In this document: positions 1 to 64,000 of the stretch, one piece after another
Layout of the letters: every line of letters starts with the position of its first letter
Numbering within the stretch: position 1 is the stretch's first letter
Assembly (NCBI GenBank): GCA_963830105.1
Contig: CAWHLH010000003.1
Coordinates: 771,931 to 835,930 of the forward strand
DNA length: 64,000 nt
Direction: 5' to 3'
DNA from: an uncultured Gammaproteobacteria bacterium
GTDB taxonomy: Bacteria; Pseudomonadota; Gammaproteobacteria; DATFLG01
Notes under the pieces: generated by a model
Databases searched by the model: none
What the model was told of the DNA's origin: nothing
What the model saw: the letters and a program-made list of their open reading frames with translations, nothing else
Made by a program: the position numbers and the translations under genes

Positions 1-720
1 TCTGATCGATCTCGCCGTCCGCATCGTTCTCCCCCGGAATCAGCAAAGTGGTCAACTCGAACCAGACCCGCGTCTCGTGCTTGAGGTACTCCAGGGTGTC
101 CAGCACGGGCTGAAGGTGCCCGCCGCACAGCTTCCAGTAGAAGCTGTCGGTGAACCCCTTCAGATCGACATTGGCGGCATCCATGTACTGGAAGAACTCA
201 CGGCGCGGCTCCTCGGCGATATACCCAGCGGTGACGGCCACCGACCGGATGCCGTACTCCCGGCACGCCTTGGCGACATCAACGGCATATTCGAGGAATA
301 TCACCGGATCGTTGTAGGTGTAGGCCACACTGCGACAGCCCAGCTGATGGGCGACCCGGGCGATCTTCTCGGGCGATGCCTGGTCGGCCAGGGTGTCGAT
401 TTCCCGCGATTTGCTGATGTCCCAGTTCTGGCAGAACTTGCAGGCCAGATTGCAGCCCGCAGTACCGAAGGACAGGATCGGCGTGCCGGGCAGGAAATGA
501 TTCAGCGGCTTCTTTTCGATCGGATCCACGCAAAACCCGCTGGACCGCCCGTAGGTGGTCAATACGACCTTGCCGCCCTCATTGCCGCGCACGAAGCACA
601 GCCCGCGCTGGCCCTCATGAAGCTTGCAATAGCGCGGACACACGTCGCACTGCACCCGCCCGTCCTCGAGCGTATGCCAGTAGCGGGTGGGGAAGGCGGA
701 ATCGAATACGGGATCGGACA
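1..720 (-). CDS. AmmeMemoRadiSam-system radical SAM enzyme (partial; C-terminus lies before window start)
   Basis: Minus-strand translation reads VSDPVFDSAFPTRYWHTLEDGRVQCDVCPRYCKLHEGQRGLCFVRGNEGGKVVLTTYGRSSGFCVDPIEKKPLNHF... The CDVCPRYCKL / GLCFVRGN Cys motifs match the PFL-activase-like radical SAM partner of MEMO1/AMMECR1. GTG start at 720 (in-frame alternatives at 726, 741, 744; stop at 757-759). Absent from the ORF track because it runs off the window edge. Divergent from the MEMO1 gene. Confidence 0.7.
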
Positions 721-918
721 CTGGCACTGCACTCCCGGGCACCACGGCCCGGCCTGCTCACGGGTATATCCATAGACATGTAGCCAAATTGGCAAACTTC
801 AAGGGCGCACAGGGCGGCCAGACTTGATTTCGGACGGTTCGGAACCCATCTACACTTCAGGGGCATTTCCGCATCGTCCTCTCGTTGATGCAACGGCGGA
901 AAATGGAGGATTGCTGCC

Positions 919-1704
919 ATGAGTACAGTGCGCGAACCCGCTGTCGCCGGGCTGTTCTATCCGGCCGACCCGGACGAGCTGCGGGCCATGGTGGACGGCT
1001 TTCTGGCGGCCGCCGACGCCAGCGGGCCGGCGCCCAAAGCGCTGGTGGTACCCCACGCCGGCTACGTCTATTCCGGCCCGGTAGCCGCGTCCGGATACGC
1101 CCGTCTTGCGGGAGCGCGCAGCACGATCCGGCGGGTGGTATTGCTCGGGCCGGCCCACCGGGTCGGTTTCCGGGGGCTGGCGGCCAGCAGCGCCAAGCAG
1201 TTCGCGACGCCCTTGGGAAGCATTCCCGTGGACCGCGCCGCCGTCGAAGACATTCTGTCGCTGCCCCAGGTGCACAGCCTGGACGAGGCCCACGCCCAGG
1301 AGCACAGCCTGGAAGTCCATCTGCCGTTTCTGCAAGCGTGCCTGCAGGAGTTCACGCTGGTGCCGCTGGTGGTGGGCGATGCCACCGCGCAGGAAGTGGA
1401 CGAGGTGTTGGAACGGCTCTGGGGCGGTCCGGAAACACTGGTGGTAATCAGCTCGGATCTCAGCCACTACCACGATTACGATAGCGCCCGACGGCTGGAC
1501 ACCGCGACCTCCCGTGCCATCGAGGCCTTGCGTCCCCAGGACATCCACTACGAACAGGCCTGCGGGCGCAACCCGATCAGCGGCCTGCTGGTGGCGGCGC
1601 GCAAACATGGTCTGCATGGCAAAACGGTCGATCTGCGCAACTCGGGGGACACGGCCGGCGGGCGCGACCAGGTGGTGGGCTACGGCGCCTATGTGTTCAA
1701 CTGA
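919..1704 (+). CDS. MEMO1-family protein (AmmeMemoRadiSam system protein B)
   Basis: ORF starts MSTVREPAVAGLFYPADPDELRAMVDGFLAAAD with later HAGYVYSGPVAA and HLPF motifs typical of the MEMO1/AmmeMemoRadiSam B family. GGAGGA RBS at 905-910. Confidence 0.85.
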   Translation: MSTVREPAVAGLFYPADPDELRAMVDGFLAAADASGPAPKALVVPHAGYVYSGPVAASGYARLAGARSTIRRVVLLGPAHRVGFRGLAASSAKQFATPLGSIPVDRAAVEDILSLPQVHSLDEAHAQEHSLEVHLPFLQACLQEFTLVPLVVGDATAQEVDEVLERLWGGPETLVVISSDLSHYHDYDSARRLDTATSRAIEALRPQDIHYEQACGRNPISGLLVAARKHGLHGKTVDLRNSGDTAGGRDQVVGYGAYVFN

Positions 1705-2284
1705 CACGTCCCCGATACTGCCGGGCGCGGAGCGCAAGAGCCTGCTGGAGGTGGCCATCGCCTCCATTCGCCACGGACTGACCGACGGCCGGCCGCTGAC
1801 CCCGGATCCGGCGCACTTTCCGTCACCTCTGGCCGTCCCGCGAGCGACCTTCGTCACTTTGCACGCGGATGGCGAACTGCGCGGCTGCATAGGCGCGCTG
1901 GAGGCGGTCCGCCCGTTGGTGCAGGACGTGGCTTACAACGCCTATGCGGCGGCCTTCGAAGACCCCCGCTTCGCGCCGTTACGCCCGGGCGAAGTCGACC
2001 GTATTACGGTCGATATTTCCATACTCGGGCAGGCGGAGCCCGTCAGCGCCGCATCGGAAGCCGATCTTATACGCCAACTGCGCCCCGGGGTGGACGGGCT
2101 GATTATCGCCGAGGGTGCGCAGCGCGGCACTTTCCTGCCGTCCGTCTGGGAATCCCTGCCACAGCCCCGGGAATTCGTGCAGTATCTCAAACGCAAGGCC
2201 GGCCTGCCTTCGGACTACTGGTCGAACACCCTGAAGATCTGGCGCTATACCACAGAGTCGTTCGGCACCCGTGACGCGGGCTAG
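1691..2284 (+). CDS. AMMECR1-domain protein (AmmeMemoRadiSam system protein A)
   Basis: From the ATG at 1691 the frame reads MCSTDTSPILPGAERKSLLEVAIASIRHGL...TFVTLHADGELRGCIGALEAVRPL...GTFLPSVWE, the AMMECR1 signature (LRGCIG, TFLPQVW-like). The longer track ORF from 1514 is a frame extension overlapping MEMO1. The start overlaps the MEMO1 stop by 14 nt. Confidence 0.8.
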   Translation: MCSTDTSPILPGAERKSLLEVAIASIRHGLTDGRPLTPDPAHFPSPLAVPRATFVTLHADGELRGCIGALEAVRPLVQDVAYNAYAAAFEDPRFAPLRPGEVDRITVDISILGQAEPVSAASEADLIRQLRPGVDGLIIAEGAQRGTFLPSVWESLPQPREFVQYLKRKAGLPSDYWSNTLKIWRYTTESFGTRDAG

Positions 2285-2291
2285 TGGTCCA

Positions 2292-3260
2292 TCACGGCTT
2301 GGGCGCAGCCCGCCCGGCCGCGCGCGCGCCGCTGGGCAGGCAGCGCCCGACCGAGCCATCCGCACAAATGGTCCCGTCCACCCAGATGGCGTGGTCCAGG
2401 CGGGCACCGCGAAGCCGGACACCGGCCAGCTTGGCGCCCTGCAGAACGGCATAGGAAAGATCCGCTTTATCGAGACGGGCGCCGCGCAGATCGGTGTTGC
2501 GCAGACCGGCACCGGTGAGCCGTGCATCGCTGAGATCGGCGCCTCGCAGGTCGGCAATGCTGAGGGTGGCGTAGGCAAGATCCGCCCCGTGCAGATGCGC
2601 ACCGCGCAGGTCGGCGCCCGTGAGGTCCATGCTGTACATATGGGCTGCCAGCAGATTGGAGCCCGGCGCACGAAGACCGGGGCGGTGACAGTTGTTCCAG
2701 TCGACACCCGGCCCGGGTGCAGCCGAACACTGAACCTTGCCCGGGGGCGCAGACGGCGTATAGCGCGCGAACACTACGGTAAGGGCAAGCACCAGTGCGG
2801 CCAGTATCAGTACCACCCGCGGATCCGCTCGGACATCGCCGCCATGGCCCTCGGTCAATTGGCTCCGGACACGGCGATGGCGCACCATGGAGTCCGATTC
2901 CGGCGCGCGCCGGTCGCTGCGGCGGCGCCGTTCATGCACTTCCCCGTCGGGCCGGCTGCCGCGGCGTTCGACGCCACGGCGTTCGTCCTCGCGCATGCGT
3001 GCCAACAACAACCGTTGACGCCCTTCCTCGGAATCCACGTCCAACATTTCCGGCGGCAGCAGCTCGGGGTGATCGGCAACGGGCCGCCACAACACGGCAT
3101 CCTGGCTGATCTCGTCGGTGTCGCGGATACGGCCCAGCAGAATGTAGCGGCCGATCTGGCCGGCGGGATACGGTCCCCGCACCTCGCCCTCGCGGCGCGT
3201 ATACCACAAGACCTTTTCGATCGCTTCGCCTTTCATCTCGCCCCGTCCGTCCTCAGGCAT
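2292..3260 (-). CDS. Membrane protein with N-terminal GYF_2/DUF4339-like domain, one TM helix and C-terminal pentapeptide repeats
   Basis: VLWYTRREGEVRGPYPAGQIGRYILLGRIRDTDEISQDAVLWRPVADHPELLP resembles the GYF_2 domain. A hydrophobic stretch VVLILAALVLALTVVFA follows, then tandem A(D/N)L-x-x pentapeptides (ADLRGAHLHGADLAYATLSIADLRGADLSDARLTGAGLRNTDLRGARLDKADLSYAVLQGAKLAGVRLRGARL). Confidence 0.7.
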   Translation of the reverse strand: MPEDGRGEMKGEAIEKVLWYTRREGEVRGPYPAGQIGRYILLGRIRDTDEISQDAVLWRPVADHPELLPPEMLDVDSEEGRQRLLLARMREDERRGVERRGSRPDGEVHERRRRSDRRAPESDSMVRHRRVRSQLTEGHGGDVRADPRVVLILAALVLALTVVFARYTPSAPPGKVQCSAAPGPGVDWNNCHRPGLRAPGSNLLAAHMYSMDLTGADLRGAHLHGADLAYATLSIADLRGADLSDARLTGAGLRNTDLRGARLDKADLSYAVLQGAKLAGVRLRGARLDHAIWVDGTICADGSVGRCLPSGARAAGRAAPKP

Positions 3261-3323
3261 TTCACTGGGTAAGTCTTTGCGGCACTATAGACTTGTCAAC
3301 GCCGGCCCGGACTGCATATCGCG

Positions 3324-4664
3324 ATGAAGCCCACGGTTCCGCTCCCGCCACTGGTGTCCCTGACGCTGACCCGTCCGCTCGCGACCATCCAGTCCTGGCG
3401 CATCGGGCAGGTGCTGCGCGCGATCGCCCTGACCGCTGCCACGGACGGACATGCCCGACTGCGCATCGGCACCCAGACCGTGCAGGCCCAAACCACCACG
3501 CCCGTTCAGGCCGGCCAGCGGCTCGAACTGCAGGTGATCAAACTCGGACCGCAGCCGGTTCTGCGATTGCTGACGCCCCAGGGCTCAGATCCGGTCACCG
3601 CCGCCATTCGCCGCGTTCTGCCTCGCCAGGCACCGGCGGGTCCCCTACTGGCCAATCTGGCAAAGCTGACCCTCGCCGAGCGCCCGCCGCTGCCGGCCGA
3701 GGTGCTGCAGCGTGTGCAGGAACTGCTCGCCAACCTGCCGCGGGCCCGCGACACTGTGACCGCAGACCAGCTGCGCAGCGCAGTCCGTTCCAGCGGCCTT
3801 TTCCTGGAAGCCCGGCTTGTGCGCGACCCCCCCAAGCCGGGCGCGTTGGCCGTGGACCTGAAAGCCAATCTGCTGCGTCTGATGGCGGTCTTGCGCGATT
3901 GGCCCGGCATCAGATCGCGCCCCCAGCAGAGCCAGAGCCCATTGCCGCCCCGTGCGCCTGTCCCCCCACGCACCGCTGCGCCGGCCGAACCGCCGTCCCC
4001 CGGCCGGACTGCCCCACCGCCGGCCGGGGGCAAAGCCACCGGTGCCACGGCCGAACCGGCGCCTGCCGCAACGGCCCGCTCGGCAGCGACCCCGGCAGCA
4101 CCGCCACCCCTGCGCGGGGTCGATCCCAGGCCGCAGCCACCGGCCGTCGCGACCCTGGCGCAGTTGAACGATCCCGGCGATCCCGCTGCCACCCGGTCGA
4201 CCCTTCATCGCCAGGTCGAAGGGGCCGTGGCGCGTCTGCAGCTCAACCAACTGGCGTCCGTATCCCGTTCCGACTCTCAAGCCGCGGAGTGGCTCATGGA
4301 ACTGCCCATGCAGGGCGAAAACGGGCGATTCGACGTATGGAGCCTGCGTATCCACCGGGAAGACCCGGACCGGCAAGGCCGGGGGTCCCAACAGAGAGCA
4401 CCCAGATGGTCGGTCACCCTCGCCTTCGATCTGCCGACTCTGGGGCCGGTGCAGGCGCGGGTCAGCGTTGGTGGCGATACAGTGTCAACAGTGTTCTGGG
4501 CGGAGCGGCCATCGACCCATGCCGTGTTCGAACGCCACTTGCAGGATCTGCGCGATCGCTTGGAGCATGCCGGGCTGGCGGTGGACCGTGTCACCTGCCA
4601 GCAGGGTCTGCCGGCATCGGTCCGACCGGCCCCCGGGCAGGGGTTGTTGGATGAAAGCGTATGA
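3324..4664 (+). CDS. FliK-family (flagellar hook-length control-like) protein, second copy
   Basis: Pro/Ala-rich central region. The C-terminal segment RFDVWSLRIHREDPDRQGRGSQQRAPRWSVTLAFDLPTLGPVQARVSVGGDTVSTVFWAERPSTHAVFERHLQDLRDRLEHAGLAVDRVTCQQG matches the Flg_hook (FliK C-terminal) pattern L.P..LGpV...v.v......F.a......a....l..Lr..L...Gl.v..v. Confidence 0.6.
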   Translation: MKPTVPLPPLVSLTLTRPLATIQSWRIGQVLRAIALTAATDGHARLRIGTQTVQAQTTTPVQAGQRLELQVIKLGPQPVLRLLTPQGSDPVTAAIRRVLPRQAPAGPLLANLAKLTLAERPPLPAEVLQRVQELLANLPRARDTVTADQLRSAVRSSGLFLEARLVRDPPKPGALAVDLKANLLRLMAVLRDWPGIRSRPQQSQSPLPPRAPVPPRTAAPAEPPSPGRTAPPPAGGKATGATAEPAPAATARSAATPAAPPPLRGVDPRPQPPAVATLAQLNDPGDPAATRSTLHRQVEGAVARLQLNQLASVSRSDSQAAEWLMELPMQGENGRFDVWSLRIHREDPDRQGRGSQQRAPRWSVTLAFDLPTLGPVQARVSVGGDTVSTVFWAERPSTHAVFERHLQDLRDRLEHAGLAVDRVTCQQGLPASVRPAPGQGLLDESV

Positions 4665-4945
4665 GCAAGAAACGCGGCCCTAATAAGCCCCCGGTCGCCG
4701 TTGCGCTGCACTATGACGGGAAGAACGCGCCCACTGTCACGGCCAAGGGCAAAGGCGAGGTTGCCGAACGTATCGCGGAACTGGCGCGTGAACACGATGT
4801 TCCCCTCCACGAAGACCCCCAGTTGGCCGCCCTGCTTGCGCGTGTGGAACTGGGCGACGAAATTCCGGAAGCGCTCTACCGGACAGTCGCCGAAGTGATC
4901 GCCTTCGCGTACCTGCTGAGCGGCAAATACCCGCCGCCAGGCTGA
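4661..4945 (+). CDS. Free-standing FlhB/YscU C-terminal-domain protein (COG2257-like, no TM export-gate domain)
   Basis: The 94-aa product MSKKRGPNKPPVAVALHYDGKNAPTVTAKGKGEVAERIAELAREHDVPLHEDPQLAALLARVELGDEIPEALYRTVAEVIAFAYLL aligns by eye to the cytoplasmic C-terminal domain of FlhB (ALxYD...P.V.AKG.G..A..I...A.e..VPi.ed..LAr.L) but with NAPTV in place of the NPTH autocleavage motif. Start overlaps the upstream FliK-like stop (ATGA). Confidence 0.7.
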   Translation: MSKKRGPNKPPVAVALHYDGKNAPTVTAKGKGEVAERIAELAREHDVPLHEDPQLAALLARVELGDEIPEALYRTVAEVIAFAYLLSGKYPPPG

Positions 4946-4952
4946 CCCGCCG

Positions 4953-5384
4953 TCAACTGGCGCGCGCCACCCCGTGCAGCATGACGATGAGATCGGCCTC
5001 GCCGCGGGTCAATCCGCAGCTCGCAATCAGTTCGTCCACACCGGCTCCGCCCTGTACCAGGCGGATGGCCTGTCCGTAGTGGCGGTCCGCCCCTGCACGC
5101 AGCTCGAGCTGGTCATGGCGCTCGGTAAGACGACGCACCAGGTCTTCGATCCGCACCAGCCGTTCGCCAACGCCGTTAGCCGCGCTGCACAGCGCAGCGA
5201 CGTCTTTTTCCAGCCGCTGCACATCGTCCAGACGCCGGCGCTCGCGGACCCGCTGGCGCCGCAGCGCCAGCCATAGCAGCAGCTGCAAGGCGAACAATAC
5301 GGCGCCTGCAACCACCAGCGCAGCGTCATGGAAACTCGTAAGAGCGGTCAGGTCAGGCATATTCATCGATATGAGGCTCGCCAT
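4953..5384 (-). CDS. DUF2802-family protein (flagellar-locus associated, N-terminal TM helix)
   Basis: N-terminal hydrophobic helix AALVVAGAVLFALQLLLWLAL then a coiled-coil-like charged region. Sits at the end of the che cluster after cheW, as DUF2802 genes do in Pseudomonas-type loci. Start may be at an internal Met. Confidence 0.6.
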   Translation of the reverse strand: MASLISMNMPDLTALTSFHDAALVVAGAVLFALQLLLWLALRRQRVRERRRLDDVQRLEKDVAALCSAANGVGERLVRIEDLVRRLTERHDQLELRAGADRHYGQAIRLVQGGAGVDELIASCGLTRGEADLIVMLHGVARAS

Positions 5385-5538
5385 CCTCGAGCGGTTCCGA
5401 ATCCTTGTTCTCGGGCTGCCGCCGCTTGCCGCGCTCCCTGCGCGGCTCGCCGCCGGACGGCGAAGGGCGCGTCGGCCGTGTCGGCCAAACGGGACTCAGC
5501 GGTCCGATGTCGCCGGGCGCGGCCACCTGAGCGCATCC

Positions 5539-6015
5539 CTACAAGGCTGCAAGCTCCGACCATTCTTCATCGGTCAGCAGCTTGTGGAGGTCGACCAGAA
5601 TGAGCAGTTCACCGTCGCGGCTGGCCACCCCCTGTATGTACTTGGAACTCTCGTCGTTGCCCACATTGGGCGCGGATTCGACTTCCGACATGCGCAGATC
5701 GACCACTTCAGCCACACTGTCCACCCGGATCCCGACCACCTGATTGTCGCTCTCGATGATCACGATACGGCTGGAGTCGTCCACCTCCCGAGGCATGAGA
5801 CCGAGGCGTTTGCGGGTATCGATCACCGTCACCACGTTGCCACGCAGGTTGATGATGCCGAGCACGTAGTCCGGCGCTCCCGGGACAGGCGCGATATCGG
5901 CGACTCGCAGCACCTCGCGGATCTGCATCACGTTGATGCCATAGGACTCATCGTCCAGTCGGAAAGTCACGCACTGGACCGCCGAGTCATCGGTATTCTG
6001 GGCTGTCTGGGTCAT
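5539..6015 (-). CDS. cheW: Chemotaxis coupling protein CheW
   Basis: 158 aa. VQCVTFRLDDESYGINVMQIREVLRVADIAPVPGAPDYVLGIINLRGNVVTVIDTRKRLGL is a canonical CheW domain. Confidence 0.9.
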   Translation of the reverse strand: MTQTAQNTDDSAVQCVTFRLDDESYGINVMQIREVLRVADIAPVPGAPDYVLGIINLRGNVVTVIDTRKRLGLMPREVDDSSRIVIIESDNQVVGIRVDSVAEVVDLRMSEVESAPNVGNDESSKYIQGVASRDGELLILVDLHKLLTDEEWSELAAL

Positions 6016-6125
6016 GGTCTGCCTCTGAGCTCTGTGTCGTACTGCAGGCGGCGAACGGACCGACCGTCAAGGATCAGCCGCGCACGTCCCTGCCCTGATA
6101 ATCAAGCACTAATCATGCCAATGGC

Positions 6126-6821
6126 TCAGCGCTGATGGTCGCGCTCGCCCCATTCCAGCACCTGGGCGAAGGCGTCGGCATCCAGCAAAGCGCACATGTG
6201 GGCGATGACCGTACCGGCCAGCCACGGCCGTTTGCCGTTGGCGCTGCGCCACTTGACCGCATCGGGTTCCAACTGCATCACCTCATCGACCTTGTCGCAG
6301 GCCAGCCCCCACTGGCCGTCACCGATCAGCACGATATTCTGAAAGCGCCCGGGATCGGCCCCGGGCGCCGGCGCCTGACGCCTGTCCGGCGGCAGCACAT
6401 GCCAGGCGGTGTCGATGATCTTGATCTGGCGGCCCTGATGGTAGAGCAACCCGAGAAACCATGGGGCATGGCCCGGCATCGGGCTCACCCCGTCGGCGGG
6501 CCACGGCAACACGCCGTTGAGCCGCTGCAGGGAAACCGCGAGCGTGAGGCCGGCAACCTGAAAGCGCAGGCACGGGAAACGACTCCGGGCCCATTGGCGC
6601 GGTGCCGCCGCGGGCACCGGCGCGGGGCATTCCTCGAGCACGGACGGGTCCTGTGTCCGCACCGGCTCGCCCGCGCCGGCCTCCTGCTCTGCCGGCTTCT
6701 GCGCGCACTCGGCAGATTCGGGCGCCTCGGCGGGCACGCATAGCAGCGACTCGAGATAGGCGCCCAGCGCCAGTTGCTGGTCCAGCAGCACCAGCGGCCG
6801 CTCTTTGGTATCCGTGCTCAT
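6126..6821 (-). CDS. CheW-like-domain protein (ParP-like array-localisation partner)
   Basis: C-terminal half RFPCLRFQVAGLTLAVSLQRLNGVLPWPADGVSPMPGHAPWFLGLLYHQGRQIKIIDTAWHVL is CheW-like. The N-terminal half is Pro/Ala-rich. Lies between a ParA-like ATPase and cheW as in ParC-ParP-CheW loci. Confidence 0.6.
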   Translation of the reverse strand: MSTDTKERPLVLLDQQLALGAYLESLLCVPAEAPESAECAQKPAEQEAGAGEPVRTQDPSVLEECPAPVPAAAPRQWARSRFPCLRFQVAGLTLAVSLQRLNGVLPWPADGVSPMPGHAPWFLGLLYHQGRQIKIIDTAWHVLPPDRRQAPAPGADPGRFQNIVLIGDGQWGLACDKVDEVMQLEPDAVKWRSANGKRPWLAGTVIAHMCALLDADAFAQVLEWGERDHQR

Positions 6822-7618
6822 GTCGCTACCGCCTCCTGTGCCGGCGTCGGCTGCGCACTGAACAGTGACTCCAGGAGCTGGCTGTAGGCCAGCGCCCCGC
6901 GCGAGCGGGGCTGGTAGAGGGACAGGGGCGTACCGGACCTGCTCGCCTCGCGGAACTGGGTATCCACCGGAATCACGCCGGTCCAGACATCGCTGCCATA
7001 ACGCTCGCGCACGGCACGCAGGCTATCCACCGATGCGCGCGTGCGCCGGTCGAACAGGGTGGGGACGATCGTGTATCGCACCTGGGTACGGCGTGCGCGC
7101 TGAATCATGTCCAGGGTATGCACCATCCGCTCCAGACCCTTGAGAGCGAGAAACTCCGTCTGCACCGGTATCAGCAAACGGTCGCAGGCGGCCAGCGCGT
7201 TGACCATCAGCACGCCAAGCATGGGTGGGCAGTCGATGAATGCGAACTCGAATCGCCCCTGCAGTTTCTGCAGGGTGCGCGACAGCACCAGTCCCATGCC
7301 CTCCTGAGTACCCAGTTGGCGATCCAGGGTCGCCAGCGCCGTGGACGCCGGCATGAAATACAGATGCTCCCAGGAGGTCGGCCGCAACAGTTCATCGTAA
7401 GCGCACTGGACACCGGCGGCCTGCGCCTCGAACAGGCTGTACACGCTGCTGCGGACGGTATCGGGATCCAGGCCGAAATAGGCGCTGAGTGAACCATGGG
7501 GATCCAGATCGACCAGCAGGGTCGGGTGGCCCTGAGCGGCAAGCAGACCGGCGAGAGTCACCGCCGTGGTGGTCTTGCCCACCCCGCCCTTCTGGTTGGC
7601 CACCGCCCACACGTTCAT
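6818..7618 (-). CDS. ParA/MinD-family ATPase (ParC-like, chemotaxis/flagellar locus)
   Basis: MNVWAVANQKGGVGKTTTAVTLAGLLAAQGHPTLLVDLDPHGSLSAYFG has a deviant Walker A motif (KGGVGKTT). Overlaps neighbouring genes by 4 nt at both ends. Confidence 0.8.
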   Translation of the reverse strand: MNVWAVANQKGGVGKTTTAVTLAGLLAAQGHPTLLVDLDPHGSLSAYFGLDPDTVRSSVYSLFEAQAAGVQCAYDELLRPTSWEHLYFMPASTALATLDRQLGTQEGMGLVLSRTLQKLQGRFEFAFIDCPPMLGVLMVNALAACDRLLIPVQTEFLALKGLERMVHTLDMIQRARRTQVRYTIVPTLFDRRTRASVDSLRAVRERYGSDVWTGVIPVDTQFREASRSGTPLSLYQPRSRGALAYSQLLESLFSAQPTPAQEAVAT

Positions 7619-8673
7619 GGCGCGGCTCCGGGAGAAGCGGCGGCGCTGCCGCTCGCGGCCGGCATCGAACCCGTGTCGGACGCCCCAGAATGCCCCTGCG
7701 GGCCGGACGATACCGTCTTGTTCGCCGCAGCCCCTGTCAGGGCCCCATCCAGAACGGTGGGGTCACCCGACACTTGGAGATCCTGGGGATCCTTGCCGGC
7801 GTATACCACCAGCACCACCCGGCGATTCTTGCTGCGCCCGGCAGCGGTGGAATTGTCGGCCACCGGGTGGTATTGCCCGTAACCGACAGCCGCCATGCGT
7901 TGCGGGGCAACGCCCGCATCGGTAAACAGGTGCACCACGGTGGCCGCCCGGCCCGCCGACAGCTCCCAGTTGGAGGGAAACGCCACGGTATCGATCGGCA
8001 CGTCGTCCGTGAACCCTTCCACATGGATGGGGTTGGGGAACGGCTCGAGAATCTTGGCGAGTTTCGCCAGCACCGGCCGGGCCGCCGGCGACAGCGTCGC
8101 GCTGCCGCTCGGGAACAGGATGCTGGTGTTGATCTCCACCTGCACCCAGGATTTGGCACTTCGGACTTTGATCAAGTCCTTGCTGATCAGGCCCGCCATG
8201 GCGTGTTCCACCCTGGCGGATATCTCTTTGACCGCGAGTTGTCCAGGCGACCCTGCGTGCTGACTAGCACCGGCCCGGCGGACCGCAGGGGCGCCGCTGC
8301 GCCCGTGAGTTTCCCCGTGGGCCTGAGCCAGTCCGTGCCGCCGCGTATCGCCCGCCCCGGTCTTCGGCCCCCGCTGGTGGACCGGCAGGGGCAGATTGAA
8401 GCTATGCACCATCTGCAGACGTCGATCGAGATTCGACTGCGGCTGAACGGGGCTGGTCAGCGGCTTGCCGATCTGGATGGGAGTGGGACTGCGGGGCGAG
8501 GCCCGGAAGGCAGCGACAAGGGAATTCGACAATACCCGGTATTTGCCCTCGTTGACCGAAGAGATCGAGTACATCACCACGAAGAACGCAAACAGCAGCG
8601 TGATGAAATCGGCGTACGAAACCAGCCAGCGTTCGTGGTTCTCGTGCTCCTCATGCTTTTTCTTGCGTGCCAT
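7615..8673 (-). CDS. motD: Flagellar stator protein MotD (MotB-like, OmpA-type peptidoglycan-binding domain)
   Basis: N-terminus MARKKKHEEHENHERWLVSYADFITLLFAFFVVMYSISS is a MotB plug/TM segment. C-terminal region VEINTSILFPSGSATLSPAARPVLAKLAKILEPFPNPIHVEGFTDDVPI...RRVVLVV is OmpA-like. The motC/motD naming is by position next to cheB-parC and could equally be motA/motB. Confidence 0.8.
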   Translation of the reverse strand: MARKKKHEEHENHERWLVSYADFITLLFAFFVVMYSISSVNEGKYRVLSNSLVAAFRASPRSPTPIQIGKPLTSPVQPQSNLDRRLQMVHSFNLPLPVHQRGPKTGAGDTRRHGLAQAHGETHGRSGAPAVRRAGASQHAGSPGQLAVKEISARVEHAMAGLISKDLIKVRSAKSWVQVEINTSILFPSGSATLSPAARPVLAKLAKILEPFPNPIHVEGFTDDVPIDTVAFPSNWELSAGRAATVVHLFTDAGVAPQRMAAVGYGQYHPVADNSTAAGRSKNRRVVLVVYAGKDPQDLQVSGDPTVLDGALTGAAANKTVSSGPQGHSGASDTGSMPAASGSAAASPGAAP

Positions 8674-8733
8674 AATCGCAAGTACCCCATGGACTGTCTT
8701 TGCGACCAGCCGCGCCCGAACTGGCAGCGCCGG

Positions 8734-9474
8734 TCACTGCAGATAGCTCTGCAGCTTGGTCTCGATGTTGCGCGGATTCTCCCCTTCGGCAATGGAGATC
8801 ACCCCTTCCACGATCATTTCCCGAAACTGCGTCTGACGGTGGACGTGGCTCTTGATCTTGCTGGACATGGGCAGGAAAAACAGGTTGGCCATGCCGACGC
8901 CATAGATCGTTGCCACAAACGCCGTGGCGATGCCGCCGCCGAGCTTGCTCGGATCGGCCAGATTGTTCATCACGTGGATCAGGCCCATGACCGCACCGAT
9001 AATGCCGATGGTCGGCGAGTAGCCGCCCATGCCCTCGAACACCTTCGCCGACTGGGTCGCCTCGTGTTCCTTGGCATCCATGTCCACTTCCAGAATGCCC
9101 CGTATGGTTTCCGGCTCGTTGCCGTCCACCAGCAGCTGCAGCCCCTTGCGCGCGAACAGGTCATCCTCGGTTTCCGCCATACTCTCCAGACCCAGCAAGC
9201 CCTCCTTGCGAGCGATGTTGCTCCAGTTGACGATCTTCTCGATGGCCTGCGCCGGTGCCAGCTTGGGAGGAATGAACACCCAGGCCGCCATTTTCAGCGC
9301 CCGGAAAAACGTGCTCATGGGCGTCTGTACCATGATGGCGCCGGTGGTGCCCCCGCCCACGATGATGAAAGCGGTCAACTGGATCAGCGATTCGAGATGA
9401 CCGCCCTCGATGAAATTGCCACCGAGGATGGCCGCGAACGCCAACACCACACCGACCAGGCTGAGGACGTCCAT
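8734..9474 (-). CDS. motC: Flagellar stator protein MotC (MotA-like proton channel)
   Basis: 246 aa with four hydrophobic segments. MDVLSLVGVVLAFAAILGGNFIEGGHLESLIQLTAFIIVGGGTTGAIMVQ and the C-terminal TAFVATIYGVGMANLFFLPMSSKI are MotA/TolQ/ExbB family signatures. Confidence 0.8.
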   Translation of the reverse strand: MDVLSLVGVVLAFAAILGGNFIEGGHLESLIQLTAFIIVGGGTTGAIMVQTPMSTFFRALKMAAWVFIPPKLAPAQAIEKIVNWSNIARKEGLLGLESMAETEDDLFARKGLQLLVDGNEPETIRGILEVDMDAKEHEATQSAKVFEGMGGYSPTIGIIGAVMGLIHVMNNLADPSKLGGGIATAFVATIYGVGMANLFFLPMSSKIKSHVHRQTQFREMIVEGVISIAEGENPRNIETKLQSYLQ

Positions 9475-9477
9475 GGC

Positions 9478-10527
9478 TTATACGCTCTTGGCGATGCTCG
9501 AACCTATATGGTCCAGCGGCAGCACCTGATCGGCCAGCCCTGCCTCCACGATTGCCATGGGCATTCCGTAAATGACGCAGCTGGCCTCGTCCTGGGCCCA
9601 CACCGTCGACCCACCGAGCTTGAGCGCCCGCGCGCCCTCACGCCCATCGGCACCCATGCCGGTCATCACCACGGCCAGCACCTTGCCCGGAAAGAGTCTG
9701 GCCGCGGAGTCGAAGGCAAGGTCGACCGACGGCCGATAGTGCAGGCTCGGATCGCCGTCGCTGATCCGCACACGCACCTGGCCCGCCCGCTGTTCCAGCG
9801 TCAGCTGCCGTCCACCGGGTGCAAGGTACGCGGTACCGGGAAGCAGCGCTTCGCCGTCCTCGGCTTCCTTTACGGAAATCGCACACTGCTGGTTCAGGCG
9901 CGCGGCAAACGCCGGGGTGAAACTGGCGGGCATGTGCTGCGCCAGCACGACCGGCACGTGCAGGTCCGCCGGCAGGTGCGCGAGAACCTGCTGCAGCGCC
10001 ACCGGCCCGCCGGTGGAACTGCCTATGACCACCAGTCGGTAGTCCTGACGTCGGTGGATGGTCGGCGGTGGCGGCGCGGCAGGTCTGGCGCCCGCCGGAT
10101 AGGCCAATCGCGCACGCGGCAGTCCGCGAGCGCCGATCTGGCGCACACGGGTGCGCAGCAGGTGCTTGGCCTGCTCGCGGTCCTTGGAAATATCGTCGAA
10201 GCGCTTGGGCAGAAAATCGACCGCGCCGGCTTCCAGGGCGTCCAGGGTGGCCTTCGCGCCCTCCTGGGTGAGCGAGGAGAACATCAATACCGGCGTCGGA
10301 TGGGTCGCCATGATGCGCCGCAGCGCGGTAATCCCGTCCATGACCGGCATTTCGATGTCCATGGTGACCACATCGGGATGCAGCTCGGCGGTCTTCATCA
10401 CCGCCTCCCGGCCATTGGCGGCCGTGCCGACGACCTCAATGCGGGGCTCGGCCGCAAGGATCTCGACGATGCGCCGCCGGAAGAAGCCCGAGTCGTCGAC
10501 TACCAGCACCCTTACTGCCATACCCAT
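9478..10527 (-). CDS. cheB: Chemotaxis methylesterase CheB (REC + CheB_methylest)
   Basis: RVLVVDDSGFFRRRIVEILAAEPRIEVVGTAANGREAVMKTAELHPDVVTMDIEMPVMDG is a REC domain. LVVIGSSTGGPVALQQVLAHLPADL...AQDEASCVIYGMP is the methylesterase catalytic core. Confidence 0.9.
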   Translation of the reverse strand: MGMAVRVLVVDDSGFFRRRIVEILAAEPRIEVVGTAANGREAVMKTAELHPDVVTMDIEMPVMDGITALRRIMATHPTPVLMFSSLTQEGAKATLDALEAGAVDFLPKRFDDISKDREQAKHLLRTRVRQIGARGLPRARLAYPAGARPAAPPPPTIHRRQDYRLVVIGSSTGGPVALQQVLAHLPADLHVPVVLAQHMPASFTPAFAARLNQQCAISVKEAEDGEALLPGTAYLAPGGRQLTLEQRAGQVRVRISDGDPSLHYRPSVDLAFDSAARLFPGKVLAVVMTGMGADGREGARALKLGGSTVWAQDEASCVIYGMPMAIVEAGLADQVLPLDHIGSSIAKSV

Positions 10528-10580
10528 ACCTTGATCTGCCTGTGTTGCTGGAACCGGGAATTGGCGGCCCTTCGCACGAC

Positions 10581-12635
10581 CTATATGCGCCGCGCGTATT
10601 TCTTCATCAGGCTCGGAACGTCCAGAATGAGCGCGATGTTGCCGTCGCCGGTAATGGTCGCGCCAGCGAAGCCGGCCAGTCCGTGCAGCAACGACCCAAG
10701 GGGTTTGATGACCACTTCTTCCTGGCCGATGAGCTGATCAACCACGAATCCCACCCGTTGGTTTCCCGCGTGCACCACAACCACGTGGCCGATATCGGTC
10801 GAAGACGACTGATTGTCGGACACCAGCCAGCTGCGCAGATAGAACAAGGGCAGCGCCTTGTCGCGCACAATCACCACCAGGCGTCCATCCACCACGTTTG
10901 TCCTGGAGGCGTCGAGATTGAAGATCTCGCTCACGCTCGCCAGTGGCAGCGCGAAGGTCTGGCGGCCGAGCACAACCATGAGCGTCGGCATGATCGCCAG
11001 CGTAAGCGGCACGCGGATGCTGATGCACGTTCCCTTTCCCAGACCTGACTGGATGTCCACGGTGCCGTTGAGCTGCGCAATACGGGTCTTGACCACGTCC
11101 ATGCCCACACCACGCCCGGAAAGGTCCGATATCTCCGACTTGGTGGAAAAACCGGGCATAAAGATCAGGTTCCAGCACTCGCGATCATCGAGCCGGGCCG
11201 CACTTTCCTGATCCATCAGCCCCTTTTCCACCGCCTTTTGCCGCAGAGCCTCCGGGTCCATGCCCTTGCCGTCGTCGTGGATGGACAGCAGGATATGGTC
11301 GCCTTCCTGCTCGGCGGACAGCACCACGGTACCCACTCGGGGTTTTCCCGCCGCCTCGCGTTCCTCGGGGCCTTCCAGGCCGTGGTCCACAGCGTTTCGC
11401 ACCAGATGCACCAGCGGATCTGCAAGCGCCTCGACCAGATTCTTGTCGAGATCGGTCTCCTCGCCCTGCATCTCCAGCACCACTTCCTTCTGCAGGCTGC
11501 GGGCGATGTCTCTCACCACTCGCGGAAAACGTCCGAAGACCTTCTTGATCGGCTGCATGCGCGTCTTCATGACCGCCGCCTGCAGGTCCGCCGTGACCAC
11601 GTCCAGGTTCGCTACCGCCTTGCCGATCTCCTCATCGGCTCTGCTCGCCTTCAAGGTGGCCAGCCGATTGCGCGCCAAGACCAGTTCCCCGACCAGATTC
11701 ATGATGTCGTCGAGGCGCTTGGTGTCCACGCGCACGGAAGCTTCTGCCTGCGGCTGGGACTGCCTCGCCGGTGCCGCCGACTTGGGAGCCGCCGCCGCTG
11801 GCGCCGGTTCACCGCCAGCCGGCGGCGCCGGCTGCTGGGGCTGAGGGCTCGCCGCCTTCCCCTGGAGTTGATCGAGCAGCGCCTCGAATTCGTCGTCGGT
11901 GATGGTGTCGTCGCCACCAGCCGCGGGCGAAGCCTCCACGGGCGGCGCATCAGACGCCGACGGCTCCTGCTCCGCGGAAACCGGTCCTGCGGGGGCCGCG
12001 CCCTGCCCGTGCAGCTGGTCGAGCAGCGCTTCGAATTCGTCGTCGGAAATATCATCGCTGCCGCCGGCGGCGGCCTGTGCCTGCTCGTCTGCCGCGGGAG
12101 CCGTTTCCCCGCCGGGCTGTGCAGCGTCCAGCAACGCCTCGAATTCGGCATCCGTGATGTCGCCTTCGGCCGAGTCCCCTGCGCCGTTTTCCACCTCGGC
12201 CTCGGCGGCCGCTGCGGGTGCCGCCGGCTGCACCGCGGCGGCGGCCTGCGGACGAGCCAGTGCCTCCAGCTGTGCCAGCAGCTCCGGATCGGCAGGCGTC
12301 GGTTCCTCCCCGGCCTGCACCTGGGAAAACATCACGTTGACGTCGTCGAGCACTTTCAGGACGGTGTCCATCAACACCGCATCGGTCTGACGTTCACCCT
12401 GGCGCAGAACGTTGAACACGTCCTCCGCCCGATGGCATACCGCTACCAGGGCGTCCAGGCCGAGGAAGCCGGCACCGCCCTTTACGGTATGGAAACCACG
12501 GAACACGGCGTTGAGCAAATCGGCATCCTGGGGCCGCTGCTCAAGCTCCACCAACTGCTCGTTGAGCTGCTCGAGGATCTCGCCGGCCTCGACCAGAAAG
12601 TCCTGGAGAATTTCGTCGTCAGCGTCGATCGCCAT
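10581..12635 (-). CDS. cheA: Chemotaxis histidine kinase CheA
   Basis: From the ATG at 12635 (GGGAGA RBS 5 nt upstream): MAIDADDEILQDFLVEAGEILEQLNEQLVELEQ...FRGFHTVKGGAGFLGL is an Hpt/P1 domain. A long acidic linker follows, then HATPase (DHGLEG...HDDGKGMD) and a C-terminal CheW-like domain. The track ORF extends 28 codons further upstream. Confidence 0.9.
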   Translation of the reverse strand: MAIDADDEILQDFLVEAGEILEQLNEQLVELEQRPQDADLLNAVFRGFHTVKGGAGFLGLDALVAVCHRAEDVFNVLRQGERQTDAVLMDTVLKVLDDVNVMFSQVQAGEEPTPADPELLAQLEALARPQAAAAVQPAAPAAAAEAEVENGAGDSAEGDITDAEFEALLDAAQPGGETAPAADEQAQAAAGGSDDISDDEFEALLDQLHGQGAAPAGPVSAEQEPSASDAPPVEASPAAGGDDTITDDEFEALLDQLQGKAASPQPQQPAPPAGGEPAPAAAAPKSAAPARQSQPQAEASVRVDTKRLDDIMNLVGELVLARNRLATLKASRADEEIGKAVANLDVVTADLQAAVMKTRMQPIKKVFGRFPRVVRDIARSLQKEVVLEMQGEETDLDKNLVEALADPLVHLVRNAVDHGLEGPEEREAAGKPRVGTVVLSAEQEGDHILLSIHDDGKGMDPEALRQKAVEKGLMDQESAARLDDRECWNLIFMPGFSTKSEISDLSGRGVGMDVVKTRIAQLNGTVDIQSGLGKGTCISIRVPLTLAIMPTLMVVLGRQTFALPLASVSEIFNLDASRTNVVDGRLVVIVRDKALPLFYLRSWLVSDNQSSSTDIGHVVVVHAGNQRVGFVVDQLIGQEEVVIKPLGSLLHGLAGFAGATITGDGNIALILDVPSLMKKYARRI
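11860..12200. repeat. Threefold imperfect tandem repeat inside the cheA P1-P2 linker
   Basis: Protein-level repeats ITDAEFEALLDAAQ / ISDDEFEALLDQLHG / ITDDEFEALLDQLQG separated by Ala/Pro/acidic spacers. DNA-level repeats of …tcgaattcgtcgtcgg… near 11882, 12031 and 12139. Confidence 0.7.
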
Positions 12636-12645
12636 CGGCGTCTCC

Positions 12646-13392
12646 CTAGAAACCGAGGCTCGACAGGATGTCGTCGACGTCGTCCTGTCCGGAAACGACC
12701 TCGGCCACGTTGTCCACACCCGGTACGGTTGGCCCTTGGCAGCCCCTGTCGTCCTGCATGACAGACACGCCGTCGGCGCCCTTCATGCGGGCTCCCGAAA
12801 TGCGTACCAGGGACACCAGGTTTTCTTCCACTTCCTTGACCAGCGCAATCACCTTGCGGATGATCTGGCCGGTCAGGTCCTGGAAATCCTGGGCCATCAA
12901 CACATCCGACAGATGCTGACTGAGGCGGGCGGCGCGATCTGAGGTCTGGCTGAAGAAGTCGTCCAATGTACTGCTGAGCTCGCGGAACTCTTCGATGCTC
13001 ATATCCCTGCGACGAAACCGATGCCACTGGGCCAGCAGGTCGTCAGCGTCGCGCTTGAGCTCATCGGAAACGGGAAGCGCTTCCTCCACAACGCTCAATG
13101 TGCGATGCGCTGCCTGTTCGGTCATGGTGATGACGTAGCTCAGCCGTTCCTGGGCGTCCGGAATGTCGGTCTGCGCCAGCGCGGACACGCGCGAGTCCAC
13201 ATGGAAACTGTTCAGGGCCTCATGCAGGTCACGGGTCAGTTTGCCGAGTTCCTGAAACAGACCGTCATCACGGGAGCGGGTGAGGCGATCGAGCAAGCTG
13301 CTGGCTCCCGCTTCGTTGCCAGCCTCCAACTCCGTCACCAATTGGCGGGCCTGGGCGATACAATCGTCTCTTGTCAGCCAGTTATCGTCCAT
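12646..13392 (-). CDS. cheZ: CheY-P phosphatase CheZ
   Basis: 248 aa acidic protein. The motif DLTGQIIRKV (CheZ catalytic Gln region ...QDFQDLTGQ...) and its position between cheY and cheA support the call. Confidence 0.8.
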   Translation of the reverse strand: MDDNWLTRDDCIAQARQLVTELEAGNEAGASSLLDRLTRSRDDGLFQELGKLTRDLHEALNSFHVDSRVSALAQTDIPDAQERLSYVITMTEQAAHRTLSVVEEALPVSDELKRDADDLLAQWHRFRRRDMSIEEFRELSSTLDDFFSQTSDRAARLSQHLSDVLMAQDFQDLTGQIIRKVIALVKEVEENLVSLVRISGARMKGADGVSVMQDDRGCQGPTVPGVDNVAEVVSGQDDVDDILSSLGF

Positions 13393-13400
13393 CTGCCCTC

Positions 13401-13796
13401 CTAGCTTTGGGCCGCCGCGAGCCGTTCGAATATCTTGTCGATCTTCTCTTTCAGAGTGACCGCCGTGAACGGTTTGACGACGTAGCCGTTCACGCCGGCC
13501 TGCGCGGCTTCCACGATCTGATCCTTTTTCGCTTCGGCAGTCACCATGAGCACCGGCAGACTGGAGAGCTTGGCGTCGGCGCGCACGGCTTTGAGCAGGT
13601 CGATGCCCGTCATCCCGGGCATGTTCCAGTCCGTGATGAGAAAATCGAAGTTACCGGACTGCAGGACCGGCAGCGCGCTGTTACCGTCGTCCGCCTCCTG
13701 GGTGTTATTGAAACCCAGATCCCGCAGCAGGTTCTTGATGATCCGACGCATCGTGGAGAAGTCGTCCACGATGAGGATCTTCATGTTCTTGTCCAA
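13401..13796 (-). CDS. cheY: Chemotaxis response regulator CheY
   Basis: 131 aa. [60 protein letters not shown]...[22 protein letters not shown] is a canonical CheY. Confidence 0.92.
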
Positions 13797-13862
13797 AAGT
13801 ACCTCCTAACTGACCTTGCGGGCATCCCGCTCCAGCACGTGACGCCCTACCCAGGCGTGGCC

Positions 13863-14600
13863 CTACTCTTCGATCTCGGACACCCATTCGCCCATGCGGG
13901 CGCGCAATCGGATCAGCGCCTGCCCGTGGATCTGGCAGACCCGCGACTCGCTGACACCCAGCACTTCACCGATTTCGCGCAGGTTCAACTCTTCGTCGTA
14001 GTACAGAGCCATGACCAGCCGCTCCCGTTCGGGCAGCCCGGCTATCCCCTCGGCAAGGGCGTTGCGAAAGGCGTCGTGCTGCAGATTCTCCAGCGGTTCG
14101 TTGCTCTGGCCCATGGTCGCAGCATCCGGCTCGTCGCCGGCCGAAGCTGGATCGTCGAAGCTGAACACCCGGCAGCCGCTGGCATCCTGGAGAATGCGGT
14201 GGTATTCATGCAGTCCGATGCCAAGCACATCGGCCACTTCATTGTCCCGCGCATCCCGGCCGTGCTCGTTCTCGATCTGCCGCACCGCCTCCGCTACCTG
14301 GCGCGCCTTGCGGTGCACCGAGCGCGGCGTCCAATCGGTGCGGCGGATCTCGTCGAGCATCGCCCCGCGGATGCGGATGCCGGCGTAGGTCTCGAAACTG
14401 GCACCCTGAGAGGCATCGTAGTTACGCGCCGCCTCCAGCAGTCCGATCATGCCCGCCTGGATGAGGTCATCGGACTGCACACTGGGAGGCAGTCGACTCA
14501 TCAGATGGAAGGCGATCCGTTTGACCAGCGCCGCATGGCGGTGCACCAAATCATCGTAGTCCCGTTCTTGAGTAGCGGCGTACATTGCAACCCCATTCAT
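13863..14600 (-). CDS. fliA: Flagellar sigma factor FliA (sigma-28)
   Basis: From the ATG at 14600 (ATGA overlap with the fleN stop): MNGVAMYAATQERDYDDLVHRHAALVKRIAFHLMSRLPPSVQSDDLIQAGMIGLLEAARNYD (region 2), ...ERERLVMALYYDEELNLREIGEVLGVSESRVCQIH (region 4 HTH). Confidence 0.9.
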   Translation of the reverse strand: MNGVAMYAATQERDYDDLVHRHAALVKRIAFHLMSRLPPSVQSDDLIQAGMIGLLEAARNYDASQGASFETYAGIRIRGAMLDEIRRTDWTPRSVHRKARQVAEAVRQIENEHGRDARDNEVADVLGIGLHEYHRILQDASGCRVFSFDDPASAGDEPDAATMGQSNEPLENLQHDAFRNALAEGIAGLPERERLVMALYYDEELNLREIGEVLGVSESRVCQIHGQALIRLRARMGEWVSEIEE

Positions 14601-15484
14601 CGCAGCATCTCCATCTCGCCACAACTGGACTGGATGAGCCGCTCGACGAAGAATTCCAGATGGCCGCCCGCACCTGTGGGTACGGGCCATCTATCGGCCT
14701 TCTGGGCCAGATTCTTGAATGCCATGGCCGCGCGGCTGCGCGGATAGGCGTCCACGACGGCCCGCTGCTTCTGCACCGCCTTGCGCAGGTACTCGTCGTG
14801 GGGGACCGTACCCAGATATTCCAGGGTTACATCCAGGTAGCGGTCGGTGACCCGGGATATCTTGTTGAACAAGTCCCGGCCCTCCTGGGCACTGCGGGTC
14901 ATGTTGGCCAACACCCGGAAGCGCTCCAGGCCATACTCGCGGCTCAACAGCTTGATCAGCGCATAAGCATCGGTGATGGAAGCCGGCTCATCGCAGACAA
15001 CCACAACGACCTCCTGCGAGGCGCGACTGAAGCTGGTGACGCTGTCGGATATCCCGGCAGCCGTGTCCACCACCAGCACGTCCAGGTCGTAGCTCAACTC
15101 GCTGAATGCTCGGATCACACCGGCGTGCTCCGCCGGGCTGAGCTCCGCCATATGCTTGGTGCCCGAGGTGGCCGGCACGATTTTCAGGCCCGACGGGCCC
15201 TCCACGATGACTTCCTCCAGAGTCCGTTCGCCCTTTATCACGTGGGACAAGTCGTAGGCAGGATGGAGGCCCAACAGCACATCGACGTTGGCGAGCCCCA
15301 GGTCCGCATCCATGAGCATCACCTCGCGTCCGCTGTCGGCCAGCGCGACGGAGAGATTCACCGAGACATTTGTCTTGCCGACCCCGCCCTTGCCGCTGGT
15401 TACGGCGATCACGCGGACCGGCCGCGGTTGGGCCATGCGGCGCAATCCCGCCGCCTGATCGAACTTCATTTCAGCCATGAGCAT
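14597..15484 (-). CDS. fleN: Flagellar number regulator FleN/FlhG (MinD-like ATPase)
   Basis: VRVIAVTSGKGGVGKTNVSVNLSVALADSGREVMLMDADLGLANVD is a MinD/FlhG deviant Walker A. Start is uncertain: ATG candidates at 15484, 15478 and 15469. A GGAGGA sits 10 nt upstream of the 15484 ATG. The track ORF begins at a TTG at 15502. Confidence 0.8.
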   Translation of the reverse strand: MLMAEMKFDQAAGLRRMAQPRPVRVIAVTSGKGGVGKTNVSVNLSVALADSGREVMLMDADLGLANVDVLLGLHPAYDLSHVIKGERTLEEVIVEGPSGLKIVPATSGTKHMAELSPAEHAGVIRAFSELSYDLDVLVVDTAAGISDSVTSFSRASQEVVVVVCDEPASITDAYALIKLLSREYGLERFRVLANMTRSAQEGRDLFNKISRVTDRYLDVTLEYLGTVPHDEYLRKAVQKQRAVVDAYPRSRAAMAFKNLAQKADRWPVPTGAGGHLEFFVERLIQSSCGEMEMLR

Positions 15485-16733
15485 TCGCCGCCATTCCTCC
15501 AAACTGCTCGGGCAAGGCCTGGGTCTCGGCCCTCCGCTCCTCTTGCATCAATGTCACGGCACGGCTCACCAGGTTGTGGCTGCGCGCCGGGTGCATGTCT
15601 TCCGGCACACGCTGCCCGTCGCCGACGTAGCCCAAAGGCAGGTCATGCCGCACGATAACCGACAGGGCGCCGCCGAGACTGGCGGCTTCGTCCATCTTGG
15701 TCAGAATGCATCCATCCAGGGCACCGGCCCGGAATGCCCGCACCGACTCGTCGAGCACCGACTGCTGAGTGGTGGCCGACATGACCAGGTAGGTGCGTAT
15801 CGGACTGCCCGTCCCCGCCAGCGTGGCGAACTGCTCGCTGAGACGTACGTCCCGTTGACTCATGCCGGCGGTATCGATCAGTACCAACTGCTTGTCGAGC
15901 AGACTACGCAGGGCCGCCTGCAGTTCGCCGGCGTCGGCTGCCACCTGCACCGGCACCCCGAGAATGCGTCCGTAGGTCAACAGCTGCTCATGGGCGCCGA
16001 TGCGGTAGCTGTCGGTGGTGACCAGGGCCACATTGCGCTGACCGTGGCGCAGGGCGTAGCGCGCAGCGAGCTTGGCCACGGTGGTGGTCTTGCCCACGCC
16101 GGTAGGCCCCACCAGGGCCACCACCCCACCGTGCGTCAAAATATCGTCGTCCGTCACCGGGACCCGGTGAGCGAGCAGGGCCAGGGCATGGCGCCACGCC
16201 TGGGCCTCGTCCGCCGTCGGGTCGGTACCGTCGACCAGGCTCTGGCACAGTTCGGGCTGGAGCCCGAGATGCGACAAGCGGCGCAGCAGGCCTGCCTGTA
16301 CCGGATGGCGCCGCTCGGTGTCGTTCCACGCCAGCTGGGCGACCTGCTGCTCGAGCATGTCACGGAGCTGCTTGAGCTCCTGCTGCATGGCCACCAGCGC
16401 CGGATCCTGAGACCAGTAGATACCGGATTTGCCAGGGGTGGGGGCATCGTGGTCCCGGCGCTCGGCATGGGTCGAACCGGACAGATCGGACGGCGCCTCG
16501 ACCCCGGCCGGGGATGGCGTGGACGCTGCACCGGGCAGCGGGGTGCCGGGCCCGGTCCGCGCCGTCGCTGCAGCCCGTTCCACCAGGGCTTCGTCGTAGT
16601 CGATGGCTGAAATGATTTCCACGCCGCCGTTGACCTTGCGGTTGGAAAGGATGACGGCGTCCGGGCCCTGCTCTTCACGCACCATGCGGATCGCCTGGCG
16701 CATGTCGGGTGCGAAATATCGCTTAATCTTCAT
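15471..16733 (-). CDS. flhF: Flagellar biosynthesis GTPase FlhF (SRP-type)
   Basis: N-terminus MKIKRYFAPDMRQAIRMVREEQGPDAVILSNRKVNGGVEIISAIDYD, then GPTGVGKTTTVAKLAARY and DTAG, the SRP-GTPase motifs. Located between flhA and fleN. Confidence 0.9.
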   Translation of the reverse strand: MKIKRYFAPDMRQAIRMVREEQGPDAVILSNRKVNGGVEIISAIDYDEALVERAAATARTGPGTPLPGAASTPSPAGVEAPSDLSGSTHAERRDHDAPTPGKSGIYWSQDPALVAMQQELKQLRDMLEQQVAQLAWNDTERRHPVQAGLLRRLSHLGLQPELCQSLVDGTDPTADEAQAWRHALALLAHRVPVTDDDILTHGGVVALVGPTGVGKTTTVAKLAARYALRHGQRNVALVTTDSYRIGAHEQLLTYGRILGVPVQVAADAGELQAALRSLLDKQLVLIDTAGMSQRDVRLSEQFATLAGTGSPIRTYLVMSATTQQSVLDESVRAFRAGALDGCILTKMDEAASLGGALSVIVRHDLPLGYVGDGQRVPEDMHPARSHNLVSRAVTLMQEERRAETQALPEQFGGMAANAHG

Positions 16734-16763
16734 GAAATCATCCTCAACTCAACCGCACAGCCG

Positions 16764-18884
16764 TCAGGCTCCCACCGCCTCCGGAGCGCCCAGCCCGGTC
16801 GTCATGCGCCCCACCGTACTGACGACCTTGATCTGTTTGTTGTCCGGGACCTCGTTGTACGCGAGCACGTGCAGGTTCGGGATGCTGTGGCGGACCAACC
16901 TCGCCAGCCAGGCCCGGACCCCCGGGGAAACCAGCAGCACGGCAGGCTGTCCGATCGCCTCCTGACGCTGGGCGCTCTCGGCCAGCGCACTGTGCATCCG
17001 GTCTGCGAGCCCCGGCTCGAAGCCGGCACTGCCGTCCGCGGTGCTCTGAACCGACTGCTGCAATATCTGTTCCAGTGATGGCTCCAGCGTAATTACCGGG
17101 AGGTCAGGCGCCATGCCATTGATATGCTGTACAATTGATCGACCAAGCGCCGCCCGCACCGCCGCAGTGAGGACGCCGGCGTCTTGACTGTGAGGGGCGT
17201 ACTCCGCCAGCGTTTCGGCAATGGTTCGCATATCCCGCACGGGGATCTGCTCTTCCAGCAGGTTCTGCAGCACCTTCAGCAAGCCGCCCAGGGAAAGCGC
17301 CTTGGGCACCAGGTCCTCCACCAGCTTGGGGGCCGACTTGGCGAGCATGTCCAGCAGCTGCTGTACCTCCTCGTGACCCAGCAGCTCGTGGGCATGCTGC
17401 TGCAATAGCTGACTGAGGTGGGTAGCGACGACGGTACTGGCGTCGACCACGGTGTAGCCCATGGCCTGGGCGTCGTCGCGCTGGGCCGGATCGACCCACA
17501 CCGCCTCCATGCCGAAGGCAGGATCCTTGGTGGAAATACCCTGCAGCGTGCCGAATACCTGGCCGGGGTTGATGGCCAGCTCGTGCTCGGGATGGACTTC
17601 CGCTTCGCCCACCGGGACACCCATCAGCGTGATGCGATAGGCGTTGGGCGCCAGGTCCAGGTTGTCCCGGATGTGCACCGACTGCACCAGAAAGCCCAGC
17701 TCCTGGGAAAGCTTCTTGCGCACCCCCTTTATCCGGGCCATGAGCGGCCCGCCCTGATTGCGGTCCACCAGCGGAATCAGCCGGTAGCCAACCTCGAGCC
17801 CGATGATGTCCACCGGCGCCACATCGTCCCAACTCAGTTCCTGGTGTTCGGAACTGGCCGGCTCGGAGGCGCTCACCACTTCCGGCTGCTCGGCTTCGGC
17901 GTTCTGGCGCATGCGCAGCCAGTAGGCCCCGCCTCCCAGCAGCCCCGCCAACAGTATGAACGGCAGATTCGGCATGCCGGGCACCAACCCCAGGATCCCG
18001 ATAATGCCGGCCGCAACGCCCAACGCCCGGGGATTGCCCAGCAGTTGCGTACTGATCTGCTCGGACATGTTCTGTGAGCTGGAAACCCGCGTGACAATCA
18101 CCGCGGTCGCGGTCGACAGCAGCAGCGACGGAATCTGGGCCACCAGGCCGTCACCGATGGTCAGCAGCGTGTAGTTGTGGAGCGCGGCGTTCAGTGGCAT
18201 GCCGTGTTGCGCCATCCCGATAGCCAGGCCGCCGATGATGTTGATGAACAAAATCAGAATGCCGGCTATGGCATCGCCGCGCACAAACTTGCTGGCACCG
18301 TCCATGGCGCCGTAGAAGTCCGCCTCCTGGCCGACTTCCTCACGACGATTTCGCGCCTCGTCCGCAGTAATCAGCCCGGCGTTGAGGTCGGCGTCGATCG
18401 CCATCTGCTTGCCAGGCATGGCATCCAGAGTGAACCGGGCGGTCACCTCCGATACGCGCCCTGCGCCTTTGGTGACCACCACAAAATTGATAATGACCAG
18501 GATGGAGAACACCACCAGGCCCACGGCGTAGTTGCCGCCGATGACGAATTCGCCGAACGCCTCGATGACATGGCCCGCGGCCGCCGTTCCGCTATGCCCA
18601 TGCAGCAGCACCACGCGCGTCGAGGCGATGTTCAGAGCCAGGCGTAGCAGAGTGGCCATCAGCAGAACGGTGGGGAATGCGCCGAAGTCCAGAGGCCGAA
18701 GCGCATAAATACTGACCAGCATGACCACCAGCGACAGCGATATGTTGAAGGTGAACAGCATGTCCAGCGCAAATGGCGGCAGCGGGATAACCATCATCGC
18801 CATTATGACCACCAGCAGCAGTGGCGCCCCAAGACCGCTGCGCGACAGGCTGCGCAGGTTCTCCAGCAATGAAGTACTGTTCAT
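16764..18884 (-). CDS. flhA: Flagellar export apparatus protein FlhA
   Basis: 706 aa. N-terminal TM region, FHxxxG-like segment, and conserved cytoplasmic domain (…GVPVGEAEVHPEHELAINPGQV…). Confidence 0.95.
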   Translation of the reverse strand: MNSTSLLENLRSLSRSGLGAPLLLVVIMAMMVIPLPPFALDMLFTFNISLSLVVMLVSIYALRPLDFGAFPTVLLMATLLRLALNIASTRVVLLHGHSGTAAAGHVIEAFGEFVIGGNYAVGLVVFSILVIINFVVVTKGAGRVSEVTARFTLDAMPGKQMAIDADLNAGLITADEARNRREEVGQEADFYGAMDGASKFVRGDAIAGILILFINIIGGLAIGMAQHGMPLNAALHNYTLLTIGDGLVAQIPSLLLSTATAVIVTRVSSSQNMSEQISTQLLGNPRALGVAAGIIGILGLVPGMPNLPFILLAGLLGGGAYWLRMRQNAEAEQPEVVSASEPASSEHQELSWDDVAPVDIIGLEVGYRLIPLVDRNQGGPLMARIKGVRKKLSQELGFLVQSVHIRDNLDLAPNAYRITLMGVPVGEAEVHPEHELAINPGQVFGTLQGISTKDPAFGMEAVWVDPAQRDDAQAMGYTVVDASTVVATHLSQLLQQHAHELLGHEEVQQLLDMLAKSAPKLVEDLVPKALSLGGLLKVLQNLLEEQIPVRDMRTIAETLAEYAPHSQDAGVLTAAVRAALGRSIVQHINGMAPDLPVITLEPSLEQILQQSVQSTADGSAGFEPGLADRMHSALAESAQRQEAIGQPAVLLVSPGVRAWLARLVRHSIPNLHVLAYNEVPDNKQIKVVSTVGRMTTGLGAPEAVGA

Positions 18885-18908
18885 GAGTGACGCCCCTTGT
18901 ATCTGTCG

Positions 18909-20072
18909 CTATTGCCCGGCCGGCTTGTGCGGGCCACCCCGTCCCTTCTCGTACTCGTCCGGAACCGGCAGGTCCGAGGGAGGCGTCGGCACTGCGCCGC
19001 CATGCTCCTGAACCGCTTTGAGCTGATAGACGTAGGCAAGAACCTGGGCCACCGCGAGATACAGTCCCGCGGGGATTTCCTGATTGAGCTCGGTGCTGTG
19101 GTACAGCGCCCGCGCCAGCGGCGGCGCGGACATGATGACCACGTCGTTGGCGGCGGCCACCTTCCGGATCTGCGCCGCGATGAGATCGGCGCCTTTGGCG
19201 ACCAGCAGCGGCGCACCCATGCGGCCCGCGTCGTAGCGCAAAGCTACCGCATAGTGCGTCGGGTTGGTCACGACCACATCCGCCTTGGGCACCTCGGACA
19301 TCATTCGTGCCTGCGCGAATTCGCGCTGCTTTGCCCGAATGCGCTGCTTGACCTCGGGCTTGCCCTCTGTCTCCTTGTACTCATCCTTGATTTCCTGCTT
19401 GGTCATCTTCATCTGGCGCGCATGATCCCAGAGCTGAAATGGCACATCAGCCGCCGCGATCAGGATCAGCGGCAGACTCACTCCCAGAAATCCCCAACCC
19501 AGCAGATGGGCTGCATGCGCGATCGCCGCTTTTGGCGTCTCGGCACCCAGTCCCAGGAATTGATCGGACAGGTGCCACAGCAGTCCTATGGCGACCGCCG
19601 TCAGAAACAGGAACTTGACCAGTGCCTTTACGAGTTCCACCACACCCCGCACCGACACCAGCCGCTTGATTCCCTTCACCGGGTTGAGTTTGTCCAGATC
19701 GAACGCCAGCGCTTCGGCGCTGAACGTCCAGCCGCCCAGTGCCACGGAAGCCGCGATTGCCGCCACCGCGGTGACCAGCAGGAGCGGCGCCATCAGTGCC
19801 AGCGCATTCATCAGCGTGTGCTTCAGCAGCAGCACCGGAGCGGTCTGGTCGAAGATCTCGCTGCGATCCAGAGTCAGACCGGAGCGCATCAGGTCCATAA
19901 GGCGCTCTGCCATTGCCGGTCCTGTGACCAGCAGCATACCCGCCGAAACCAGCGTGACTGCCGCCGAATTGAGTTCCTTCGAACGGGCAATCTGGCCCTT
20001 CTTACGCGCCTCCTCAAGGCGCTTGCCGGTAGCCTGTTCACTTCGTTCCTGCCCGTCTTCGTTCTCCGCCAT
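18909..20072 (-). CDS. flhB: Flagellar export switch protein FlhB
   Basis: MAENEDGQERSEQATGKRLEEARKKGQIARSKELNSAAVTL plus four TM helices. The NPTH autocleavage site is present (…VVTNPTHYAVALRYD…). Confidence 0.95.
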   Translation of the reverse strand: MAENEDGQERSEQATGKRLEEARKKGQIARSKELNSAAVTLVSAGMLLVTGPAMAERLMDLMRSGLTLDRSEIFDQTAPVLLLKHTLMNALALMAPLLLVTAVAAIAASVALGGWTFSAEALAFDLDKLNPVKGIKRLVSVRGVVELVKALVKFLFLTAVAIGLLWHLSDQFLGLGAETPKAAIAHAAHLLGWGFLGVSLPLILIAAADVPFQLWDHARQMKMTKQEIKDEYKETEGKPEVKQRIRAKQREFAQARMMSEVPKADVVVTNPTHYAVALRYDAGRMGAPLLVAKGADLIAAQIRKVAAANDVVIMSAPPLARALYHSTELNQEIPAGLYLAVAQVLAYVYQLKAVQEHGGAVPTPPSDLPVPDEYEKGRGGPHKPAGQ

Positions 20073-20073
20073 G

Positions 20074-20865
20074 TCAGCCGCCCGCCGTTCCGAAGGAACT
20101 CATCAGAGCAAAGCCGCTGGCCAGCATATGATTCAGCTGTGGCGCCAGGTTCGGAAGCGTCACCAGTATGATCACAAACCCCAGCAGCATGGTGATGGGA
20201 AAACCCACGCCGAAGATATTCATCTGAGGTGCCGCACGGGTAATCACGCCAAACGCCACATTGACCATGAGCAGGGCACTGACCGCCGGCAGACCGATAA
20301 GCACTGCACCGCCGAACATCTGCCCGGTCCAGGCCACCAGGCGCCACATATCGACGCGAGTGATTCCGTCAATGCCGATCGGCATGGTGTGGAAACTGTT
20401 CACCAGTACGGCGATCAACGCCAGGTGACCGTTCATCACCAGAAACAGCAGAGTCGCAATGGTGACGTAGTACTGACTGAGGACAGGCACTTGAACGCCG
20501 TTTTGCGGATCGATCATGGATGCGAATCCCAGACCCATGCTGACCGCCACGAACTGGCCGCCGACGACAAGCGCCGAAAACACCAGTTGCAGGGCGAAAC
20601 CCATGGCCGCGCCGATCAGGATCTGCTGCACGGTCACGGCGACGCCGGCCGCCGACAGGGGATCGGGAGCGGCGACCGGCGCGAGGCCGGGCACTACCAC
20701 CACAGTGATCGCAAGGCCCAGGACCAGACGAACCCGCATGGGAACCAGGCGCCCGCCGAAGATCGGCGCCACCAGGAACATGGTGGTGATGCGCGTCAGC
20801 GGCCAGACGAAAGCCCCAACCCAGGAGTTGATCTGTGCACTGGTAAATGTGACGGTTTCGTGCAC
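20074..20865 (-). CDS. fliR: Flagellar export apparatus protein FliR
   Basis: 263-aa polytopic membrane protein. WVGAFVWPLTRITTMFLVAPIFG is typical of FliR. Lies immediately upstream of flhB. Confidence 0.9.
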   Translation of the reverse strand: MHETVTFTSAQINSWVGAFVWPLTRITTMFLVAPIFGGRLVPMRVRLVLGLAITVVVVPGLAPVAAPDPLSAAGVAVTVQQILIGAAMGFALQLVFSALVVGGQFVAVSMGLGFASMIDPQNGVQVPVLSQYYVTIATLLFLVMNGHLALIAVLVNSFHTMPIGIDGITRVDMWRLVAWTGQMFGGAVLIGLPAVSALLMVNVAFGVITRAAPQMNIFGVGFPITMLLGFVIILVTLPNLAPQLNHMLASGFALMSSFGTAGG

Positions 20866-20875
20866 GATACGATCT

Positions 20876-21145
20876 TCAGCCGACCATTGCCGGGATGCTG
20901 TGGAAAAGGTGCACGGTGAATCCGATCAGCATGCGCAGCATCCAGTGACCGGCGAACAGCAGCACGGCCGCCACCGCCGCCAGCTTGGGGATGAACGTCA
21001 GTGTCATCTCGTTGATCTGGGTCGCAGCCTGGAACATGCCCACCAGCAGCCCCACGATGAGCCCCGCGATCAGCAGCGGCGCCGACAGCATGACCGTGAT
21101 CTCCATGGTCTGCTTGGCAATGGTCATTACCGTATCAGGAGTCAT
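20876..21145 (-). CDS. fliQ: Flagellar export apparatus protein FliQ
   Basis: 89 aa, two TM helices. MTPDTVMTIAKQTMEITVMLSAPLLIAGLIVGLLVGMFQAATQINEMTLTFIPKL is the FliQ signature. Confidence 0.92.
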   Translation of the reverse strand: MTPDTVMTIAKQTMEITVMLSAPLLIAGLIVGLLVGMFQAATQINEMTLTFIPKLAAVAAVLLFAGHWMLRMLIGFTVHLFHSIPAMVG

Positions 21146-21181
21146 GACGGTCCCTCTGGGCCCAGTGATGTTGTATGACGG

Positions 21182-21937
21182 TCAACTGTAGAAACTGGAT
21201 GCCAGCGTTCCCATCAGCAAAGACCAGCCGTTGATCAGCACGAACAACATGATCTTGAATGGCAGCGAGATGATCATGGGAGAGAGCATCATCATGCCCA
21301 TGGACATGAGTAGACTGGCCACCACCAAGTCAATCACCAGGAAGGGGATAAGGATAAGGAACCCGATCTGGAAGGCCGTCTTCAGCTCGCTGGTCACGAA
21401 GGACGGCAACAGCAGCGAAAATGGCACCTGAGCCGGCGTTGTCATGTTGTCGGTATCGGTACCGGAGATGCCGGCAAACATCTCCAGATCGGACTTGCGG
21501 GTCTGCTTGAGCATGAAGCCGCGGAACGGACCCAGTGCCCGATGCAGCGCCTGGTCGGTGGATATCTGGTTGTGAAGGTAGGGCTGGATCGCCTGGTCGT
21601 TGACCTTGTTGAATACCGGCAGCATGACGAAGAAAGTCAGGAACAGCGACAGTCCGACCAGTATCTGGTTGGAGGGGGCCTGCCCGGTCCCCAGGGCCTG
21701 ACGCAGTATGCCTAGCACAATGATGATGCGCGTAAACGAAGTCATCATCAGCAGGGCTGCCGGCAGCAGCGTCAGGGCGGTCATCAGGGCAAGGACCTGG
21801 ATGCTGACCGTATAGGTCTGCCCGCCGTTCGCGGTCGGTTCCATCTTGAGAGCCGTCAGGCCCGGTGCTGCCAACACTGCCACGGGTGCCAGCAGACTTA
21901 TCAGCAGGACAATCCAGCTAAGCCTCTTTGCGCTCAT
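21182..21937 (-). CDS. fliP: Flagellar export apparatus protein FliP
   Basis: From the ATG at 21937: [26 protein letters not shown] signal peptide followed by the conserved FliP core (…[43 protein letters not shown]…). The track ORF extends 156 codons upstream through fliO in another frame. Confidence 0.92.
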
Positions 21938-22443
21938 GAGGATGCCCTCTTGTCCAGCGCTGCACGCAGCTTTTGCGCAAACCGGCCGGCGCCCGCACCT
22001 TCGGAGTCCTCGGCAATCGGCTCCTGCATGACGTGCAGCGTCTGCACCCGCCCGGGAGCGACCCCGAGGAGCAGCTGTGTCTCCCCGACCTGGATCAGCA
22101 CCACCCGTTCCCTGGCGCCCATGGAAAGCCCGCCCACGATCCTCATCGCTCCGCCGACACCGGACTGGAAACGGCCCACCCGGCGCATCAGCCAAGCCAC
22201 CAGGGCGATGGCCGCCAGCACCGCCAGCAAACCCAGGGTGAGCTGCACCAGACTGCCCACGGCGAGAGGCTCTGCTGCGCTCTGATGGCCGGCCGCAGGC
22301 CCGGCGGGAATGGCAGCCCGAGCCGTCGAACCGTACCCGGTCAGCAACGCGAACAGCGCAAGCCCGGCGGGAATAGCGAAGAAGGATCGAATCCACGCGA
22401 TACACCGTGTCGGGGCAGTGCGAGCTGAAGGCCGTGGGCTCAT
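21934..22443 (-). CDS. fliO: Flagellar protein FliO
   Basis: 169 aa with a single TM helix ([19 protein letters not shown]). Sits between fliN and fliP with 4-nt overlaps at both ends. Low sequence conservation is usual for FliO. Confidence 0.6.
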
Positions 22444-22880
22444 TTCAGCTTCTTCACTCGTTCCGCCGGACTGACCACATCGGTCAGCCGGATCCCGAAC
22501 TTCTCGTTGACGACCACCACCTCGCCATGGGCCACCAGGGTGCCGTTCACGAGCACGTCCATGGGCTCGCCGGCGAGCCGGTCCAACTCCACCACGGACC
22601 CCTGGTTCAACTGCAGCAGGTTCCTGATGCTGATCTGCGTACGGCCGATTTCCATTGCGATGCTGACCGGAATGTCGAGGATCACGTCGAGGTTGCTATC
22701 CTCGTTTGCCGGACCCTGGCCGTCGTCCTGCAGATCCTGGAACTGGGCGGGCGACGGATCGGCTGGGACTTCGTCCGTGGCGATCGCTTCGGCCGCCGTC
22801 TGCTCGGCCATTGCTGCCGCCCAGTCGTCCGTTGCATCATCGGTGTTCGGGCTGTCAGTGGTGTCGGTGGTATCGTTCAT
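22440..22880 (-). CDS. fliN: Flagellar motor switch protein FliN
   Basis: Acidic N-terminus and C-terminal SpoA domain [72 protein letters not shown]. Confidence 0.92.
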
Positions 22881-22908
22881 GTTGAACTCCTGTCCAGAAC
22901 GGCTCCGG

Positions 22909-23886
22909 CTAATGGGCCTTTATCTTGTGCTGCACCTTCAATGCGCGATTTCCGTGGGAGACGCCGAACTTGGCACGGAAAATCGGGACATCCTCGGCGC
23001 ACAAGCTCACCGATTCGGGCAGGTCGATTGGGATCACATCGCCCGCCTTGAGCTGCATGAGCTCGCGCAGCGTGATGGTGGTCTCCGCCAGCGTACTGCG
23101 CACATTAACCGGCGCGTCCTTCATCTCTTCGCGGATCGCACCGAGCCAGCGCTCGTCGACTTCGCTGCGATCGCTCTGTACACCAGCGTCCAGAACGTCG
23201 CGAATGGGCTCGATCATGGAATACGGCAGAGTGACATGCAGATCGCCGCCACCTCCGTCCAATTCGATGTGAAAGGTGTTGACGACCACGACTTCGGTGG
23301 GGCTCACGATATTGGCGAAGTGCGGGTTGACCTCTGAATTGACGTATTCGAAATCCAACGGCATCACGGGATTCCAGGATTCCTTGAGGTCGCTGAAGGC
23401 CTGGCGAAGGATGATGTCGATGACACGCTGTTCGGTCGGGGTGAATTCCCGGCCCTCGATCTTTGCCGGAAAGCGGCCGTCGCCGCCGAAATAATTGTCC
23501 ACCAGCGTAAAGACCAGCTTCGGATCGAACACAAACAGACCAGTTCCGCGCAGCGGCTTGACCTTCACCAGATTCAGACTGGTGGGAACGAACAGGCTAT
23601 GGACGTACTCGGCGAACTTCAGCATTTGGACGCCGGCCACCGCGATTTCGCTGGAACGGCGCATCAAGTTGAACAGGCTGATGCGGAAATACCGCGCGAA
23701 GCGTTCGTTGATCATCTCCAGCGTGGGCATTCGCCCGCGCACGATACGATCCTGACTGGTGAAGTCATAACCGTGCGCTTCGCCGTCGTTCAGTCCTTCA
23801 TCGGTTTCGGTTTCGACATCGCCGCTGCCGACGCCGTGCAGCAGGGCGTCGATTTCTTCCTGGGACAGGAGATCGTTCACGGACAT
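22909..23886 (-). CDS. fliM: Flagellar motor switch protein FliM
   Basis: MSVNDLLSQEEIDALLHG carries the CheY-P binding LSQEEIDALL motif. The central FliM domain and C-terminal SpoA-like region are present. Confidence 0.95.
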   Translation of the reverse strand: MSVNDLLSQEEIDALLHGVGSGDVETETDEGLNDGEAHGYDFTSQDRIVRGRMPTLEMINERFARYFRISLFNLMRRSSEIAVAGVQMLKFAEYVHSLFVPTSLNLVKVKPLRGTGLFVFDPKLVFTLVDNYFGGDGRFPAKIEGREFTPTEQRVIDIILRQAFSDLKESWNPVMPLDFEYVNSEVNPHFANIVSPTEVVVVNTFHIELDGGGGDLHVTLPYSMIEPIRDVLDAGVQSDRSEVDERWLGAIREEMKDAPVNVRSTLAETTITLRELMQLKAGDVIPIDLPESVSLCAEDVPIFRAKFGVSHGNRALKVQHKIKAH

Positions 23887-23891
23887 GGCGG

Positions 23892-24461
23892 CTACTGCAT
23901 CACGAAGCTGGTGAAGTAGGCGCCCTGCACGCCGGTGATGCCGGCCTGCTGCTTCAGCACCTTGCGTACGGTGTCCAGCACTTCGCCGCGCAGCTTGTCC
24001 TTGCCCGCACGGCTGCTGAGATCGGAGGGTTTCTCACTGCTGAGCAGCAGCACCAGCCCGTTGCGAATGGCCGGCATCTGCGCCTTGACGGCGTCCAGTA
24101 CTTCCTGACGGTAGGCGCTGAGCTCAATGCCAACCTGCAGATAGCGGATGTCGCCGCTTCCGTTGAAATTGACCAGAAAGGGGGGATCCAGAGCGATGTA
24201 TTTGACAGACCCGGCCGGTTTCTTGCTGGCGTGGGCCTCGGGCTGCTTCTTGGCGTTGGCTTTGGCCGATTCGGTGGCCGGGCGATCCGCCCCGCCGCCG
24301 GAAAGAGCGCCTGCAAAATACAGGGTGGCCAGCACGGTGCCGCTCAACACCAGCGACAGGGAAAGCCCTATGATCAGGTACTTCAACCAGGGGCGTGCCG
24401 CCTTGGGCACAGCGGCCCCCGCTTCGTCATCCAGATCCAGCTCTGCACCGTTCTCTGCCAT
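23892..24461 (-). CDS. fliL: Flagellar basal-body-associated protein FliL
   Basis: LKYLIIGLSLSLVLSGTVLATLYFAG is a single TM segment followed by the FliL periplasmic domain. Start placed at the ATG at 24461 (GGGAAG RBS 8 nt upstream) because the sigma54 promoter 24499-24514 overlaps the longer track ORF start at 24503. Confidence 0.8.
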   Translation of the reverse strand: MAENGAELDLDDEAGAAVPKAARPWLKYLIIGLSLSLVLSGTVLATLYFAGALSGGGADRPATESAKANAKKQPEAHASKKPAGSVKYIALDPPFLVNFNGSGDIRYLQVGIELSAYRQEVLDAVKAQMPAIRNGLVLLLSSEKPSDLSSRAGKDKLRGEVLDTVRKVLKQQAGITGVQGAYFTSFVMQ

Positions 24462-24498
24462 GGTCCAACTTCCCGAATTCTGCGTCCACTCCCGGGAA

Positions 24499-24514
24499 AG
24501 CAAGACCTATGCCA
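24499..24514 (-). promoter_or_regulatory. Sigma-54 (RpoN) -24/-12 promoter for the fliL operon
   Basis: Minus strand reads TGGCATaggtcTTGCT (GG-N10-GC spacing; consensus TGGCAC-N5-TTGCW), about 35 nt upstream of the fliL ATG at 24461. Confidence 0.6.
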
Positions 24515-24624
24515 TTGGATAGGGCCTGAATCTTTCGTTAACTATCAATATATTGGAAATCATTTCCTGACGAGCGACAGACTTTTGACTGCCTCCGCAG
24601 GGCGATCAAGCCGAAAACTTGGCT

Positions 24625-26889
24625 TCAGGCGGGCGTGACCCAGGGGCCCTGGTTGAGCCAGGAGGTGAATCCGGGCGGGGGCAGCGGACGGCTGACGTGG
24701 AATCCCTGGACTTCGTCGCAGCCAAGGACCGCCAGCTGCGCCCAGGCCTCGCCATCCTCCACGCCTTCTGCCACCACCTTGAATCCGAGATTGTGGCCCA
24801 AGTCGATGATGGAACGGACGATGACAGCGTCGTTTTCATTGTGAGCCATATCCAACAGGAATGACTTGTCGATTTTCAGGGTATGGATCGGCAACCGCTT
24901 GAGGTAGGACAAAGAGGAGTAGCCGGTACCGAAGTCGTCGATGGCGATACCCACGCCCATGTCGCTGAGACGGGAAAGTATGGCGGCGCCGTACTCGAGG
25001 TCCGCCATCAGGGTTTCTTCGGTGATTTCGATCTCCAGACACTGGCCGTCCACACCTGCTTCTTTCAGGGCCCATTGGATCTTGTCCACCAAATGCGGAC
25101 TCTGAAAGAAGCGCGCCGACACGTTCACGGCGATCGGCACCTGCAGTCCGGCCGCCCTCAGGGTCTTGCACTGGCGCAGCGCCGTGACCAGCACCCAATC
25201 GGTGATGGAGGTCATCAGCCCGATCTGTTCCGCGATGTGAAGAAATCGCTTGGGAGCCACCAGGCCTTCCTGGGGATGCTTCCAGCGCAGCAGCGCTTCC
25301 GCCCCGCAGATCTTCATGGTACGGATGTCAATTTTCGGCTGATAATGGAGCTCGAATTCATTGCGCTCCAGCGCATGACGCAGCTGGCCGGAAAACTGCA
25401 GCTGCTCCGCGGCGGGCATGTCGGTACCCGGCTCATAGAACAGATAGGGCGCCTCGCTGCGCTTAGCGCCGTACATGGCCGTGTCGGCGTGGCTTAGCAG
25501 ACTCTCGGCGTCCTCGCCGTGGTCCGGGTAGACGGCGATGCCGATGGCGCCGGCCAGAAACAGTTCCTTGCCGTCGTGCCAGAACGGCGCCTTGAAACAG
25601 CCCAGGATCTTGCCCGCCACATGCTCCGCTGCGGTGCTCGCGGCACGCACTGCGGGCAACAGCACCGCGAACTCGTCTCCGCCCAACCGGGCCAGGGTGT
25701 CCGAATCACGCAGCACCGTGCGCAGGCGGCCGGCCACCTGGCGCAACAGCAGATCGCCCGCCGCATGGCCCAGGGTATCGTTGATGACCTTAAAATGATC
25801 CAGGTCCAGCAGCATCAGCACCACCTGACTGCCAGGGGCACGCCGGGCAGCCGCCAGCGCCACGTTCAGACGGTCGTACCACAGCGTCCGGTTGGCCAAC
25901 TCGGTCAGGCCGTCAGTGGTAGCCATGTGCTCCAGCCGTGCGTAGGTTTCCCGGGCTTCGGTGACGTCCTGCATCAACCCGTCAACACGCACCACCCGGC
26001 GCCCGCTGCCTCGCGAGGGATAGAATTCCATCCGAAACCAACGGGGCTCCGATCCCTTGAGCTCGATCCGGCAATCCACAACGCACTGGCGCCCTTGAAC
26101 GGCCTGTCCCCAAGCGTCGAGCACGCGGCGCTGATCGTCGGGGTGAACGTGGTCCATGCACGGAACAGGGGACTGCACACCGGACGGGCAGATGCGCTCC
26201 GTGGCCGGGCTGACATACAACAGCCGGTTACCGGGCACGGCCACCGACCAGAGTACCTGTGGAATGTTGGCAAGCAGGTCGGTTACCTGCAGCTGACTGG
26301 CGGCGATCTCGCTGCGCTGCTCGTCCAGACGGGCCAGCGCGTCGCCCCACTGGGACTGCAGCATGATGCCCATATCCCGGAAAACCAGCTTCGCCACTAC
26401 CGCGGCGAGAGGCTGCCGGTCGTCCGATTCGATGGTGGCAGAATCCGTGATGAGTTTGTGGAGATGGTCCAGGTAGAGGCGATAGGCACCCAGGACCCAC
26501 ACCGATTCGATCGCCCGCTGGCGATGCAGCGTGCCGATATGCGCTATGCGGGCGGCATCTCCGTCGCTGACGCCACCAGAGAGGATCCCCAACAGATGCT
26601 CGAGCTGGCTGCGGACAAGATCGCCTATGTCGCCGCCGGAGCGCTCGTAATCGTAGAGTCGCTCGGCCGCACCGGGGTTGTCGAACAGGTAATTATAATA
26701 GAGCTCAGCGAAACCGGCGGCGGCTTGCGCAAGGCTGTCCTGGTAGCGGGCGAGCAGCTTCAGATCGTCGTCGCCGATCTGAAGAACGTAGTTGAACTCC
26801 TTGCTCTTTACCCGCGACTCGACCAGCTGCTGCTGCGGCTCCGCACCACCACCCTGCCCTCTGCAACTCTGTTTGCGTTTTCCAGGCAT
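24625..26889 (-). CDS. Globin-coupled-sensor-like / PAS / GGDEF / EAL c-di-GMP turnover protein
   Basis: N-terminal segment DDDLKLLARYQDSLAQAAAGFAELYYNYLFDNPGAAERLYDYE...RIAHIGTLHRQRAIESVW resembles the sensor-globin domain of DosC/BpeGReg-type proteins. A PAS-like region follows. GGDEF has an intact GGDEF motif (LARLGGDEFAVLL) and EAL an intact EALLRW motif. Confidence 0.8.
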   Translation of the reverse strand: MPGKRKQSCRGQGGGAEPQQQLVESRVKSKEFNYVLQIGDDDLKLLARYQDSLAQAAAGFAELYYNYLFDNPGAAERLYDYERSGGDIGDLVRSQLEHLLGILSGGVSDGDAARIAHIGTLHRQRAIESVWVLGAYRLYLDHLHKLITDSATIESDDRQPLAAVVAKLVFRDMGIMLQSQWGDALARLDEQRSEIAASQLQVTDLLANIPQVLWSVAVPGNRLLYVSPATERICPSGVQSPVPCMDHVHPDDQRRVLDAWGQAVQGRQCVVDCRIELKGSEPRWFRMEFYPSRGSGRRVVRVDGLMQDVTEARETYARLEHMATTDGLTELANRTLWYDRLNVALAAARRAPGSQVVLMLLDLDHFKVINDTLGHAAGDLLLRQVAGRLRTVLRDSDTLARLGGDEFAVLLPAVRAASTAAEHVAGKILGCFKAPFWHDGKELFLAGAIGIAVYPDHGEDAESLLSHADTAMYGAKRSEAPYLFYEPGTDMPAAEQLQFSGQLRHALERNEFELHYQPKIDIRTMKICGAEALLRWKHPQEGLVAPKRFLHIAEQIGLMTSITDWVLVTALRQCKTLRAAGLQVPIAVNVSARFFQSPHLVDKIQWALKEAGVDGQCLEIEITEETLMADLEYGAAILSRLSDMGVGIAIDDFGTGYSSLSYLKRLPIHTLKIDKSFLLDMAHNENDAVIVRSIIDLGHNLGFKVVAEGVEDGEAWAQLAVLGCDEVQGFHVSRPLPPPGFTSWLNQGPWVTPA

Positions 26890-26900
26890 GTTATCGGCAT

Positions 26901-27033
26901 TGTTGTTGTTATGGCTTCAGGCATGGGGGTACGCTACCACAGTTCGCGCCAAATCCCAACGACCGGGCGCCGGACAGACGCGGCGGCACCATCGGCACCT
27001 CCTGGGCCGCCTGCCGGGCTCCATAACAACAAC
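26901..27033. repeat. 13-bp perfect inverted repeat bracketing the fliK/GGDEF-EAL intergenic region
   Basis: Plus 26902-26914 gttgttgttatgg and 27021-27033 ccataacaacaac are exact reverse complements about 106 nt apart. One arm abuts the fliK stop and the other lies 12 nt upstream of the GGDEF-EAL ATG at 26889. Confidence 0.7.
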
Positions 27034-28407
27034 TTACGCGAAGTAGTCAATGGCACCAAGGGCGACACGCGCCGCCGAGCGAAGCTTCTCGCTCACCGGC
27101 TCGTCAACCACCAGAGTCGACTCGCTCCCGGTCGCGCCGCCGCCACCGCCACCGCCGTGGCCATGATGGCCAAAGCCCGCTCCTCCTTGCTGGCCGTGCC
27201 CCCCGAAGGAATGCTGAGAGACATTGACGTTGGCCAGGTTCAGTCCGCTGCCGCCCAGCATTTCCCGAAGCCGGGGAATCGCCGCTTCCAGGTGCTCCCT
27301 GGTGAGGGCGTGCTGGGCACTGAAGGCGACGCTCGCCTGGTCGTTGTGCACGCTGATGCGCACGTCGATAGGACCCAGATGGGCAGGGGTGACCCGCAGT
27401 TCGGCGCCCTGAAGATGCTGTCCGATCATCCACTTGACCCGTTCACCCAGTGCCTGATCCCAGCCCGGCTGCTGCATGGGCAACTGGATATTCGCAGTCG
27501 GCAGTGCAGGCGTGCTCTGGCTCGGGGGCACGGACGGCTGCACCGGCGGAGCAATGGTGGGATTACCCCCCTGGCTCAGGGCCGCGGTCGCGTCAGGGCC
27601 GTGGGCCGGGCCGAGCGCATGGGGGGGGAGCCCATTGGCTGCCGAATGGGAGATCGCCTGCTGGACGGCCGCGAGCAGTTGGGGCGGCAGCGCAGGCTGC
27701 TTGGCCGAGGCATCCGCGCCGCTTCCGGCGGTGGGTGCCACCGCGGCATGCACCGCCTGAGCAACGGTGAGTCGGTGATCCCCGGCCGGTTGCCCGGCGG
27801 ACTGCAGCAGCTTGACAAGGGCGGCGGGCAATTGCGGCTGAGCTCCGCCTTTGGCGTCCCCTTGCCGGGCACTACCAGGGGTGGCGGCACCGCTCCCGCC
27901 ATCTTTCCCGGACGCCGCCAAGCCCAGTTCCCGAGCCAGCAACGCCAGCTCTTGGCTGGTCGACGAATCCTGGATCGAAGACTGGCTCGACAACTGGCCC
28001 AACGACTGGGCCGGCAGATGGGCCGAAGGTTGGCTCGCGCCCTGAACATGCGGCGACGCTTGCTGTCCACCGGCCTGAGCGGCAAGCAGACTCGCAAGCA
28101 GCGCGGCCAGCACCTGGTCCGGTGGCAAATCCTTGCCGCCGGACGCGGAATCCGATGACCGCCCGTGTTCCCCCCGCAGCTTGGCTTGAAGCTCGTGCAC
28201 CAACTGGGCGATGGCCTGCGGAGAGCCCTTGGACAGGGGGCCGTTGAGCAACTGGGCGAACGCGCTGCCGCCCTGCCCATCGACCTGTTCGGCATTGCCA
28301 CCGGCAGCTGCGCCGCTACTCTTGTTGACGCTGCCGGAAGCGGTACCTGCGGTCCCGCCAGTGGCGGATGAGGCGATCTGTACAGAGGGTAGCGGCTGGT
28401 CCGCCAT
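27034..28407 (-). CDS. fliK: Flagellar hook-length control protein FliK
   Basis: 457 aa, Ala/Pro/Gln-rich. C-terminal Flg_hook domain ELRVTPAHLGPIDVRISVHNDQASVAFSAQHALTREHLEAAIPRLREMLGGSGLNLANVNV. Sits directly after fliJ. Confidence 0.85.
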   Translation of the reverse strand: MADQPLPSVQIASSATGGTAGTASGSVNKSSGAAAGGNAEQVDGQGGSAFAQLLNGPLSKGSPQAIAQLVHELQAKLRGEHGRSSDSASGGKDLPPDQVLAALLASLLAAQAGGQQASPHVQGASQPSAHLPAQSLGQLSSQSSIQDSSTSQELALLARELGLAASGKDGGSGAATPGSARQGDAKGGAQPQLPAALVKLLQSAGQPAGDHRLTVAQAVHAAVAPTAGSGADASAKQPALPPQLLAAVQQAISHSAANGLPPHALGPAHGPDATAALSQGGNPTIAPPVQPSVPPSQSTPALPTANIQLPMQQPGWDQALGERVKWMIGQHLQGAELRVTPAHLGPIDVRISVHNDQASVAFSAQHALTREHLEAAIPRLREMLGGSGLNLANVNVSQHSFGGHGQQGGAGFGHHGHGGGGGGGATGSESTLVVDEPVSEKLRSAARVALGAIDYFA

Positions 28408-28446
28408 GAAGACTCTCCCGATCCGTCTAGGGCTCCCCTAGACCGG

Positions 28447-28463
28447 AAGCAATTACTGTACCA
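28447..28463 (-). promoter_or_regulatory. Sigma-54-type promoter upstream of fliK
   Basis: Minus strand reads TGGTACagtaaTTGCTT (GG-N10-GC; one mismatch to TGGCAC) in the fliJ-fliK gap. Followed by an 8-bp palindrome gtctaggg/ccctagac (28421-28439) in the leader. Confidence 0.45.
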
Positions 28464-28468
28464 AGAGG

Positions 28469-28918
28469 TCAGTCGTCTTCGGACGGCTTGCTTCGATTCC
28501 GCAAGGCGCGTTCGTCCATATCGTGCTGTTCACGCCGTTCCTCCGCCTTGCGTTCCACGCTTTGATAGCGTTCGGTCACCTTGTCCAGGGCCTGGGCGCG
28601 GGTGCGGGTCTCCAGCCAGCGCTGGCGGCTGCGCTCGCAATCGCCGCGCAACTTTTCCACCGCAGCCGACTGCTGACTGACCGCAACACCGAGCCGGTCC
28701 AGGAATACGCGGTATTCGTGCACCCGGCGCGCGTCCAGACCGGCGCCGCCGGCGGCACTGAAATCCCGAGAATACTGCTCGCGATAGCCTATCAGTTCCG
28801 TCAGTTTCGCCTCGTTTTCCGCAAGCGCACGCTGGGCGTCACCCAATGCGCGGGCCGCCTGGCGCTCACGGTCTTCGGCGACCCTGACCACAGGTTGCAT
28901 GCGTTTGGAACGGGTCAC
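28469..28918 (-). CDS. fliJ: Flagellar export chaperone FliJ
   Basis: 149-aa coiled-coil protein rich in R/E/Q (…LDKVTERYQSVERKAEERREQHDMDE…) placed between fliI and fliK. Confidence 0.8.
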   Translation of the reverse strand: MTRSKRMQPVVRVAEDRERQAARALGDAQRALAENEAKLTELIGYREQYSRDFSAAGGAGLDARRVHEYRVFLDRLGVAVSQQSAAVEKLRGDCERSRQRWLETRTRAQALDKVTERYQSVERKAEERREQHDMDERALRNRSKPSEDD

Positions 28919-28985
28919 GATAGGTCAGTCTCCGGGCTGTGACGGCGCCGCGCCGGCACCGATACCGCCGTCAACGATGGGCGGA

Positions 28986-30380
28986 CTACTGTTCGACCAG
29001 ATCCATCAACTGCTGCAGGCTGTCGCCATGAGACACTCGCTGTTCCATATTCTGCTGGAGAAAGTGCATCAGCTTGGGATGGAAGGCGACCGCCTCGTCG
29101 ACCCGCGGATCGCTTCCGGGCTGGTAGGCGCCGACGCTGATCAGGTCCCTGTGCTGCTCATAGGTCGAATACAACTGCTTGAAGCGCCGGGCCGCCTTCA
29201 GGTGGGGCTGATCGGCGATTTCGGTCATCGCACGGCTGATGGAGGCCTCGATGTCTATGGCCGGGTAGTGACCGGCCTCGCCCAGCCGCCGCGACAGCAC
29301 GATATGGCCGTCGAGAATCGCCCGCGCGGCGTCGGCGATCGGATCGTTCTGGTCGTCACCTTCGGCAAGTACCGTGTAGAACGCGGTGATCGACCCGCCG
29401 CCCACGTCCCCGTTGCCGGCACGCTCGACCAGTTGCGGCAATTTGGCGAACACCGACGGCGGGTAGCCCTTGGTGGCGGGCGGCTCCCCTATGGCCAGCG
29501 CAATCTCGCGCTGCGCCTGGGCGAACCGGGTCAACGAATCCATCAGCAGCAGGACCTGCTGCCCCTGATCGCGGAAATACTCGGCAATCGTGGTGGCCAG
29601 CATGGCGCCGTGCAGGCGCATCAGCGGCGAATTGTCGGCCGGCGTGGCTACCACCACCGAGCGCGCCCGTCCCTGCTCCCCAAGAATGTTCTCGACGAAC
29701 TCCTTCACTTCGCGTCCGCGTTCGCCGATCAGTCCGACCACGATCACGTCCGCATTGGTATATCGGGTCATCATGCCAAGCAGCACGCTCTTGCCGACGC
29801 CACTGCCGGCGAACAGGCCCATGCGTTGACCGCGCCCGACCGTCAACAGCGCGTTGATGGCCCGCACGCCCACGTCCAGCGGCTCGCGGATGGGACGCCG
29901 CGCCAAGGGATTGATGGTCTGACCGTTCAACGGACGGCGGGCCTCGGCCAGCAGCGGCCCGGCTCCATCCAGCGGCTTGCCCGCACCGTCCAGCACCCGG
30001 CCCAGCAGGTTCCTGCCCACCGGTGCTTCACAACTGCGCCGCGCGGGGACCACGCGCGCATCCGGAACCAGGCCGCGAATGTCTCCAGTGGGCATCAAAT
30101 ACAGACGGTCACCGGCGAATCCCACCGCTTCGGCTTCCACCTCGCTGCCGTTGGGGCCCGTGATCATGCAGCGCCCGCCGATCGGCACCTGGCAGCCCAC
30201 CGCCTCCAGGGTCAGCCCCACCATCCGCGTGAGTTTGCCTTCCACCGCCAACGGTACAGGCTGCTCGGCGCGACGCTGGTAGGCCCGCAGCCGTTCCAGC
30301 CAGATATCCTTGCGCTGCGCAGCAGGAAGATCGGCGTTGGCGCCGGTCATGGCTGAACCGTCCGCATGGGTGCGCCACAT
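28986..30380 (-). CDS. fliI: Flagellum-specific ATPase FliI
   Basis: Walker [14 protein letters not shown], Walker [18 protein letters not shown]1/T3SS-ATPase fold. Start is either the ATG at 30380 or the ATG at 30350. Confidence 0.95.
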
Positions 30381-30393
30381 CGGTGTGGATTCA

Positions 30394-31107
30394 TCACGGT
30401 TGATCGTCTTCGTCGCGCTCGCCGCCCATGACCGCGGTGATGGCGGCCTGCATACGGGCCTCGACGGTGGCGTCTATCTGGGAGGTGTCGGTGGAAATGC
30501 GGCAACCACCGCGGGTCACCACCGGATCTTCGACGACCTGCCAACCCTGTTCGGGCTCGCCGATGGCAAGTGCCTCGCGCACCAGCGCCGCATCGTCCGG
30601 ATGCAGGTGAATGCGCACTTTGCGCACGGCAAGCGGCAACACTGCGATGGCTTCGCGCACCGCGGCCACTACCTGGCCGGGATCGGTCTTGATCTCCCGG
30701 CGAATCAGCTGGCGCGCGACGGCCAGGGAAAGCGCCACGAGCTGCTGCTCCACCTGCTGGTCGAGTTCCTCCAGAGGCGCGGCCAGAGTTGCCATGAGCT
30801 GCTGCAGATGCTCCACCTGGGCGCGAATTTCTCGCTGCCCGTCGGCCAGCCCGTCCCCACGGCCCTGGGCGAAACCCTCATCGTAGGCCTGGCGCTGGAT
30901 TTCTTCGATCTGCTCGGCGGTCAACAGGTTGGGGGGACGCACGGCGCTGCCTTGCACTGCCTGCCCGCCGCCTGCCGAGGCGCCCACGTCGGGCGGAGCC
31001 CAGGACTGACAGCTCGCCTGGTCGCCCGGGATCACGCGACTAGACATACTGCTCTGCGCCCTTGCCGCCCAGGACGATCTCTCCCGCTTCCGCCATGCGC
31101 CTGGCAA
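30394..31107 (-). CDS. fliH: Flagellar assembly protein FliH
   Basis: Coiled-coil N-terminus ([41 protein letters not shown]) and FliH C-terminal domain (…[16 protein letters not shown]…[22 protein letters not shown]). Confidence 0.85.
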
Positions 31108-32053
31108 TCGCGAGGATCTCCTTCTGCGCGCCTTCCACTTCGCTCAGACGCACGGGACCCTTGGCTTCCAGATCGTCGCGCAGCATTTCCGCAGCACGCT
31201 TGGACATGTTCTTGAACACCTTCTCCCGCAGCGCCTCGTCCGCACCTTTCAGGGCGATGATCAGGTTTTCGCTCGACACCTCCCGGAGCAGCGCCTGGAT
31301 ACCCCGATCGTCCACCTCGGCGAGGTTGTCGAAAACGAACATCAGTTCCTGGATGCTTTGACCCAGGTCCCCATCGACCTCCTTGAGGGCCTCGACGATT
31401 TCGCCTTCCAGTGCGCTGTCGACGAAGTTCAGGATATTGGCCGCGGCCTTCACTCCGCCGACGCTGGACGATTTGACGTTGTCCTTGCCGGAGAACTGCT
31501 TCTCCATGATCTCGTCGAGTTCCTGCAGTGCCGACGGCTGAATGCCGTCGAGCGTCGCGATGCGCAGCAGCACGTCGGCGCGCACCCGGGGAGACAGGTG
31601 ACCGATGACGTCCGCCGCATGATCGCTGTCCAGATAGGACAGCACGATGGCCATGATCTGCGGATGCTCCAGACGAATGATTTCGGCAACCGCCCGGGCG
31701 TCCATCCACTTGAGAGCCTCCAGGCCCTTGGTGTTGTGGCCCAGCAGGATGCGGTCGATCAGACTGCCGGCCTTGTCCTCGCCGAGGGCATCGACCAGGA
31801 CCTTGCGTACATACTCATCTGAGCCGACGCCCAGGCTGGTCTGGGTTTCCACCGTTTCCACGAATTCCTCGAGCACGGCGCTGACCTGGACGCGCGAGAT
31901 GTTCGCCATGTTCGCCATGGCGGCGCCGACCTTCTGGACTTCCTTGGGTCCCATGTGCCGGAGCACCTCGGCCGCATCCTGCTCGCCGAGGCTCATCAGC
32001 AGGATCGCGGCCCGCTCGGTGCCGGAGAAATGTCCGCCCCCCGTGTCAGCCAT
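31040..32053 (-). CDS. fliG: Flagellar motor switch protein FliG
   Basis: LSGTERAAILLMSLGEQDAAEVLRHMGPKEVQKVGAAMANM; the C-terminal torque helix region is present. 337 aa. Confidence 0.95.
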   Translation of the reverse strand: MADTGGGHFSGTERAAILLMSLGEQDAAEVLRHMGPKEVQKVGAAMANMANISRVQVSAVLEEFVETVETQTSLGVGSDEYVRKVLVDALGEDKAGSLIDRILLGHNTKGLEALKWMDARAVAEIIRLEHPQIMAIVLSYLDSDHAADVIGHLSPRVRADVLLRIATLDGIQPSALQELDEIMEKQFSGKDNVKSSSVGGVKAAANILNFVDSALEGEIVEALKEVDGDLGQSIQELMFVFDNLAEVDDRGIQALLREVSSENLIIALKGADEALREKVFKNMSKRAAEMLRDDLEAKGPVRLSEVEGAQKEILAIARRMAEAGEIVLGGKGAEQYV

Positions 32054-33716
32054 CGGCGTTCACCCAGTTCTTGACCACCTGCGCGACGCGCTTGGGGTCC
32101 TGCTGCACCATGCCGCGAGCCGTAGTGACCTGCTGGTCGTAGCCGAGCTGGGGCGACGTCAGCTGGGGGTTCTGCTGGTGACCGATGCTGACCCGGTCCT
32201 CGGCCATGCCCGGCGGCAAACTGCCGGCGGCCGGCATCATATCGCCTCCCGCGGCGCCCTTCTCCGCCAGTGAGCGCAACACCGGGCGCAGCACACCCAG
32301 CACCAGCAGCAGCACACCGAGCCCCCCCGCCAACTGTTTCGCCAGCGTCCACACCCACGGCTGCTTCCACACCGGTGTGGGCGGAGCAGGAGGCATCGGC
32401 GCGGGGGTCTGGAACGGCGCGTTGATGACACTCACCCGATCGCCACGCTGCCCGTTGAAGCCGACCACCTCCTTGACCAGCGACGTGAAGCGGGCCAGCT
32501 CGGCGTCGGACCAGGGCTTGTGCTGGACCTGCCCATTGGCATCGGTCACCTGGTGGTCGTTGACTACCACGGCGACTGACAGCCGGCGCACGGTTCCCGT
32601 AGGCAGCCGGATGTGGCTGATGGTCTTGTCCAGCTCGTAGTTGCGAGTGGTCTCTTTGCTGGAGTTGACCGGGCCTTGGGTGACCGTGCCGGCGGAAGCG
32701 GGCGAGGCACCCTGCTTGGCATTGGCGGCTCCGTTGGCGTTGACCGTGGCATTTGCTGGCGCCGTTCCCGCCGCGGGCGGTTGATTCGACAGGGCGCCCG
32801 GAATGCCGTCAGCCCCTGAGGCTCCCACGGTGCGATGCTCCGTGGTCTGCTCGCTGCGCAGCGCGGGCATGTCCGGGTTGTAGGTTTCCTGGGTCTTCTC
32901 GACGACCGTGAAATTCAGGTCTGCATTGACCTGGGCCTTGACGTCTCCTGCCCCGACCAGCGGGCTCAGCAGGTCCACGATGCGTTTGGCGTAGTCCTGT
33001 TCGATGCGCTGGGTATAGTTGAACTGATTGCCGGACAGCGCCATGTCCTGGCTCGATCCCTGACTGGTCAGCAGGTGCCCGGCTTCGTCGACCACGGTTA
33101 CGTGGTCCGGACTGAGCCCCGGTACGCTCGCCGCCACCAGGTGAACGACCGCGGCAACCTGGCTGCGGTCCAGGCTGCGTCCGGCATACAGGCTGACCAT
33201 CACCGACGCGGTCGGCTGATGCTGCTTGCGCATGAACACCGAACGTTTGGGAAGCGCCAGATGCACCCTGGCGCTGTTCACGCTGTCCATACTGGCGATC
33301 GTTTGCGCCAACTCTCCTTCCAGGGCGTGCTGGTAGCGCGCCGTTTCCATGAACTGGCTGGTACCGAATCCTTCGTTCTTCTCCAGCAGCCTGAAGCCGC
33401 TGTCGGAGCCTTTGGGCAATCCCTGCGTCGCAAGCTTCATGCGCGCGTCGTAGACCTTGCCCGCCGGCACCAGGATGGCGCCGCTGTTGGGGTCCACCTT
33501 GTACGGGATATTCGCCTTGCTGAGAGCATCCAATACCTGGGCGCTGTCGCGATCCGACAGATTGCCGTACAGCATGCTGTAATTGGGGGATTGGGACCAG
33601 AGCACAACCGCCACGCCCAACGCCACGCTGGCGGCCAGACCGATCATCAGACCAATCTGGCGCAGAGCCGGTAGACGGCTGAAGCCCTGCATCGTTTCCG
33701 CTTTCACGAGCGCCAT
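32046..33716 (-). CDS. fliF: Flagellar MS-ring protein FliF
   Basis: 556 aa. N-terminal TM (IGLMIGLAASVALGVAVVLW), then the conserved YSMLYGNLSDRDSAQVLDALSKANIPYKV segment and a C-terminal TM. Confidence 0.95.
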   Translation of the reverse strand: MALVKAETMQGFSRLPALRQIGLMIGLAASVALGVAVVLWSQSPNYSMLYGNLSDRDSAQVLDALSKANIPYKVDPNSGAILVPAGKVYDARMKLATQGLPKGSDSGFRLLEKNEGFGTSQFMETARYQHALEGELAQTIASMDSVNSARVHLALPKRSVFMRKQHQPTASVMVSLYAGRSLDRSQVAAVVHLVAASVPGLSPDHVTVVDEAGHLLTSQGSSQDMALSGNQFNYTQRIEQDYAKRIVDLLSPLVGAGDVKAQVNADLNFTVVEKTQETYNPDMPALRSEQTTEHRTVGASGADGIPGALSNQPPAAGTAPANATVNANGAANAKQGASPASAGTVTQGPVNSSKETTRNYELDKTISHIRLPTGTVRRLSVAVVVNDHQVTDANGQVQHKPWSDAELARFTSLVKEVVGFNGQRGDRVSVINAPFQTPAPMPPAPPTPVWKQPWVWTLAKQLAGGLGVLLLVLGVLRPVLRSLAEKGAAGGDMMPAAGSLPPGMAEDRVSIGHQQNPQLTSPQLGYDQQVTTARGMVQQDPKRVAQVVKNWVNADG

Positions 33717-33905
33717 GGGCTCAGCCGCCTGTGCGCTGCGGCGGCGGGCCGCAGAGTACGCCGGTTGCGCCTATGCATCGGCAATCGACATTCACCTTCC
33801 GAGCGGACGTCTCTCGATGCGGATATTCAGACAATGCGCCGGTACCCATCTTTGCCTCCTAAGCGGTCCATCCACAAGCCATCAGTGCACCCACGAGGGT
33901 ACCGG

Positions 33906-34229
33906 TCAGGCCTGCATGTTCATCACTTCCTGATAGGCCGCCACCAGTTTGTTGCGAACCTGGGTCATGGCCTCGAAGGACAGGCCGGCCTTCTGGACCG
34001 CGACCATCACGTCAGACAGGTTGGTCTGGGGATCGCCCTTGACGAAGGCGTCGGTGAGCTTGCCGGCCTGCTGCTGCGTTTCGTTCACGGCATTGACAGA
34101 CTGCTTGAGCATGCTGGCAAAGTCGGCCCCGGGGGCGGCATCCGGGCCGGACGGAGGCGGCGCGCCCTGGCTGGCTGCCGCCATGGCGCGCATCTGGGCG
34201 AGGATCTGATTGACGTCTATGTTGCTCAT
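33906..34229 (-). CDS. fliE: Flagellar hook-basal body protein FliE
   Basis: 107 aa. …SFASMLKQSVNAVNETQQQAGKLTDAFVKGDPQTNLSDVMVAVQKAGLSFEAMTQVRNKLVAAYQEVMNMQ is the FliE signature. Confidence 0.9.
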   Translation of the reverse strand: MSNIDVNQILAQMRAMAAASQGAPPPSGPDAAPGADFASMLKQSVNAVNETQQQAGKLTDAFVKGDPQTNLSDVMVAVQKAGLSFEAMTQVRNKLVAAYQEVMNMQA

Positions 34230-34276
34230 GATGCTACCTCGTGAATACGACCGCTTTCAGGCTCAATCGCACGTAA

Positions 34277-34292
34277 TGCAGATTTCGGGCCA
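34277..34292 (-). promoter_or_regulatory. Sigma-54 promoter for fliE(-fliFGHIJ)
   Basis: Minus strand reads TGGCCCgaaatCTGCA (GG-N10-GC) about 48 nt upstream of the fliE ATG, in the short gap after fleR. Confidence 0.5.
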
Positions 34293-34294
34293 AT

Positions 34295-35641
34295 TCAACC
34301 TGGAACCGCGATGCCCGCGTCCCGCATGCGCGCCAGCTTGTAGCGCAGGGTGCGGGGGCTGATGCCGAGCTGTTCCGCCGCCTGCTTGCGACTGCCGTTG
34401 CCGGCCTGCAGGGCATCGAGGATCAGCTGGCACTCGCGGTTCTTCAGGTCGGTTCCCAGACAATCGCCGCCGGGACCGGCAGCGGGGGCCGGCTGCAGCG
34501 CCTCCATCGCGCCTTCCGCAGACTCGAAATGCAGGTCGCCGACATCGATGCCGATACCGTTCATCAGGATCAGCGCGCGCTGGATCACGTTCTCCAGCTC
34601 GCGCACATTGCCGGGCCAGTGGTAAGCCAGCAGCCGGTCGCAGGCAGCCTCGGTAAGCGTGGGACCGACCCCGCCGCCGCAGTGGCGCTGCAGCAGGCCG
34701 TGGACCAACGGCAGTATGTCGGCCGGTCTTTCCCGCAGGGGGGGCAGGTGCAGCGGCAACACATTCAGGCGATAGAAAAGGTCCTCACGGAAGCGTCCCG
34801 CGCCCACCTCTTCGCGCATGGCCCGGTTGGAGGTGGCAAGCACGCGCACATCCAGGGGAATCACCTGCCGTCCCCCGAGGCGCTCGACTTCCCTTTCCTG
34901 AAGCACCCGCAGCAGCTTGGCCTGCAGCCCCAGGTCCATCTCCGAGACCTCGTCCAGCAGCAGGGTACCGCCCTGAGCCTGTTCGAACTTGCCGGGACGG
35001 GCCTGATAGGCGCCGGTAAAAGCGCCCTTCTCGTAACCGAACAGCACCGCTTCCAGCATGTTTTCTGGAATAGCGGCGCAATTGATGGCCACAAACGGCC
35101 CGTCGGCGCGTTCCGAGTGCTGGTGTATGTAGCGGGCGAACACTTCCTTGCCCGTTCCCGACTCCCCGGTGATCATCACCGTGGCGTTGCAGCCCGCCAC
35201 ACGCCGGGCCAGTCCGAGCAGTTCGCGACTCTTGCGGTCCTCGGCCACCGGGCCGTCCTGGCGGGCCGGGCGTGCGGGGAGATAGCGCCGGGTCATCTCC
35301 ACCAGCACGTCCGCTTCGAAGGGCTTCACCAGATAATCGGCCGCGCCGCTGCGCATGGCGTCCACCGCCCGCTGGATGGTGCCGTAGGCGGTCATGAGGA
35401 TGACCGGCAGGTCCGGCGCGCACGCCTTGATCTTCTTGAGCAGAGCATGCCCGTCCATGCGGTCCATCTGCACATCGCTGAACACCATCCCCACGCTCCC
35501 CTGCTCTACGGCCGCGAGCGCCCCGTGACCGTCGGCGGCGCCGCACACGGGAAAACCCGCCAGTTCCAGAGTGTCGCACAGGGCTTCGCGCAGCGACGGG
35601 TCGTCTTCAACGATCAGAACCGTGGATTGGCTCATGGGCAT
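34295..35641 (-). CDS. fleR: Sigma-54-dependent response regulator FleR (REC-AAA+-HTH)
   Basis: From the ATG at 35641 (AAGGAG RBS): MPMSQSTVLIVEDDPSLREAL… is a REC domain, then the sigma54-interaction domain (GESGTGKE, GAFTGA, ESELFG-like) and a C-terminal Fis-type HTH. The track ORF extends 94 codons upstream. Confidence 0.9.
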   Translation of the reverse strand: MPMSQSTVLIVEDDPSLREALCDTLELAGFPVCGAADGHGALAAVEQGSVGMVFSDVQMDRMDGHALLKKIKACAPDLPVILMTAYGTIQRAVDAMRSGAADYLVKPFEADVLVEMTRRYLPARPARQDGPVAEDRKSRELLGLARRVAGCNATVMITGESGTGKEVFARYIHQHSERADGPFVAINCAAIPENMLEAVLFGYEKGAFTGAYQARPGKFEQAQGGTLLLDEVSEMDLGLQAKLLRVLQEREVERLGGRQVIPLDVRVLATSNRAMREEVGAGRFREDLFYRLNVLPLHLPPLRERPADILPLVHGLLQRHCGGGVGPTLTEAACDRLLAYHWPGNVRELENVIQRALILMNGIGIDVGDLHFESAEGAMEALQPAPAAGPGGDCLGTDLKNRECQLILDALQAGNGSRKQAAEQLGISPRTLRYKLARMRDAGIAVPG

Positions 35642-35646
35642 CTCCT

Positions 35647-36866
35647 TCAACTTGCCTGGTACAGGTTGCCAACGGGACCGGCGGCGCCCGCGCCGCTCGG
35701 CAGCGCTTCGTTGTGGGCGGTCGTCGGCAGGCTCAACAGGAACGTGGTGCCGGCACCCGATCGGGACCGCACCCGGACAGCACCGTGGTGTGCGCGCATC
35801 ACGGCTTGCACCACCGCCAATCCCAGGCCTGTACCGTCGGGACGGGTGGTAAAGAAGGGTTCGAAGATACGCGGCAGCAGGTCTTCCGCAATGCCGGGGC
35901 CGTTGTCCCGCAGTTCCATGCACAGTTCGCCGTCCTCGGCCTCGCGTACCGCAAGCGACAGTTCCGGCGCGCTCGCACAGGCCTGCAGCGCATTGGTGGC
36001 CAGGTTCAGGAGCGCGCCCAGGAGCGCCTGGCGGTTGCCGTAGATACGGGCGTCGCCGACCTGGTTGGCGATCGTGCAGGTGCCGCCGGCAGCCTGCAGG
36101 TAGGGCTCGATGGCCCCGGCGAAATCATCCAGCAATGCCGGCAGCAACACCAGTTCCGTACCGGCGCTGCCGCCGCGCGCGAACAGCAGCATGTCGTTGA
36201 CCATGCGATCGAGTTGGCGCAGACGGGCCAGCAGCTTGGCGGCGAAGCGCTCCCGATCAGTGCTCTGCAGGTCGGCGCGGCCCAGGTGACCGGCGTACAG
36301 CAGGGCCGCCGACAGGGGCGTGCGTATCTGGTGGGCGAGGGCCGCTGTGGTCTGACCCATGGCGGACAGACGCTGCTGGCGGCTGAGCGCCTCCTGCAGG
36401 GCACGGGTCTCGGTGACATCGTGCAGCAGAAGAATCTGCCCGGGCTCGCAGCCCAACGAGCGGCGGGAGATGGCGATACGGCGCTCGTCGCGCAGGGTGA
36501 CTTCGTGGGTGTCATCGCTGCGGGGGAAAAGACGCGCCGGGTGACCGCGTCCCAGCTGTGCCCGATAAGCGGCTCGCCCAGCAGATCGCGGGCGGCAGGA
36601 TTGGCTTCCCGAACCCAGCCGCCACCGTCCAGCACGACGACACCGCCCGGCAGGGCTTCCAGAAGCAGTTCGAGACGGTTGGCGAGGCGTTCCTTTTCGG
36701 CGAGCTGGCGCAGACGTTCGGAACGGGCGGCGGCCAGCTCGGCGTTGAGCTCCGCCACGCGCTGCTCCAGCTCCCGGTACGAGCTTTCCAGCTGTACCGA
36801 CATCTGGTTGAACGCCAGAAAGGCATCCTGCAGCTGCCGCGTACTTCCGATCGCCTCTCGGCTCAT
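35647..36866 (-). pseudogene. fleS: Sensor histidine kinase FleS, disrupted by a frameshift at a G5A4 homopolymer (36522-36530)
   Basis: The N-terminal sensor-region frame (track ORF 36006-36866) is meaningful up to …GHSWDAVTRRVF and then reads nonsense. The HisKA/HATPase frame (track ORF 35647-36456) continues backward as …LFPRSDDTHEVTLRDERRIAISRRSLGCEPGQILLLHDVTETR… Adding one C to the C5 run would give …RRVFSPRSDDTHEV…. Confidence 0.7.
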
Positions 36867-36926
36867 CGACTTGCCTGCTCCTGTTGTTGTTGCGACGACG
36901 GGTTTAGGCCCTACGCGCTGGACAGA

Positions 36927-36942
36927 AGCAAGAACTATGCCG
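36927..36942 (-). promoter_or_regulatory. Sigma-54 promoter for fleSR
   Basis: Minus strand reads cGGCATagttcTTGCT (GG-N10-GC) about 60 nt upstream of the fleS ATG at 36866, in the fleQ-fleS gap. Confidence 0.55.
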
Positions 36943-36996
36943 ATTGGTGTGTTTTGCTCTGAATCAAGTGGTTAGAATTGAAGCGCCGACAGGTCG

Positions 36997-38430
36997 TCAA
37001 ATCCCCGACGCCTCGCTGCGCTGCAGGCCGTACTTGCGCAGTTTCTCCACCAGGGTCGTGCGGCGCATCCCGAGACGCTTGGCGGCATGGGCCACCACAC
37101 CGCCCGCATCGTCCAGGGCCTGCTTGATGTAGGTGAGCTCCAGGTTGTTCAGGTGCTCCTTGAGATCGAGACCGCCGCGGGGCAAGCGCGGTTCGCTGAG
37201 TTCAAGATCCGACGGCGGTGCTGGGTTCGCCCACGCCTCTTCCAGCTTGGCCTGGGGCGGAATACCCTCCACCTGAAACTTCTCGGGCAGATCGCCGATG
37301 TCCACCACTCCAAAGGGATAGAGGATGGCCATGCGCTCCACGAGATTGGCCAGTTCGCGCACGTTGCCGGGCCAGTTGTACTGGCACAGGCTCATCAGCG
37401 CGGACGGGGTGAGGCGCACCGAACCCCGTTTCTCGTGCTCGATGCGTCGCACCAGTTCATTGACCAGCAGTGGAATATCCTCCACCCGGTCGCGCAACGG
37501 CGGCATCTCGATGGGAAACACGTTGAGGCGATAAAACAGGTCCTCGCGGAATTTCCCTTCACTGATCGCTTCTTCCAGGTTGCGGTGAGTGGCGGCGATC
37601 ACCCGCACGTTGGCCTGAATGCTCTTGTTGCTTCCCACCCGTTCGAAGGTGCGTTCCTGGAGAACCCGCAGCAGCTTGACCTGCATAGGCAGGCTCATAT
37701 CCCCGATCTCGTCGAGAAACAGTGTGCCGGAGTCAGCCAGTTCGAAGCGTCCCTGGCGGGAACTGATAGCGCCGGTGAAGGCCCCTTTCTCGTGGCCGAA
37801 CAGCTCCGATTCCAGCAGGTCGCCGGGGATGGCGCCGCAGTTGATAGGCACGAAGGTATTTTCCCGGCGACGGGAGTGGTAGTGAAGGTTGCGCGCCACC
37901 ACTTCCTTACCGGTGCCGGAGTCGCCCAGGATCAGCACGTTGGCTTCCGAATCGGCGACTTGCTGGATGAGCTTGCGTACCCGGTGTATCGCCCGGCTGT
38001 TGCCTACCAGGCTGCGGAAAAGGTCCACCGGGCGCTTACGCGCCCCGCCCACATGGGACTCGCGGTACACCTGCGCCTGGTGCAGGGCATTGGTCAGCTG
38101 TGAGTAGGTGGGCGGCACTTCCACCCGACCCAGGATGCATGAGCCGGCATCGATGGCCACGGTGGGTTCCTTACCCCGCTCCGACAGCACAAAAATGGGC
38201 AGGTGCTCGTCCACGTTGTGAATTTCGGTCAGCAGCTTGTCCAGGGCCGTGTCGGATCTGCAGCTGCCCACCAGCACCGCCTGGTACTCGGCCGGGTCTT
38301 CTATATCCCGGTTCCAATTGGCGCAGTCCGCTACGATTTCGGGCGCATAGTCGATGAACTCGAGTATGGCTTTCAGCTCCCGAGACCGTCTTTCATCGGC
38401 CTCGATTATCAGCACCTTGAAATCCGACAT
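36997..38430 (-). CDS. fleQ: Flagellar master regulator FleQ (sigma-54-dependent activator)
   Basis: [31 protein letters not shown] is a degenerate REC/FleQ N-domain. AAA+ sigma54-activator core ([29 protein letters not shown]) and C-terminal HTH follow. Confidence 0.92.
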
Positions 38431-38836
38431 GGCTATGTCCTTTCGGGCTAGAACCAGTTCCGCTGTTCGTTAGTGTTGTTGCGGTTTCAGCTTTGTCGAT
38501 CGTTATTCAGACCCCGCACGATCTACAGTAAACCACTCACTTTTTCAGATGTCAAAAATTTGTCGGGGTGAATAAAGCCCCGCCAGCCGGTCGGTTCGGC
38601 GCCGCAGCAGGAGACTGACGACCGTTCGGGAGCCGACAGAATGCCGGCTCGTAAGCCGGTCGGACCTCTTACCGACGCCGGAAACGGTGATTCGGGAGGG
38701 AGTTTCTGACACTTCACGGAGTGTGGACAGCCGCTTAGGACCGATATGCTCCGGTGGCATGGCACTCGGCGCATACGCTCCGAAGAGGCGGGAAATGGCA
38801 CCGGAAGAACACCACCAATCCGAGCGATCAGTGGGA

Positions 38837-39412
38837 CTAGGGAATGGCACGCCTCTGACGGGCGATGCTGCGGCGGTGTTCCCGGAAGATATAACGTTCC
38901 AAGGCGTCCTTCAGGGCTTCATCCAGCAACTCGAAATGGACCTGAACGGTCACCAGGCCGTCGGCACCGACTTTCCGGCTGCGCACCCGGGTAAGCAATT
39001 CGAGGGGACGCGGAATCTCCGCGTCGAGGAACAGGTCCACCAGCAGCTCGCCGGTATCGGAGGACGGCCCATTCCGCTCGGTCCATTCCAGTCCCCGCGC
39101 GCCCAGACGCACAGGCACCGGCGCAGGTAGTGCCTGCTGATGGACCAGAAAACGTCCCACCAGGTCCAGCAGCAGATTCAACTTGGCATCGATGCGGACG
39201 AGCTCGGCCCCGCGGTGGCCGGGCTCCTCCTCCATGGGCTCTGCGAGATGTTCCCCGAAGGCCAGCAGGGTGTGGAGAAATTCCAGGCTGCGCCGATGAA
39301 TCGCCTGCACGGAGCCCTCTTCGCTCGCGCTGTCCGGTGCCCGCCAGCGCAATGGGAGAGCCGCCTCGAAGACCAGGCCGTCGCCCAATACATTGTCGGT
39401 TGCATCGTTCAT
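38837..39412 (-). CDS. Hypothetical protein of the fliT-fleQ interval
   Basis: 191 aa from the ATG at 39412: MNDATDNVLGDGLVFEAALPLRWRAPDSASEEG… The track ORF extends 110 codons upstream through a GC-skewed frame. No recognisable catalytic motifs. Its position suggests a flagellar accessory or c-di-GMP-binding (atypical PilZ-like) role. Confidence 0.5.
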   Translation of the reverse strand: MNDATDNVLGDGLVFEAALPLRWRAPDSASEEGSVQAIHRRSLEFLHTLLAFGEHLAEPMEEEPGHRGAELVRIDAKLNLLLDLVGRFLVHQQALPAPVPVRLGARGLEWTERNGPSSDTGELLVDLFLDAEIPRPLELLTRVRSRKVGADGLVTVQVHFELLDEALKDALERYIFREHRRSIARQRRAIP

Positions 39413-39480
39413 GGCGTTGTACAGTACCCGTCGCCTAAAAACCGGGCAAGGCCGGCACGGCCTTGCACCTTCCGATCGGT

Positions 39481-39801
39481 TCAGCGGCTGTTGGCCGCAT
39501 AGGCCGCTCGCACCTTGCGCCGGGACGCGAGTTCGCGGATCTGCCGACCGACCTCGCTGCGGCACTGTTCGAGCAGATCCATGGTCTGGTTGTCCAACTC
39601 CAGGACTTCTCTCATGGCGGCCACGACCGACGGGCTCGCGGCATCGGCGGGGCCACCGGAAACATAATCTTCCATCACCGCGCGGCGTTCCGCCTCCCGC
39701 TCGATTACCGTGGCCCACTCGCCGGCCTGGGCGTCCGCCCACATTGCCCGCGTCAATTCCAGCAGCCGATCCATGGAACTGTCTTCGTCTCGTGCCGGCA
39801 A
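39481..39801 (-). CDS. fliT: Flagellar chaperone FliT-like protein
   Basis: 106 aa, helical. LLELTRAMWADAQAGEWATVIEREAERRAVME fits the FliT pattern (ML.lA..geWd.l..lE.eR). Located after fliS. Confidence 0.55.
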   Translation of the reverse strand: MPARDEDSSMDRLLELTRAMWADAQAGEWATVIEREAERRAVMEDYVSGGPADAASPSVVAAMREVLELDNQTMDLLEQCRSEVGRQIRELASRRKVRAAYAANSR

Positions 39802-39804
39802 GTT

Positions 39805-40257
39805 CTAGCGTCCGCCGGCCACGACCGGTGCCGGCTGCTGCTCCGGACCGTAGTGCAGTTCAGGGGGAATTGCGTCCCAGGCACTCTTGATTTCCCGTAT
39901 CAGGCTGATCACCTCGTCCAGCATTGCCGGGTCGTTGTCATGATGGGCCTGTGCCAGGCGGCGCATCATGTAGTCGTACAGCTCATCCAGATGAACGGCA
40001 ATCTCGCCGCCGCGCTCCTTGTCCAGGCTCACCTGCAGTCCCTGGAGGATGGACACGGCCCAGTTGACATGCGCTCCTTTGAGCTGAACGTCACCTTGCT
40101 GCATGCAGCCTTTGGCTTTGGCGACCTTTTCCAGCACCCCCTCCATCAGCATCTGAACCAGCCGATGGGGCGAAGCCGTTTCGATTTCCGATTCCAGCCG
40201 GTTCCGGCTGTACTGCTTCAGACCACTGAGTTTGTCACCGTATGCCATCATCCGCAC
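39805..40257 (-). CDS. fliS: Flagellin-specific chaperone FliS
   Basis: …YSRNRLESEIETASPHRLVQMLMEGVLEKVAKAKGCMQQGD… is the FliS four-helix family. Start likely at the third Met (MMAYGDK). Confidence 0.85.
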   Translation of the reverse strand: MRMMAYGDKLSGLKQYSRNRLESEIETASPHRLVQMLMEGVLEKVAKAKGCMQQGDVQLKGAHVNWAVSILQGLQVSLDKERGGEIAVHLDELYDYMMRRLAQAHHDNDPAMLDEVISLIREIKSAWDAIPPELHYGPEQQPAPVVAGGR

Positions 40258-40462
40258 CCCGGTTGGGAATCAACTTGAAATCATTACAGGCAACAACCAA
40301 TCGACTGTGCCGGCAACCCGTCTGCTTTCTTGTAGCCGACGTCCCGCCCGGAACCCCGACGGTCGTCGCGTCCCTGTCCACTGATACTGCGACAGGTCCG
40401 GTTATGTGAGTTCTGCCGCCCCCCCTGCACTTGCTCCGCGCGCCCGGATACGTCCCTGCGAC

Positions 40463-41827
40463 TCAGGCCTTGGGCAACGACGCCAGCTGCTGAGTGAGAT
40501 AGTTGCTCGTGCCTTTCATATTGCCCAACAGCTGGTCGAGGGCGCTGTACTGCTTGGTCAACGTCTGCTGGTAACTATCCAGGTACTGCTGCATCTGGTC
40601 GATCTGGTCCTGCACGTTGCTGATGTTGTTGTTCAGACCCTGGGTCCGTGTCTGCACCAGACCCTGGGGGCCGCTGAGCTGCTGACCCAGAGTGACAAGG
40701 CTGCCGGCAAAGCTCGCAAACAGGTTCGCCGTCCCGTTCGGATCGGAAGCCAGGGCCGAGTTCAGGGTGCTGGTATCCACGCTCAAGGTGCCGTCCTTCT
40801 GGACGGACACCCCAACCTGCGCCAGATAGCTATAAGTGCTGCTGGCACCGGACGCTGGCGTATTGAGCGTATTGAAAAGCATGGACTGCATCAGGCGCAC
40901 CGTACTGTCGCTGGTCGACGTGCCGGTCTGGGTACTGCCGATCGCGCTGTGCACGGTGTTGTAGGCGTCGACGAATTTCTGGACCTGCGCGCCGATCCCC
41001 TTCTGGTCCTGAGCCACGGACAGGGTCACCGTGCTACCGGTGCTGGTCACCCCATTCAGGTTCAGGGTGACACCCGGCAGCACGCCGGTCACCGTGTTGG
41101 TGGTGCTGGACACGGCGACGTTGTTTACCGTGAAGGCGGCATCCTGGGCCGGCTGCGCAGTCGAGGTGCCCAGTGGGTCGGTTATCGCGCTGCCTGAGCT
41201 ATTCGTGAACGAAAGTGAAAAGCCGTTCGCGCCGCCGGGCTTGTCCGCAGTCAGCATCAGCTGATAGGGATTGCTGGTGGAGCCGTTGTTGATAACCGAC
41301 GCTGTCACTCCGGGATTGCTGGAAGACTGGTTAATCCCGTCGGCGATCTGCTGAAGGGTCTGACCGCCGACATTGATGGTGGCCGAGTTTGACCCCACCG
41401 TAATGGTCATCTGGTCGCCGGCGCTGCCGACCGTGGTCGTGTTCGAATCCGCAAAGCCCTGGGAGGTATCGGTCTGAGCCTGGGCCAGCTTCGAGACCGT
41501 CAACTGGTAGTTTCCCGCCGTCGCGGAAGAGTCCGCCGTCGCCGAGAGGACATTCTGGTTGGAAGAGGTCGTCGTGAACGCCTGGAACTGGGTGGGATCG
41601 GTAAAGCCCTGCATGGCCGTCTGGAAGGTCGACAGCGCACTGCTCAGCTTTCCGTAGGCGCTCAACTGAGCCTGGTAGTCGGACTGCTGCTTCTGCAATC
41701 GCTGCAGAGGCTGACTCTCGACCGCCATCAGCTTCTGAACGATTGACTGCAGATCGATTCCCGAGCCTACTCCGAGCGAACTGAGTGCCGGCGTGGCACC
41801 CAACGAAGTTGTGCTCGATATGGTCAT
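40463..41827 (-). CDS. fliD: Flagellar filament cap protein FliD (HAP2)
   Basis: 454 aa. N-terminus MTISSTTSLGATPALSSLGVGSGIDLQSIVQKLMAVESQPLQRLQKQQSDYQAQLSAYGKL and C-terminus …LTKQYSALDQLLGNMKGTSNYLTQQL are the conserved FliD terminal coiled coils. Confidence 0.92.
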   Translation of the reverse strand: MTISSTTSLGATPALSSLGVGSGIDLQSIVQKLMAVESQPLQRLQKQQSDYQAQLSAYGKLSSALSTFQTAMQGFTDPTQFQAFTTTSSNQNVLSATADSSATAGNYQLTVSKLAQAQTDTSQGFADSNTTTVGSAGDQMTITVGSNSATINVGGQTLQQIADGINQSSSNPGVTASVINNGSTSNPYQLMLTADKPGGANGFSLSFTNSSGSAITDPLGTSTAQPAQDAAFTVNNVAVSSTTNTVTGVLPGVTLNLNGVTSTGSTVTLSVAQDQKGIGAQVQKFVDAYNTVHSAIGSTQTGTSTSDSTVRLMQSMLFNTLNTPASGASSTYSYLAQVGVSVQKDGTLSVDTSTLNSALASDPNGTANLFASFAGSLVTLGQQLSGPQGLVQTRTQGLNNNISNVQDQIDQMQQYLDSYQQTLTKQYSALDQLLGNMKGTSNYLTQQLASLPKA

Positions 41828-41860
41828 TACACGGCTCCCGTGGCGAGTCTCTCGGAAACT

Positions 41861-41876
41861 TGCAAATCCAGTGCCA
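41861..41876 (-). promoter_or_regulatory. Sigma-54 promoter for fliD, perfect consensus
   Basis: Minus strand reads TGGCACtggatTTGCA, exactly TGGCAC-N5-TTGCA. It starts immediately after the flaG stop and lies about 34 nt upstream of the fliD ATG. Confidence 0.75.
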
Positions 41877-42257
41877 TCATGCGCGCGTACGCAGCAAAGC
41901 GCCCGGCAACCGCTCGGGATGCTGGGCCAGCTGAATCACCTGCTCCGGGGGAAGCTGCAGAATTACTTTCTTGCTCTGCGAATCAATGAGTTTCGCCACC
42001 GTGTACCCCGACTGAAGGTCCACCGTGAGCTTCAATGCCGGCGCGGTCTTTTTGATCGCATGCCTGAGTTGTTTAAGGGCGGCTTCGAAGTGCTGTCCCT
42101 GGGAGTGTTTATCGGTCGCCGGGGCTGGCAACACGCTGCCAGTGGGCGGCAAATTTGCGCCGGCGCCGGTTGCCGGTGGGGAAGGCACCGAGGGCGCAGG
42201 GGATTGCGACACTGCCTGCGTATCGGGGGATATCGAGGAGTTGAAGTTGACCTGCAT
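41877..42257 (-). CDS. flaG: Flagellar protein FlaG
   Basis: 126 aa. C-terminal …LKLTVDLQSGYTVAKLIDSQSKKVILQLPPEQVIQLAQ matches the FlaG family. Located between fliC and fliD. Confidence 0.8.
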   Translation of the reverse strand: MQVNFNSSISPDTQAVSQSPAPSVPSPPATGAGANLPPTGSVLPAPATDKHSQGQHFEAALKQLRHAIKKTAPALKLTVDLQSGYTVAKLIDSQSKKVILQLPPEQVIQLAQHPERLPGALLRTRA

Positions 42258-42282
42258 GGCCGCGTGCCCTCCAGCGAAGACG

Positions 42283-42307
42283 CCTGCGGGGCGGGATGCC
42301 CCGCAGG
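42283..42307. terminator. GC-rich hairpin downstream of fliC (putative attenuator/terminator)
   Basis: cctgcgggg-cgggatg-ccccgcagg, a 9-bp perfect stem 20 nt after the fliC stop on the transcribed strand. The following tract CGUCUUCGCU is only weakly U-rich. Confidence 0.35.
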
Positions 42308-42326
42308 CTTACCGCGCGCTGGCCGA

Positions 42327-43178
42327 TTAGCCGAGCAGCTTGAGTGCGAGCTGAGGTATCGAATTGGCCTGAGCCAACATGGATACACCTGCCTGCTGCA
42401 GGATCTGGGCCCTGGAAAGTGCGGCCGTCTGTGCCGCATAGTTCGTATCCACGATGGTGCTGCGGGCCGCGGTCAGATTCTGCTGAGAGTTGGTCAGGTT
42501 GGCTACCACCGAGTTGAAGCGGTTCTGGATGGCGCCGAAGGTGGCGGACTCGGAGGCCACGGTCTTGATGTCGGCCTGAATGCTGGTGATTGCCGCCGAC
42601 GCGGCCGACTGGCTGCTTACCTTGATGGTGTTGGTAGCAGTCAGGGTGCTGCTGAAGCTATTCAGTTTGTTCGTGCCGTTGGCAAGGTTCACACCGGTGG
42701 CGGTGATCTGGTCGTTCGCGCTACCGTTCTGGCCCACCTGGAAAGTGATGTTGGTGCTGCCCGATAGCAGCTGCGTTCCGGCGTATTTGGTGGTTGTGAC
42801 GATCTGGGAGATCTGCTGGGTGAGCTGGTCCACCTCCTTCTGGATACCGCCGCGCGCCGCCGAGGACACCGTGCCGTTGGCGGCCTCCACGGCCAGCTGG
42901 TTGATACGCTGCAGGGAGTCGCTGATCTGCTGCATGGCCCCGCCGGCAGTCTGCGCCAGGGAGACACCGTCGTTGGCATTGCGGACCGCCTGGCCCATGC
43001 CGTTGATATCGCCAGTCATCAGCTGAGACGAGTAGTAACCGGAGGCGTCGGATGCGGCGTTCTGCACCCGCAAGCCCGACGACAGCTGCTGCAGGGCGTC
43101 CGACAGCGAGCTCTGGGACTTCGAGAGGTTGTTCTGCGCGTACAGCGACATCAGATTGGTATTGATGGTAAGTGCCAT
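42327..43178 (-). CDS. fliC: Flagellin FliC (short, 283 aa)
   Basis: MALTINTNLMSLYAQNNLSKSQSSLSDALQQLSSGLRVQNAASDASGYYSSQLMTG… is the N-terminal D0/D1. C-terminal …TAALSRAQILQQAGVSMLAQANSIPQLALKLLG. The short central region is Ser/Thr-rich (NSFSSTLTATNTIKVSSQSAASAAITS). Confidence 0.95.
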   Translation of the reverse strand: MALTINTNLMSLYAQNNLSKSQSSLSDALQQLSSGLRVQNAASDASGYYSSQLMTGDINGMGQAVRNANDGVSLAQTAGGAMQQISDSLQRINQLAVEAANGTVSSAARGGIQKEVDQLTQQISQIVTTTKYAGTQLLSGSTNITFQVGQNGSANDQITATGVNLANGTNKLNSFSSTLTATNTIKVSSQSAASAAITSIQADIKTVASESATFGAIQNRFNSVVANLTNSQQNLTAARSTIVDTNYAAQTAALSRAQILQQAGVSMLAQANSIPQLALKLLG

Positions 43179-43282
43179 GGATTCAGCCCTCTTGACACAC
43201 GGGCAATCACTCGATCGAAGCGCCCGCGGTTCATGTACCTAGCGGATATGCGCGGATTGCGCATTTACCGCTGCCAACTCCT

Positions 43283-43310
43283 GTATCGGTCAGCAATGGG
43301 CGAACTTTAG
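43283..43310 (-). promoter_or_regulatory. Sigma-28 (FliA) class-III promoter for fliC
   Basis: Minus strand reads cTAAAgttcgcccattgctgACCGATAc, i.e. TAAA-N15-(A)CCGATA(C) against consensus TAAA-N15-GCCGATAA. About 105 nt upstream of the fliC ATG. Confidence 0.6.
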
Positions 43311-43703
43311 GAACGGAAGGAGCTCCGCAGCGACAAAACCCGGAAACTCAACAAGGGCTGGGGGATAGCCGGCACTCGGACGCCAAATCCGGCTGTTTTA
43401 TAGTGATTTTATTGAGCCAACCGAGATCGACGGTCGCCTGAACAGTGACTTCCCAACTGTCCGGTCACCCGAGCCTATTCTCGGCAGGGTATGGGAGCTG
43501 CCCGGTTACCCTCCCGACAAACGCCGCCCCCCGGCCGGTGATGGGAATTGGGCAGCGCACGGTTCACCGAGCTCGGGGCACACTTCGGCGCGTTTCCACA
43601 GCATTTGTGGGAAGCCCGCCGCTCGCGACACAGGCCTGCCTTGCGATCAACGGCTTCTGTTTCCGCCCGCATTATCGTCAGCCCCGGAGCTGCATACCCT
43701 TCA

Positions 43704-43737
43704 GGGATCCGGAGTCCGCCAAAACTCCGGATCCCTG
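43704..43737. other. 12-bp perfect hairpin between the glycosylation operon and the fliC promoter
   Basis: agggatccggag-tccgccaaaa-ctccggatccct. The stem is perfectly complementary. No flanking U-tract on either strand. Confidence 0.5.
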
Positions 43738-43863
43738 ACCAACCATTTCCAGATACCTGCATTGACACTCTGCGCGCGCGACAAAGCAACCGCCGCGACC
43801 GAGACCTGCGTGCCGTCGCCCGCCGGTCATGCTGGGTTGGCTCCGTCGCATGGGCCAACATCC

Positions 43864-46275
43864 TCAGCCCGCCCCGGCAGTCTGTACGGCAGCCCGCTCT
43901 TCCGTCGTTTCCTGCCGACGGAGAATGATTTCGGCATTCTCAGCGGCGTTGATGGTGCGCTCGCGAAGTTCGCTGGAGAGGAATGGGCCATTGAACGCTT
44001 GTTGATACCAATGGCTGTATTCGCCGACAACGAAGTTCAGAAAATGCGACCATGGTCCGTAACCTATATTGAGGCAGGTCTGGCAACCCGCCGCATACTC
44101 TCCTGTCACCACCCCGTCTCGAATGAGACGGTATCCGGGACCACGCCAGATGTCCAAACCCGACTGCCGACTGACATCGCCCAGTGCCGGACTCAGGCTG
44201 TCATGGAAACAGCAAGTCTTCACGCGGCCGTTCTTACGCACATACAACGTCTTGAACGGCTCCATGCACGGATGATTGACCGGTTTGGCCGGTTTGGCCA
44301 TGCCGAGCAGGGCCGCCCGGTCAGAGGCCTCGGCATCGAACACCGTCGGCTGCTCTGCGCCGCGCTCACCCGGCTTCTTCGGCTTGACGGTCTTGGCAAC
44401 CGCCTTAAACTGAGTGATCGGAACGAACTCCACGGGTGTCGACGTGTCGCCGTCGCTGCCCCCCATCACAAAATCCGCCTTGCGTTGCCGCGCCTCCTCC
44501 TCATCGGCCACAACCGAGTGTTCGAACTGCTCGGCGCTCAGCCCGATGCCCAGTTGTTTCGCCAACGCCTTCGCTTGCTCGAGCTTCTGGCCCTCGACCC
44601 AGGGCCGGTTCACGGCAATGTGCCCCGAGACGACCGGGTTATCCGCCTGCCCATTCAACTGCTTGACGAAGATGTGATTCACTCCTAAGGATGCCATCAG
44701 CACCACGAATTGCGGCAGGCTGTCGATATGATGCTGGAACGACAGCGAATTGATGACAATGTTCGGAATCGGCGAGTTCAAGCGCCGCTTGGTCTCGGCC
44801 AAGCGGGCGATGCCACCCAGCACCTGCTCGAACACGCCACCCTGGTAGACGTTCTCATAGTCTTCCTTGGTGGCTCCCGAGAAGCTGATCGTGATGGCGC
44901 TTACCTTGCGTTCCACCAGAAATGTGCACAACTCTTCGGTAAGGTGCATGCCGTTGGTGAAGAAATCGATGGCGACTTCGAAAGGGGCCAGATAGTCAAT
45001 CAACTCACGGAACTGGGGGTGGATTGTGGGCTCTCCAAAACCGAAACAGTGCACGATCAGGGCGTGCTCAAGCACTTCGTCCATCGCACCGGCAAAAGCG
45101 TCCTTGTCGATGAAACCCCGCTCCTGGTTGCGCAACGTCTCGTACCGGTTCGGGTTCAATAGCGAGAAGTCGCGACACATGGCACACTTCAGATCACAAA
45201 CGTTGCTGACCTCGAGGAACACCTCGAGGGGATAGTCCGGATAGTCGCCCCCTTCGCTGAAATCGAGAAAGGACTGAAGTGTGTGACGCTTTGCGCCTGC
45301 AAGGCGACCCTCCGGTTGAGTCTCTTGCTCAGCCGACAACCGCCCTGGCGCGGGTGCGCCGTCGGTTTTCCGCCCGCTCGCATCGCGCAGCACCGACTGT
45401 TCGTCGCCTGCGGGGACAATCTCGCTGCCGTACTTGCTGGACAGCAGGACGTTCACCCTATCGATGGCCCGATTCGGCCCCGCATAGGCGGTTGCCTCAA
45501 GCAGCCCTTTGGAGTCGAGTCGTGGCCCGTAAATCAGTAGCGACGGCGTTATCTCGTCCGGATAGAACGCCGGGTGCACGTCCTCGTGAGTAGGGAATAC
45601 CAGTTCCAGAGGCAGCATTTGCACGGGAATTGCTTCCGAGTGCAACGCCAGTGTCAGCGCTATGGATTCCAGATCTCCCACTGTCCTATTGCCGAGACTC
45701 AGATAGTCGGCTTCTCTTCGAAGACGTAGTGAGTACGTACGCCATGCCTCGCGCAGCGGGACCGCAAATGCCCTCGGAACCACCATGAACGACGGATCGT
45801 AATAGGGGATCGACGGAGCATAGTCACTGATTGTCACGCAATGAGCGCTCGGCAGCTTCTGATCGAAGTGCGCGAACAAGCGCCGCCATACCGGAAGCGA
45901 AATAGGGCTGCGGCCGGCGGGTCGCACCGCAACCGCTCCCGGATTCAAGTACCCGGAAAAGTCGGCCGCAACCACCGAAGCGACATCCATTGCTACAAGC
46001 AGGTCCCAATTCCCATCGATGTGAAACAGTGGAGACCTGATGCCTGGCGCGTTGTGGTCATCATTGGCTGACGCCACCACCACCTCAATTCCATTGGCGT
46101 TCAGCATACTGCGTATTTGCGACGGGACGTCCGCAGAAAATACAGCCACAAAGCGGCTGGCGGTGATCGCACCGCCAAACTCCGCTGCCGTCGTGACAAG
46201 GATACTGGCCCGCAGCATGTCGGGCTCGTCCGGTCCTACGATGAAGGCAAATGCAACACGCTCGTTCATTTCCAT
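43864..46275 (-). CDS. Radical SAM / SPASM-domain enzyme fused to a ~330-aa N-terminal domain of unknown function (glycosylation island)
   Basis: Radical SAM core CDLKCAMC (Cx3Cx2C) preceded by DYPLEVFLEVSNV. C-terminal Cys cluster HPCMEPF…KTCCF…GCQTCLN is SPASM/twitch-like. A low-complexity K/P/A linker lies between them. Likely start is the ATG at 46275 (GAGGAA RBS). The track ORF starts at a TTG at 46305. Confidence 0.75.
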   Translation of the reverse strand: MEMNERVAFAFIVGPDEPDMLRASILVTTAAEFGGAITASRFVAVFSADVPSQIRSMLNANGIEVVVASANDDHNAPGIRSPLFHIDGNWDLLVAMDVASVVAADFSGYLNPGAVAVRPAGRSPISLPVWRRLFAHFDQKLPSAHCVTISDYAPSIPYYDPSFMVVPRAFAVPLREAWRTYSLRLRREADYLSLGNRTVGDLESIALTLALHSEAIPVQMLPLELVFPTHEDVHPAFYPDEITPSLLIYGPRLDSKGLLEATAYAGPNRAIDRVNVLLSSKYGSEIVPAGDEQSVLRDASGRKTDGAPAPGRLSAEQETQPEGRLAGAKRHTLQSFLDFSEGGDYPDYPLEVFLEVSNVCDLKCAMCRDFSLLNPNRYETLRNQERGFIDKDAFAGAMDEVLEHALIVHCFGFGEPTIHPQFRELIDYLAPFEVAIDFFTNGMHLTEELCTFLVERKVSAITISFSGATKEDYENVYQGGVFEQVLGGIARLAETKRRLNSPIPNIVINSLSFQHHIDSLPQFVVLMASLGVNHIFVKQLNGQADNPVVSGHIAVNRPWVEGQKLEQAKALAKQLGIGLSAEQFEHSVVADEEEARQRKADFVMGGSDGDTSTPVEFVPITQFKAVAKTVKPKKPGERGAEQPTVFDAEASDRAALLGMAKPAKPVNHPCMEPFKTLYVRKNGRVKTCCFHDSLSPALGDVSRQSGLDIWRGPGYRLIRDGVVTGEYAAGCQTCLNIGYGPWSHFLNFVVGEYSHWYQQAFNGPFLSSELRERTINAAENAEIILRRQETTEERAAVQTAGAG

Positions 46276-46562
46276 GCGAAATTCCTCTTCCACTCGTGGA
46301 ACCAAAGCCGACGAGAGACTGCTCCGAAGGGATGGCCGGCCTTCGGATCGCTCTTACAACGGCATGCCCCGAAGGTGCCTACGGTCGGATCGAAGGGGGG
46401 ACTGCCTCGAACTCGCAAGGCCATGCCCCCTTGTATCCCAAGAACCCCCAGACGGAATTAACGCGTCACGGGTGTTCGATCGATCTGCGCCCGCCCCCCC
46501 CCTTCAACGGATGCCACGATGCATTCCTGACGTCATCGCCCAAGGCCCAACGCAACTGGGGT

Positions 46563-49500
46563 TTACCTGTCCGACGCCGGCAGTAGCGCCTCCATCCACT
46601 CATCAAGGTGGTCATCGAGCATCCATTGGCTTCTCACCCATTCGCGCAGCTGCACTCCTTCCTGCTCCGCCGCGTCAAGATCGTGGACCCGGTCCCGTAT
46701 CGCATTGATCCATGCGCTGGCCGTATTGGCCACCCGCGTCACCGGAGCGTTGCGGTACGGTTCGATGTCCGTGCATATCACCGGGCAGCCCAGGACCCCG
46801 TATTCCAGCAGACGTAGATTGCTCTTGGCCTCGTTGAAGCTGTTGTACTCGAGCGGCGCCACGGCGATATCCAGACCCAGAGCCGCCAGGGCTGTTGGGT
46901 AGTCGTCGTACGGCACCGGCCCGTGGAACTCCGCCACATACGGCCGGATCGGCTCGGGGCACATGCCCATGAACACCCAGTCCACCTCCCGGGCGGTTTC
47001 TCGCACGACCTGATCCAGCAGTTGCAGGTCGCCTTCGTGCTGAAGCGCCCCCACCCATCCGATGCGCGGCCTGTCGCCGACTCGGCGGCGGACTTCCAGA
47101 TCGGCCCAGCGGTGATCCAGCCTGTTGGGCACGATGCGAATGTCACCGATGTAACTGCGGAAGTGATGGCCGAGCGCTTCAGTCGTGACAATCAGCCGAT
47201 CGCACAGAGACAGGCATTCTCGAAGGCGTTTCTTTATATCTTTATAGATGGTGGATCGTAGCGGATTCTTGGCGGGCAGCGCAGTCATCAGATCGTCCTG
47301 CCCGAAGGTGACAAAGGCGCCACCGCCGCGCCGGTACTGCCGCAGCGCCTCGATGTGCGCGTCGTGGACCGTGTTGTAGAGCAGCAGGCTGTCAACGTCC
47401 AGCCTGGCCAATTCGACCGGGCCCGGCACGCGCACCTGGTCGGGGTAAGTTGGAACCTCTGCCGTGTTGGCAATCCCCCGGCGCCCAAGGACATGAAGGG
47501 GTTGGGAGCCACGATACTCCCAGGACCCGGCGGAGCCGAACGCCATCCCCAGTATGCGCGGCAGGTCGTGGTTGTCCCGCGCAGACCACGCGGGCAGATC
47601 GTCCTCCAACGCCACGTCCGGTCGATGCAGGGACAAAGCCGGATGAAACGCCGGATCGTTGGCGAGCCGCGGCAACCAGCGCGCCCGCAGCCCCATCACT
47701 TCCTTCTCCGCTCCCTGCCCCGTGGTATCGGGCTGTCCGGCAAATATCGTCACGTGCGGCGTCCATATCACGCGTCGCCCGCGCTCCTGGGCCCGCAGAC
47801 ATATTTCCGTATCGCCGTGGTGGCGATTCGGCGCCAGCATGTCGATACCTAAATCGGCGTACAGCGCCTTCTCGATCAACAGGCCATCCCTGGAAACTGC
47901 TGACATCTCCTGGGCAACCTGAGCGCGCCCGAAATAGCCAGGTGCCGAATGGGTGAGCCCCGGCTGCAGCGGGGCCGCTATGCCGTCGGTACCCAGGCCA
48001 AGAATCTTACCGATGCCCCGAATGGACTGATCCGCACCGACGACGCGAGCACCGACAATGCCGGCCTCGGAGGGTAGCGCCTGCGCCACCATCCGCTCGA
48101 CCCAATTCGGTTGCACCACGCGCATGCCGTCGCACACGAACAACAGATACTCCGCCTCCACCGCGCCAATATCCTGCGGCGTCTCGAGCAGACCGATCCG
48201 GGCGTCCCGGTCGGCCAATACCCTTAAACCCTGCGCCACACTGTGATCCCGGTGCGCCAGACTAAGCCAGACGCGCATATCCGGATACGTCGTCGTCTCC
48301 AGAACCGATTGCACGCTGTTGGTGACTTCGTCAGCGCTGCCGCGGCCATGGACGACGACTGCGACTTGCGGCAAGCGCATCGGCTCGTATTCAACGCGCC
48401 AAGTCTCGCGCGCAATCCCCGGTTGTACAGCCGCCTTTGTGCCGCAGCGACTCAGATGCTCGGTCACTATGGCCATCCCGAGGACCGTCGCCTTCTCGCT
48501 GGACGTGCGGTTCGCGTCGAGGCGATGGTAGAGAATGTGTGGAATATGCCCGACCGCGCCGTCACCGCACCGTTCGATGATGCGCAACACGGCATCGTAG
48601 GCCTCCATTCCGTCGAGGCAAACGTAACCTCCCAGTGCGAGCAGTACCTCACGCGCCACCAGACAAAACCGCCCCACATAGGCCTGCCCGCGCAGCCATT
48701 CGAGATTGACGTCCGGCTTCAGGCGTGGCTCGTACTCACGTCCGTCGGCTCCAATCCGATCCTCGTCGGTGTATACAAACCGCCATTTCTCGTGCCTCTG
48801 GATATAGTCAGCGCATTGCAGAAGCAGCGAAACGTCGAACCGATCCCCCGGCCCCACCAGGCCGACCCAATCCGCCTCGACGTCACCGATGACCCGATTC
48901 ACTGCCTCGAGCCATCCGCCCCCGTCGACCTCCACCCACCGTAGCGCGGGATGCTGCGAGAACAGGGGATCGGGCGCTGGGCAATCCGCCACGACCGAGA
49001 GCTTCCAGCGCCCGTAGTGCTGCGCCGACACGGATTCCAGGGTGTCCGGCAAGCCGGACATATCCTTTTCCGACACCACCATCACCAGGTGCATCCCCGG
49101 CTGCGATGCCTTCCCCTCCACCGCCTGCCGCAGCTGATCGAGCTGCTCCGCCGTCGGTGCGCGCGCTGCGCGCCACCTTTCATACGCTTCGACCAACCGG
49201 TCCCTGACCTTTTCCGGCGACAACTTGTTGTCGGCCACATCGAGCAGCCCCGTCACCAACTGGCGCGACCCATCCCTGCCATGGAGCAGTTCGGAATAAA
49301 CAGCGTCATAGTCGCCGACGTTGTCCTCCATTGACTTGTGCACCAACCCCTCGAGCCCTGCGTGGACGCCCGTGAGCGAACTGCGGTCCTGCGCCAGTTC
49401 CAGGAGGCGCTTCGCCAATGCAGCCGGGTCCGAGGGCGGGACCAGAAAACCGGTAACCCCGTCGACCACCCGTTCGGGAATGGCCCCCACCGCCGCCGCG

Positions 49501-52469
49501 ACAACCGGCACACCCATGGCCTGGGCCTCGCTCACCGTCAGACAGAACGTTTCGTCCCACACCGACGGTATAATGACAACGTCCACGCGCCCAAGGAGCT
49601 TCGGCAGTTCTTCAGCCGAATAATTCCCGTGCAGCCTCAGGCCAAGCGATACCGCTCGTGCCTTGATGGTATCCTGGACCCCGCCGAACACTTCGACCTG
49701 CACCGCTTCGCCGCGCATCCGCTCCACAGCATCGAGTACCGTGTATGCCCCCTTGCGCTCGGTGAGGTTGCCGAGAAATCCGACCCGAAAGGTGCTGGTG
49801 CGCGGCGGGCGCGCTGACCTACCCTTTACTACGACGCCGTGGGGAACGACGCGGATCTTCGCACCCACCGTTTCCCCCAGCGCACGACAGAACTGGTCGC
49901 GCACGAAGGCCGACGGGGCAATAAGAATATCCGCCGCCTCCAGCACCGACTGGACCAGCGCCTGACGCTCGCCCATATACTGATTCAGCGCCGCGGGCGC
50001 GTGGATGCCGCTCAATTCACGCTTGGCGGACAGGCAACGCATGCACTGCGGGTCGGCGCCGTTGCTCTGCTCCCGTCCACAGCGCCTGTATTCCGGAAGC
50101 ATCAAGTTGTACTCGGGGCACAGCAAGAAATAGTCGTGGAGCGACACTACAACTTTCTTGCCGAGCGCCTTGGCCAGTACCGGCAACAGCAGACTGTCCC
50201 AGTGCGCCAAATGCTGAAAATGAACGATGTCGTAGTCACCCCCGGCTACAAAGCGGGTGAAGTTCCCTTCCACAATCGCATTGTCAAGATCGCCTGCAAT
50301 GCCGACAAACCGCTCCCTGGCCACCACGTTGCGCTCTCTGAGTTCAACGACCCGCAGGTGGGAATCACGCTGCTCCGAATGAAATTCGACATAGTCGCTT
50401 CTTTCGGCTTTTGTATTCCGGCCAGGGAACATGACCGTCGAGCGGTAGCGCTTTTCGAGACCGTCTATCAAACGCCGGGTATGCAACTCCGTGCCGCCCG
50501 GCACATCGAAGCTGTGAATCACATGCAGCACGTGCGGCCGGACTTCGCCCGGTTTGCGCTCCAGCGCCGTCTGCAGGCGCTCCTGCACCTCGCGAAGCGG
50601 ATTATGATGGCAGAAGACCTGCACCGCGACGTCGTACTTCGGCCAGCGCTTCGCGAGCACTTGCGCGTTGCGCAGTCGCCGCTTGCCAATCTGTTTTATG
50701 GAACTGAAGGAGGCCTCGCCATAATGGTGCACGTAGGCGTCGTCACAGCAGACGGTTTCGATTCCTACGTGCCAGGCGCGCATGCAGAAATCGCTCTCCT
50801 CGCCGTACCCAAGACCGAAGACCGAATCGAACACCCCGACCCGGTCGAGGGTTGCGCGGGTGATGAGCATGCAGAATCCCACGGCTGTCGGCAAACGCGG
50901 ATATGAACGCGGCGCATTCTCCGCCACGATCGCCGCAAACCTGTCCACCGACATGTCAGGCGGCAGCCGGTTGGCGGCGCTCATGACCGGAACCGAAAGA
51001 ATCGTGGCATTGTTCGACAAGGGCGAAACTATGCCGATTGCCGGATCGCTGAGGCGACAACGGTCCAGACGTGCCAGCCACCCGGCCGTCACCTCGGTAT
51101 CTGAGTTCAAGATCACCACATCATGGCGCGACAGCATGAAGCCCCGATTGACGTTTCCGATGAACCCGAGATTGCTGTCCGAGGTAACCACGCGCACACG
51201 CGGATCGGAAGATTCAAACCCCCTGAGCAATGGCAGGACCCGCGGATCGGAACTCGCGTCATCGAGGAGAATTACACAGTGCTTGGGATCGGTGTACCGC
51301 AACACGCTTTCCACGCAGCGCTTGACGTGATCGTAGGCGTTGTAGATCGGTATCAGGATATCGTATGCGGTCTCACTCTCCGCCAGCGCTTCGGCCGGCG
51401 GCATCCTGCGGACCAGCGTGAGCGCCCGATCGATGGCACTCCTGATACGCACGGCCGCACGGTCACGCTCTGGTCCCTGATTCGAGCTCTCGAGCACCGA
51501 CTGGTTCGCTGAGCGAGACTTGGACTCGATCGCATCAAGCCGACGCCGCAGTTGCTCCGGATCGCGGTCGTAGTTCGTGCTATCGCCATAGCGCGGCGTA
51601 GCCAGCAGCGCAACGGCCAGCTCATCAAGCCTTTCGACGGGCGAGCACTGTGCGATCGCAGCTTGCAAATTCACTACTCGCTCGCGGGGAACGAACAGCA
51701 GCGAGCTTTCCTCGGCCACGCCGAACATGTTATCCGGATTGCCGCGGAAATTTTCTATGTTGAATGCCGGGAAACGACAAAAGTATGCAGCGTAGTCGTA
51801 TTCTCTGAAGAACTTGACGATATCCCAACCGCGCTCAAGATCGTTGCACTCCAGATAGACCACCGATCGGGAGCGCGCCAGGTTTTGCTGCGCGCCGCGA
51901 AGGACGTCAAGTTCCATCGCCTCAACATCGATCTTGATCAGATCGACGTTTTCCTCGCACACACTGTCGAGCGTGATGACGGGTACCGTCAACATCTCCA
52001 TGTCCGGCTGGGCAGGGTTCTGGCCAGCGGCCAGAGACAATGCCCCGACATTCTGTCGTTGTGTGGGATCGATGGCAGGGATCGATACCGTCCCCGCAAC
52101 GCACGAGACCGCCGCATCGAACGCCCGGACGTTGCGGATTGCGTTCTGGACCAGATTCCGTGTTAAGACCTCGAAGACCTGCGGCTGGGCCTCGACCGCA
52201 TAGACGCGTCCGCTATCGCCGGCAATGCTCGAAAGGGCGAGGGTGTGAGTGCCTACGTTCGCACCGGCATCAATCACGACGCCGCCCGGCGGTACGAATT
52301 GCGCGAGGAACTCTATCTCGGCCTGCGCCCACTCGCCGTAGGCCTGCAAGGCATCGCCGATGGGACCGTCGAAGGGGAAAAATGACATCGAACCGTACCG
52401 GCACGGCAGGGTCTGCACGATATCATCCATCGGCTGCAACGCGGTTGTCGTATCAACGCTACGATTCAT
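46563..52469 (-). CDS. Giant (1968-aa) multidomain flagellin-glycan enzyme: FkbM methyltransferase - GT2 - GT4 - GT2 - GT2 - C-terminal GT-B-like domain
   Basis: Residues 60-250: VVIDAGANVGTHTLALS…VYAVEAQPQVFEVLTRNL…IKIDVEAMELDVLRG is an FkbM-family SAM methyltransferase. Then GT-A segments with DxD-like motifs (LLDDASSDP, NSDTEV; YTDED). A GT4-like region (…ETFCLTVSEAQAMGVPVVAAAVGAIPERVVDGVTGFLVPPSD). The C-terminal ~350 aa are paralogous to the C-terminus of the next gene. Start ATG at 52469 lies 11 nt after the stop of the upstream gene. Confidence 0.8.
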   Translation of the reverse strand: MNRSVDTTTALQPMDDIVQTLPCRYGSMSFFPFDGPIGDALQAYGEWAQAEIEFLAQFVPPGGVVIDAGANVGTHTLALSSIAGDSGRVYAVEAQPQVFEVLTRNLVQNAIRNVRAFDAAVSCVAGTVSIPAIDPTQRQNVGALSLAAGQNPAQPDMEMLTVPVITLDSVCEENVDLIKIDVEAMELDVLRGAQQNLARSRSVVYLECNDLERGWDIVKFFREYDYAAYFCRFPAFNIENFRGNPDNMFGVAEESSLLFVPRERVVNLQAAIAQCSPVERLDELAVALLATPRYGDSTNYDRDPEQLRRRLDAIESKSRSANQSVLESSNQGPERDRAAVRIRSAIDRALTLVRRMPPAEALAESETAYDILIPIYNAYDHVKRCVESVLRYTDPKHCVILLDDASSDPRVLPLLRGFESSDPRVRVVTSDSNLGFIGNVNRGFMLSRHDVVILNSDTEVTAGWLARLDRCRLSDPAIGIVSPLSNNATILSVPVMSAANRLPPDMSVDRFAAIVAENAPRSYPRLPTAVGFCMLITRATLDRVGVFDSVFGLGYGEESDFCMRAWHVGIETVCCDDAYVHHYGEASFSSIKQIGKRRLRNAQVLAKRWPKYDVAVQVFCHHNPLREVQERLQTALERKPGEVRPHVLHVIHSFDVPGGTELHTRRLIDGLEKRYRSTVMFPGRNTKAERSDYVEFHSEQRDSHLRVVELRERNVVARERFVGIAGDLDNAIVEGNFTRFVAGGDYDIVHFQHLAHWDSLLLPVLAKALGKKVVVSLHDYFLLCPEYNLMLPEYRRCGREQSNGADPQCMRCLSAKRELSGIHAPAALNQYMGERQALVQSVLEAADILIAPSAFVRDQFCRALGETVGAKIRVVPHGVVVKGRSARPPRTSTFRVGFLGNLTERKGAYTVLDAVERMRGEAVQVEVFGGVQDTIKARAVSLGLRLHGNYSAEELPKLLGRVDVVIIPSVWDETFCLTVSEAQAMGVPVVAAAVGAIPERVVDGVTGFLVPPSDPAALAKRLLELAQDRSSLTGVHAGLEGLVHKSMEDNVGDYDAVYSELLHGRDGSRQLVTGLLDVADNKLSPEKVRDRLVEAYERWRAARAPTAEQLDQLRQAVEGKASQPGMHLVMVVSEKDMSGLPDTLESVSAQHYGRWKLSVVADCPAPDPLFSQHPALRWVEVDGGGWLEAVNRVIGDVEADWVGLVGPGDRFDVSLLLQCADYIQRHEKWRFVYTDEDRIGADGREYEPRLKPDVNLEWLRGQAYVGRFCLVAREVLLALGGYVCLDGMEAYDAVLRIIERCGDGAVGHIPHILYHRLDANRTSSEKATVLGMAIVTEHLSRCGTKAAVQPGIARETWRVEYEPMRLPQVAVVVHGRGSADEVTNSVQSVLETTTYPDMRVWLSLAHRDHSVAQGLRVLADRDARIGLLETPQDIGAVEAEYLLFVCDGMRVVQPNWVERMVAQALPSEAGIVGARVVGADQSIRGIGKILGLGTDGIAAPLQPGLTHSAPGYFGRAQVAQEMSAVSRDGLLIEKALYADLGIDMLAPNRHHGDTEICLRAQERGRRVIWTPHVTIFAGQPDTTGQGAEKEVMGLRARWLPRLANDPAFHPALSLHRPDVALEDDLPAWSARDNHDLPRILGMAFGSAGSWEYRGSQPLHVLGRRGIANTAEVPTYPDQVRVPGPVELARLDVDSLLLYNTVHDAHIEALRQYRRGGGAFVTFGQDDLMTALPAKNPLRSTIYKDIKKRLRECLSLCDRLIVTTEALGHHFRSYIGDIRIVPNRLDHRWADLEVRRRVGDRPRIGWVGALQHEGDLQLLDQVVRETAREVDWVFMGMCPEPIRPYVAEFHGPVPYDDYPTALAALGLDIAVAPLEYNSFNEAKSNLRLLEYGVLGCPVICTDIEPYRNAPVTRVANTASAWINAIRDRVHDLDAAEQEGVQLREWVRSQWMLDDHLDEWMEALLPASDR

Positions 52470-52480
52470 TTCACCCTACT

Positions 52481-55400
52481 CTAGCTGTAATGCCGGGCGA
52501 TCGAGACCGGCCGGCACTCCGCAACCGGGCGGGTCTTGTCACCGGGCGTCAGGGACGCCATCCAGTCGTCCAAATGGTCCTCGAGCATCCATCCGTTCAG
52601 CACCCAATCCTTCAGCCTGTCCCCTTCCTGCGCGGCGGCGCCCAGGTCATGCGCGCGTTCGCGAATCGCGTCGATCCACGCGGCAGGATCATTGCGTACA
52701 CGCTTGACTGGGCCGCCACGGTACGGTTCGATATCCGTACACACCACCGGCCAGCCCAGAACTCCATATTCCAGGATACGCAGATTGCTCTTTGCGATGT
52801 TGAATGGATGGTCTTCCAGGGGTGCCACGGCCAGATCCAGATTGAGTGCAGCGAGCCTGACCGGGTACTGGGCGAATTCCCCGAACTCGTGGACCTCCCG
52901 CACGAACGGACGCAATGCATCCGGACACATTCCGAAGAACACCCAATCCACCTCTTTGGCGGTGGCCTGGACGACCGGGATGAGCAGTTCGAGGTCGCCC
53001 AGGTGCTGCTGACCGCCGGCCCACCCCACTCGGGGACGAGGCCCCTGACGGCGCAGCGAACGTAGCGTGCCCCAGCGGGAGCGTGGCAGATAGTTGGGAA
53101 GGACACGTATGTCGTCGATGATGTCCCGATACACCTCCGCGATGGGGTCAGTGGTAACGATCAACCGATCGCAGCAGCTGAGCGCTCGGCGGGTGCGCGC
53201 CTTGATATCACGGAAAAGCAACTTCCGACGGGAATTCTTTTCCGGTACCTGCGTTTTCAGGTCTTCCATGTCGAAGACCCGGAATGCCCTGTTGAAACGC
53301 TTGTAGCTTTCAAGGGCGTCCAGGTGCGCGTCATCCAAGGTCCCCTGCAGCAGCAGGGTGTCCGGATCGAGACGTTCCAGTTCGACTATCGAGGGTACCC
53401 GCGGCCAGCCCTCCTGGGGTGCGGCAAAACCGCAGCGGGCACGCGCAGCGGCGGCCAACGCGTTCAAAGGCGCCAGAACGCGGTACTCCCCGCAGCCATA
53501 GGTGTCGACGGGGATACCGAGGATACGGGGGCGGTCGTTAAATGACGGGTCCCAGCTCGCGGTCGACTCGGTGCGCGTGCGGAAGTCCCTGTGGGACAGG
53601 CTCAGGTTTCGGTTGTAATACGGATCGTGCGCCAGATCTCCGAGCCAGCGTTGGAGCATCCGGTTTCCCTCTTCCCCGCAGCCCGGTCGCTCGCCTCCCG
53701 CGCACTGCGGCGGTTGCCAGCCCAGCAGCGCGTGCGGTGTCCACACAACTCGCAGGCCCCGGTTGCGCAACCGAAGGCAGAGATCGGCGGGGTACCAAAC
53801 GTTGGGAAGCATCTGTTCGTCGAAGGGGCCGATGGCTTCGAAAGCAGCGCGGCGGACCATCAAACACGCGCCAGGCACGGCGGACACGCCTTGATCGGTC
53901 AGGGCGCGCCCAAAATAGCCCGGATCCCATGCCGACAGACCTGCGAATGCATCTGCGGCTACGCCGCCTATCCCCAGCAGCAGGGCACTGTGTGCCACCG
54001 TTTTGTCCGGCCCCACAACCCGTGGCGCCACCACGCCGACATCCGGTCGCTGGGCATGGTTGAGCAGTTCTTCCAGCCAGGTTTCCTGCACAAACACCGA
54101 GTGCCTGTCGATGAAAACCAGATATTCACCTGTCGCCACCTCCACTGCCGCATTGTAGGCGGCGGCGCGATTGCCCGGGGTCGGCGCCGTCACCACCCTC
54201 ACGAGTCCCTGGTGGCGCAACAAGTCCAGGTAGTCGTAGGTGTCTTCATCCTCACTACCCTCGTCCACGATCAGCAATTCCATGTGTGCATACCGGGTAG
54301 CGTCGCGCAGGCTGTCGATGAAGATTTCCAGGACATGGAGGTCGTCACGGACAGCAACAATGACCGAGACCATGGGATGAGCGGCATGCTGATAGCAGAC
54401 CCGCAGGGTCTGCGTCGCCAGCCCCTCGGCGACCTCCGCTGTCTGTCCGCAGCGCTCGAGATGGGCTGCCAACGCCGCACGGCGCCACGGCATAAGCCGG
54501 AGGTCGCCGCGCAGGGCTTCGGTGACGGGTCCCCGATGATACAAGACATCGGCGACATGCCCGATGCACTCGGTCCCGCAACGCTCCAGCACCTTCAATG
54601 CCAGTTCGTAATTCCGAATTCCCGGCTCCGAGCTGTAGCCCCCGGCTGCCAGCAACACCTCCCGACGCACGAGACAGAAACTGCCGACCCCGTCCTGGGA
54701 ACGCAGCAGGTCAGGGTCGGCATCTGTCTTGAACCACGGGTCTGCGCGCCTGCCGGCGGCGTCCATCCGGTCCTCGTCACTGTAGATCAAGGCCCAGTCC
54801 GGAGACTGTTGGAGATGATCGATACAGGCAAACAGGGCATTCGGTGCCAGCCGGTCGCCGGGGCGGATCAGCCCGACCCAGTCGGCGTCGGTATCTGCAA
54901 TCGCCCGGTTGATGGCGGACTCCGGATCGTCCCCACACTGGTACCACTCCAGGTTGGGCTGTTCGCCGAACAGGGCGTCCGGGCAAGGCTCCTCAGCGAC
55001 AACGGTCAACCCCCACCCGGGATAGAGCTGGTCTGAGAGCGACTGCAGGGTAGGGGCCAGAAGTTGCGTTTCGCCGGTCCGCAACGGTGCGATGAGATGG
55101 ACGGAGGGACGTACACGCCAGTTCAGCACCATACGTTCGGCCAGAAGTTCCCCGTCAGACTCGCGCAGGGCGTAGATGCGGGTCCAGTCGGCATAGTCAA
55201 GGGGCCGGTCTGGCCCCTGTGCATCACCATCGAAGGGCATCGGCGGCGGTGCCGGCGAGAGGGCCGCAAACACATCCTCCAGCGCATCGAGTTCCAAAGC
55301 CGCCTGATCGAGAAATGCCGCGTCCGGTGCCACATCACCGGCCGCGACGCTTGCGAGATGGCCGTACACCCCATCCACGAGGGATCGAAGCCCTCGCGGC

Positions 55401-57529
55401 TCGCCAGCCGAGACGGCGTCGCTGTGGTGACGTAGCGCGGGCGTCAGAAACGCCTCGACGTCGGTCTCAACCCGCTCATCGGAAAGCGGCAATCGGAGAC
55501 CAAGCGAACCGGCAATACGCGATACCGTGCCACGCCAATCCGAAAGCAGCTGATCGTAGGTCGTAAAGACTCGCAGTGCTCCTCGACTATGGCGCTCGGC
55601 CTCCAGCACATGACGCAGCCAAAGCAACAGCCCCCGATTGCGGGACAACCCGTCCCGCCGTTGCAGCGAGTCCGCGACCTCGTATGGGCTTCTCAGCGGA
55701 ATAACATACCTGGGAGCCGCACCCATATCGGCCAGAACCCGTTGCCAGAGCGGCAGCAGCCGACACAGACGCGGATCCTTTGCACCCCACAGCGGGCGCC
55801 CCGCGAACTCCCGTCGGAGAGTGGCGCCAAGCTCGTGCTGCAGAGCCCACAGTCGGGGCCGTTCCCAACACCCTTCCGGCAGACGCCGCGGATCCGACCA
55901 TGACATGCCCAGTTCGCCCAGCACCTGATCATTCAGGACCATGATGTCGGCGTGTTCCCAAAAGCCGCGTTCATTGGCAGCGTTGCCAGCCAGTAGCGAG
56001 CTGCCGAGTTCGACCCCGTGCAGGTTCAGCACTCGGGTCAGAGCTGAGGTGCCGCTGCGGTGCATACCCAGAACCAGCAGCGCGGCAGGTTCATCCGTGC
56101 TTGGCTCGGGGCGCGCCTGGGGATACGCGAGTCCCTTGCCGGCTGCACCGCAGCTCCCGGTGTACTGGCACAAGGTCAGCTCACGGGGAGTCGGCAGCGA
56201 CAGAACTTCCAGAGGAAGCTCATCGCTGAACCGGCTCTGTCGGTCCGGGACCGCCTCGCTGGCGTCCCCGGAACGGTACGCCACAACCAGGGCGCCCGGG
56301 CGAAGATACGGAGCGTACTCCTGCAGCTCCGCAGCCTGTCCGGTTGCCATACCATCCAACACCACCAAGTCGACGCCTTCGCGCAACGCCGGCTCGGCGG
56401 GCGCGTCATCCAGCAGTCGGACGATCTGGTCTACACCGGCGCGGCCCAGGCGTTCGGCCGCAATCCTCCGGCAGTCAGGATCTGCTTCGACACTGATCAG
56501 CTGACCGATGCCGTTTTGTGCCAACGCGCGGCCAATGGCTTCGCCCACATAGCCGCGCCAGGCACGCGTCTCCACGACCAGTCGCGGCTTGACGGCGCGC
56601 ACAAGCCCGTACAGGAACTCCAACGTCTCCACATCGGCGGTCCAACCATCGAACATCGACCACAGGCGGGGTTCACGGGCCGAAGGCGCAGCTAATGAAA
56701 GCTCCGGATAGATCGACTCCCCCTGGAACAGCAGCGAAGCGCGCTGCGGCCTGGGCCGTGTGCGCCAGGCCTCCATGCGGCTGGACAAACCTTCGGTTCC
56801 AAGCCACGGCTTTGCATCGTAGCTGCGCGCATAGTACTCCGCACGATCGTCCAGCTCCCCTGCCGCGTGACCGAGATTACGGGCGAGATAGCGAGGCGCC
56901 CAGGCGCACATATAGCCGGCATGTCTGACGGACTCGGAAAGCGCCACGTCGTCCGGCAGCAGTACGCCATGCTTATTGGTGTTGGAGCCAACCCTGATGC
57001 CGGCGTCCCACAGCTCCCGTCGCAACAGACAACTGGTGCCGACATTGCCGACAGCCTCATAGAGAAAGTGCCCGTTCTGGCTGCGGAGCACGGCGGGCTT
57101 GGTTTGCCAGACCTCTTCGTCCTCCGGCACTGGCGCACACAGCGACAACTGACCGAGTCCGGGGAAACAGGCGAACAACTCAAGCGCTTCTTCCACCCAC
57201 CCGGAGCGGTACTCGAAGTCATTTTCGCTGACATGCAGTAGCCCGGCGCGACTTTTCCGAAGTCCCTCGTTGATTGCGGCCCCGCCGATGTTCTCCGGCA
57301 GGTAGATCGCCTGCGCTGCAGGTGTGGCCGCACAAAACTCTTCGATGACGGTACGGGAACCGTCCGACGACCCGTTGTCCACGATAAACAGCTCATACGG
57401 GACGGTAACGGTGTCGCGGTAGCTTTCCAGCGTACGACGCAACAGGTCGGCCCGGTTCCAGTTGAGCACGGTTGTGCTGATCACCGGTGCTGACGCCTTT
57501 TCGCCCACGCATAGATCTCCTCTGTACAT
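52481..57529 (-). CDS. Giant (~1680-aa) multidomain flagellin-glycan enzyme: GT2 - class I SAM methyltransferase - sulfotransferase-like - GT2 - GT2 - C-terminal GT-B-like domain
   Basis: VISTTVLNWNRADLL…FIVDNGSSDGS is GT2. LVVETRAWRGYVGEAIG…ISVEADPD…VDLVVLDG is a TylF/class-I methyltransferase. LLVLGMHRSGTSALTRVL…WGAKDPRLCRLL…YVIPLRSPYEVADSL resembles the PAPS 5'-PSB (RSGTS) and 3'-PB motifs of sulfotransferases. Two more GT-A segments (…LLIVDEGSEDED…). C-terminal domain shared with the 1968-aa protein. Start is uncertain: ATG at 57529, or a GTG at 57508 preceded by an AGGAGA RBS. The track ORF begins at 57622. Confidence 0.75.
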   Translation of the reverse strand: MYRGDLCVGEKASAPVISTTVLNWNRADLLRRTLESYRDTVTVPYELFIVDNGSSDGSRTVIEEFCAATPAAQAIYLPENIGGAAINEGLRKSRAGLLHVSENDFEYRSGWVEEALELFACFPGLGQLSLCAPVPEDEEVWQTKPAVLRSQNGHFLYEAVGNVGTSCLLRRELWDAGIRVGSNTNKHGVLLPDDVALSESVRHAGYMCAWAPRYLARNLGHAAGELDDRAEYYARSYDAKPWLGTEGLSSRMEAWRTRPRPQRASLLFQGESIYPELSLAAPSAREPRLWSMFDGWTADVETLEFLYGLVRAVKPRLVVETRAWRGYVGEAIGRALAQNGIGQLISVEADPDCRRIAAERLGRAGVDQIVRLLDDAPAEPALREGVDLVVLDGMATGQAAELQEYAPYLRPGALVVAYRSGDASEAVPDRQSRFSDELPLEVLSLPTPRELTLCQYTGSCGAAGKGLAYPQARPEPSTDEPAALLVLGMHRSGTSALTRVLNLHGVELGSSLLAGNAANERGFWEHADIMVLNDQVLGELGMSWSDPRRLPEGCWERPRLWALQHELGATLRREFAGRPLWGAKDPRLCRLLPLWQRVLADMGAAPRYVIPLRSPYEVADSLQRRDGLSRNRGLLLWLRHVLEAERHSRGALRVFTTYDQLLSDWRGTVSRIAGSLGLRLPLSDERVETDVEAFLTPALRHHSDAVSAGEPRGLRSLVDGVYGHLASVAAGDVAPDAAFLDQAALELDALEDVFAALSPAPPPMPFDGDAQGPDRPLDYADWTRIYALRESDGELLAERMVLNWRVRPSVHLIAPLRTGETQLLAPTLQSLSDQLYPGWGLTVVAEEPCPDALFGEQPNLEWYQCGDDPESAINRAIADTDADWVGLIRPGDRLAPNALFACIDHLQQSPDWALIYSDEDRMDAAGRRADPWFKTDADPDLLRSQDGVGSFCLVRREVLLAAGGYSSEPGIRNYELALKVLERCGTECIGHVADVLYHRGPVTEALRGDLRLMPWRRAALAAHLERCGQTAEVAEGLATQTLRVCYQHAAHPMVSVIVAVRDDLHVLEIFIDSLRDATRYAHMELLIVDEGSEDEDTYDYLDLLRHQGLVRVVTAPTPGNRAAAYNAAVEVATGEYLVFIDRHSVFVQETWLEELLNHAQRPDVGVVAPRVVGPDKTVAHSALLLGIGGVAADAFAGLSAWDPGYFGRALTDQGVSAVPGACLMVRRAAFEAIGPFDEQMLPNVWYPADLCLRLRNRGLRVVWTPHALLGWQPPQCAGGERPGCGEEGNRMLQRWLGDLAHDPYYNRNLSLSHRDFRTRTESTASWDPSFNDRPRILGIPVDTYGCGEYRVLAPLNALAAAARARCGFAAPQEGWPRVPSIVELERLDPDTLLLQGTLDDAHLDALESYKRFNRAFRVFDMEDLKTQVPEKNSRRKLLFRDIKARTRRALSCCDRLIVTTDPIAEVYRDIIDDIRVLPNYLPRSRWGTLRSLRRQGPRPRVGWAGGQQHLGDLELLIPVVQATAKEVDWVFFGMCPDALRPFVREVHEFGEFAQYPVRLAALNLDLAVAPLEDHPFNIAKSNLRILEYGVLGWPVVCTDIEPYRGGPVKRVRNDPAAWIDAIRERAHDLGAAAQEGDRLKDWVLNGWMLEDHLDDWMASLTPGDKTRPVAECRPVSIARHYS

Positions 57530-58381
57530 CGGCCCAACCGGTCTCCAGCGCGATCTGACCGTTTGGCAGCAGGGCGGCGACGGAAATTCGACACCCAATG
57601 GAACAATCAAGCAAAGCAACAACGGGCCGAATCAGTTGGTTAGCGCTGGTTGTACGAAAATGGCCGATCCGGTTGCAGCTCGCTGGCTAGCTGCTGCAAG
57701 TGCTATGCCACTTGGGTTGGGATTCGGCCCGCCACTGATGGGCCGCGGCGCTCTGACTGACCTTCCCCGGCCCCTTACCCCCCGCAACTGCGCCAGCCGT
57801 TCTGACGGCGACCGCACCGGCGGCGCCCACCATTTGCATCGGCGAAGTACGGGGTGCAGGGATGCACAAGGGACATGTCCGTTTCGCTGCCAATCACCCC
57901 GAACGAGGGGTCGCTGCGCGGGCTTTGCAGGGTGCGCCCTGGGGATAGCGAGCACTGCGCCGCCCACAGCGTTGCGATTTTTCACCTGCCACTTGATGGG
58001 CACCAACCATGAACGCCGGCTTGCACGCGGACCCCGCTTGCCGGACACCGGCGACAAGTTGCCGTCTCAGGGTCCGAGGCGCCGCCACCGGGGCGGCCCG
58101 GATACCCCCCGGACCGCGCTTTCCACGGGGCGGTCGCGCAATCGGACTCGCGAAGAACGCGAGCGGGCTCGCATCTTTCAACACACATGGCTTGTGTCGG
58201 GGAGGAAGTGCCGGCACTCGGACGGGTGCGTTTCGGACGCTGACGCAGCCGGACCTTGCTGGTCCGCAACAGGCAGTTCCACCGGGGTAACCGGTAATGG
58301 CCTTGTCCGCCGCCCTTACAGGCTCAACCGATTTCGCGTCTGGTCGACGCAGTCACGCGAAAAGAATCTCGTAATCAACAC

Positions 58382-59284
58382 TCAGGGCAGGTAATTGAAC
58401 AACGACAGCCCCTGAATCTTCCCAAAGCTCTGCTGGGCGGCCTGCAGCGCAGTCATCTGCTGCTGAAACTGGCTGATGGCCTGGGTGTAGTTCAAGTCCT
58501 GCACCTGGGAGAGGTTCTTCTGGACCGCCAGCAGGGAGCTGGAGCTGAGTGTCTGCTGATCGCTGACGGCGTTCTGCCGCGATCCGATGTCCGTCTGCAC
58601 CGACAGCACATGCTGGAGGGCGTTGCCGATGTCGGTGATGGACGAAGCGCTGGGGCTGTTCGATTGCAGCGAAGTGACGAAGTCCTGGAGCGTCTTGAAG
58701 ACGCTCTGGCTGCCCCCGCTGCTGGTTGGAGCGCTCATGAAGACGCTGGAACCGGCGTCGCTTACCGCAACCTGGCGCGACGCGCCGATTTGAACGAAGC
58801 GTTGGGCTTGATCGCCATTGTAGGTCACCGTTCCGCCATTCATGGTAAATGGCTGCTGACCGCTCCGGTAGCCGCCGAAGATATACTGGCCGTTGGTGTC
58901 CTTGGTATTCGCCAACGCCTGGAGTTGTTGCAGGCTCTGCTGGACCTCCTGGGCGATGCCCTGGCGGTCCTGTGCACTCTGGGTACCGTTGGTGGCCTGT
59001 ATTGCCAGGGTATGCGCACGCTGCAGCAGGTTCACCACCGAATCAAGGGTGTTGCTTTCCAGGGTCAGCTGCTGGCTGGCGTAATCGCTGTTGCTCTGAT
59101 ACTGATTTGTTTGGGAGACCGACTTGTCCAGACGCAGGGCCTGGGTAGTCCCGGCCGGGTCGTCGGCGGGCGAAAGGATGCGCTGGCCGGTGGACAACTG
59201 TTGCTGGGTTCGGGCGGCGCCCGTCTGCTGGTCGAGGATGGCGTTGACCCCTTGCTGGAACAACTGGGCAGTGGAGATGCGCAT
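58382..59284 (-). CDS. flgL: Flagellar hook-associated protein FlgL (HAP3)
   Basis: MRISTAQLFQQGVNAILDQQTGAARTQQQLSTGQRILSPADDPAGTTQALRL is the flagellin-like N-domain typical of FlgL. 300 aa. Confidence 0.92.
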   Translation of the reverse strand: MRISTAQLFQQGVNAILDQQTGAARTQQQLSTGQRILSPADDPAGTTQALRLDKSVSQTNQYQSNSDYASQQLTLESNTLDSVVNLLQRAHTLAIQATNGTQSAQDRQGIAQEVQQSLQQLQALANTKDTNGQYIFGGYRSGQQPFTMNGGTVTYNGDQAQRFVQIGASRQVAVSDAGSSVFMSAPTSSGGSQSVFKTLQDFVTSLQSNSPSASSITDIGNALQHVLSVQTDIGSRQNAVSDQQTLSSSSLLAVQKNLSQVQDLNYTQAISQFQQQMTALQAAQQSFGKIQGLSLFNYLP

Positions 59285-59290
59285 GACGGA

Positions 59291-61195
59291 TTACCTCACG
59301 GCACTGAGCAGTGTCTGGAATACGGTATTGGCGATTGTGACCACGTGGGCAGCCGCCTGGTAGGCCTGCTGATACTTCACAAGGTTGGCAGCTTCCTGAT
59401 CCAGGTTGACGCCCGACACCGACGACTGCGCGGACTGAGCCTGCTGGAGCAAAGCCTGCTGGGCCTTTTGGTTGGTCTGGGCCTGACTGGTCTTGGTGCC
59501 GACATTCGCCACCAGTTGGCTGTAGTTGCCGCTGAAGCTGGAGGCGCCCCCGTCCATGGTCAGCGAATTCTGCAGTCCCGCCAGCGCCAACGCATTGCGG
59601 TTGTCGCCGACGCCCCCTGTGTTGGCGCCGACGGTGAAGCTGTCTCCGGCCGCCGGACTTCCCTGAAGCGTCGCAGTCCATCCGTTGTAGGTGACGCTCT
59701 GGCCGCTCGTATAGCCCACGCCAGTGGCCAAAGCCGTGCCGCTGGTCGTGTCTGTCACGTTGTATTGGGTCGGGGACGTGAAGGTGATGCTCACCGCATG
59801 TTGAAGGCCCGCGTTGCTGGGATCCTGAACAGTCAGGTTGCTCAACGTCCCGCTGCCCGAGTTGGACGAGGTGTTGCTGGCGGCGACGGGTGCCGCGGCG
59901 GCTATATTGGCCGGATCCTGGATCGCCACCCCAATACTCCTGGCGGCGTTGGTGGCGATGGTGTACTGGTCATTCGCTGACGGGGTGCCGCTCACCGCAA
60001 TCTTCAGGCCGCCGGCGGTGAAGGGACCGCTACCGGTAAGCGTCGTCGCCGCGCCGCCGGCGGGCGTCAGTGTCCAATTATTGCTGCCGTTGTAGGTAAG
60101 GGTATAACTGCTGGCACCCAGCTGGCTGACCGTCGATGGGTCAAATGTGGCGCTCACCGTGGCGCCACCGGCATTGGTCGGCACCGGCGACACGGTAGGC
60201 GATACGTTGAAGAAATCGCCTCCCAGGGTGCCATTGAGGGTCATGCCCTTGGCATGCTGCGAATTGAACGTGGTGCCCACCGATGCCGCCAGCCGGTCGA
60301 GGGCCGACTGGGCCGGTTCCAGCACCTGCTTGCGGAACGACAGCAGGCCGCCCAGTTTGCCGCCGGACAGGTTGTCCGTGACAGGTACCCCGCCCGCATT
60401 GCCCGAACTGGAAAAGGAAACCACCGGCTGCATGCCGGGGGCGGGTGCCGGCGTGTGGCTGAGCGAACCGGCCGTGAACTCGGTGACCAGCGGCTGACCT
60501 TTGCCGATGAACACGTTCAGCGAACCGTCGGATTGGGCTACGGTGCTGACCGATACCTGCTGCGAAAGCTTGTTGAGCAACGTGTCGCGCTGGTCCAGGA
60601 GGGTATTGGGCGGCTGCCCCCCGGCCTGGCCGGTGGCGGTGACGATCTTCTGGTTGATGGCCGCAAGCGACTGGGCCAGGCTGTTGATCTGTGAAACCGT
60701 GTCACCGAGCTGGCCGTCCGCCTGCTTGCGCTGGTCGCTGAGCTGCTGGTTCATGTAGTTGAAGCGGCTCGCCAGTGTCTGGCCCTGGGAAAGCATGACC
60801 TGGCGCGCCGATGGATCCGTGGGATTGTTGGCGACGCCCTGGACGGCATTGAAGAACGACTGCAGCGCCGGGCTCAGGCCCGCCGAGCTGTCGCCCAGCA
60901 AATTGGCCACATTGCCGGCAAGGTTTGCATAGGTCTGCAGACTGGCATTGGTCGAGGTGGTGGACCGCACCTGCTCGGTCACAAACTGATTGTAGGAGCG
61001 GGTGACGCCGGTGACTTCCACCCCGGTGCCGATGAAGCCTGCGCCGGTTGCCACGGGAATCTGCGGGGCCAGATTCACCTGTTCGCGGCTGTAGCCGTCA
61101 GTGTTGACGTTGGCGATGTTGTTGCCCGTGGTGCTTAGCGCCTGCTGGAACGCCTGCAGACCGCCGGTGGCTATCCCCAGCAGATCTCCGCTCAT
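59291..61195 (-). CDS. flgK: Flagellar hook-associated protein FlgK (HAP1)
   Basis: MSGDLLGIATGGLQAFQQALSTTGNNIANVNTDGYSREQVNL is the conserved FlgK N-terminus. C-terminus …ANLVKYQQAYQAAAHVVTIANTVFQTLLSAVR. Confidence 0.95.
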   Translation of the reverse strand: MSGDLLGIATGGLQAFQQALSTTGNNIANVNTDGYSREQVNLAPQIPVATGAGFIGTGVEVTGVTRSYNQFVTEQVRSTTSTNASLQTYANLAGNVANLLGDSSAGLSPALQSFFNAVQGVANNPTDPSARQVMLSQGQTLASRFNYMNQQLSDQRKQADGQLGDTVSQINSLAQSLAAINQKIVTATGQAGGQPPNTLLDQRDTLLNKLSQQVSVSTVAQSDGSLNVFIGKGQPLVTEFTAGSLSHTPAPAPGMQPVVSFSSSGNAGGVPVTDNLSGGKLGGLLSFRKQVLEPAQSALDRLAASVGTTFNSQHAKGMTLNGTLGGDFFNVSPTVSPVPTNAGGATVSATFDPSTVSQLGASSYTLTYNGSNNWTLTPAGGAATTLTGSGPFTAGGLKIAVSGTPSANDQYTIATNAARSIGVAIQDPANIAAAAPVAASNTSSNSGSGTLSNLTVQDPSNAGLQHAVSITFTSPTQYNVTDTTSGTALATGVGYTSGQSVTYNGWTATLQGSPAAGDSFTVGANTGGVGDNRNALALAGLQNSLTMDGGASSFSGNYSQLVANVGTKTSQAQTNQKAQQALLQQAQSAQSSVSGVNLDQEAANLVKYQQAYQAAAHVVTIANTVFQTLLSAVR

Positions 61196-61259
61196 GCCCA
61201 GGTCTCCCCGTCAATCTGGTTCATTCGCCCTGACGCCACCATGATGCAAGTCTCCTGAT

Positions 61260-62219
61260 TCAGGTTAGCGACCGACCCGCGTCGGTCTTGACCCCGGCAA
61301 CGGTACTCTGCAGCGTCGGGCCGTGCAGAATGTCCAGCAGCTTGTGGGCGTAATGGGGGTCGGTGGCGTATCCGGCCTGTTGCAGGGCCTGGACGAAGGC
61401 CTTGGGGTCCTGGGCCTGGGTCAGGGCCTGGCGATAGCGCGGATTACTCTGAAGGAACTTTGCATAGTCCGCGAAACTGGCCGCTGGCGAGCCGTAGGCA
61501 CGAAAGGCCGCCTGCTGAGGTTCCGGGATGCCGTGTTTGAACTCCAGTGTCGTCACCGTGGCGCTGGGTCCCTGCCACTGTTCCCCGGCCTTGATGCCGA
61601 ACAGGTTGTGGCTGCTGCTGCCATCCGGGTTGCGCACCGTGCCCTTGCCCCAACCGGTCTCCAGGGCCGCCTGCGCCACCAGCACCTTGGGATCGACGCC
61701 CAGCTTGCGGGCCGTGGCCTCGGCGTGTGGCCACAGACTGGCCACGAACTGCGACGGCGACGGGACCGTCTTGCTTGCCGGGGCCGGGGCGGGCGACTTC
61801 TGCGCCGTCGTTGCCGTCGTTGCCGTCGTTGCCGTCGTTGCCGGCGCCGCTGAGCGCGGTGCCGACACCGGGAAAGTCGCCGGTGACTGCGCGCTGCTGG
61901 CGTCGCCGGCGCTCTTGGGAAGATTCTTTCCCAACTGCTGCTCCAGCATCCTGGCCAGACCGATTCCCTTGCCTTTGCTGATATCCAGGGCGATCTGCTG
62001 GTCGAACATGCCCTGGTAGAAGCGCGTCTGGCTGCTGTCCATGATGCCCTTGCCGCCGCCCAGCGTTGCGGCGCGCATGCTCTTCAGCATCATTTGGACG
62101 AACAGCGCCTCGAACTGGTGGGCAACCTGCTTGAGGGCTTTGGACGAATTCTGCTGCGCCTCCCCGTGCAATTGCGCCAGGCCGGTCATGTCCAGGTAGA
62201 TGTCGGGATTGACCTGCAC
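61260..62219 (-). CDS. flgJ: Flagellar rod assembly protein / muramidase FlgJ
   Basis: N-terminal rod-binding domain (…QVAHQFEALFVQMMLKSMR…) and C-terminal glucosaminidase (…LVAQAALETGWGKGTV…HNLFGIKAGEQWQG…). Linker contains a (TTA)n-type repeat. Confidence 0.92.
   Translation of the reverse strand: MQVNPDIYLDMTGLAQLHGEAQQNSSKALKQVAHQFEALFVQMMLKSMRAATLGGGKGIMDSSQTRFYQGMFDQQIALDISKGKGIGLARMLEQQLGKNLPKSAGDASSAQSPATFPVSAPRSAAPATTATTATTATTAQKSPAPAPASKTVPSPSQFVASLWPHAEATARKLGVDPKVLVAQAALETGWGKGTVRNPDGSSSHNLFGIKAGEQWQGPSATVTTLEFKHGIPEPQQAAFRAYGSPAASFADYAKFLQSNPRYRQALTQAQDPKAFVQALQQAGYATDPHYAHKLLDILHGPTLQSTVAGVKTDAGRSLT
61805..61849. repeat. 9-bp tandem repeat (gccgtcgtt) x4 plus one imperfect copy inside flgJ
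   Basis: Plus strand reads gccgtcgtt gccgtcgtt gccgtcgtt gccgtcgtt gccggcgcc. In the flgJ frame it encodes the TTATTATTATTA linker between the rod-binding and muramidase domains. Repeat unit is 3 codons. Confidence 0.85.
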
Positions 62220-62230
62220 CGTAGCGGCCC

Positions 62231-63379
62231 TCAGATGACGATAAGCTGAGCGTTCAGGGCGCCGGCCGCCCGGAGCGCCTCCAGGATCGCGACCACATCG
62301 CTGGGCCCGGCGCCCACCTCGTTCATGGCCTGCACGATCTGGTTGAGGGTCACGCCGGGCTTGAACATGAACATGTGGTCCTTGTTCTCCTGCACCTGCA
62401 CATTGCTCGACGGCACCACCGCCGTGGTCCCTCCCGAGAACGGCCCGGGCTGGCTGACCGTGGGCTGCTCGGAAATGGTCACCGTCATGCTGCCGTGGGA
62501 GACGGCCGCGGCGGTGACCGTCACATGGTTGCCGATGACCACCGTGCCGGTGCGGGCGTTCACGATCACCCGTGCCGACGCCTGACCGGGGTCGACGTTC
62601 AGGTTCTCGAGCATGGCTACGTACGCAACCCGCTGACTGGGATCGGTGGGGGCGTTCACGCGCACCGATGTGGCATCCACCGCACGGGCGGTGCCCGGTC
62701 CGATGGCCTTGTTGATGGCCTGCACCAGGCGGCTGGCGGTGGTGAAGTCCGGACTGTTCAGATTGAGGGTAAGGGTATTGCCGCGGTCGAAGGGGCTGCC
62801 CACCGCCCGCTCCACTGTCGCTCCGTTGGGCACCCGCCCCACGCTGGGAATATTGACGGTGATCTTGGAGCCATCCGCCCCACTGGCACTCAATCCGCCC
62901 ACGAGCAGATTGCCCTGGGCCATGGCGTAGACCTGTCCGTTCGCGCCCTTGAGGGGCGTCATGATCAGGGTGCCGCCGCGCAGGCTCTTGGCGTTGCCCA
63001 GCGAGGACACCGTCACATCGATGGTCTGGCCGGGCTTGGCGAACGGGGGCAGCTCCGCACTCACCGACACCGCGGCCACGTTCTTGAGCTGGGGCGATAT
63101 GTTCGACGGAACGGTGACCCCGAACTGAGCCAGCATGTTCTCCAGGCTCTGCACCGTGAACGGCGTCTGACTGGTCTGATCGCCGGTACCGTCCAGGCCC
63201 ACCACCAGCCCGTAACCCACCAGTTGGTTGCTGCGCACGCCCGCCACCTGCGCAAGGTCCTTCACCCGGTCGGCATGCGCGGCCCCGAACAGCAACAGCA
63301 GCAGGACGCCAATCCAGCCCAGTTGACCGGCGGAGTGTAGCGCGGCGGGACGCAAAGGACGGATTTCACAGTTGTTCAT
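62231..63379 (-). CDS. flgI: Flagellar P-ring protein FlgI
   Basis: Signal peptide [17 protein letters not shown] then [32 protein letters not shown], the FlgI signature. Confidence 0.95.
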
Positions 63380-63394
63380 CGATTCCTTCCTTCG

Positions 63395-64000
63395 TCAGAA
63401 CGGCCAGTAAGGACTGAGGAAGAACCGCGACAACCACCCCATGCGGTTCGCATCGGCCACCGCGCCGTTGCCGCTGTAGGTGATACGTGCGTCAGCCACT
63501 TTATACGATGGCACCGTGTTGTCGGAGCTGATGTCCACCGGGCGCACCATGCCGGATATCTGTATGACTTCGTCGCCCTGATTGAGTGTGAGGTGCTTCT
63601 GACCGCGCACCATGAGATTGCCGTTGGACAACACACGCGCCACGGTCACGGTGATGTTGCCGGTCAGGCTGTTGCTCTGGCTGCTGTCGCCCGAACCCCC
63701 GAATGCCTGGTCAGAGCTCAGACTGTTGGCGAGGGTGTTGTTGCGGTTGCTGGCGAGGGGCAGTATGCCGGGAGCACCGAACTGTGGGGTTGAACCCAGG
63801 ATGGTGGGATTGGCGATATCGATGGAATCCTTCTTCTTGGTATTGGTACTGGCCTGTTTGCTGGCCTGCGTGCTTTCGTTCAGCACAATGGTGATGATGT
63901 CCCCAACCTGGTGGGCCTTGACGTCATCGAACAGGGACATGCCATAGCCCGCCTGATAGATGGCGCCGTCGTTCTGGGCCGCCGGCTTGGGTGGCGGCGG
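63395..64000 (-). CDS. flgH: Flagellar L-ring lipoprotein FlgH (partial; N-terminus lies beyond window end)
   Basis: The frame is open to the window end: …PPPPKPAAQNDGAIYQAGYGMSLFDDVKAHQVGDIITIVLNE… C-terminal …RFFLSPYWPF is typical of FlgH. Confidence 0.9.
   Translation of the reverse strand, partial: PPPPKPAAQNDGAIYQAGYGMSLFDDVKAHQVGDIITIVLNESTQASKQASTNTKKKDSIDIANPTILGSTPQFGAPGILPLASNRNNTLANSLSSDQAFGGSGDSSQSNSLTGNITVTVARVLSNGNLMVRGQKHLTLNQGDEVIQISGMVRPVDISSDNTVPSYKVADARITYSGNGAVADANRMGWLSRFFLSPYWPF

Follow-up and report, generated by a model that had tools for sequence, protein, structure and literature searches.

The fliK2–flhX operon of an uncultured gammaproteobacterium: a free-standing FlhB_CC homologue and its FliK-family partner

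Two overlapping genes at the end of a flagellar and chemotaxis gene cluster almost certainly constitute fliK2–flhX (flhB2), a bicistronic operon that forms an accessory flagellar pair of polar-flagellate Gammaproteobacteria. They lie in a 64,000-nucleotide stretch of DNA from an uncultured gammaproteobacterium (hereafter, the window). The fliK2–flhX pair is already known and named, and its function is not established. The analysis of the window and of related loci defined the domain identities of both proteins, the coincidence of FlhX with the FlhB_CC boundary, the conserved substrate pocket, the strict pairing and coupling of the genes, and a FliK2 architecture that is not that of a ruler.

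The gene pair and its genomic neighbourhood

The fliK2 gene (3324..4664, forward strand) encodes a FliK-family protein of 446 aa, an orthologue of the PP_4328-type FliK2 of Pseudomonas putida, with a Flg_hook match at residues 354–429 (Pfam, E 4.9e-19). The flhX (flhB2) gene (4661..4945, forward strand) encodes a free-standing FlhB_CC homologue of 94 aa, assigned by the Pfam family Bac_export_2 (E 4.4e-23). The stop codon of fliK2 and the start codon of flhX share the ATGA sequence at 4661..4664, an arrangement typical of translational coupling. Next to flhX, and convergent with it, is a DUF2802 gene (4953..5384, reverse strand; Pfam DUF2802, E 2.7e-21), an orthologue of FipA/FlrD according to the literature; the two stop codons are 7 nt apart. 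Beyond it, the reverse strand carries the cheW, parP-like, parC-like, motDC, cheBAZY, fliA, fleN, flhF, flhA and flhB genes. The canonical full-length flhB with the NPTH motif is located at 18909..20072 (reverse strand; sequence VVVTNPTHYAVAL), and its product matches Bac_export_2 along model positions 1–335 (E 8.9e-129). Further along the same strand, fliJ (28469..28918) is followed by the canonical fliK (27034..28407), whose product has a low-complexity N-terminal half, an FxxxL motif at residues 50–54 and a Flg_hook domain. Only one flagellar gene set was found in the window. The sequence-only reading of this DNA had described a second FliK-family gene besides the fliK following fliJ, its ATGA coupling to a gene for an FlhB-derived protein lacking the membrane domain, and the location of the pair where the che/fli run ends, convergent with DUF2802; all of this was borne out.

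In P. putida KT2440, PP_4328–PP_4329 is the FliA-dependent operon fliK2–flhX (flhB2) (Leal-Morales et al., bioRxiv 10.1101/2021.08.29.457346), and fliK2 belongs to the genes transcribed late (class IV). The Pseudomonas locus that was compared with the window has the same gene order and the same 4-nt overlap. FlhX of Pseudomonas citronellolis is 58% identical to the window protein, and the FliK2 encoded directly upstream of it aligns over 353 aa with 33% identity (E 3e-26). As in the window, flhX of P. citronellolis lies downstream of fliK2 and adjoins the DUF2802–cheW–parP–parC–motDC block. In Pseudomonas, by contrast, a small additional ORF of the PP_4330 type separates flhX from the DUF2802 gene, ccm genes lie upstream, and FliK2 is longer (526 aa). 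The earlier description of a "COG2257-type pair" without an established function still applies as regards function, whereas the pair itself corresponds to the named operon of P. putida.

The name FlhX dates from 2005 (Pallen et al. 2005). FlhX of Helicobacter pylori (HP1575), like that of the window, is a small protein homologous to FlhB_CC and encoded on its own; this version is epsilonproteobacterial, and P. putida FlhX is reported in the literature to be 34% identical to it. The adjacency of flhX and fliK has been noted in Nitratiruptor as well. Several literature matches were discarded: those for P. aeruginosa PA1466–PA1468 were spurious and referred to PA14_66580 and PA14_67750, and "flhB2" in PMC3708937 and in a Vibrio paper denotes construct names or a second flagellar system rather than flhX.

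A synteny survey revealed a FliK2-family ORF directly upstream of flhX in all 72 evaluable related loci. The junction is ATGA in 63 of the 72 loci and GTGA in four more, which makes 67 loci with one or the other overlap. DUF2802 or cheW was found downstream of the pair in only 18–19 of 71 related loci, and linkage to the che cluster was therefore rejected as a defining feature; fliK2 and flhX stay together even where cheW and DUF2802 are not adjacent. In Thiodiazotropha the pair adjoins fliJIHGF, and elsewhere it adjoins non-flagellar genes.

The divergent intergenic region upstream of fliK2 (3261..3323, 63 bp) contains no convincing sigma-28, sigma-54 or sigma-70 promoter. A FliA promoter is documented for the Pseudomonas operon, whereas the best sigma-28 match upstream of fliK2 in the window agrees with the consensus at 8 of 13 positions. 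A sigma-70 and terminator scan of the upstream sequence gave nothing above shuffled controls, and a sigma-54-like GGCAC...TTG element noticed by eye was rejected owing to its wrong spacing. Among related loci, a sigma-28-like motif (at least 11 of 13 positions) was found upstream in 11.6%, compared with 1.1% of controls, which is a modest enrichment. Given the weak motif here and its modest enrichment in relatives, late expression of this fliK2 is an extrapolation from P. putida. A 22-nt block, CTTTGCGGCACTATAGACTTGT, at 3275–3296 is conserved in an alignment with two related loci.

FlhX and the FlhB_CC sub-domain

FlhX corresponds, as a soluble protein in its own right, to FlhB_CC, the fragment that is freed from full-length FlhB by autocleavage at NPTH. 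Its Bac_export_2 match is restricted to model positions 261–334 of 335; no match to positions 1–260 was found by Pfam, and the four-helix membrane domain is thus lacking. A BLASTP comparison of FlhX residues 13–86 with residues 274–350 of FlhB from the same window gave 44% identity. Homologues of FlhX are 91–125 aa in length.

The alignments with the window FlhB (BLASTP), within the family and with PDB profiles all place the FlhB segment TNPTHYAVALRYD opposite the FlhX segment GPNKPPVAVALHYD. Consequently, the FlhB residues N269-P270-T271-H272 fall opposite N8-K9-P10-P11 of FlhX (4682..4693, forward strand), and the autocleavage motif is absent. These positions are variable across the FlhX family (N/E/P, K/P/R, P, D/E). 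The "NAPTV" sequence (N22-A23-P24-T25-V26; 4724..4738, forward strand), which the sequence-only reading had taken for the replacement of NPTH, is instead aligned with GAPLLV of FlhB, where G285-A286-P287-L288-L289 are its counterparts. This FlhB segment is part of the conserved AP..VAKG motif, and NAPTV holds two of the early-substrate pocket residues. Since NPTH lies opposite residues 8–11, FlhX covers only the FlhB_CC sub-domain; the former view of FlhX as a copy of the cytoplasmic domain holds for this half, while FlhB_CN is missing, a stretch of about 60 residues that includes strand beta1. Autocleavage is indeed lacking, as had been supposed, yet it was not lost through mutation of the motif: FlhX begins at the cleavage boundary, and there is nothing to cleave.

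In sequence as in fold, the closest PDB matches to FlhX are chain B of 3b1s and chain B of 3b0z, both post-cleavage chains, and the profile alignments begin at residue 3–4 of these chains. The AlphaFold2 model of FlhX has a moderate pLDDT of 61.9, and the top Foldseek matches are again 3b1s_B and 3b0z_B (TM about 0.6–0.7). The fold, the boundaries and four pocket residues are common to FlhX and FlhB_CC (also designated FlhB_CCD; chain B of 3b0z and of 3b1s). In contrast to FlhB_CC, FlhX is encoded by a separate gene with neither NPTH, FlhB_CN nor the membrane domain; it also lacks the C-terminal extension of FlhB (about 30 residues), ending instead in a conserved SGKxPPG, and has the family-specific invariant residues P48-L49, E78 and F82. 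The best NCBIfam model is TIGR00789 (flhB_rel), with a score of 93.2 bits, which is below the curated cut-off of 117.35 bits; by this threshold FlhX is a relative of the family and not a member.

The early-substrate pocket of FlhB is formed by A286, P287, A341 and L344 (PMC13344023). The equivalents in FlhX are A23, conserved in 24 of 29 sequences, and P24, A77 and I80, conserved in all 29. The invariant strand A-x-A-L-x-Y-D, whose counterpart pairs with beta1 of FlhB_CN, is also kept. In total, 29 of the 94 columns are invariant at 65–92% identity. FlhX was found in over 1100 protein clusters, and the reference species that have it number at least 528.

Architecture of FliK2

The closest homologue of the window FliK2 is 63% identical and annotated as FliK. 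The AlphaFold2 model (pLDDT 83.4, pTM 0.75) predicts an N-terminal folded module (3357..3896, forward strand) composed of a beta domain (residues 12–82) and a helical domain (90–191), with pLDDT mostly around 90 in its blocks. A search for this module among Pfam families and PDB folds yielded no match; it is present in 1279 representative clusters, and all 99 sampled proteins that carry it also carry Flg_hook. The module is followed by a Pro/Ala-rich linker (residues 192–278; 3897..4157, forward strand) of about 85 residues and variable length, with pLDDT of about 50–56, 28% Pro and 39–49% gaps in the family alignment. The C-terminal T3S4 (Flg_hook) domain (residues 322–429; 4287..4610, forward strand) matches the SS domain of PscP (5cuk) and FliK_C (2rrl) in Foldseek and is the sole region similar to the canonical FliK of the window (35% over 55 aa).

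The protein ends in LLDESV (4644..4661, forward strand), and almost all of 60 family members retain the tail motif (L/I)(L/V/M)D(E)x(A/V)-stop. The low pLDDT suggests that the tail is disordered. The last five residues of FliK are essential, which parallels the conserved terminal residues of FliK2; however, the same nucleotides serve as the ribosome-binding region of flhX, and the conservation may partly come from this dual constraint. FliK2 resembles canonical FliK and YscP-type rulers at its C terminus, where a T3S4 domain precedes a disordered tail whose terminal residues are conserved.

It differs from canonical FliK in the N-terminal half. The FxxxPhi gate-recognition motif was not found in the first 70 residues of the window FliK2, whereas the canonical FliK has it as F50-AQL-L54. 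The motif occurs in 11 of 99 FliK2-family members at scattered positions, and no export motif is conserved. Hydrophobic residues make up 32% of the N-terminal 190 residues of FliK2 versus 17% of the ruler half of canonical FliK. FliK2 appears to be built as a folded cytoplasmic protein, in which a folded N-terminal module replaces the disordered secreted ruler. FliK2 also differs in its genomic position and, by extrapolation from P. putida, in its transcriptional class. The predicted folding together with the lack of a conserved export motif argues against FliK2 being a ruler.

Possible modes of action

In Salmonella, FliK ejects FlhB_CC at hook completion, which constitutes the export switch, and FlhB_CC is needed for early export. 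FlhA_C has been suggested as the site of action of a FliK_C–FlhB_C complex. Tentatively, and with somewhat less than even confidence, we propose that FliK2 and FlhX form a cytoplasmic complex which targets the export gate as a mimic of the switch complex FliK_C–FlhB_CC. Translational coupling would yield the two proteins in a 1:1 ratio, and they would bind in the cytoplasm through the interface that FliK_C uses on FlhB_CC. The result would be a stable, non-secreted mimic of an otherwise transient complex, made once sigma-28 is active. Its presumed target may be the FlhA_C ring, the vacated FlhB_CN docking site, or both, and the early or late export state could be set or held independently of hook-length measurement.

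The evidence from H. pylori speaks against this model, as it concerns FlhX alone and fits a spare-part role equally well. Further points weigh against it: the FlhX model is of moderate confidence, no sigma-28 promoter was recognised upstream of fliK2 in the window, the FliK2 tail may owe part of its conservation to the ribosome-binding region of flhX, and flhX single mutants reportedly have weak phenotypes. H. pylori FlhX is reported to stand in trans for a deleted FlhB_CC, permitting export, and to replace FlhB in part (Wand et al. 2006; Smith et al. 2009). FlhX alone might be the active agent and dock on the FlhB_CN of gates whose own FlhB_CC has dissociated spontaneously or been ejected by FliK, restoring early export, while FliK2 would be a dedicated cytoplasmic protein for its removal or restraint. 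We consider this possibility less probable than the complex model. The start of FlhX exactly at the CC boundary, the retained A-x-A-L-x-Y-D strand and pocket, and the abolition of early export by FlhB_CC loss in Salmonella are consistent with it. However, late FliA-dependent expression, as in P. putida, would re-arm gates meant for the late mode, each new FlhB already brings its own CC, and the large conserved N-terminal module of FliK2 would be left unexplained.

Another reading, which we consider improbable, is that FlhX re-occupies the FlhB_CN site vacated by the FliK-ejected FlhB_CC and resets the gate to early export, while FliK2, under control of its N-terminal module, ejects or holds inside the cell. 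The pair would then be a second, cytoplasmic and non-secreted switch that reverses or locks the export state.

It is also rather doubtful that FlhX serves after the switch as a cytoplasmic decoy, sequestering leftover rod/hook-type subunits or FliK via the gate-recognition motif and thereby sharpening the early-to-late transition. The conserved pocket residues, the class IV expression in P. putida and the literature on docking of this motif on FlhB_C, which is essential for early export, agree with such a role; nevertheless, the obligatory 1:1 coupling with FliK2 is not explained by it, and a decoy of about 10 kDa would have to be abundant.

A second secreted ruler, raised in the sequence-only reading, would require that exported FliK2 measure a second structure or a second hook length, with FlhX as an alternative target. 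Despite the T3S4 domain and the Pro-rich linker, this is very unlikely in view of the predicted fold and hydrophobicity of the N-terminal 190 residues, the short variable linker, the lack of a conserved FxxxPhi motif, the single flagellar gene set of the window and late expression in P. putida. Finally, the notion of a decaying duplicate without present function, which could appeal to the uncharacterised function and to flhX single-mutant phenotypes that are reportedly weak, is effectively refuted by the breadth and invariance of the FlhX family, the wide occurrence of the FliK2 N-terminal module, the intact ORFs and the conserved junction.

For the window, the annotation is corrected to fliK2 and flhX, the mapping of NPTH is revised, and FliK2 is seen as a predicted folded protein that is not ruler-like. 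To what was known of the pair, the analysis adds the pairing in 72 of 72 loci, the pocket residues kept in FlhX and the N-terminal module of FliK2. The fliK2–flhX genes occur in several hundred species at the least, and the literature still calls them uncharacterised. If the pair were a second switch, polar flagellates could regulate a flagellar switch regarded as "irreversible". As recent work identifies the FliK-driven ejection of FlhB_CC as the export switch, a soluble FlhB_CC encoded together with a T3S4 partner offers an obvious natural means of probing how that switch works.

The fliK2–flhX operon and its surroundings

The sequence-only reading had proposed two coupled genes, and both are present: fliK2 (3324-4664 (+)) encodes 446 aa, flhX, or flhB2 (4661-4945 (+)), encodes 94 aa, and the four bases ATGA at 4661-4664 are common to both ORFs. 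The surroundings also agree with that reading. A convergent DUF2802 gene (4953-5384 (-)) is followed on the minus strand by cheW, CheW-like (ParP-type) and ParA-like (ParC-type) genes, motD/motC, cheB, cheA, cheZ and cheY, then by fliA, fleN, flhF, flhA, the full-length flhB (18909-20072 (-)) and fliR. Farther along are fliM, fliL and the canonical fliK (27034-28407 (-)), with fliJ after it. The DUF2802 gene is an orthologue of FipA/FlrD; FipA is a membrane-anchored FlhF partner, which sets polar flagellum placement. The stop codons of this gene and flhX are merely 7 nt apart, leaving no space for separate terminators. Between fliL and fliK sits a 754-aa protoglobin-PAS-GGDEF-EAL protein (24625-26889 (-)), a globin-coupled c-di-GMP enzyme inserted in the flagellar cluster; in a Thiodiazotropha locus, an EAL-HDOD gene adjoins fliJ. 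Two giant ORFs (46563-52469 (-), 1968 aa; 52481-57622 (-), 1713 aa) join several glycosyltransferase domains (GT2, GT4/GT1) to methyltransferase ones (FkbM, Methyltransf_24) and probably represent a flagellin or surface glycosylation island.

The pair is already known as a named, published operon, which the earlier, partly right interpretation had overlooked. In Pseudomonas putida, PP_4328 is annotated as fliK2 and PP_4329 as the flhX (also flhB2) orthologue; they are continuously transcribed, have a FliA-dependent promoter, and lie at the flagellar cluster boundary beside flrD (DUF2802), in an operon termed uncharacterised (Leal-Morales et al., bioRxiv 10.1101/2021.08.29.457346). The same preprint credits the FlhX name to Pallen et al. 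2005, and the partial replacement of FlhB function by Helicobacter pylori HP1575 to Wand et al. 2006 and Smith et al. 2009. Flagellar phylogenomics routinely includes FlhX among its queries, and a flhX-fliK pair is mentioned in Nitratiruptor. The P. citronellolis locus (L087) has the order ccm genes, fliK2 (526 aa), flhX (104 aa, 4-nt overlap), a small ORF, DUF2802, cheW, parP-type, parC-type and motDC. Its FlhX is 58% and its FliK2 33% identical (E 3e-26 for FliK2) to those of the window, and the link between the window pair and Pseudomonas fliK2-flhX is confirmed. The small ORF (165 aa, L087 6962-7459 (-)), located between flhX and the DUF2802 gene, has no Pfam match; it is the positional counterpart of P. 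putida PP_4330, for which published work found no flagellar link, and is missing in the window.

FlhX homologues form 1166 clusters at E<=1e-5 (91-125 aa in the 120 listed), and at least 528 species, each scanned through a single genome, have a relative. Eighty loci were kept in the junction survey. All 72 with enough upstream DNA for evaluation have a FliK2-family ORF directly upstream of flhX on the same strand, and the junction is ATGA in 63, GTGA in 4, CTGA in 4 and ATAA in 1. A convergent DUF2802 gene occurs in only 18 of 71 loci and a downstream cheW in only 19 of 71, so the pairing is more stable than the gene neighbourhood. A contig of a gammaproteobacterial MAG (GCA_049581805.1) encodes an identical 94-aa protein in the gene order of the window; in a Thiodiazotropha genome the pair adjoins fliJ-fliI-fliH-fliG-fliF, and in another genome it adjoins non-flagellar genes.

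Divergent from fliK2, a gene at 2292-3260 (-) encodes a protein that has a weak GYF_2 domain at its N-terminus, a hydrophobic segment in the centre and pentapeptide repeats at its C-terminus. Of 59 related loci, 46 have the same divergent gene immediately upstream of fliK2 and 39 have AMMECR1 no more than 2.5 kb away. This linkage is stronger than that to the che cluster; it is absent from Pseudomonas/Stutzerimonas, Thioalkalivibrio and Methylococcales loci and could reflect shared ancestry or a functional link. In the 63-bp divergent intergenic region, a consensus scan recognised no sigma-28 promoter, and sigma-28-like motifs upstream of fliK2 are enriched only modestly in relatives; late expression in this organism is therefore an extrapolation from P. 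putida. A 22-nt block of the region, CTTTGCGGCACTATAGACTTGT (3275-3296), is kept in two relatives with FliK2 54-63% identical to that of the window, and is a good fit to none of the sigma-28, sigma-54 and sigma-70 consensus patterns.

FlhX and the FlhB autocleavage fragment

FlhX matches the Bac_export_2 profile (FlhB/YscU family) at E 4.4e-23, as anticipated, over model positions 261-334 of 335 only; the best NCBIfam model, TIGR00789 'flhB_rel', scores 93.2 bits, below its curated cut-off of 117.35. The window's own FlhB reads ...VVVTNPTHYAVALRYDAGRMGAPLLVAKG... around the cleavage site, and BLASTP aligns its residues 274-350 with FlhX 13-86 (44% identity, E 4e-13). In a 30-sequence alignment, N8-K9-P10-P11 of FlhX stands opposite FlhB N-P-T-H, and column counts indicate that this stretch is variable across the family. 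The NAPTV previously placed at the NPTH site (FlhX residues 22-26) lies instead opposite G285-A286-P287-L288-L289, a piece of the conserved AP..VAKG motif. Among PDB sequences, the family profile best matches chain B of 3b1s and chain B of 3b0z, which are post-autocleavage fragments, with alignments beginning at chain residue 3-4. Judging from these alignments, FlhX is FlhB_CC encoded on its own from the cleavage boundary. The supposed copy of the FlhB cytoplasmic domain thus holds for the C-terminal homology but includes only FlhB_CC; FlhB_CN is missing. A complete cytoplasmic domain whose cleavage site had mutated was rejected, since homology begins at the cleavage boundary.

The AlphaFold2 model of FlhX is of moderate confidence only (pLDDT 61.9, shallow input alignment) and has the expected order strand-strand-helix-strand-helix-strand-helix. 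Its best PDB fold matches are 3b1s_B and 3b0z_B, then the EscU, PscU, YscU and Spa40 C-fragments. The strand A-x-A-L-x-Y-D is invariant in FlhX too (family alignment); its FlhB equivalent follows NPTH and is paired with beta1 of FlhB_CN. Early (rod/hook-type) substrates dock in a hydrophobic pocket of Salmonella FlhB_CC (A286, P287, A341, L344; PMC13344023), for which the window FlhB has the same numbering. The FlhX equivalents are A23 (24 of 29 sequences), P24, A77 and I80 (29/29 each).

Architecture of FliK2

The expected Flg_hook match is the single Pfam domain of FliK2 (residues 354-429, E 4.9e-19), and similarity to the canonical FliK of the window is confined to the T3S4 core (35% identity over 55 residues). 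A confident AlphaFold2 model (60 homologues, pLDDT 83.4, pTM 0.75) predicts a beta domain (12-82), a helical domain (90-191), a disordered Pro-rich linker (192-278), a helix (287-311), the T3S4 domain (322-427) and a low-confidence C-terminal tail. Foldseek matched the PscP SS domain and FliK_C in the PDB to the C-terminal domain only, and no PDB fold to the N-terminal module.

This beta-plus-helical module (3324-3908 (+), residues 1-195) represents a large family covered by no Pfam model in the 99 members sampled. A search of 1.84 billion representatives retrieved 1279 clusters with it at E<=1e-3, of which 470 reach E<=1e-10, and it is nearly always N-terminal in proteins of 350-550 aa; Flg_hook is present in 99/99 sampled members. 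Weak S1-domain matches in 3/99 hint at an OB-like beta barrel. In the canonical FliK, on the other hand, G/S/Q/A/P/T make up 68% of the first 300 residues, and F50-AQL-L54 matches FxxxPhi, the gate-recognition motif known from rod/hook-type substrates. Just 11/99 FliK2 family members contain this motif, at scattered positions.

The conserved FliK2 end, (L/I)(L/V/M)D(E)x(A/V), is reminiscent of the last five residues of FliK, which are essential. The constraint on it may be dual, because these codons also hold the flhX ribosome-binding region and overlapping start.

Possible role of the pair

In Salmonella, FlhB_CC holds the export gate in early mode, and early export fails without it; at hook completion FliK ejects it, and degradation follows. 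For the FliK_C-FlhB_C complex, the proposed target is the FlhA_C ring, and H. pylori FlhX is reported to be able to replace FlhB_CC. We tentatively favour a model where FliK2 and FlhX would join in a cytoplasmic complex imitating the transient FliK_C-FlhB_CC switch complex, which would act on the export gate, in either direction, once sigma-28 is active. This literature, the strict coupling, the conserved FlhX pocket and strand, the non-ruler FliK2 and the late P. putida expression argue for it. It is less probable that FlhX is a spare part or re-arms the gate, with FliK2 as its handler, and a decoy for leftover early substrates is unlikely. A second ruler was among the options of the sequence-only reading; that FliK2 is a second, secreted ruler is very improbable, as the folded N-terminal module and rare FxxxPhi motif of FliK2 speak against it. 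Decay of the pair is excluded by its conservation.

The presence of the pair would be no surprise to a specialist; its function, be it that of a switch-like complex or another, has become more topical through the 2026 ejection model.

Follow-up and report, generated by a model that had tools for sequence, protein, structure and literature searches.

The stretch that we analysed (the window, 64,000 nucleotides) is in its entirety a flagellar and chemotaxis supercluster, and in it the genes run in the order flgI-J-K-L, then three genes that we call P3, P2 and P1, and then fliC, flaG, fliD, fliS, fliT, pilZ, fleQ and fleS. The open reading frame listing and the NCBI gene calls on the identical contig both give these three, all on the minus strand, as the only genes between flgL (58382..59284, minus strand; TIGR02550, 298.8 bits), which is the upstream boundary of the 13.8-kb island, and fliC (42327..43178, minus strand), bearing out the first-pass annotation of two giant multidomain glycosyltransferases and a radical SAM protein as its sole occupants. 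The fliC product, presumed to be the substrate of the island enzymes, has Pfam Flagellin_N and Flagellin_C domains, finds its best NCBIfam model in PRK12802 (282 aa) and is, as had been remarked, short (283 aa) and rich in Ser and Thr, which make up 22.6% of residues overall and 30% over residues 140-205. The source organism is known only as a MAG.

The claim that the locus bears no sign of horizontal acquisition survives in part: no transposase, integrase or other mobile-element gene and no flanking repeats were found at the locus, but GC3 is 0.70-0.75 in the three island genes versus 0.79-0.86 in 11 flanking genes, and a comparison of island content across relatives showed that it differs between them. 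A search of Rfam returned no matches. P3 and P2 are separated by 11 nt and would probably be co-transcribed from a sigma-54-type promoter, like the neighbouring flagellar operons. A promoter-like site of this type (TGGCATAGCACTTGC, with one mismatch; 57696..57710, minus strand) lies about 190 nt upstream of the P3 start, and similar sites lie upstream of fliD (41862-41876, a perfect match), fliL and fliK, but because matches to the pattern across the window total 84 against 90 expected, with no enrichment over chance, it is only the position of the site that is suggestive.

P3 (52481..57508, minus strand) encodes 1675 aa from a GTG start, chosen on the basis of its GAGGAG ribosome-binding site (the raw reading frame extends to 57622, giving 1713 aa), and its domains follow in the order GT2, O-methyltransferase, sulfotransferase and a module that we term Fgt1-type. 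P2 (46563..52469, minus strand; 1968 aa) reads FkbM, GT2, GT4 and Fgt1-type module, and neither these two proteins nor P1 has a hydrophobic segment typical of a membrane helix. All domains below share the strand of their genes. Pfam and NCBIfam confirm the FkbM, GT2 and GT4 domains proposed earlier for P2 and the GT2 and Methyltransf_24 domains proposed for P3. In P2, the FkbM-family methyltransferase (51792..52280) matches TIGR01444 at 104.3 bits (cutoff 37.7) and Methyltransf_21 at 66 bits; the GT2 (50655..51359) matches Glycos_transf_2 at 77 bits and carries a canonical LNSDT motif; and the GT4 domain, of the GT-B type (49284..50501), matches Glyco_transf_4, Glycos_transf_1 and Glyco_trans_1_4 (121 bits) and, in the PDB, MshA, PimA and similar enzymes. 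P3 has two GT2 stretches (whole-protein score 129 bits in Pfam/NCBIfam), the N-terminal one (56753..57493) matching Glycos_transf_2 at E 3.9e-14 on the isolated segment. Next comes a class I SAM O-methyltransferase (56243..56632), and here the label 'TylF-type' is not supported, since the matches are to Methyltransf_24 (29.8-32.3 bits, cutoff 26.3) and Methyltransf_3 (COMT-like), with the TylF family unmatched and O-methyltransferases (3tfw and COMT) as the PDB matches. The sulfotransferase-like domain that follows (55343..56095) is a more delicate case: P3 itself scores about 22 bits against Sulfotransfer_3 (E 1.2e-4 to 2.7e-4), under the Pfam cutoff of 27, but nine of ten homologous domains do match that family, sulfotransferases alone match it among PDB profiles (weakly), and PAPS-binding-type motifs can be read off the sequence (GMHRSGTSAL, and RSPYEVADS with an Arg-to-Ser spacing of +8), so that the original assignment is upheld through homologues and motifs and not through the score of P3 itself.

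Both giant proteins end in the same module of about 860 aa, composed of a degenerate GT2 (A1), a GT2 (A2) and a GT-B-like domain, with 42% identity between residues 1123-1965 of P2 and 838-1694 of P3. Segments without an above-threshold Pfam match were assigned by profile–profile comparison (hhalign), in which A1 matches GT2 (A1 versus A2: probability 98.7%, E 1.5e-16) and the C-terminal domain matches the GT4 GT-B domain (97.7%, E 1.7e-12). A2 of P3 (53528..54376) matches Glycos_transf_2 at residues 1086-1264 and GT2 at 99.8% in hhalign, and its divergent homologue in P2 (47670..48377) has a weak Glyco_tranf_2_3 match (E 0.014). The C-terminal domain of P2 (46566..47564), which heads the alignment behind our genome scan, reaches E 1.2e-5 and 26.0 bits against Glyco_trans_1_4, whose cutoff is 27, and the P3 copy (52541..53527) is 54% identical to it.

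How many of these domains work as enzymes is a question on which the motifs point both ways. In A1, the D-x-G-D motif of the family opens with an Asp that 18 of the 41 aligned members retain, but this residue is Gly in P2 (GPGD; 48450..49103) and Arg in P3 (RPGD; 54443..55111), and the N-terminal domain of P1 has no clear DXD, because of which some of the 'GT' domains may be non-catalytic. There is a real, if somewhat less than even, chance that several of the ten GT-like domains are dead scaffolds or substrate binders and that the glycan has far fewer sugars than the number of domains would suggest, say one to three as in Pseudomonas, and the weak GT2 match of P2 A2 would fit with this. Against it, the second Asp and the YxDED motif of A1 are invariant or nearly so, the P2 GT2, P2 GT4 and P3 A2 score well above threshold, and the C-terminal domain retains an invariant K...E pattern (FNxAKSNLxxLEYG) which, on general knowledge, we take to resemble that of active GT-B enzymes. 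In favour of a short glycan, the P. syringae glycan is just a trisaccharide despite the large multidomain products of fgt1 and fgt2 (PMC3927599).

P1 (43864..46275, minus strand; 803 aa, from a raw reading frame of 813 aa) joins a GT-A-fold domain, through a long linker, to a radical SAM core and a twitch-type domain. The N-terminal domain (45586..46275) belongs to no sequence-level family and has a conserved GDFS in place of the DXD; the core (44596..45243; Radical_SAM, 35 bits) carries CX3CX2C (C360, C364, C367), with Cys residues invariant in 36 homologues, and is modelled at pLDDT >90. The auxiliary Fe-S domain (44056..44298) matches Pfam SPASM at 36.6 bits, and a full SPASM was considered and rejected for it, with only five conserved Cys (C670, C688/689, C731, C734) that align with the Cys of the single-cluster twitch domain of BtrN; the 'radical SAM/SPASM fusion' of the first-pass annotation is therefore right as to the radical SAM fusion and imprecise as to the SPASM. 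BtrN, DesII and BlsE, which act on sugars or aminocyclitols and have a twitch or SPASM domain, share the CX3CX2C core, and DesII and BlsE are among the top Foldseek structures (DesII, SkfB, SuiB, BlsE, anSME), although identity to P1 is only 12-15%, BtrN as the sole PDB sequence match is weak (E 0.019), and P1 differs in its GT-A-fold domain and linker. It is conceivable, though unlikely, that P1 modifies the flagellin polypeptide by epimerisation, Ser oxidation or cross-linking, with its GT-A-like domain serving for docking or glycosyl transfer. The Pfam SPASM match, the best partial NCBIfam matches (maturases of protein or peptide cofactors) and the presence of SkfB, SuiB, anSME, PqqE and EpeE among the Foldseek neighbours lean in that direction, as does the family's constant position beside, or fused to, enzymes of protein-linked glycans, which puts a protein substrate within reach. 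Peptide maturases, however, have a seven-Cys SPASM where P1 has the four-to-five-Cys BtrN pattern, thioether chemistry would find no Cys in the flagellin, and the recurrent fusion partners of the P1 family are sugar- and glycan-tailoring domains (GT-A, glycosyltransferase, sulfotransferase, Methyltransf_24). We thus favour an action of P1 on sugar. A link between the radical SAM protein and the glycosyltransferases is also seen in P0008 (3006 aa), where glycosyltransferase modules are fused to a P1-like radical SAM domain at 45% identity.

The module belongs to a very large family, with 9103 representatives of 50%-identity clusters at E<=1e-30, and the top 150 of these all have a full module at the C-terminus and lengths of 888-3292 aa (median 1548; 30 are >=1900 aa), so the packing of so many domains into two polypeptides cannot be called unusual; 'assembly-line-like', too, is a metaphor only, as nothing shows an ordered, colinear process. 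The complete P2 architecture occurs in four proteins (P0002-P0005) and that of P3 in L032. At least 567 relatives at species level came out of our genome scan, and among the 70 best species-level loci with enough flank, fliC lies within 10 kb downstream in 53 (76%) and within 1 kb in 41. The flgL–fliC slot also houses the close homologues P0005, P0006 and P0126, with differing accessory genes. Across many Proteobacteria the module is the hallmark of glycosyltransferases encoded beside fliC. The P3 module aligns over 90-98% of its length, at 33-40% identity, with glycosyltransferases of about 1190-1199 aa from many Pseudomonas species, Xanthomonas campestris, Frateuria and Kosakonia. Position, module homology and fliC linkage together sustain the original call of an island for flagellin glycosylation in the slot known from Pseudomonas.

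Among characterised systems, the ABC-transporter-dependent pathways include O-antigen glycosyltransferases of several domains and chain terminators (WbbM, WbdA/WbdD, K4 chondroitin polymerase), in which GT-A and GT-B domains act one after another from a single cytoplasmic polypeptide and the glycan is capped with methyl or phosphate. Our proteins resemble these enzymes in having several such domains per polypeptide, but the products there are lipid-linked polysaccharides, not protein O-glycans, and the similarity is at fold or family level only. Flagellin glycosyltransferases of the Maf and FlmG types are cytoplasmic and encoded near flagellin genes. Maf (nonulosonic-acid) and FlmG-type systems resemble the one proposed here in the cytoplasmic O-glycosylation of flagellin Ser/Thr by products of genes near flagellin genes (PMC4065374), but are unrelated enzyme families and need pse/leg nucleotide-sugar pathways, whose genes are absent from the window. 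The b-type island of P. aeruginosa PAO1 (PA1088-PA1091) also lies between flgL and fliC, and in it FgtA is a GT2 fused to a phosphotransferase, hence likewise glycosyltransferase and glycan-tailoring activity in one polypeptide, and the PA1088 methyltransferase contributes to the final glycan (PMC11833859); its tailoring is a phospho-linked N,N-dimethylthreonine, and it lacks a sulfotransferase, an FkbM domain and a radical SAM enzyme.

Of the same type, in our reading, is the P. syringae island, with fgt1, fgt2 and orf3 upstream of fliC, where Fgt1 transfers rhamnose to Ser (PMC3927599, PMC3402453). The chromosomal slot is the same (flgK-flgL ... fliC-flaG-fliD-fliS-fliT-fleQ), and the C-terminal 860 aa or so of P2 and P3 are homologous over the full length, at 36-40% identity, to the flgL-adjacent glycosyltransferase of about 1190 aa in Pseudomonas islands bearing KAS III ('orf3'). 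The link to the characterised Fgt1 runs via these positional orthologues in other Pseudomonas genomes; Pseudomonas sp. PDM29, for example, has flgL, a 1190-aa module homologue, Methyltransf_24, KAS III and fliC, which is a P. syringae-type island. Its flagellin is also short (280 aa), and the Methyltransf_24 enzyme is common to both, free-standing in Pseudomonas and Xanthomonas and fused here. In our island both large genes carry the module. What differs is that it adds fused FkbM, GT2+GT4, GT2 and sulfotransferase domains, lacks the KAS III gene and gains the GT-A/radical SAM protein. The earlier argument that a lack of sugar-biosynthesis genes implies common sugars is weak, as P. syringae has its modified-viosamine genes in an island apart from fgt1/fgt2 (PMC3927599), and an unusual sugar could be a product of the radical SAM protein itself.

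The same genes do occur in part outside a flagellar context, and the module is not strictly flagellin-specific, because 17 of the 70 loci have no flagellar gene nearby, some of them in the non-flagellated Parabeggiatoa and Thiomargarita, whose proteins are sulfotransferase-module-sulfotransferase. A gene for an autotransporter of 473-476 aa is flanked by the module together with GT2-GT4 in Allochromatium tepidum, in a Chromatiaceae MAG and in L004, the first two also having a radical SAM-sulfotransferase fusion there, and the P1 radical SAM family and the module co-occur at flagellar and autotransporter loci alike. That the three enzymes build or decorate some other glycoconjugate (for example a polysaccharide, or another protein that is secreted or on the surface), their flagellar location being incidental or only regulatory, would draw on all these loci and on the non-flagellar locus of the full-length P1 homologue P0122, but is very improbable given the enclosure of the genes by flgL and fliC with no alternative substrate gene in the window, the downstream fliC at most related loci, the loss of flagellin glycosylation in P. 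syringae mutants of fgt1 (PMC3402453, PMC3927599), a gene whose positional counterparts in other Pseudomonas carry the module, and autotransporter loci that suggest retargeting instead.

We think it probable, then, that these 13.8 kb form an island for the O-glycosylation of flagellin, of the Fgt1 type known from Pseudomonas and enlarged by domain fusion. In the scheme that we infer, from its substrate to its order of steps, one module would place the first sugar on the central Ser/Thr-rich region of flagellin in the cytoplasm, prior to type III flagellar export, and the chain would be extended by the second module, the P3 GT2, the P2 GT2 and GT4, and perhaps also by P1 through its GT-A-fold domain. 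O-methylation of the glycan, with SAM as donor, would fall to the fused FkbM and COMT-like domains, and its sulfation, with PAPS as donor, to the fused sulfotransferase. P1 would join a GT-A fold that binds a nucleotide sugar to a radical SAM core that has, like BtrN, a single auxiliary cluster. Its most likely role is to edit a sugar by radical chemistry (oxidation, deoxygenation or the like), so that an unusual residue would be possible without classical nucleotide-sugar genes in the island.

Two aspects of this are new. Flagellin islands that hold a sulfotransferase and a radical SAM enzyme have not yet been described for flagella, and the same enzyme toolkit stands beside autotransporter genes in purple sulfur bacteria, which suggests that its target has shifted, in each case, to the exported protein of a neighbouring gene.

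By Pfam, NCBIfam and NCBI gene calls, the last checked on the identical NCBI contig of GCA_049581805.1 ('MAG: Gammaproteobacteria bacterium'), the window is one long minus-strand flagellar and chemotaxis supercluster, which runs from flgH, flgI, flgJ, flgK and flgL at its high-coordinate end, through the island, to fliC, flaG, fliD, fliS, fliT, a PilZ gene, fleQ, fleS and fleR, then to a stretch from fliF to fliR with flhB, flhA, flhF, fleN and fliA, and finally to cheZ, cheA, cheB, motA, motB, a parA-like gene and cheW. Between flgL (58382-59284) and fliC (42327-43178), ORF listing and gene calls give three genes only, all on the minus strand: P3 (52481-57508; 1675 aa from a GTG start after GAGGAG, the raw ORF being 1713 aa), P2 (46563-52469; 1968 aa) and P1 (43864-46275; 803 aa). 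Just 11 nt separate P3 from P2, with 287 nt between P2 and P1, 685 nt between P1 and fliC and 873 nt between flgL and P3. The three proteins carry ten glycosyltransferase-like domains, two methyltransferases, one sulfotransferase-like domain and one radical SAM core, and none of them has a membrane-type hydrophobic segment. The three-gene island of multidomain enzymes described in the first-pass annotation is thus confirmed by ORFs, gene calls and domain searches, and its reading as a flagellin glycosylation island is supported, whereas several of the finer labels (a TylF-type methyltransferase, a SPASM domain, an unusual architecture and a glycan of common sugars) fail, are imprecise or are weakly founded. 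The island is best read as a domain-rich form of the known Fgt1-type flagellin glycosylation island, and as no new kind of system.

What ties it to that known class is a C-terminal unit of about 860 residues common to both giant proteins (the module), over which P2 and P3 are 42% identical and which consists of a GT2-like segment (A1), a GT2 domain (A2) and a GT-B-like C-terminal domain. A1 has no significant Pfam match but is a GT2 homologue by profile-profile comparison, with hhalign probabilities of 98.7% against A2 and 97.3% against the P2 GT2 domain. Its family carries a D-x-G-D motif with an invariant second Asp, only partly kept as RPGD in P3 and GPGD in P2, and because of this alteration A1 could have lost some activity or could function in another way. 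The C-terminal domain is likewise a GT-B homologue, aligning with the GT4 domain in hhalign (97.7%, E 1.7e-12 over 241 columns) and reaching Glyco_trans_1_4 at E 1.2e-5 and 26.0 bits, under the cutoff of 27; when the complete P2 and P3 sequences were searched against the PDB, neither A1 nor the C-terminal domain was covered by a reported match.

The characterised case is the Fgt1 of P. syringae, whose length we take to be 1190 aa. The P3 module aligns with 'glycosyltransferases' of about 1190-1199 aa in many Pseudomonas species, Xanthomonas campestris, Frateuria, Fulvimonas and Kosakonia (33-40% identity, 90-98% query coverage), and with many Pseudomonas proteins of 1190-1198 aa at 36-40% identity, 95-98% coverage and E values down to 1e-170. 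In Pseudomonas sp. PDM29 the 1190-aa homologue (P0288) stands in the order flgL, glycosyltransferase, Methyltransf_24, KAS III, fliC, the same arrangement as in the glycosylation island of P. syringae. There, both fgt genes (fgt1 and fgt2) are upstream of fliC, Fgt1 adds rhamnose to six serines (143-201), and fgt1 mutants make flagellin without glycosylation (PMC3927599, PMC3402453). The Xanthomonas homologue, too, is encoded among flagellar genes, and its companions there are an ATP-grasp enzyme and two methyltransferases. Both features by which we recognise the Fgt1 type are therefore present, namely full-length homology of the P3 module to the Pseudomonas glycosyltransferase adjoining flgL and a location between flgL and fliC, and they would tie the P2/P3 module family to the characterised enzyme, the final link being positional. 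A set of proteins of about 1150 aa (GT2, GT4 and a 'C-terminal-like' domain) was rejected as the Fgt1 class: two of them, P0102 and P0114, are in non-flagellar Acetobacteraceae-type contexts, and it is the A1-A2-C-terminal module that is found in the true relatives from Pseudomonas.

The module family is large. A genome scan with a 10-sequence alignment of the module's C-terminal domain, in which each species was represented by a single genome, yielded at least 567 relatives, and the A1-A2-C-terminal unit is contiguous in all of the best 79 loci. Hosts include Thiohalobacter, Thiogranum, Acidiferrobacteraceae, Competibacteraceae and Methylomonas, the cultured genera Chromobacterium, Aquitalea, Vogesella, Paludibacterium, Leeia, Dechloromonas and Denitromonas, and further an Azoarcus MAG, Nitrospirota and alphaproteobacterial Stellaceae; in Chromobacterium, Aquitalea and Dechloromonas the module adjoins fliC. 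When 1.84 billion cluster representatives were searched exhaustively with the module by HMMER, 9103 proteins came back at E<=1e-30, and among the best 150 of these the complete module lies at the extreme C-terminus in every one, preceded by anything from 0 to about 2450 further residues. Those same best 150 span 888-3292 aa with a median of 1548 (66 are of at least 1600 aa and 30 of at least 1900 aa), so the size and fusion of P2 and P3, earlier called unusual, are not very unusual. Indeed, the exact architecture of P2 recurs in P0002-P0005 at 49-72% identity, and that of P3 in a Chromatiales MAG (L032).

A challenge to a flagellin-specific reading is that relatives of these genes also occur outside any flagellar context, which had been set out in advance as something that would weaken it. 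This proves true in part: among the 70 of the best 79 loci whose downstream flank is 1.5 kb or longer, fliC follows within 10 kb in 53 and within 1 kb in 41, and the other 17 have no flagellar neighbour and are followed by unrelated genes such as nosZ, an MCP gene, an efflux protein gene or dnaE. In purple sulfur bacteria, namely the cultured Allochromatium tepidum (L088, AP024563.1, 10001-19039), a Chromatiaceae MAG (L040, about 6000-15025) and L004 (about 9956-16603), the module together with GT2-GT4 flanks not fliC but the gene of a small autotransporter of 473-476 aa, 476 aa in A. tepidum; identities among the three autotransporters are 52-62%, and a P1-family radical SAM protein accompanies them in L088 (as a sulfotransferase fusion) and in L040. 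These loci suggest that the toolkit glycosylates other exported proteins. In addition, the non-flagellated giant sulfur bacteria Parabeggiatoa, Thiomargarita and Thiotrichaceae have module proteins of about 1460-1495 aa (L025 7328-11815, L033 7472-11860 and L022 7421-11893, the last mapped by tblastn only), which in L025 and L033 read by Pfam as a sulfotransferase, the A1-A2-C-terminal module and a second sulfotransferase, and whose neighbours are housekeeping and signalling genes (2-oxoglutarate dehydrogenase, a STAND kinase). Because the island genes are boxed in by flgL and fliC, we read the non-flagellar loci as cases of a portable protein-glycosylation toolkit that has been retargeted, and we keep flagellin as the presumed substrate here.

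Around its modules the island carries a rich set of modifying domains. P2 contains an FkbM methyltransferase (TIGR01444, 104.3 bits against a cutoff of 37.7; PF05050, 66.2 bits against 22.7), together with a canonical GT2 domain bearing an LNSDT motif and a GT4 GT-B domain, and P3 contains an N-terminal GT2, a Methyltransf_24/Methyltransf_3 domain and a second strong GT2, all by Pfam and NCBIfam. At E<=1 the P3 methyltransferase segment matches Methyltransf_24 (32.3 bits) and Methyltransf_3 only, and its PDB neighbours are COMT-like, which makes it a class I, COMT-like O-methyltransferase; the name 'TylF-type' was too specific, since TylF itself is not matched at that threshold. The sulfotransferase-like domain of P3 scores 21.7-22.9 bits against PF13469, under the Pfam cutoff of 27, and in PDB profile searches sulfotransferases are its sole matches, weak at E 0.18. 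Nine of ten homologous domains match Sulfotransfer_3 (best E 2.2e-7) and four of ten Sulfotransfer_1. The family keeps a nearly invariant GMHRSGTS and a conserved R139, P141 and S147 (R..P.....S), which we take to be the 5'-phosphosulfate loop and the 3'-phosphate Arg...Ser motif of a putative PAPS-binding site. Fusions of a sulfotransferase with the module adjoin fliC in several lineages (L003/L005, L032 and the Stellaceae loci L060 and L076).

P1 belongs to the radical SAM superfamily and has its partial TIM-barrel core: the CX3CX2C cysteines (C360, C364 and C367) are invariant in 36 homologues, the Pfam Radical_SAM match scores 35 bits against a cutoff of 29.5, and the core of the AlphaFold model has pLDDT above 90. 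Its Foldseek neighbours (DesII, SkfB, SuiB, BlsE, anSME, TigE and PqqE) are a mix of sugar-acting and peptide-acting enzymes. The C-terminal domain gives a Pfam SPASM match of 36.6 bits, and it is here that the earlier SPASM assignment fails, since a full SPASM domain holds two auxiliary clusters and is defined by a seven-cysteine motif, CX9-15GX4C...CX2CX5CX3C...C, whereas the only cysteines conserved in this domain among the 36 homologues are C670, C688/689, C731 and C734. The cysteines of the single-cluster twitch domain of BtrN, the only PDB sequence match, align with exactly these positions; the match has an E value of only 0.019, so the case for BtrN is one of cysteine register and not of score. 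The N-terminal domain has a GT-A fold, similar in structure to nucleotide-diphospho-sugar transferases and found by fold search only, with no match by sequence in Pfam at E<=10 or in PDB profiles; Foldseek with the whole P1 model returned radical SAM matches only and was uninformative on this domain.

The P1-type radical SAM core is a large family, recurrently fused to Sulfotransfer_1, Sulfotransfer_3 and Stf0 sulfotransferases (the radical SAM/twitch and sulfotransferase fusions P0133, P0136, P0152, P0200, P0209, P0211, P0214, P0217, P0224, P0225, P0238 and P0240) and also to glycosyltransferase, Methyltransf_24, TPR or B12-binding domains, and in P0008 (3006 aa) glycosyltransferase modules and a radical SAM domain share a single chain. 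As far as we could find, this recurrent pairing of radical SAM and sulfation chemistry is undescribed. P0122, which matches P1 along its full length with both the GT-A-like and the radical SAM domain, lies outside any flagellar cluster in L086 (10001-21557), beside a 584-aa GT2, a 1183-aa module-bearing GT4-GT2 protein and an Asp/Arg hydroxylase. Two related flgL-fliC islands (L002 2683-8009 and L087 10001-13647) have a P1-like radical SAM protein with a TPR protein of about 434-452 aa, and L002 also has a PhyH-type dioxygenase; the window contains neither TPR nor PhyH accessory genes.

The content of this slot is itself variable. Between flgL and fliC one close relative has two giants along with a PhyH dioxygenase, a TPR protein and a radical SAM protein like P1, another a free FkbM protein and two giants, and a third a radical SAM protein, a TPR protein and one giant, which is typical flexible-island behaviour and in line with the GC3 of the island, 0.70-0.75 in P1, P2 and P3 against 0.79-0.86 in 11 flanking genes (fliC, fliD, fleQ, flgL/K/J/I, fliF, fliI, flhA and cheA). 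The lower GC3 fits either a flexible, exchanged island or a weaker codon bias, despite there being no mobile-element genes. On this last point the first-pass annotation was right: the whole 64-kb window contains no transposase or integrase genes (and no nucleotide-sugar or PAPS-synthesis genes), and the only direct and inverted repeats flanking the island are short, chance-like matches.

Regulatory signals are sparse. P3 is preceded, at a distance of about 190 nt, by a sigma-54-type element, TGGCATAGCACTTGCA, and fliD, fliL and fliK have similar sites ahead of them; the element is only suggestive, because the pattern is not enriched across the window. Scans for sigma-70 promoters and terminators gave counts at or below shuffled expectation, the sigma-28 pattern has no convincing site upstream of fliC, and no Rfam family falls within the window. 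The gene-free gaps of 873, 287 and 685 nt have no meaningful translated or nucleotide similarity to the fetched loci, tblastx being marginal at E about 1e-4 to 1e-3. The GC-rich 873-nt gap between flgL and P3 (57509-58381) has as its sole recognisable feature the sigma-54-like site at 57696-57710. Elsewhere in the supercluster, the gene of a 754-aa protoglobin-PAS-GGDEF-EAL protein (24625-26889, minus strand) interrupts the run from fliK to fliL; its product may be a c-di-GMP enzyme that senses gas or redox state. Where the chemotaxis genes end on the low-coordinate side, a second FliK-like gene (Flg_hook domain) on the opposite strand is grouped with a pentapeptide-repeat protein and two ORFs without a Pfam match (3324-4664, plus; 2292-3260, 850-1890 and 1979-2707, minus).

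Taken as a working model, one Fgt1-type module would start cytoplasmic O-glycosylation on Ser/Thr of the central region of flagellin, which has 20 such residues between positions 140 and 205. The remaining glycosyltransferase domains would extend the glycan, the FkbM and COMT-like domains would O-methylate it and the sulfotransferase domain would sulfate it, and P1 would make a radical edit of a sugar, its GT-A fold binding a nucleotide sugar or the glycan. The earlier proposal that a lack of sugar-pathway genes points to common sugars is weakly founded: which sugars are used can hardly be judged from what the island lacks, since the viosamine genes of P. syringae are located away from its fgt island (PMC3927599) and since P1 may supply unusual chemistry. 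An identical P2 protein is found on NCBI contig JBAUSR010000113.1 (57,401 bp, shorter than the 64,000-bp window). For P1, an identical protein is on record from a different source, on a contig of 937 kb, so a more complete assembly of the organism exists, and it could reveal the nucleotide-sugar and PAPS genes. A bolder reading, which we offer tentatively and think rather unlikely as a whole, is that the flagellin glycan is sulfated and O-methylated with one residue made in situ by a new enzyme class, a GT-A-fold nucleotide-sugar- or glycan-binding domain joined to a BtrN-like radical SAM dehydrogenase or editor that replaces nucleotide-sugar pathway genes, and that the toolkit of Fgt1-type module, radical SAM and sulfotransferase has been retargeted to a small autotransporter in purple sulfur bacteria and to another substrate in giant sulfur bacteria, as a general cytoplasmic O-glycosylation of exported proteins that is not flagellum-specific.

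Motility, surface behaviour and the recognition of cells by phages and hosts are all shaped by flagellin glycans, and to our knowledge the Fgt1-type enzymes have hardly been studied biochemically. The interest of this island lies in its predicted sulfation and radical chemistry, in the well-defined and little-studied module of about 860 aa and in the autotransporter-linked sister loci. We found no sulfotransferase or radical SAM enzyme tied to flagellin glycosylation in the open-access literature. Sulfation of a bacterial flagellin glycan would, if true, be new chemistry, and so would the radical editing of a sugar linked to protein. The Fgt1-type family has thousands of members, typically of 1200-2500 aa, in environmental Proteobacteria and Nitrospirota, and the module provides an annotation handle for islands now labelled only 'glycosyltransferase' or 'FkbM family methyltransferase'. 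Finally, the loci with an autotransporter gene hint that the system serves protein O-glycosylation more widely, an idea that is testable.

Follow-up and report, generated by a model that had tools for sequence, protein, structure and literature searches.

What might a radical SAM enzyme contribute to the glycosylation of a bacterial flagellin, and why should it carry a long N-terminal domain without a name? These questions are raised by a locus in the window, by which we mean the whole 64,000-nucleotide stretch of gammaproteobacterial DNA that was analysed. All features given below with coordinates lie on its minus strand, where the hook-junction genes flgK and flgL are followed by two giant glycosyltransferase/methyltransferase proteins, the radical SAM gene, and then fliC and fliD. 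The gene has the orientation of the island genes and immediately precedes fliC. It is an intact ORF in the ORF list (43864..46275 including the stop codon) and encodes an 803-aa fusion of a putative pseudo-GT8 domain with a twitch-type radical SAM enzyme. The product is 100% identical to the 803-aa MAG protein P0001, which is named 'radical SAM/SPASM domain-containing protein [Gammaproteobacteria bacterium]' at NCBI. Starting from an in-frame TTG at 46305 would lengthen the protein by 10 residues; we favour the ATG at 46275 because a Shine-Dalgarno-like site, GAAGAGGA, lies 7 nt 5' of it, because P0001 has the same 803-aa length, and because the start Met is common to all five full-length homologues. 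Promoter and terminator scans of 42200-46700 gave counts at shuffle level, and an Rfam scan of 38000-47000 returned zero matches.

The radical SAM core and its auxiliary cluster

Sequence and structure model together establish the C-terminal 480 residues as a radical SAM enzyme with one predicted auxiliary [4Fe-4S] cluster, of the twitch type. Pfam PF04055 (Radical_SAM) matches residues 355-495 (44791..45213) at 35.0 bits against a gathering cut-off of 29.5, and the AF2 model of the core (pLDDT 95.2) has a partial TIM-barrel fold. The initial annotation had recognised a radical SAM core from the motif CDLKCAMC (residues 360-367, 45175..45198), and this assignment is upheld both by the Pfam match and by the homologue alignment, in which the CxxxCxxC of the SAM-binding [4Fe-4S] cluster (C360-x3-C364-x2-C367) is invariant across 116 homologues. 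Motif, profile score over the curated threshold and fold all place the protein in the radical SAM superfamily. A SAM-binding-type motif, GFGEP (G412-E415), also lies within the core, and all 116 sequences carry G95/E96 of the core alignment. The core model further shows one additional conserved helix at the N terminus, a long helical tail at the C terminus and a helical insertion between barrel and twitch (residues ~585-665, 44281..44523) that is variable in sequence in the alignment and modelled with confidence, judging by secondary structure and pLDDT.

The auxiliary-cluster domain (residues 670-734, 44074..44268) scores 36.6 bits with Pfam SPASM against a gathering cut-off of 21.5. Full SPASM domains hold two auxiliary clusters, as in anSME, PqqE and MftC, and twitch domains hold one, as in BtrN, MoaA, SkfB, SpeY and BlsE. 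The C-terminal Cys residues here are C670, C688, C689, C731 and C734, in the pattern C670-x12-G683-x4-C688(C689) ... C731-x2-C734. Only four of these positions (C670, C688(/C689), C731 and C734) are invariant among the 116 homologues, with one more nearly invariant. No Cys follows C734 in the alignment, and the seven-Cys SPASM motif, CX9-15GX4C - gap - CX2CX5CX3C - gap - C, is not matched. The conserved Cys are thus enough for the single auxiliary [4Fe-4S] cluster that we predict. The Pfam SPASM model is passed despite the missing Cys because it spans the part that SPASM and twitch domains have in common. A profile of the family aligns with the BtrN twitch at E 5.3e-6, Cys on Cys. Of the SPASM/twitch-like cluster described in the initial annotation, the twitch, BtrN-like part (CX12GX4C ... 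CX2C) therefore stands, with its Cys kept in the 116 homologues as that annotation had asked to be checked, and the anSME-type part, with seven Cys and two clusters, does not; a full-SPASM, anSME-like reading was rejected by the Cys count.

The core belongs to a widespread family without a curated model. A search among 8,000 word-sharing candidates gave 162 matches, and the family occupies 50 loci among species-representative genomes. None of the curated NCBIfam radical SAM equivalogs (W-cofactor maturase, mycofactocin, BlsE, HpnH and others) matches at its trusted cut-off. The top match, TIGR04317, reaches 95.6 bits against a cut-off of 380, and all 25 NCBIfam matches listed fall far under their own cut-offs and cover the barrel only.

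The N-terminal domain and its lost signature

The first ~330 residues had been described as lacking obvious motifs, which is correct at the sequence level, since no Pfam or NCBIfam model matches residues 1-330. Residues 1-287 (45415..46275) form a GT8-like GT-A fold, intact and modelled with confidence, and are followed by a variable, gap-rich linker of ~40 residues (288-328, 45292..45414) with large indels and zero conservation in the alignment. Pfam PF01501 (GT8) does not match the domain, and only one of 42 family members gives a faint match (E 0.008). A word-indexed search with the domain found only two weak free-standing relatives, whereas an exhaustive profile search revealed the family, a GT8-like group with >1,000 representatives and without a Pfam model of its own.

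Fused and free-standing members differ at the catalytic signature. In the alignment, the core N-DxD-D-N-G-N-H positions are kept in 40 of the 41 free-standing relatives, a few of which vary at Y158, Q204 or H250, and most of the signature is lost in all six fused copies. In the protein studied here, D97-V-A99 stands in place of the DxD, and I79, D160, S162, S204, V226, I248 and G250 in place of N, N, G, Q, N, H and H. Six positions (N79, one DxD Asp, either the first or the second, N160, Q204, N226 and H248) show a conservation of 95% or more among free-standing members and are replaced in every fused copy; H250, 88% conserved in the free-standing family, is replaced in the fused copies as well. 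We take the lost positions to be the expected Mn2+, nucleotide and donor-sugar ligands, an assignment based on the order of the motifs and on what is generally known of LgtC and glycogenin rather than on superposition. The domain also diverges more than the core: identity is 28-33% between proteins whose cores are 58-60% identical, an evolution about twice as fast. Loss of the DxD and His argues against GT8-type catalysis and stops short of proving the domain inert. We read the domain as a probable pseudo-enzyme because the signature is kept in free-standing and lost in fused copies and because its identity is lower than that of the cores. On this reading it would illustrate cleanly how a glycosyltransferase fold can be co-opted for a non-catalytic role.

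The glycosylation island and the wider family

Pfam matches agree with the glycosyltransferases and the sulfotransferase-like domain that had been noted beside the gene in the flagellin glycosylation island. The upstream neighbour (46563..52469, 1968 aa) combines an FkbM methyltransferase with GT2 and GT4 domains and further weak GT2/GT4 matches, and the next protein (52481..57622, 1713 aa) combines GT2, Methyltransf_24, sulfotransferase-like and GT2 domains. The sulfotransferase-like domain (55343..56137), with the P-loop LGMHRSGTSAL, matches Sulfotransfer_3 at E 1.3e-4 over profile positions 3-214 of 216, under the gathering score. It has a free-standing homologue in another radical SAM locus, L045 (E 1.7e-48), and is related to the N-terminal domain of P0014 (BLASTP E 3e-10); a homologous N-terminal sulfotransferase-like domain is fused to the radical SAM core in P0014, P0015 and P0018. 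Downstream lies the gene for a 283-aa flagellin (42327..43178; Flagellin_N and Flagellin_C), whose centre is Ser/Thr-rich, which has no Cys, and which is the presumed glycan carrier. On the other side the island is bounded by flgL (58382-59284) and flgK (59291-61195), both assigned with Pfam.

Usable flanks are available for four close homologues, two of which occupy the same flagellar position, P0006 directly after flgK-flgL and P0005 two genes after flgL. Flagellar placement of the fused gene amounts to three independent loci only. P0005, P0004 and P0002 adjoin or lie near giant glycosyltransferase proteins, and giant proteins homologous to the 1968-aa neighbour flank the radical SAM gene in loci L003 and L009. 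A TPR/NKWYS protein encoded 3' of the gene in close homologues, in P0006 with a 1679-aa protein 3' of it, is absent from the window and is not homologous to the 1713-aa protein. A PDB search with this TPR/NKWYS protein was dominated by TPR matches.

Across homologues the core is fused to GT8-like, GT4, GT2, Stf0, Sulfotransfer_1/3, sulfotransferase-like and methyltransferase domains, and sulfotransferases, glycosyltransferases and sulfatases recur as fusion partners or neighbours of the family. The recurrent sulfotransferase and glycosyltransferase fusions suggest glycan chemistry of a kind not yet recognised. Over 54 loci of the wider family the gene context is heterogeneous, and for many members no glycan cluster can be recognised around the gene; in Methylolobus aquaticus, a cultured carrier, two convergent paralogues lie amid housekeeping genes that offer no hint of function. 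A P0014-type sulfotransferase-like N-terminal domain in the many homologues of ~830 aa was considered and rejected, as only three have one; another 21 have a C-terminal domain unrelated to it. The family includes no characterised member, so its substrate class rests on guilt by association.

Proposed role and comparison with known enzymes

Radical SAM enzymes cleave SAM reductively, and the 5'-deoxyadenosyl radical so formed removes a hydrogen atom from the substrate. Those that act on sugars are mostly of the single-auxiliary-cluster, twitch type. We propose, with about an even chance of being right, that this two-domain protein acts as a tailoring enzyme in the flagellin glycosylation island, with the N-terminal domain as a non-catalytic binding or docking module. 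By analogy with the superfamily, the enzyme would cleave SAM, and the resulting radical would take a hydrogen atom from a probable carbohydrate substrate, whether an O-glycan sugar of flagellin or its activated precursor. A carbohydrate is favoured because the core is fused to glycosyltransferase, sulfotransferase and methyltransferase domains and because the gene lies in a flagellar and glycosyltransferase island. The outcome could be any of the conversions already described for sugar-acting members, the two-electron oxidation of a C-OH to a ketone, an epimerisation, a dehydration or a decarboxylation, so that the sugar dehydrogenase chemistry suggested in the initial annotation is one option among several, and the auxiliary cluster may serve as electron acceptor or substrate anchor. 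The N-terminal domain, presumably of GT8-like glycosyltransferase descent with its metal- and sugar-binding signature lost, most likely transfers no sugar and probably docks the glycan, the glycosylated flagellin or the giant glycosyltransferases at the radical SAM active site. It might also act jointly with the sulfotransferase-like domain encoded next door, a link drawn because that domain is homologous to the one fused to the core elsewhere.

The proposed role has to be weighed against readings in which the substrate, the N-terminal domain or the pathway differs. The protein could be a maturase that modifies a side chain or the backbone of flagellin or a partner enzyme, by anSME-like conversion of Ser or Cys to formylglycine, epimerisation or cross-linking, with the pseudo-glycosyltransferase domain docking the protein. 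One clade of the wider family does adjoin a Cys-type sulfatase, the arrangement typical of sulfatase maturases. However, the window holds no sulfatase near the gene (no homologue in 33864-58000), the flagellin has no Cys, the four conserved auxiliary Cys compare with two auxiliary clusters in anSME, and the recognised fusion partners are carbohydrate- and sulfate-transfer domains, not peptidases or transporters. Neither a precursor nor its recognition domain was found: no PqqD/RRE domain is detected by Pfam in the radical SAM protein, in which the domain before the core is GT-A, and 43100-43900 holds no convincing precursor ORF, the ORFs there being Arg/Pro-rich as in GC-rich DNA, although small ORFs can escape detection. 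The earlier statement that no small precursor ORF lies nearby thus agrees with the ORF list, and a peptide substrate is without support because RRE and precursor are both missing; a RiPP maturase of the sactisynthase, SuiB or PqqE type was rejected on the same two grounds. We regard a protein-modifying maturase as unlikely.

A bifunctional enzyme, in which an active GT8-like domain of metal-independent or otherwise unconventional mechanism attaches a sugar for modification by the radical SAM domain, or in which the two steps run in the opposite order, would fit the intact, confidently modelled GT-A fold, the conservation of D105, W130, W178, G34-G35 and P167 across fused and free-standing members, and the one DxD Asp left in each fused protein except P0006. 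Against it, the expected ligand positions are replaced in every fused copy and the domain evolves about twice as fast as the core, and we consider such an enzyme quite improbable. We likewise see only a slim chance that the gene has no tie to flagellin glycosylation, whether as an island passenger or as an enzyme for a lipid, cofactor or cell-surface polysaccharide with an incidental flagellar position. P0002 stands beside giant GT2/GT4 proteins with no flagellar gene within 10 kb, most of the wider family is non-flagellar, and P0122, a free-standing GT8-like relative, belongs to a Wzx/Wzy-type polysaccharide cluster; yet in three independent loci the fused gene is found between flgL and fliC or directly after flgL, and in the window its orientation and position just before fliC match the island.

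The tailoring role could extend further. The core family may be a dedicated partner of sulfotransferase-type enzymes in glycan tailoring. Here it would perform on the flagellin-linked sugar a radical oxidation, epimerisation or C-H functionalisation, and the sulfotransferase-like domain next door would carry out a sulfation or similar transfer coupled to that step, with substrate delivery by the pseudo-glycosyltransferase domain. We hold this coupled reading to be rather doubtful; if true, it would, to our knowledge, bring radical SAM chemistry into the maturation of bacterial protein glycans for the first time and would predict a sulfated or otherwise unprecedented flagellin sugar. Flagellin glycans influence filament assembly, motility, and immune or phage recognition, and their known tailoring consists of glycosyl, methyl, acyl and amino transfers. 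In full-text searches of a literature library, no paper described radical SAM chemistry in an island for flagellin glycosylation, which, together with the lack of a curated family, accords with the earlier remark that no such modification is known to have been described. Confirmation of the chemistry would allow annotation of both families and give a handle on unusual sugars of bacterial surface proteins.

The fold neighbours of the core split evenly between sugar-acting (BlsE, BtrN, DesII) and peptide-acting enzymes (SuiB, SkfB, PqqE, anSME). In contrast to the seven or eight auxiliary Cys and two clusters of anSME (PDB 4K36-4K39), the protein here has four conserved Cys, enough for one cluster, and lacks the CX5CX3C...C part, and no anSME model is among its NCBIfam matches. 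Solved structures of GT8 retaining glycosyltransferases (glycogenin, LgtC, the WbbM C-terminal domain and GlyE) share 9-14% identity with the N-terminal domain, and GT8 enzymes have a DxD, a C-terminal His and Asn/Gln where the domain has D-V-A and replaced Asn/Gln/His positions. BtrN (PDB 4M7S/4M7T), the 2-deoxy-scyllo-inosamine dehydrogenase of the butirosin pathway, is the founding twitch radical SAM enzyme. The likeness to it lies in the twitch Cys pattern, sequence similarity between the barrels being undetectable, and BtrN has ~250 residues whereas the core here has ~480, with the additional N-terminal helix, an insertion of ~80 residues before the twitch, the helical C-terminal tail and the GT-A fusion. 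BlsE (PDB 7VOB), the cytosylglucuronate decarboxylase of the blasticidin S pathway, shares 16% identity, and with its NCBIfam model the protein reaches only 22 bits where the cut-off is 400. BlsE is encoded in an antibiotic cluster and is free of a GT-A fusion, whereas the protein described here lies in a flagellar island and carries one.

Gene, flagellar setting and sulfotransferase-like neighbour

The radical SAM gene (window 43864-46275, minus strand) is a single unbroken ORF of 803 codons, whose start ATG at 46275 has GAAGAGGA upstream at 7-nt spacing. The same initial Met is found in all five full-length homologues, and an in-frame TTG ten codons 5' of this ATG is an unlikely alternative start. 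The identical 803-aa, MAG-derived database protein P0001 is named 'radical SAM/SPASM domain-containing protein [Gammaproteobacteria bacterium]' by NCBI. On the minus strand, the gene order is flgK (59291-61195), flgL (58382-59284), a 1713-aa GT2/methyltransferase/GT2 protein (52481-57622), a 1968-aa FkbM-methyltransferase/GT2/GT4 protein (46563-52469), the radical SAM gene, a gap, flagellin (42327-43178), fliD (40463-41827), a 301-aa protein (38837-39742) whose c-di-GMP receptor domain is an atypical PilZ (tPilZ), and FleQ. Flagellin glycosylation islands classically occupy this position, and the initial annotation had placed the gene in such an island. The 685-nt gap between its stop codon and the flagellin start (43179-43863) contains no credible ORF, Rfam match or above-chance promoter/terminator pattern, and is presumably where the fliC promoter and leader lie.

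Of the five close fused homologues, the P0006 gene lies immediately after flgK-flgL and the P0005 gene after flgL, in a cassette that also encodes giant GT/MT proteins; P0004 has the same type of cassette on a short contig, and P0002 lies near giant GT2 and GT2/GT4 proteins. In this cassette (L003:2683-8009, L063:2110-7447, L002:10001-13647), a PhyH-type Fe/2OG dioxygenase gene (~440 aa) is followed by the GT8-like radical SAM gene and then by a TPR plus NKWYS (PF10364) protein gene; PhyH and TPR/NKWYS genes are absent from the window.

The sulfotransferase-like domain noted beside the gene is indeed present, as a divergent domain (55343-56137, minus strand, with an LGMHRSGTSAL P-loop) set within the 1713-aa protein, with a methyltransferase domain on one side and GT2 on the other. 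It matches positions 3-214 of 216 of Sulfotransfer_3 at E 1.3e-4, below the gathering score, and the flagellin glycan may accordingly be sulfated. A homologous N-domain (E 3e-10) occurs in the radical SAM fusion P0014, and likewise in P0015 and P0018, and another radical SAM locus has a free-standing copy (L045:1996-3162, E 1.7e-48). The P0014-type fusion is a Rosetta-stone link between the radical SAM gene and its 1713-aa neighbour.

Radical SAM core and auxiliary cluster site

Pfam assigns residues 355-495 to Radical_SAM and residues 670-734 to SPASM, both above gathering score, with no match in residues 1-350, and the reported CDLKCAMC motif is in place at residues 360-367. The protein lies outside every curated family, because its matches to 42 NCBIfam radical SAM families, nearly all confined to the barrel, score far below each family's cut-off (at best 95.6 bits against 380). 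Across 116 homologues, C360, C364, C367, C670, C688, C731 and C734 are invariant and C689 is nearly so; C410 and C450 are kept in the closest relatives only. The C-terminal pattern, C670-x12-G683-x4-C688 ... C731-x2-C734, corresponds to the opening half of the canonical SPASM motif, followed by CX2C. No Cys follows C734, and the CX5CX3C...C portion, the ligand set for a second auxiliary cluster, is absent. The core-family profile matched the BtrN twitch domain in the PDB (E 5.3e-6), with the four BtrN twitch Cys aligned to the four auxiliary Cys, and more weakly anSME and BlsE. By its Cys pattern and this match, the domain is therefore of the twitch type, with ligands for one auxiliary cluster. 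An auxiliary Cys cluster had been correctly recognized, and its 'SPASM' label is here corrected to twitch; the doubt whether these Cys are conserved is answered, because they are conserved in the homologues.

A model of the core (residues 320-803), built with the 116-sequence alignment, has a mean pLDDT of 95.2 and a pTM of 0.93. Its structural neighbours are BlsE (23.1), SuiB (22.4), SkfB (20.3), MoaA (19.8), PqqE (19.2), ChlB (19.1), anSME (18.8), DesII (16.3) and BtrN (15.5), and the modelled fold firmly places the enzyme in the SPASM/twitch branch. Unlike these neighbours, the core carries a conserved N-terminal helix, a ~80-residue helical insertion between barrel and twitch, and a long helical tail.

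The N-terminal domain

Residues 1-283, used as query in a word-indexed search, brought up just two free-standing relatives, both weak, which have DCD and NSG motifs. Searching 1.84 billion representatives exhaustively with a profile returned 1291 proteins at E <= 1e-3 (236 at E <= 1e-30), mostly free-standing and 280-350 aa long. This family (P0123-P0269; for example L059:10001-10999) has no Pfam or NCBIfam model and is essentially unannotated by Pfam, with a faint GT8 match in one of 42 members. Its signature comprises eleven positions (N79, D97-x-D99, D105, Y158, N160, G162, Q204, N226, H248 and H250), ten of them conserved at >= 95% and H250 at 88% among 41 free-standing members, 40 of which retain the signature core. 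From motif order we take these positions to be the Mn2+, nucleotide and donor-sugar binders of GT8 enzymes such as LgtC and glycogenin. The corresponding residues of the studied protein are I, D-V-A, D, Y, D, S, S, V, I and G. The signature is degenerate to a similar extent in the other five radical-SAM-fused N-domains, and also in P0123, the nearest free-standing relative of the fused domains, whose gene adjoins a PhyH gene (L061:11078-12355). The gene for P0122, which has an intact signature, lies in a polysaccharide cluster with Wzz, Wzy and flippase genes and overlaps a sulfotransferase gene (Sulfotransfer_3). Identity among the fused N-domains is just 28-33%, against 58-60% for the attached cores, a gap that fits relaxed, non-catalytic constraint. 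We conclude from these comparisons that the domain is a putative pseudo-glycosyltransferase from an unannotated GT8-like family; the initial description, 'no obvious motifs', holds for Pfam and gives way to a recognizable, degenerate signature.

Core family and proposed function

A search among 8,000 candidates gave at least 162 significant matches, mostly 38-47% identical and over the core region only. The 116 aligned members divide into core only (50, some with GT4, GT2, Methyltransf_24, TPR or B12-binding domains), core with a conserved ~130-aa C-terminal domain (22), with another C-terminal domain (21), with the ~130-aa domain and an Stf0 sulfotransferase (9), with the GT8-like domain (6), with Sulfotransfer_1/3 (3), with the sulfotransferase-like N-domain (3), and with the ~130-aa domain and a GT-D-like region (2). 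The ~130-aa domain (33 of 116; e.g. P0007, P0008, P0010, P0029, P0108, P0113, P0118) lies between core and sulfotransferase in the Stf0 fusions, has the consensus GHLD..G..L.GW.W.P..P..R..V....G........A..FR.DL..AG.GDG.YGF and matches nothing in Pfam. A sulfotransferase, sulfotransferase-like or NKWYS domain is fused or within 10 kb at 17 of 54 non-redundant loci, and a sulfatase is present at nine. We infer enrichment of sulfotransferases from their rarity in bacterial genomes.

In a Pseudomonadales clade, the radical SAM gene has a sulfatase gene abutting or overlapping it. The clade's core-only gene (L007:10001-12753; L021, L024, L027, L029, L055) is preceded at most loci by a gene for a PfkB sugar kinase. 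After it comes a Cys-type sulfatase gene (motif C-T-A-S-R), overlapping it by 4 nt in L007; radical SAM enzyme and sulfatase look like a maturase-sulfatase pair, despite one auxiliary cluster only. Cultured carriers of the family, which could serve for genetics, include Methylolobus aquaticus, Methylotetracoccus oryzae, Reyranella soli, Thiospirillum jenense and Allochromatium tepidum. The methanotroph M. aquaticus has two convergent paralogues of 637 and 658 aa (L010:9968-11881, plus; L010:11954-13930, minus), surrounded by housekeeping genes and with no glycan genes nearby.

Sequence and modelling establish three parts: a radical SAM barrel bearing its SAM-cluster motif, a four-Cys site of the twitch type and a GT-A domain that appears catalytically degenerate. 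In radical SAM enzymes generally, reductive cleavage of SAM yields a 5'-deoxyadenosyl radical, which takes a hydrogen atom from the substrate. The substrate would be a flagellin-glycan sugar or precursor, and the reaction a BtrN/SpeY-type dehydrogenation, HygY-type epimerisation, BlsE-type decarboxylation or AprD4-type dehydration. The pseudo-GT domain may bind substrate or partner proteins, a role played by GtfB, the non-catalytic GT-fold subunit of the GtfA-GtfB O-GlcNAc transferase, and the radical step could be functionally tied to the adjacent sulfotransferase-like domain. Taken jointly, sugar tailoring with a binding module and a sulfotransferase-like partner has, in our judgement, roughly an even chance of being right. 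A protein-directed maturase is the main rival and rather unlikely; the core's structural neighbours do not separate sugar from peptide substrates. That the enzyme is bifunctional, its glycosyltransferase still active, seems distinctly unlikely given a GT-A fold with a degraded signature, and an incidental location is slightly more improbable again. Among the 54 loci, flagellar genes accompany only the GT8-like-fused clade, and within that clade P0002 has none within 10 kb.

The protein's architecture and its genomic setting are on firm ground and open a way to new glycan chemistry that can be tested directly, in a host known as an uncultured MAG. The twitch family, the pseudo-GT8 fusion, the island position and the sulfotransferase pairing appear in no curated model and in no paper of the full-text library searched. 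The radical SAM superfamily and both folds are already known; new are the uncharacterised twitch family itself, the fusion of its core to a putative pseudo-GT8 domain, the conserved place of the fused gene in flagellin glycosylation islands and the recurrent pairing of the twitch core with sulfotransferase-type domains.
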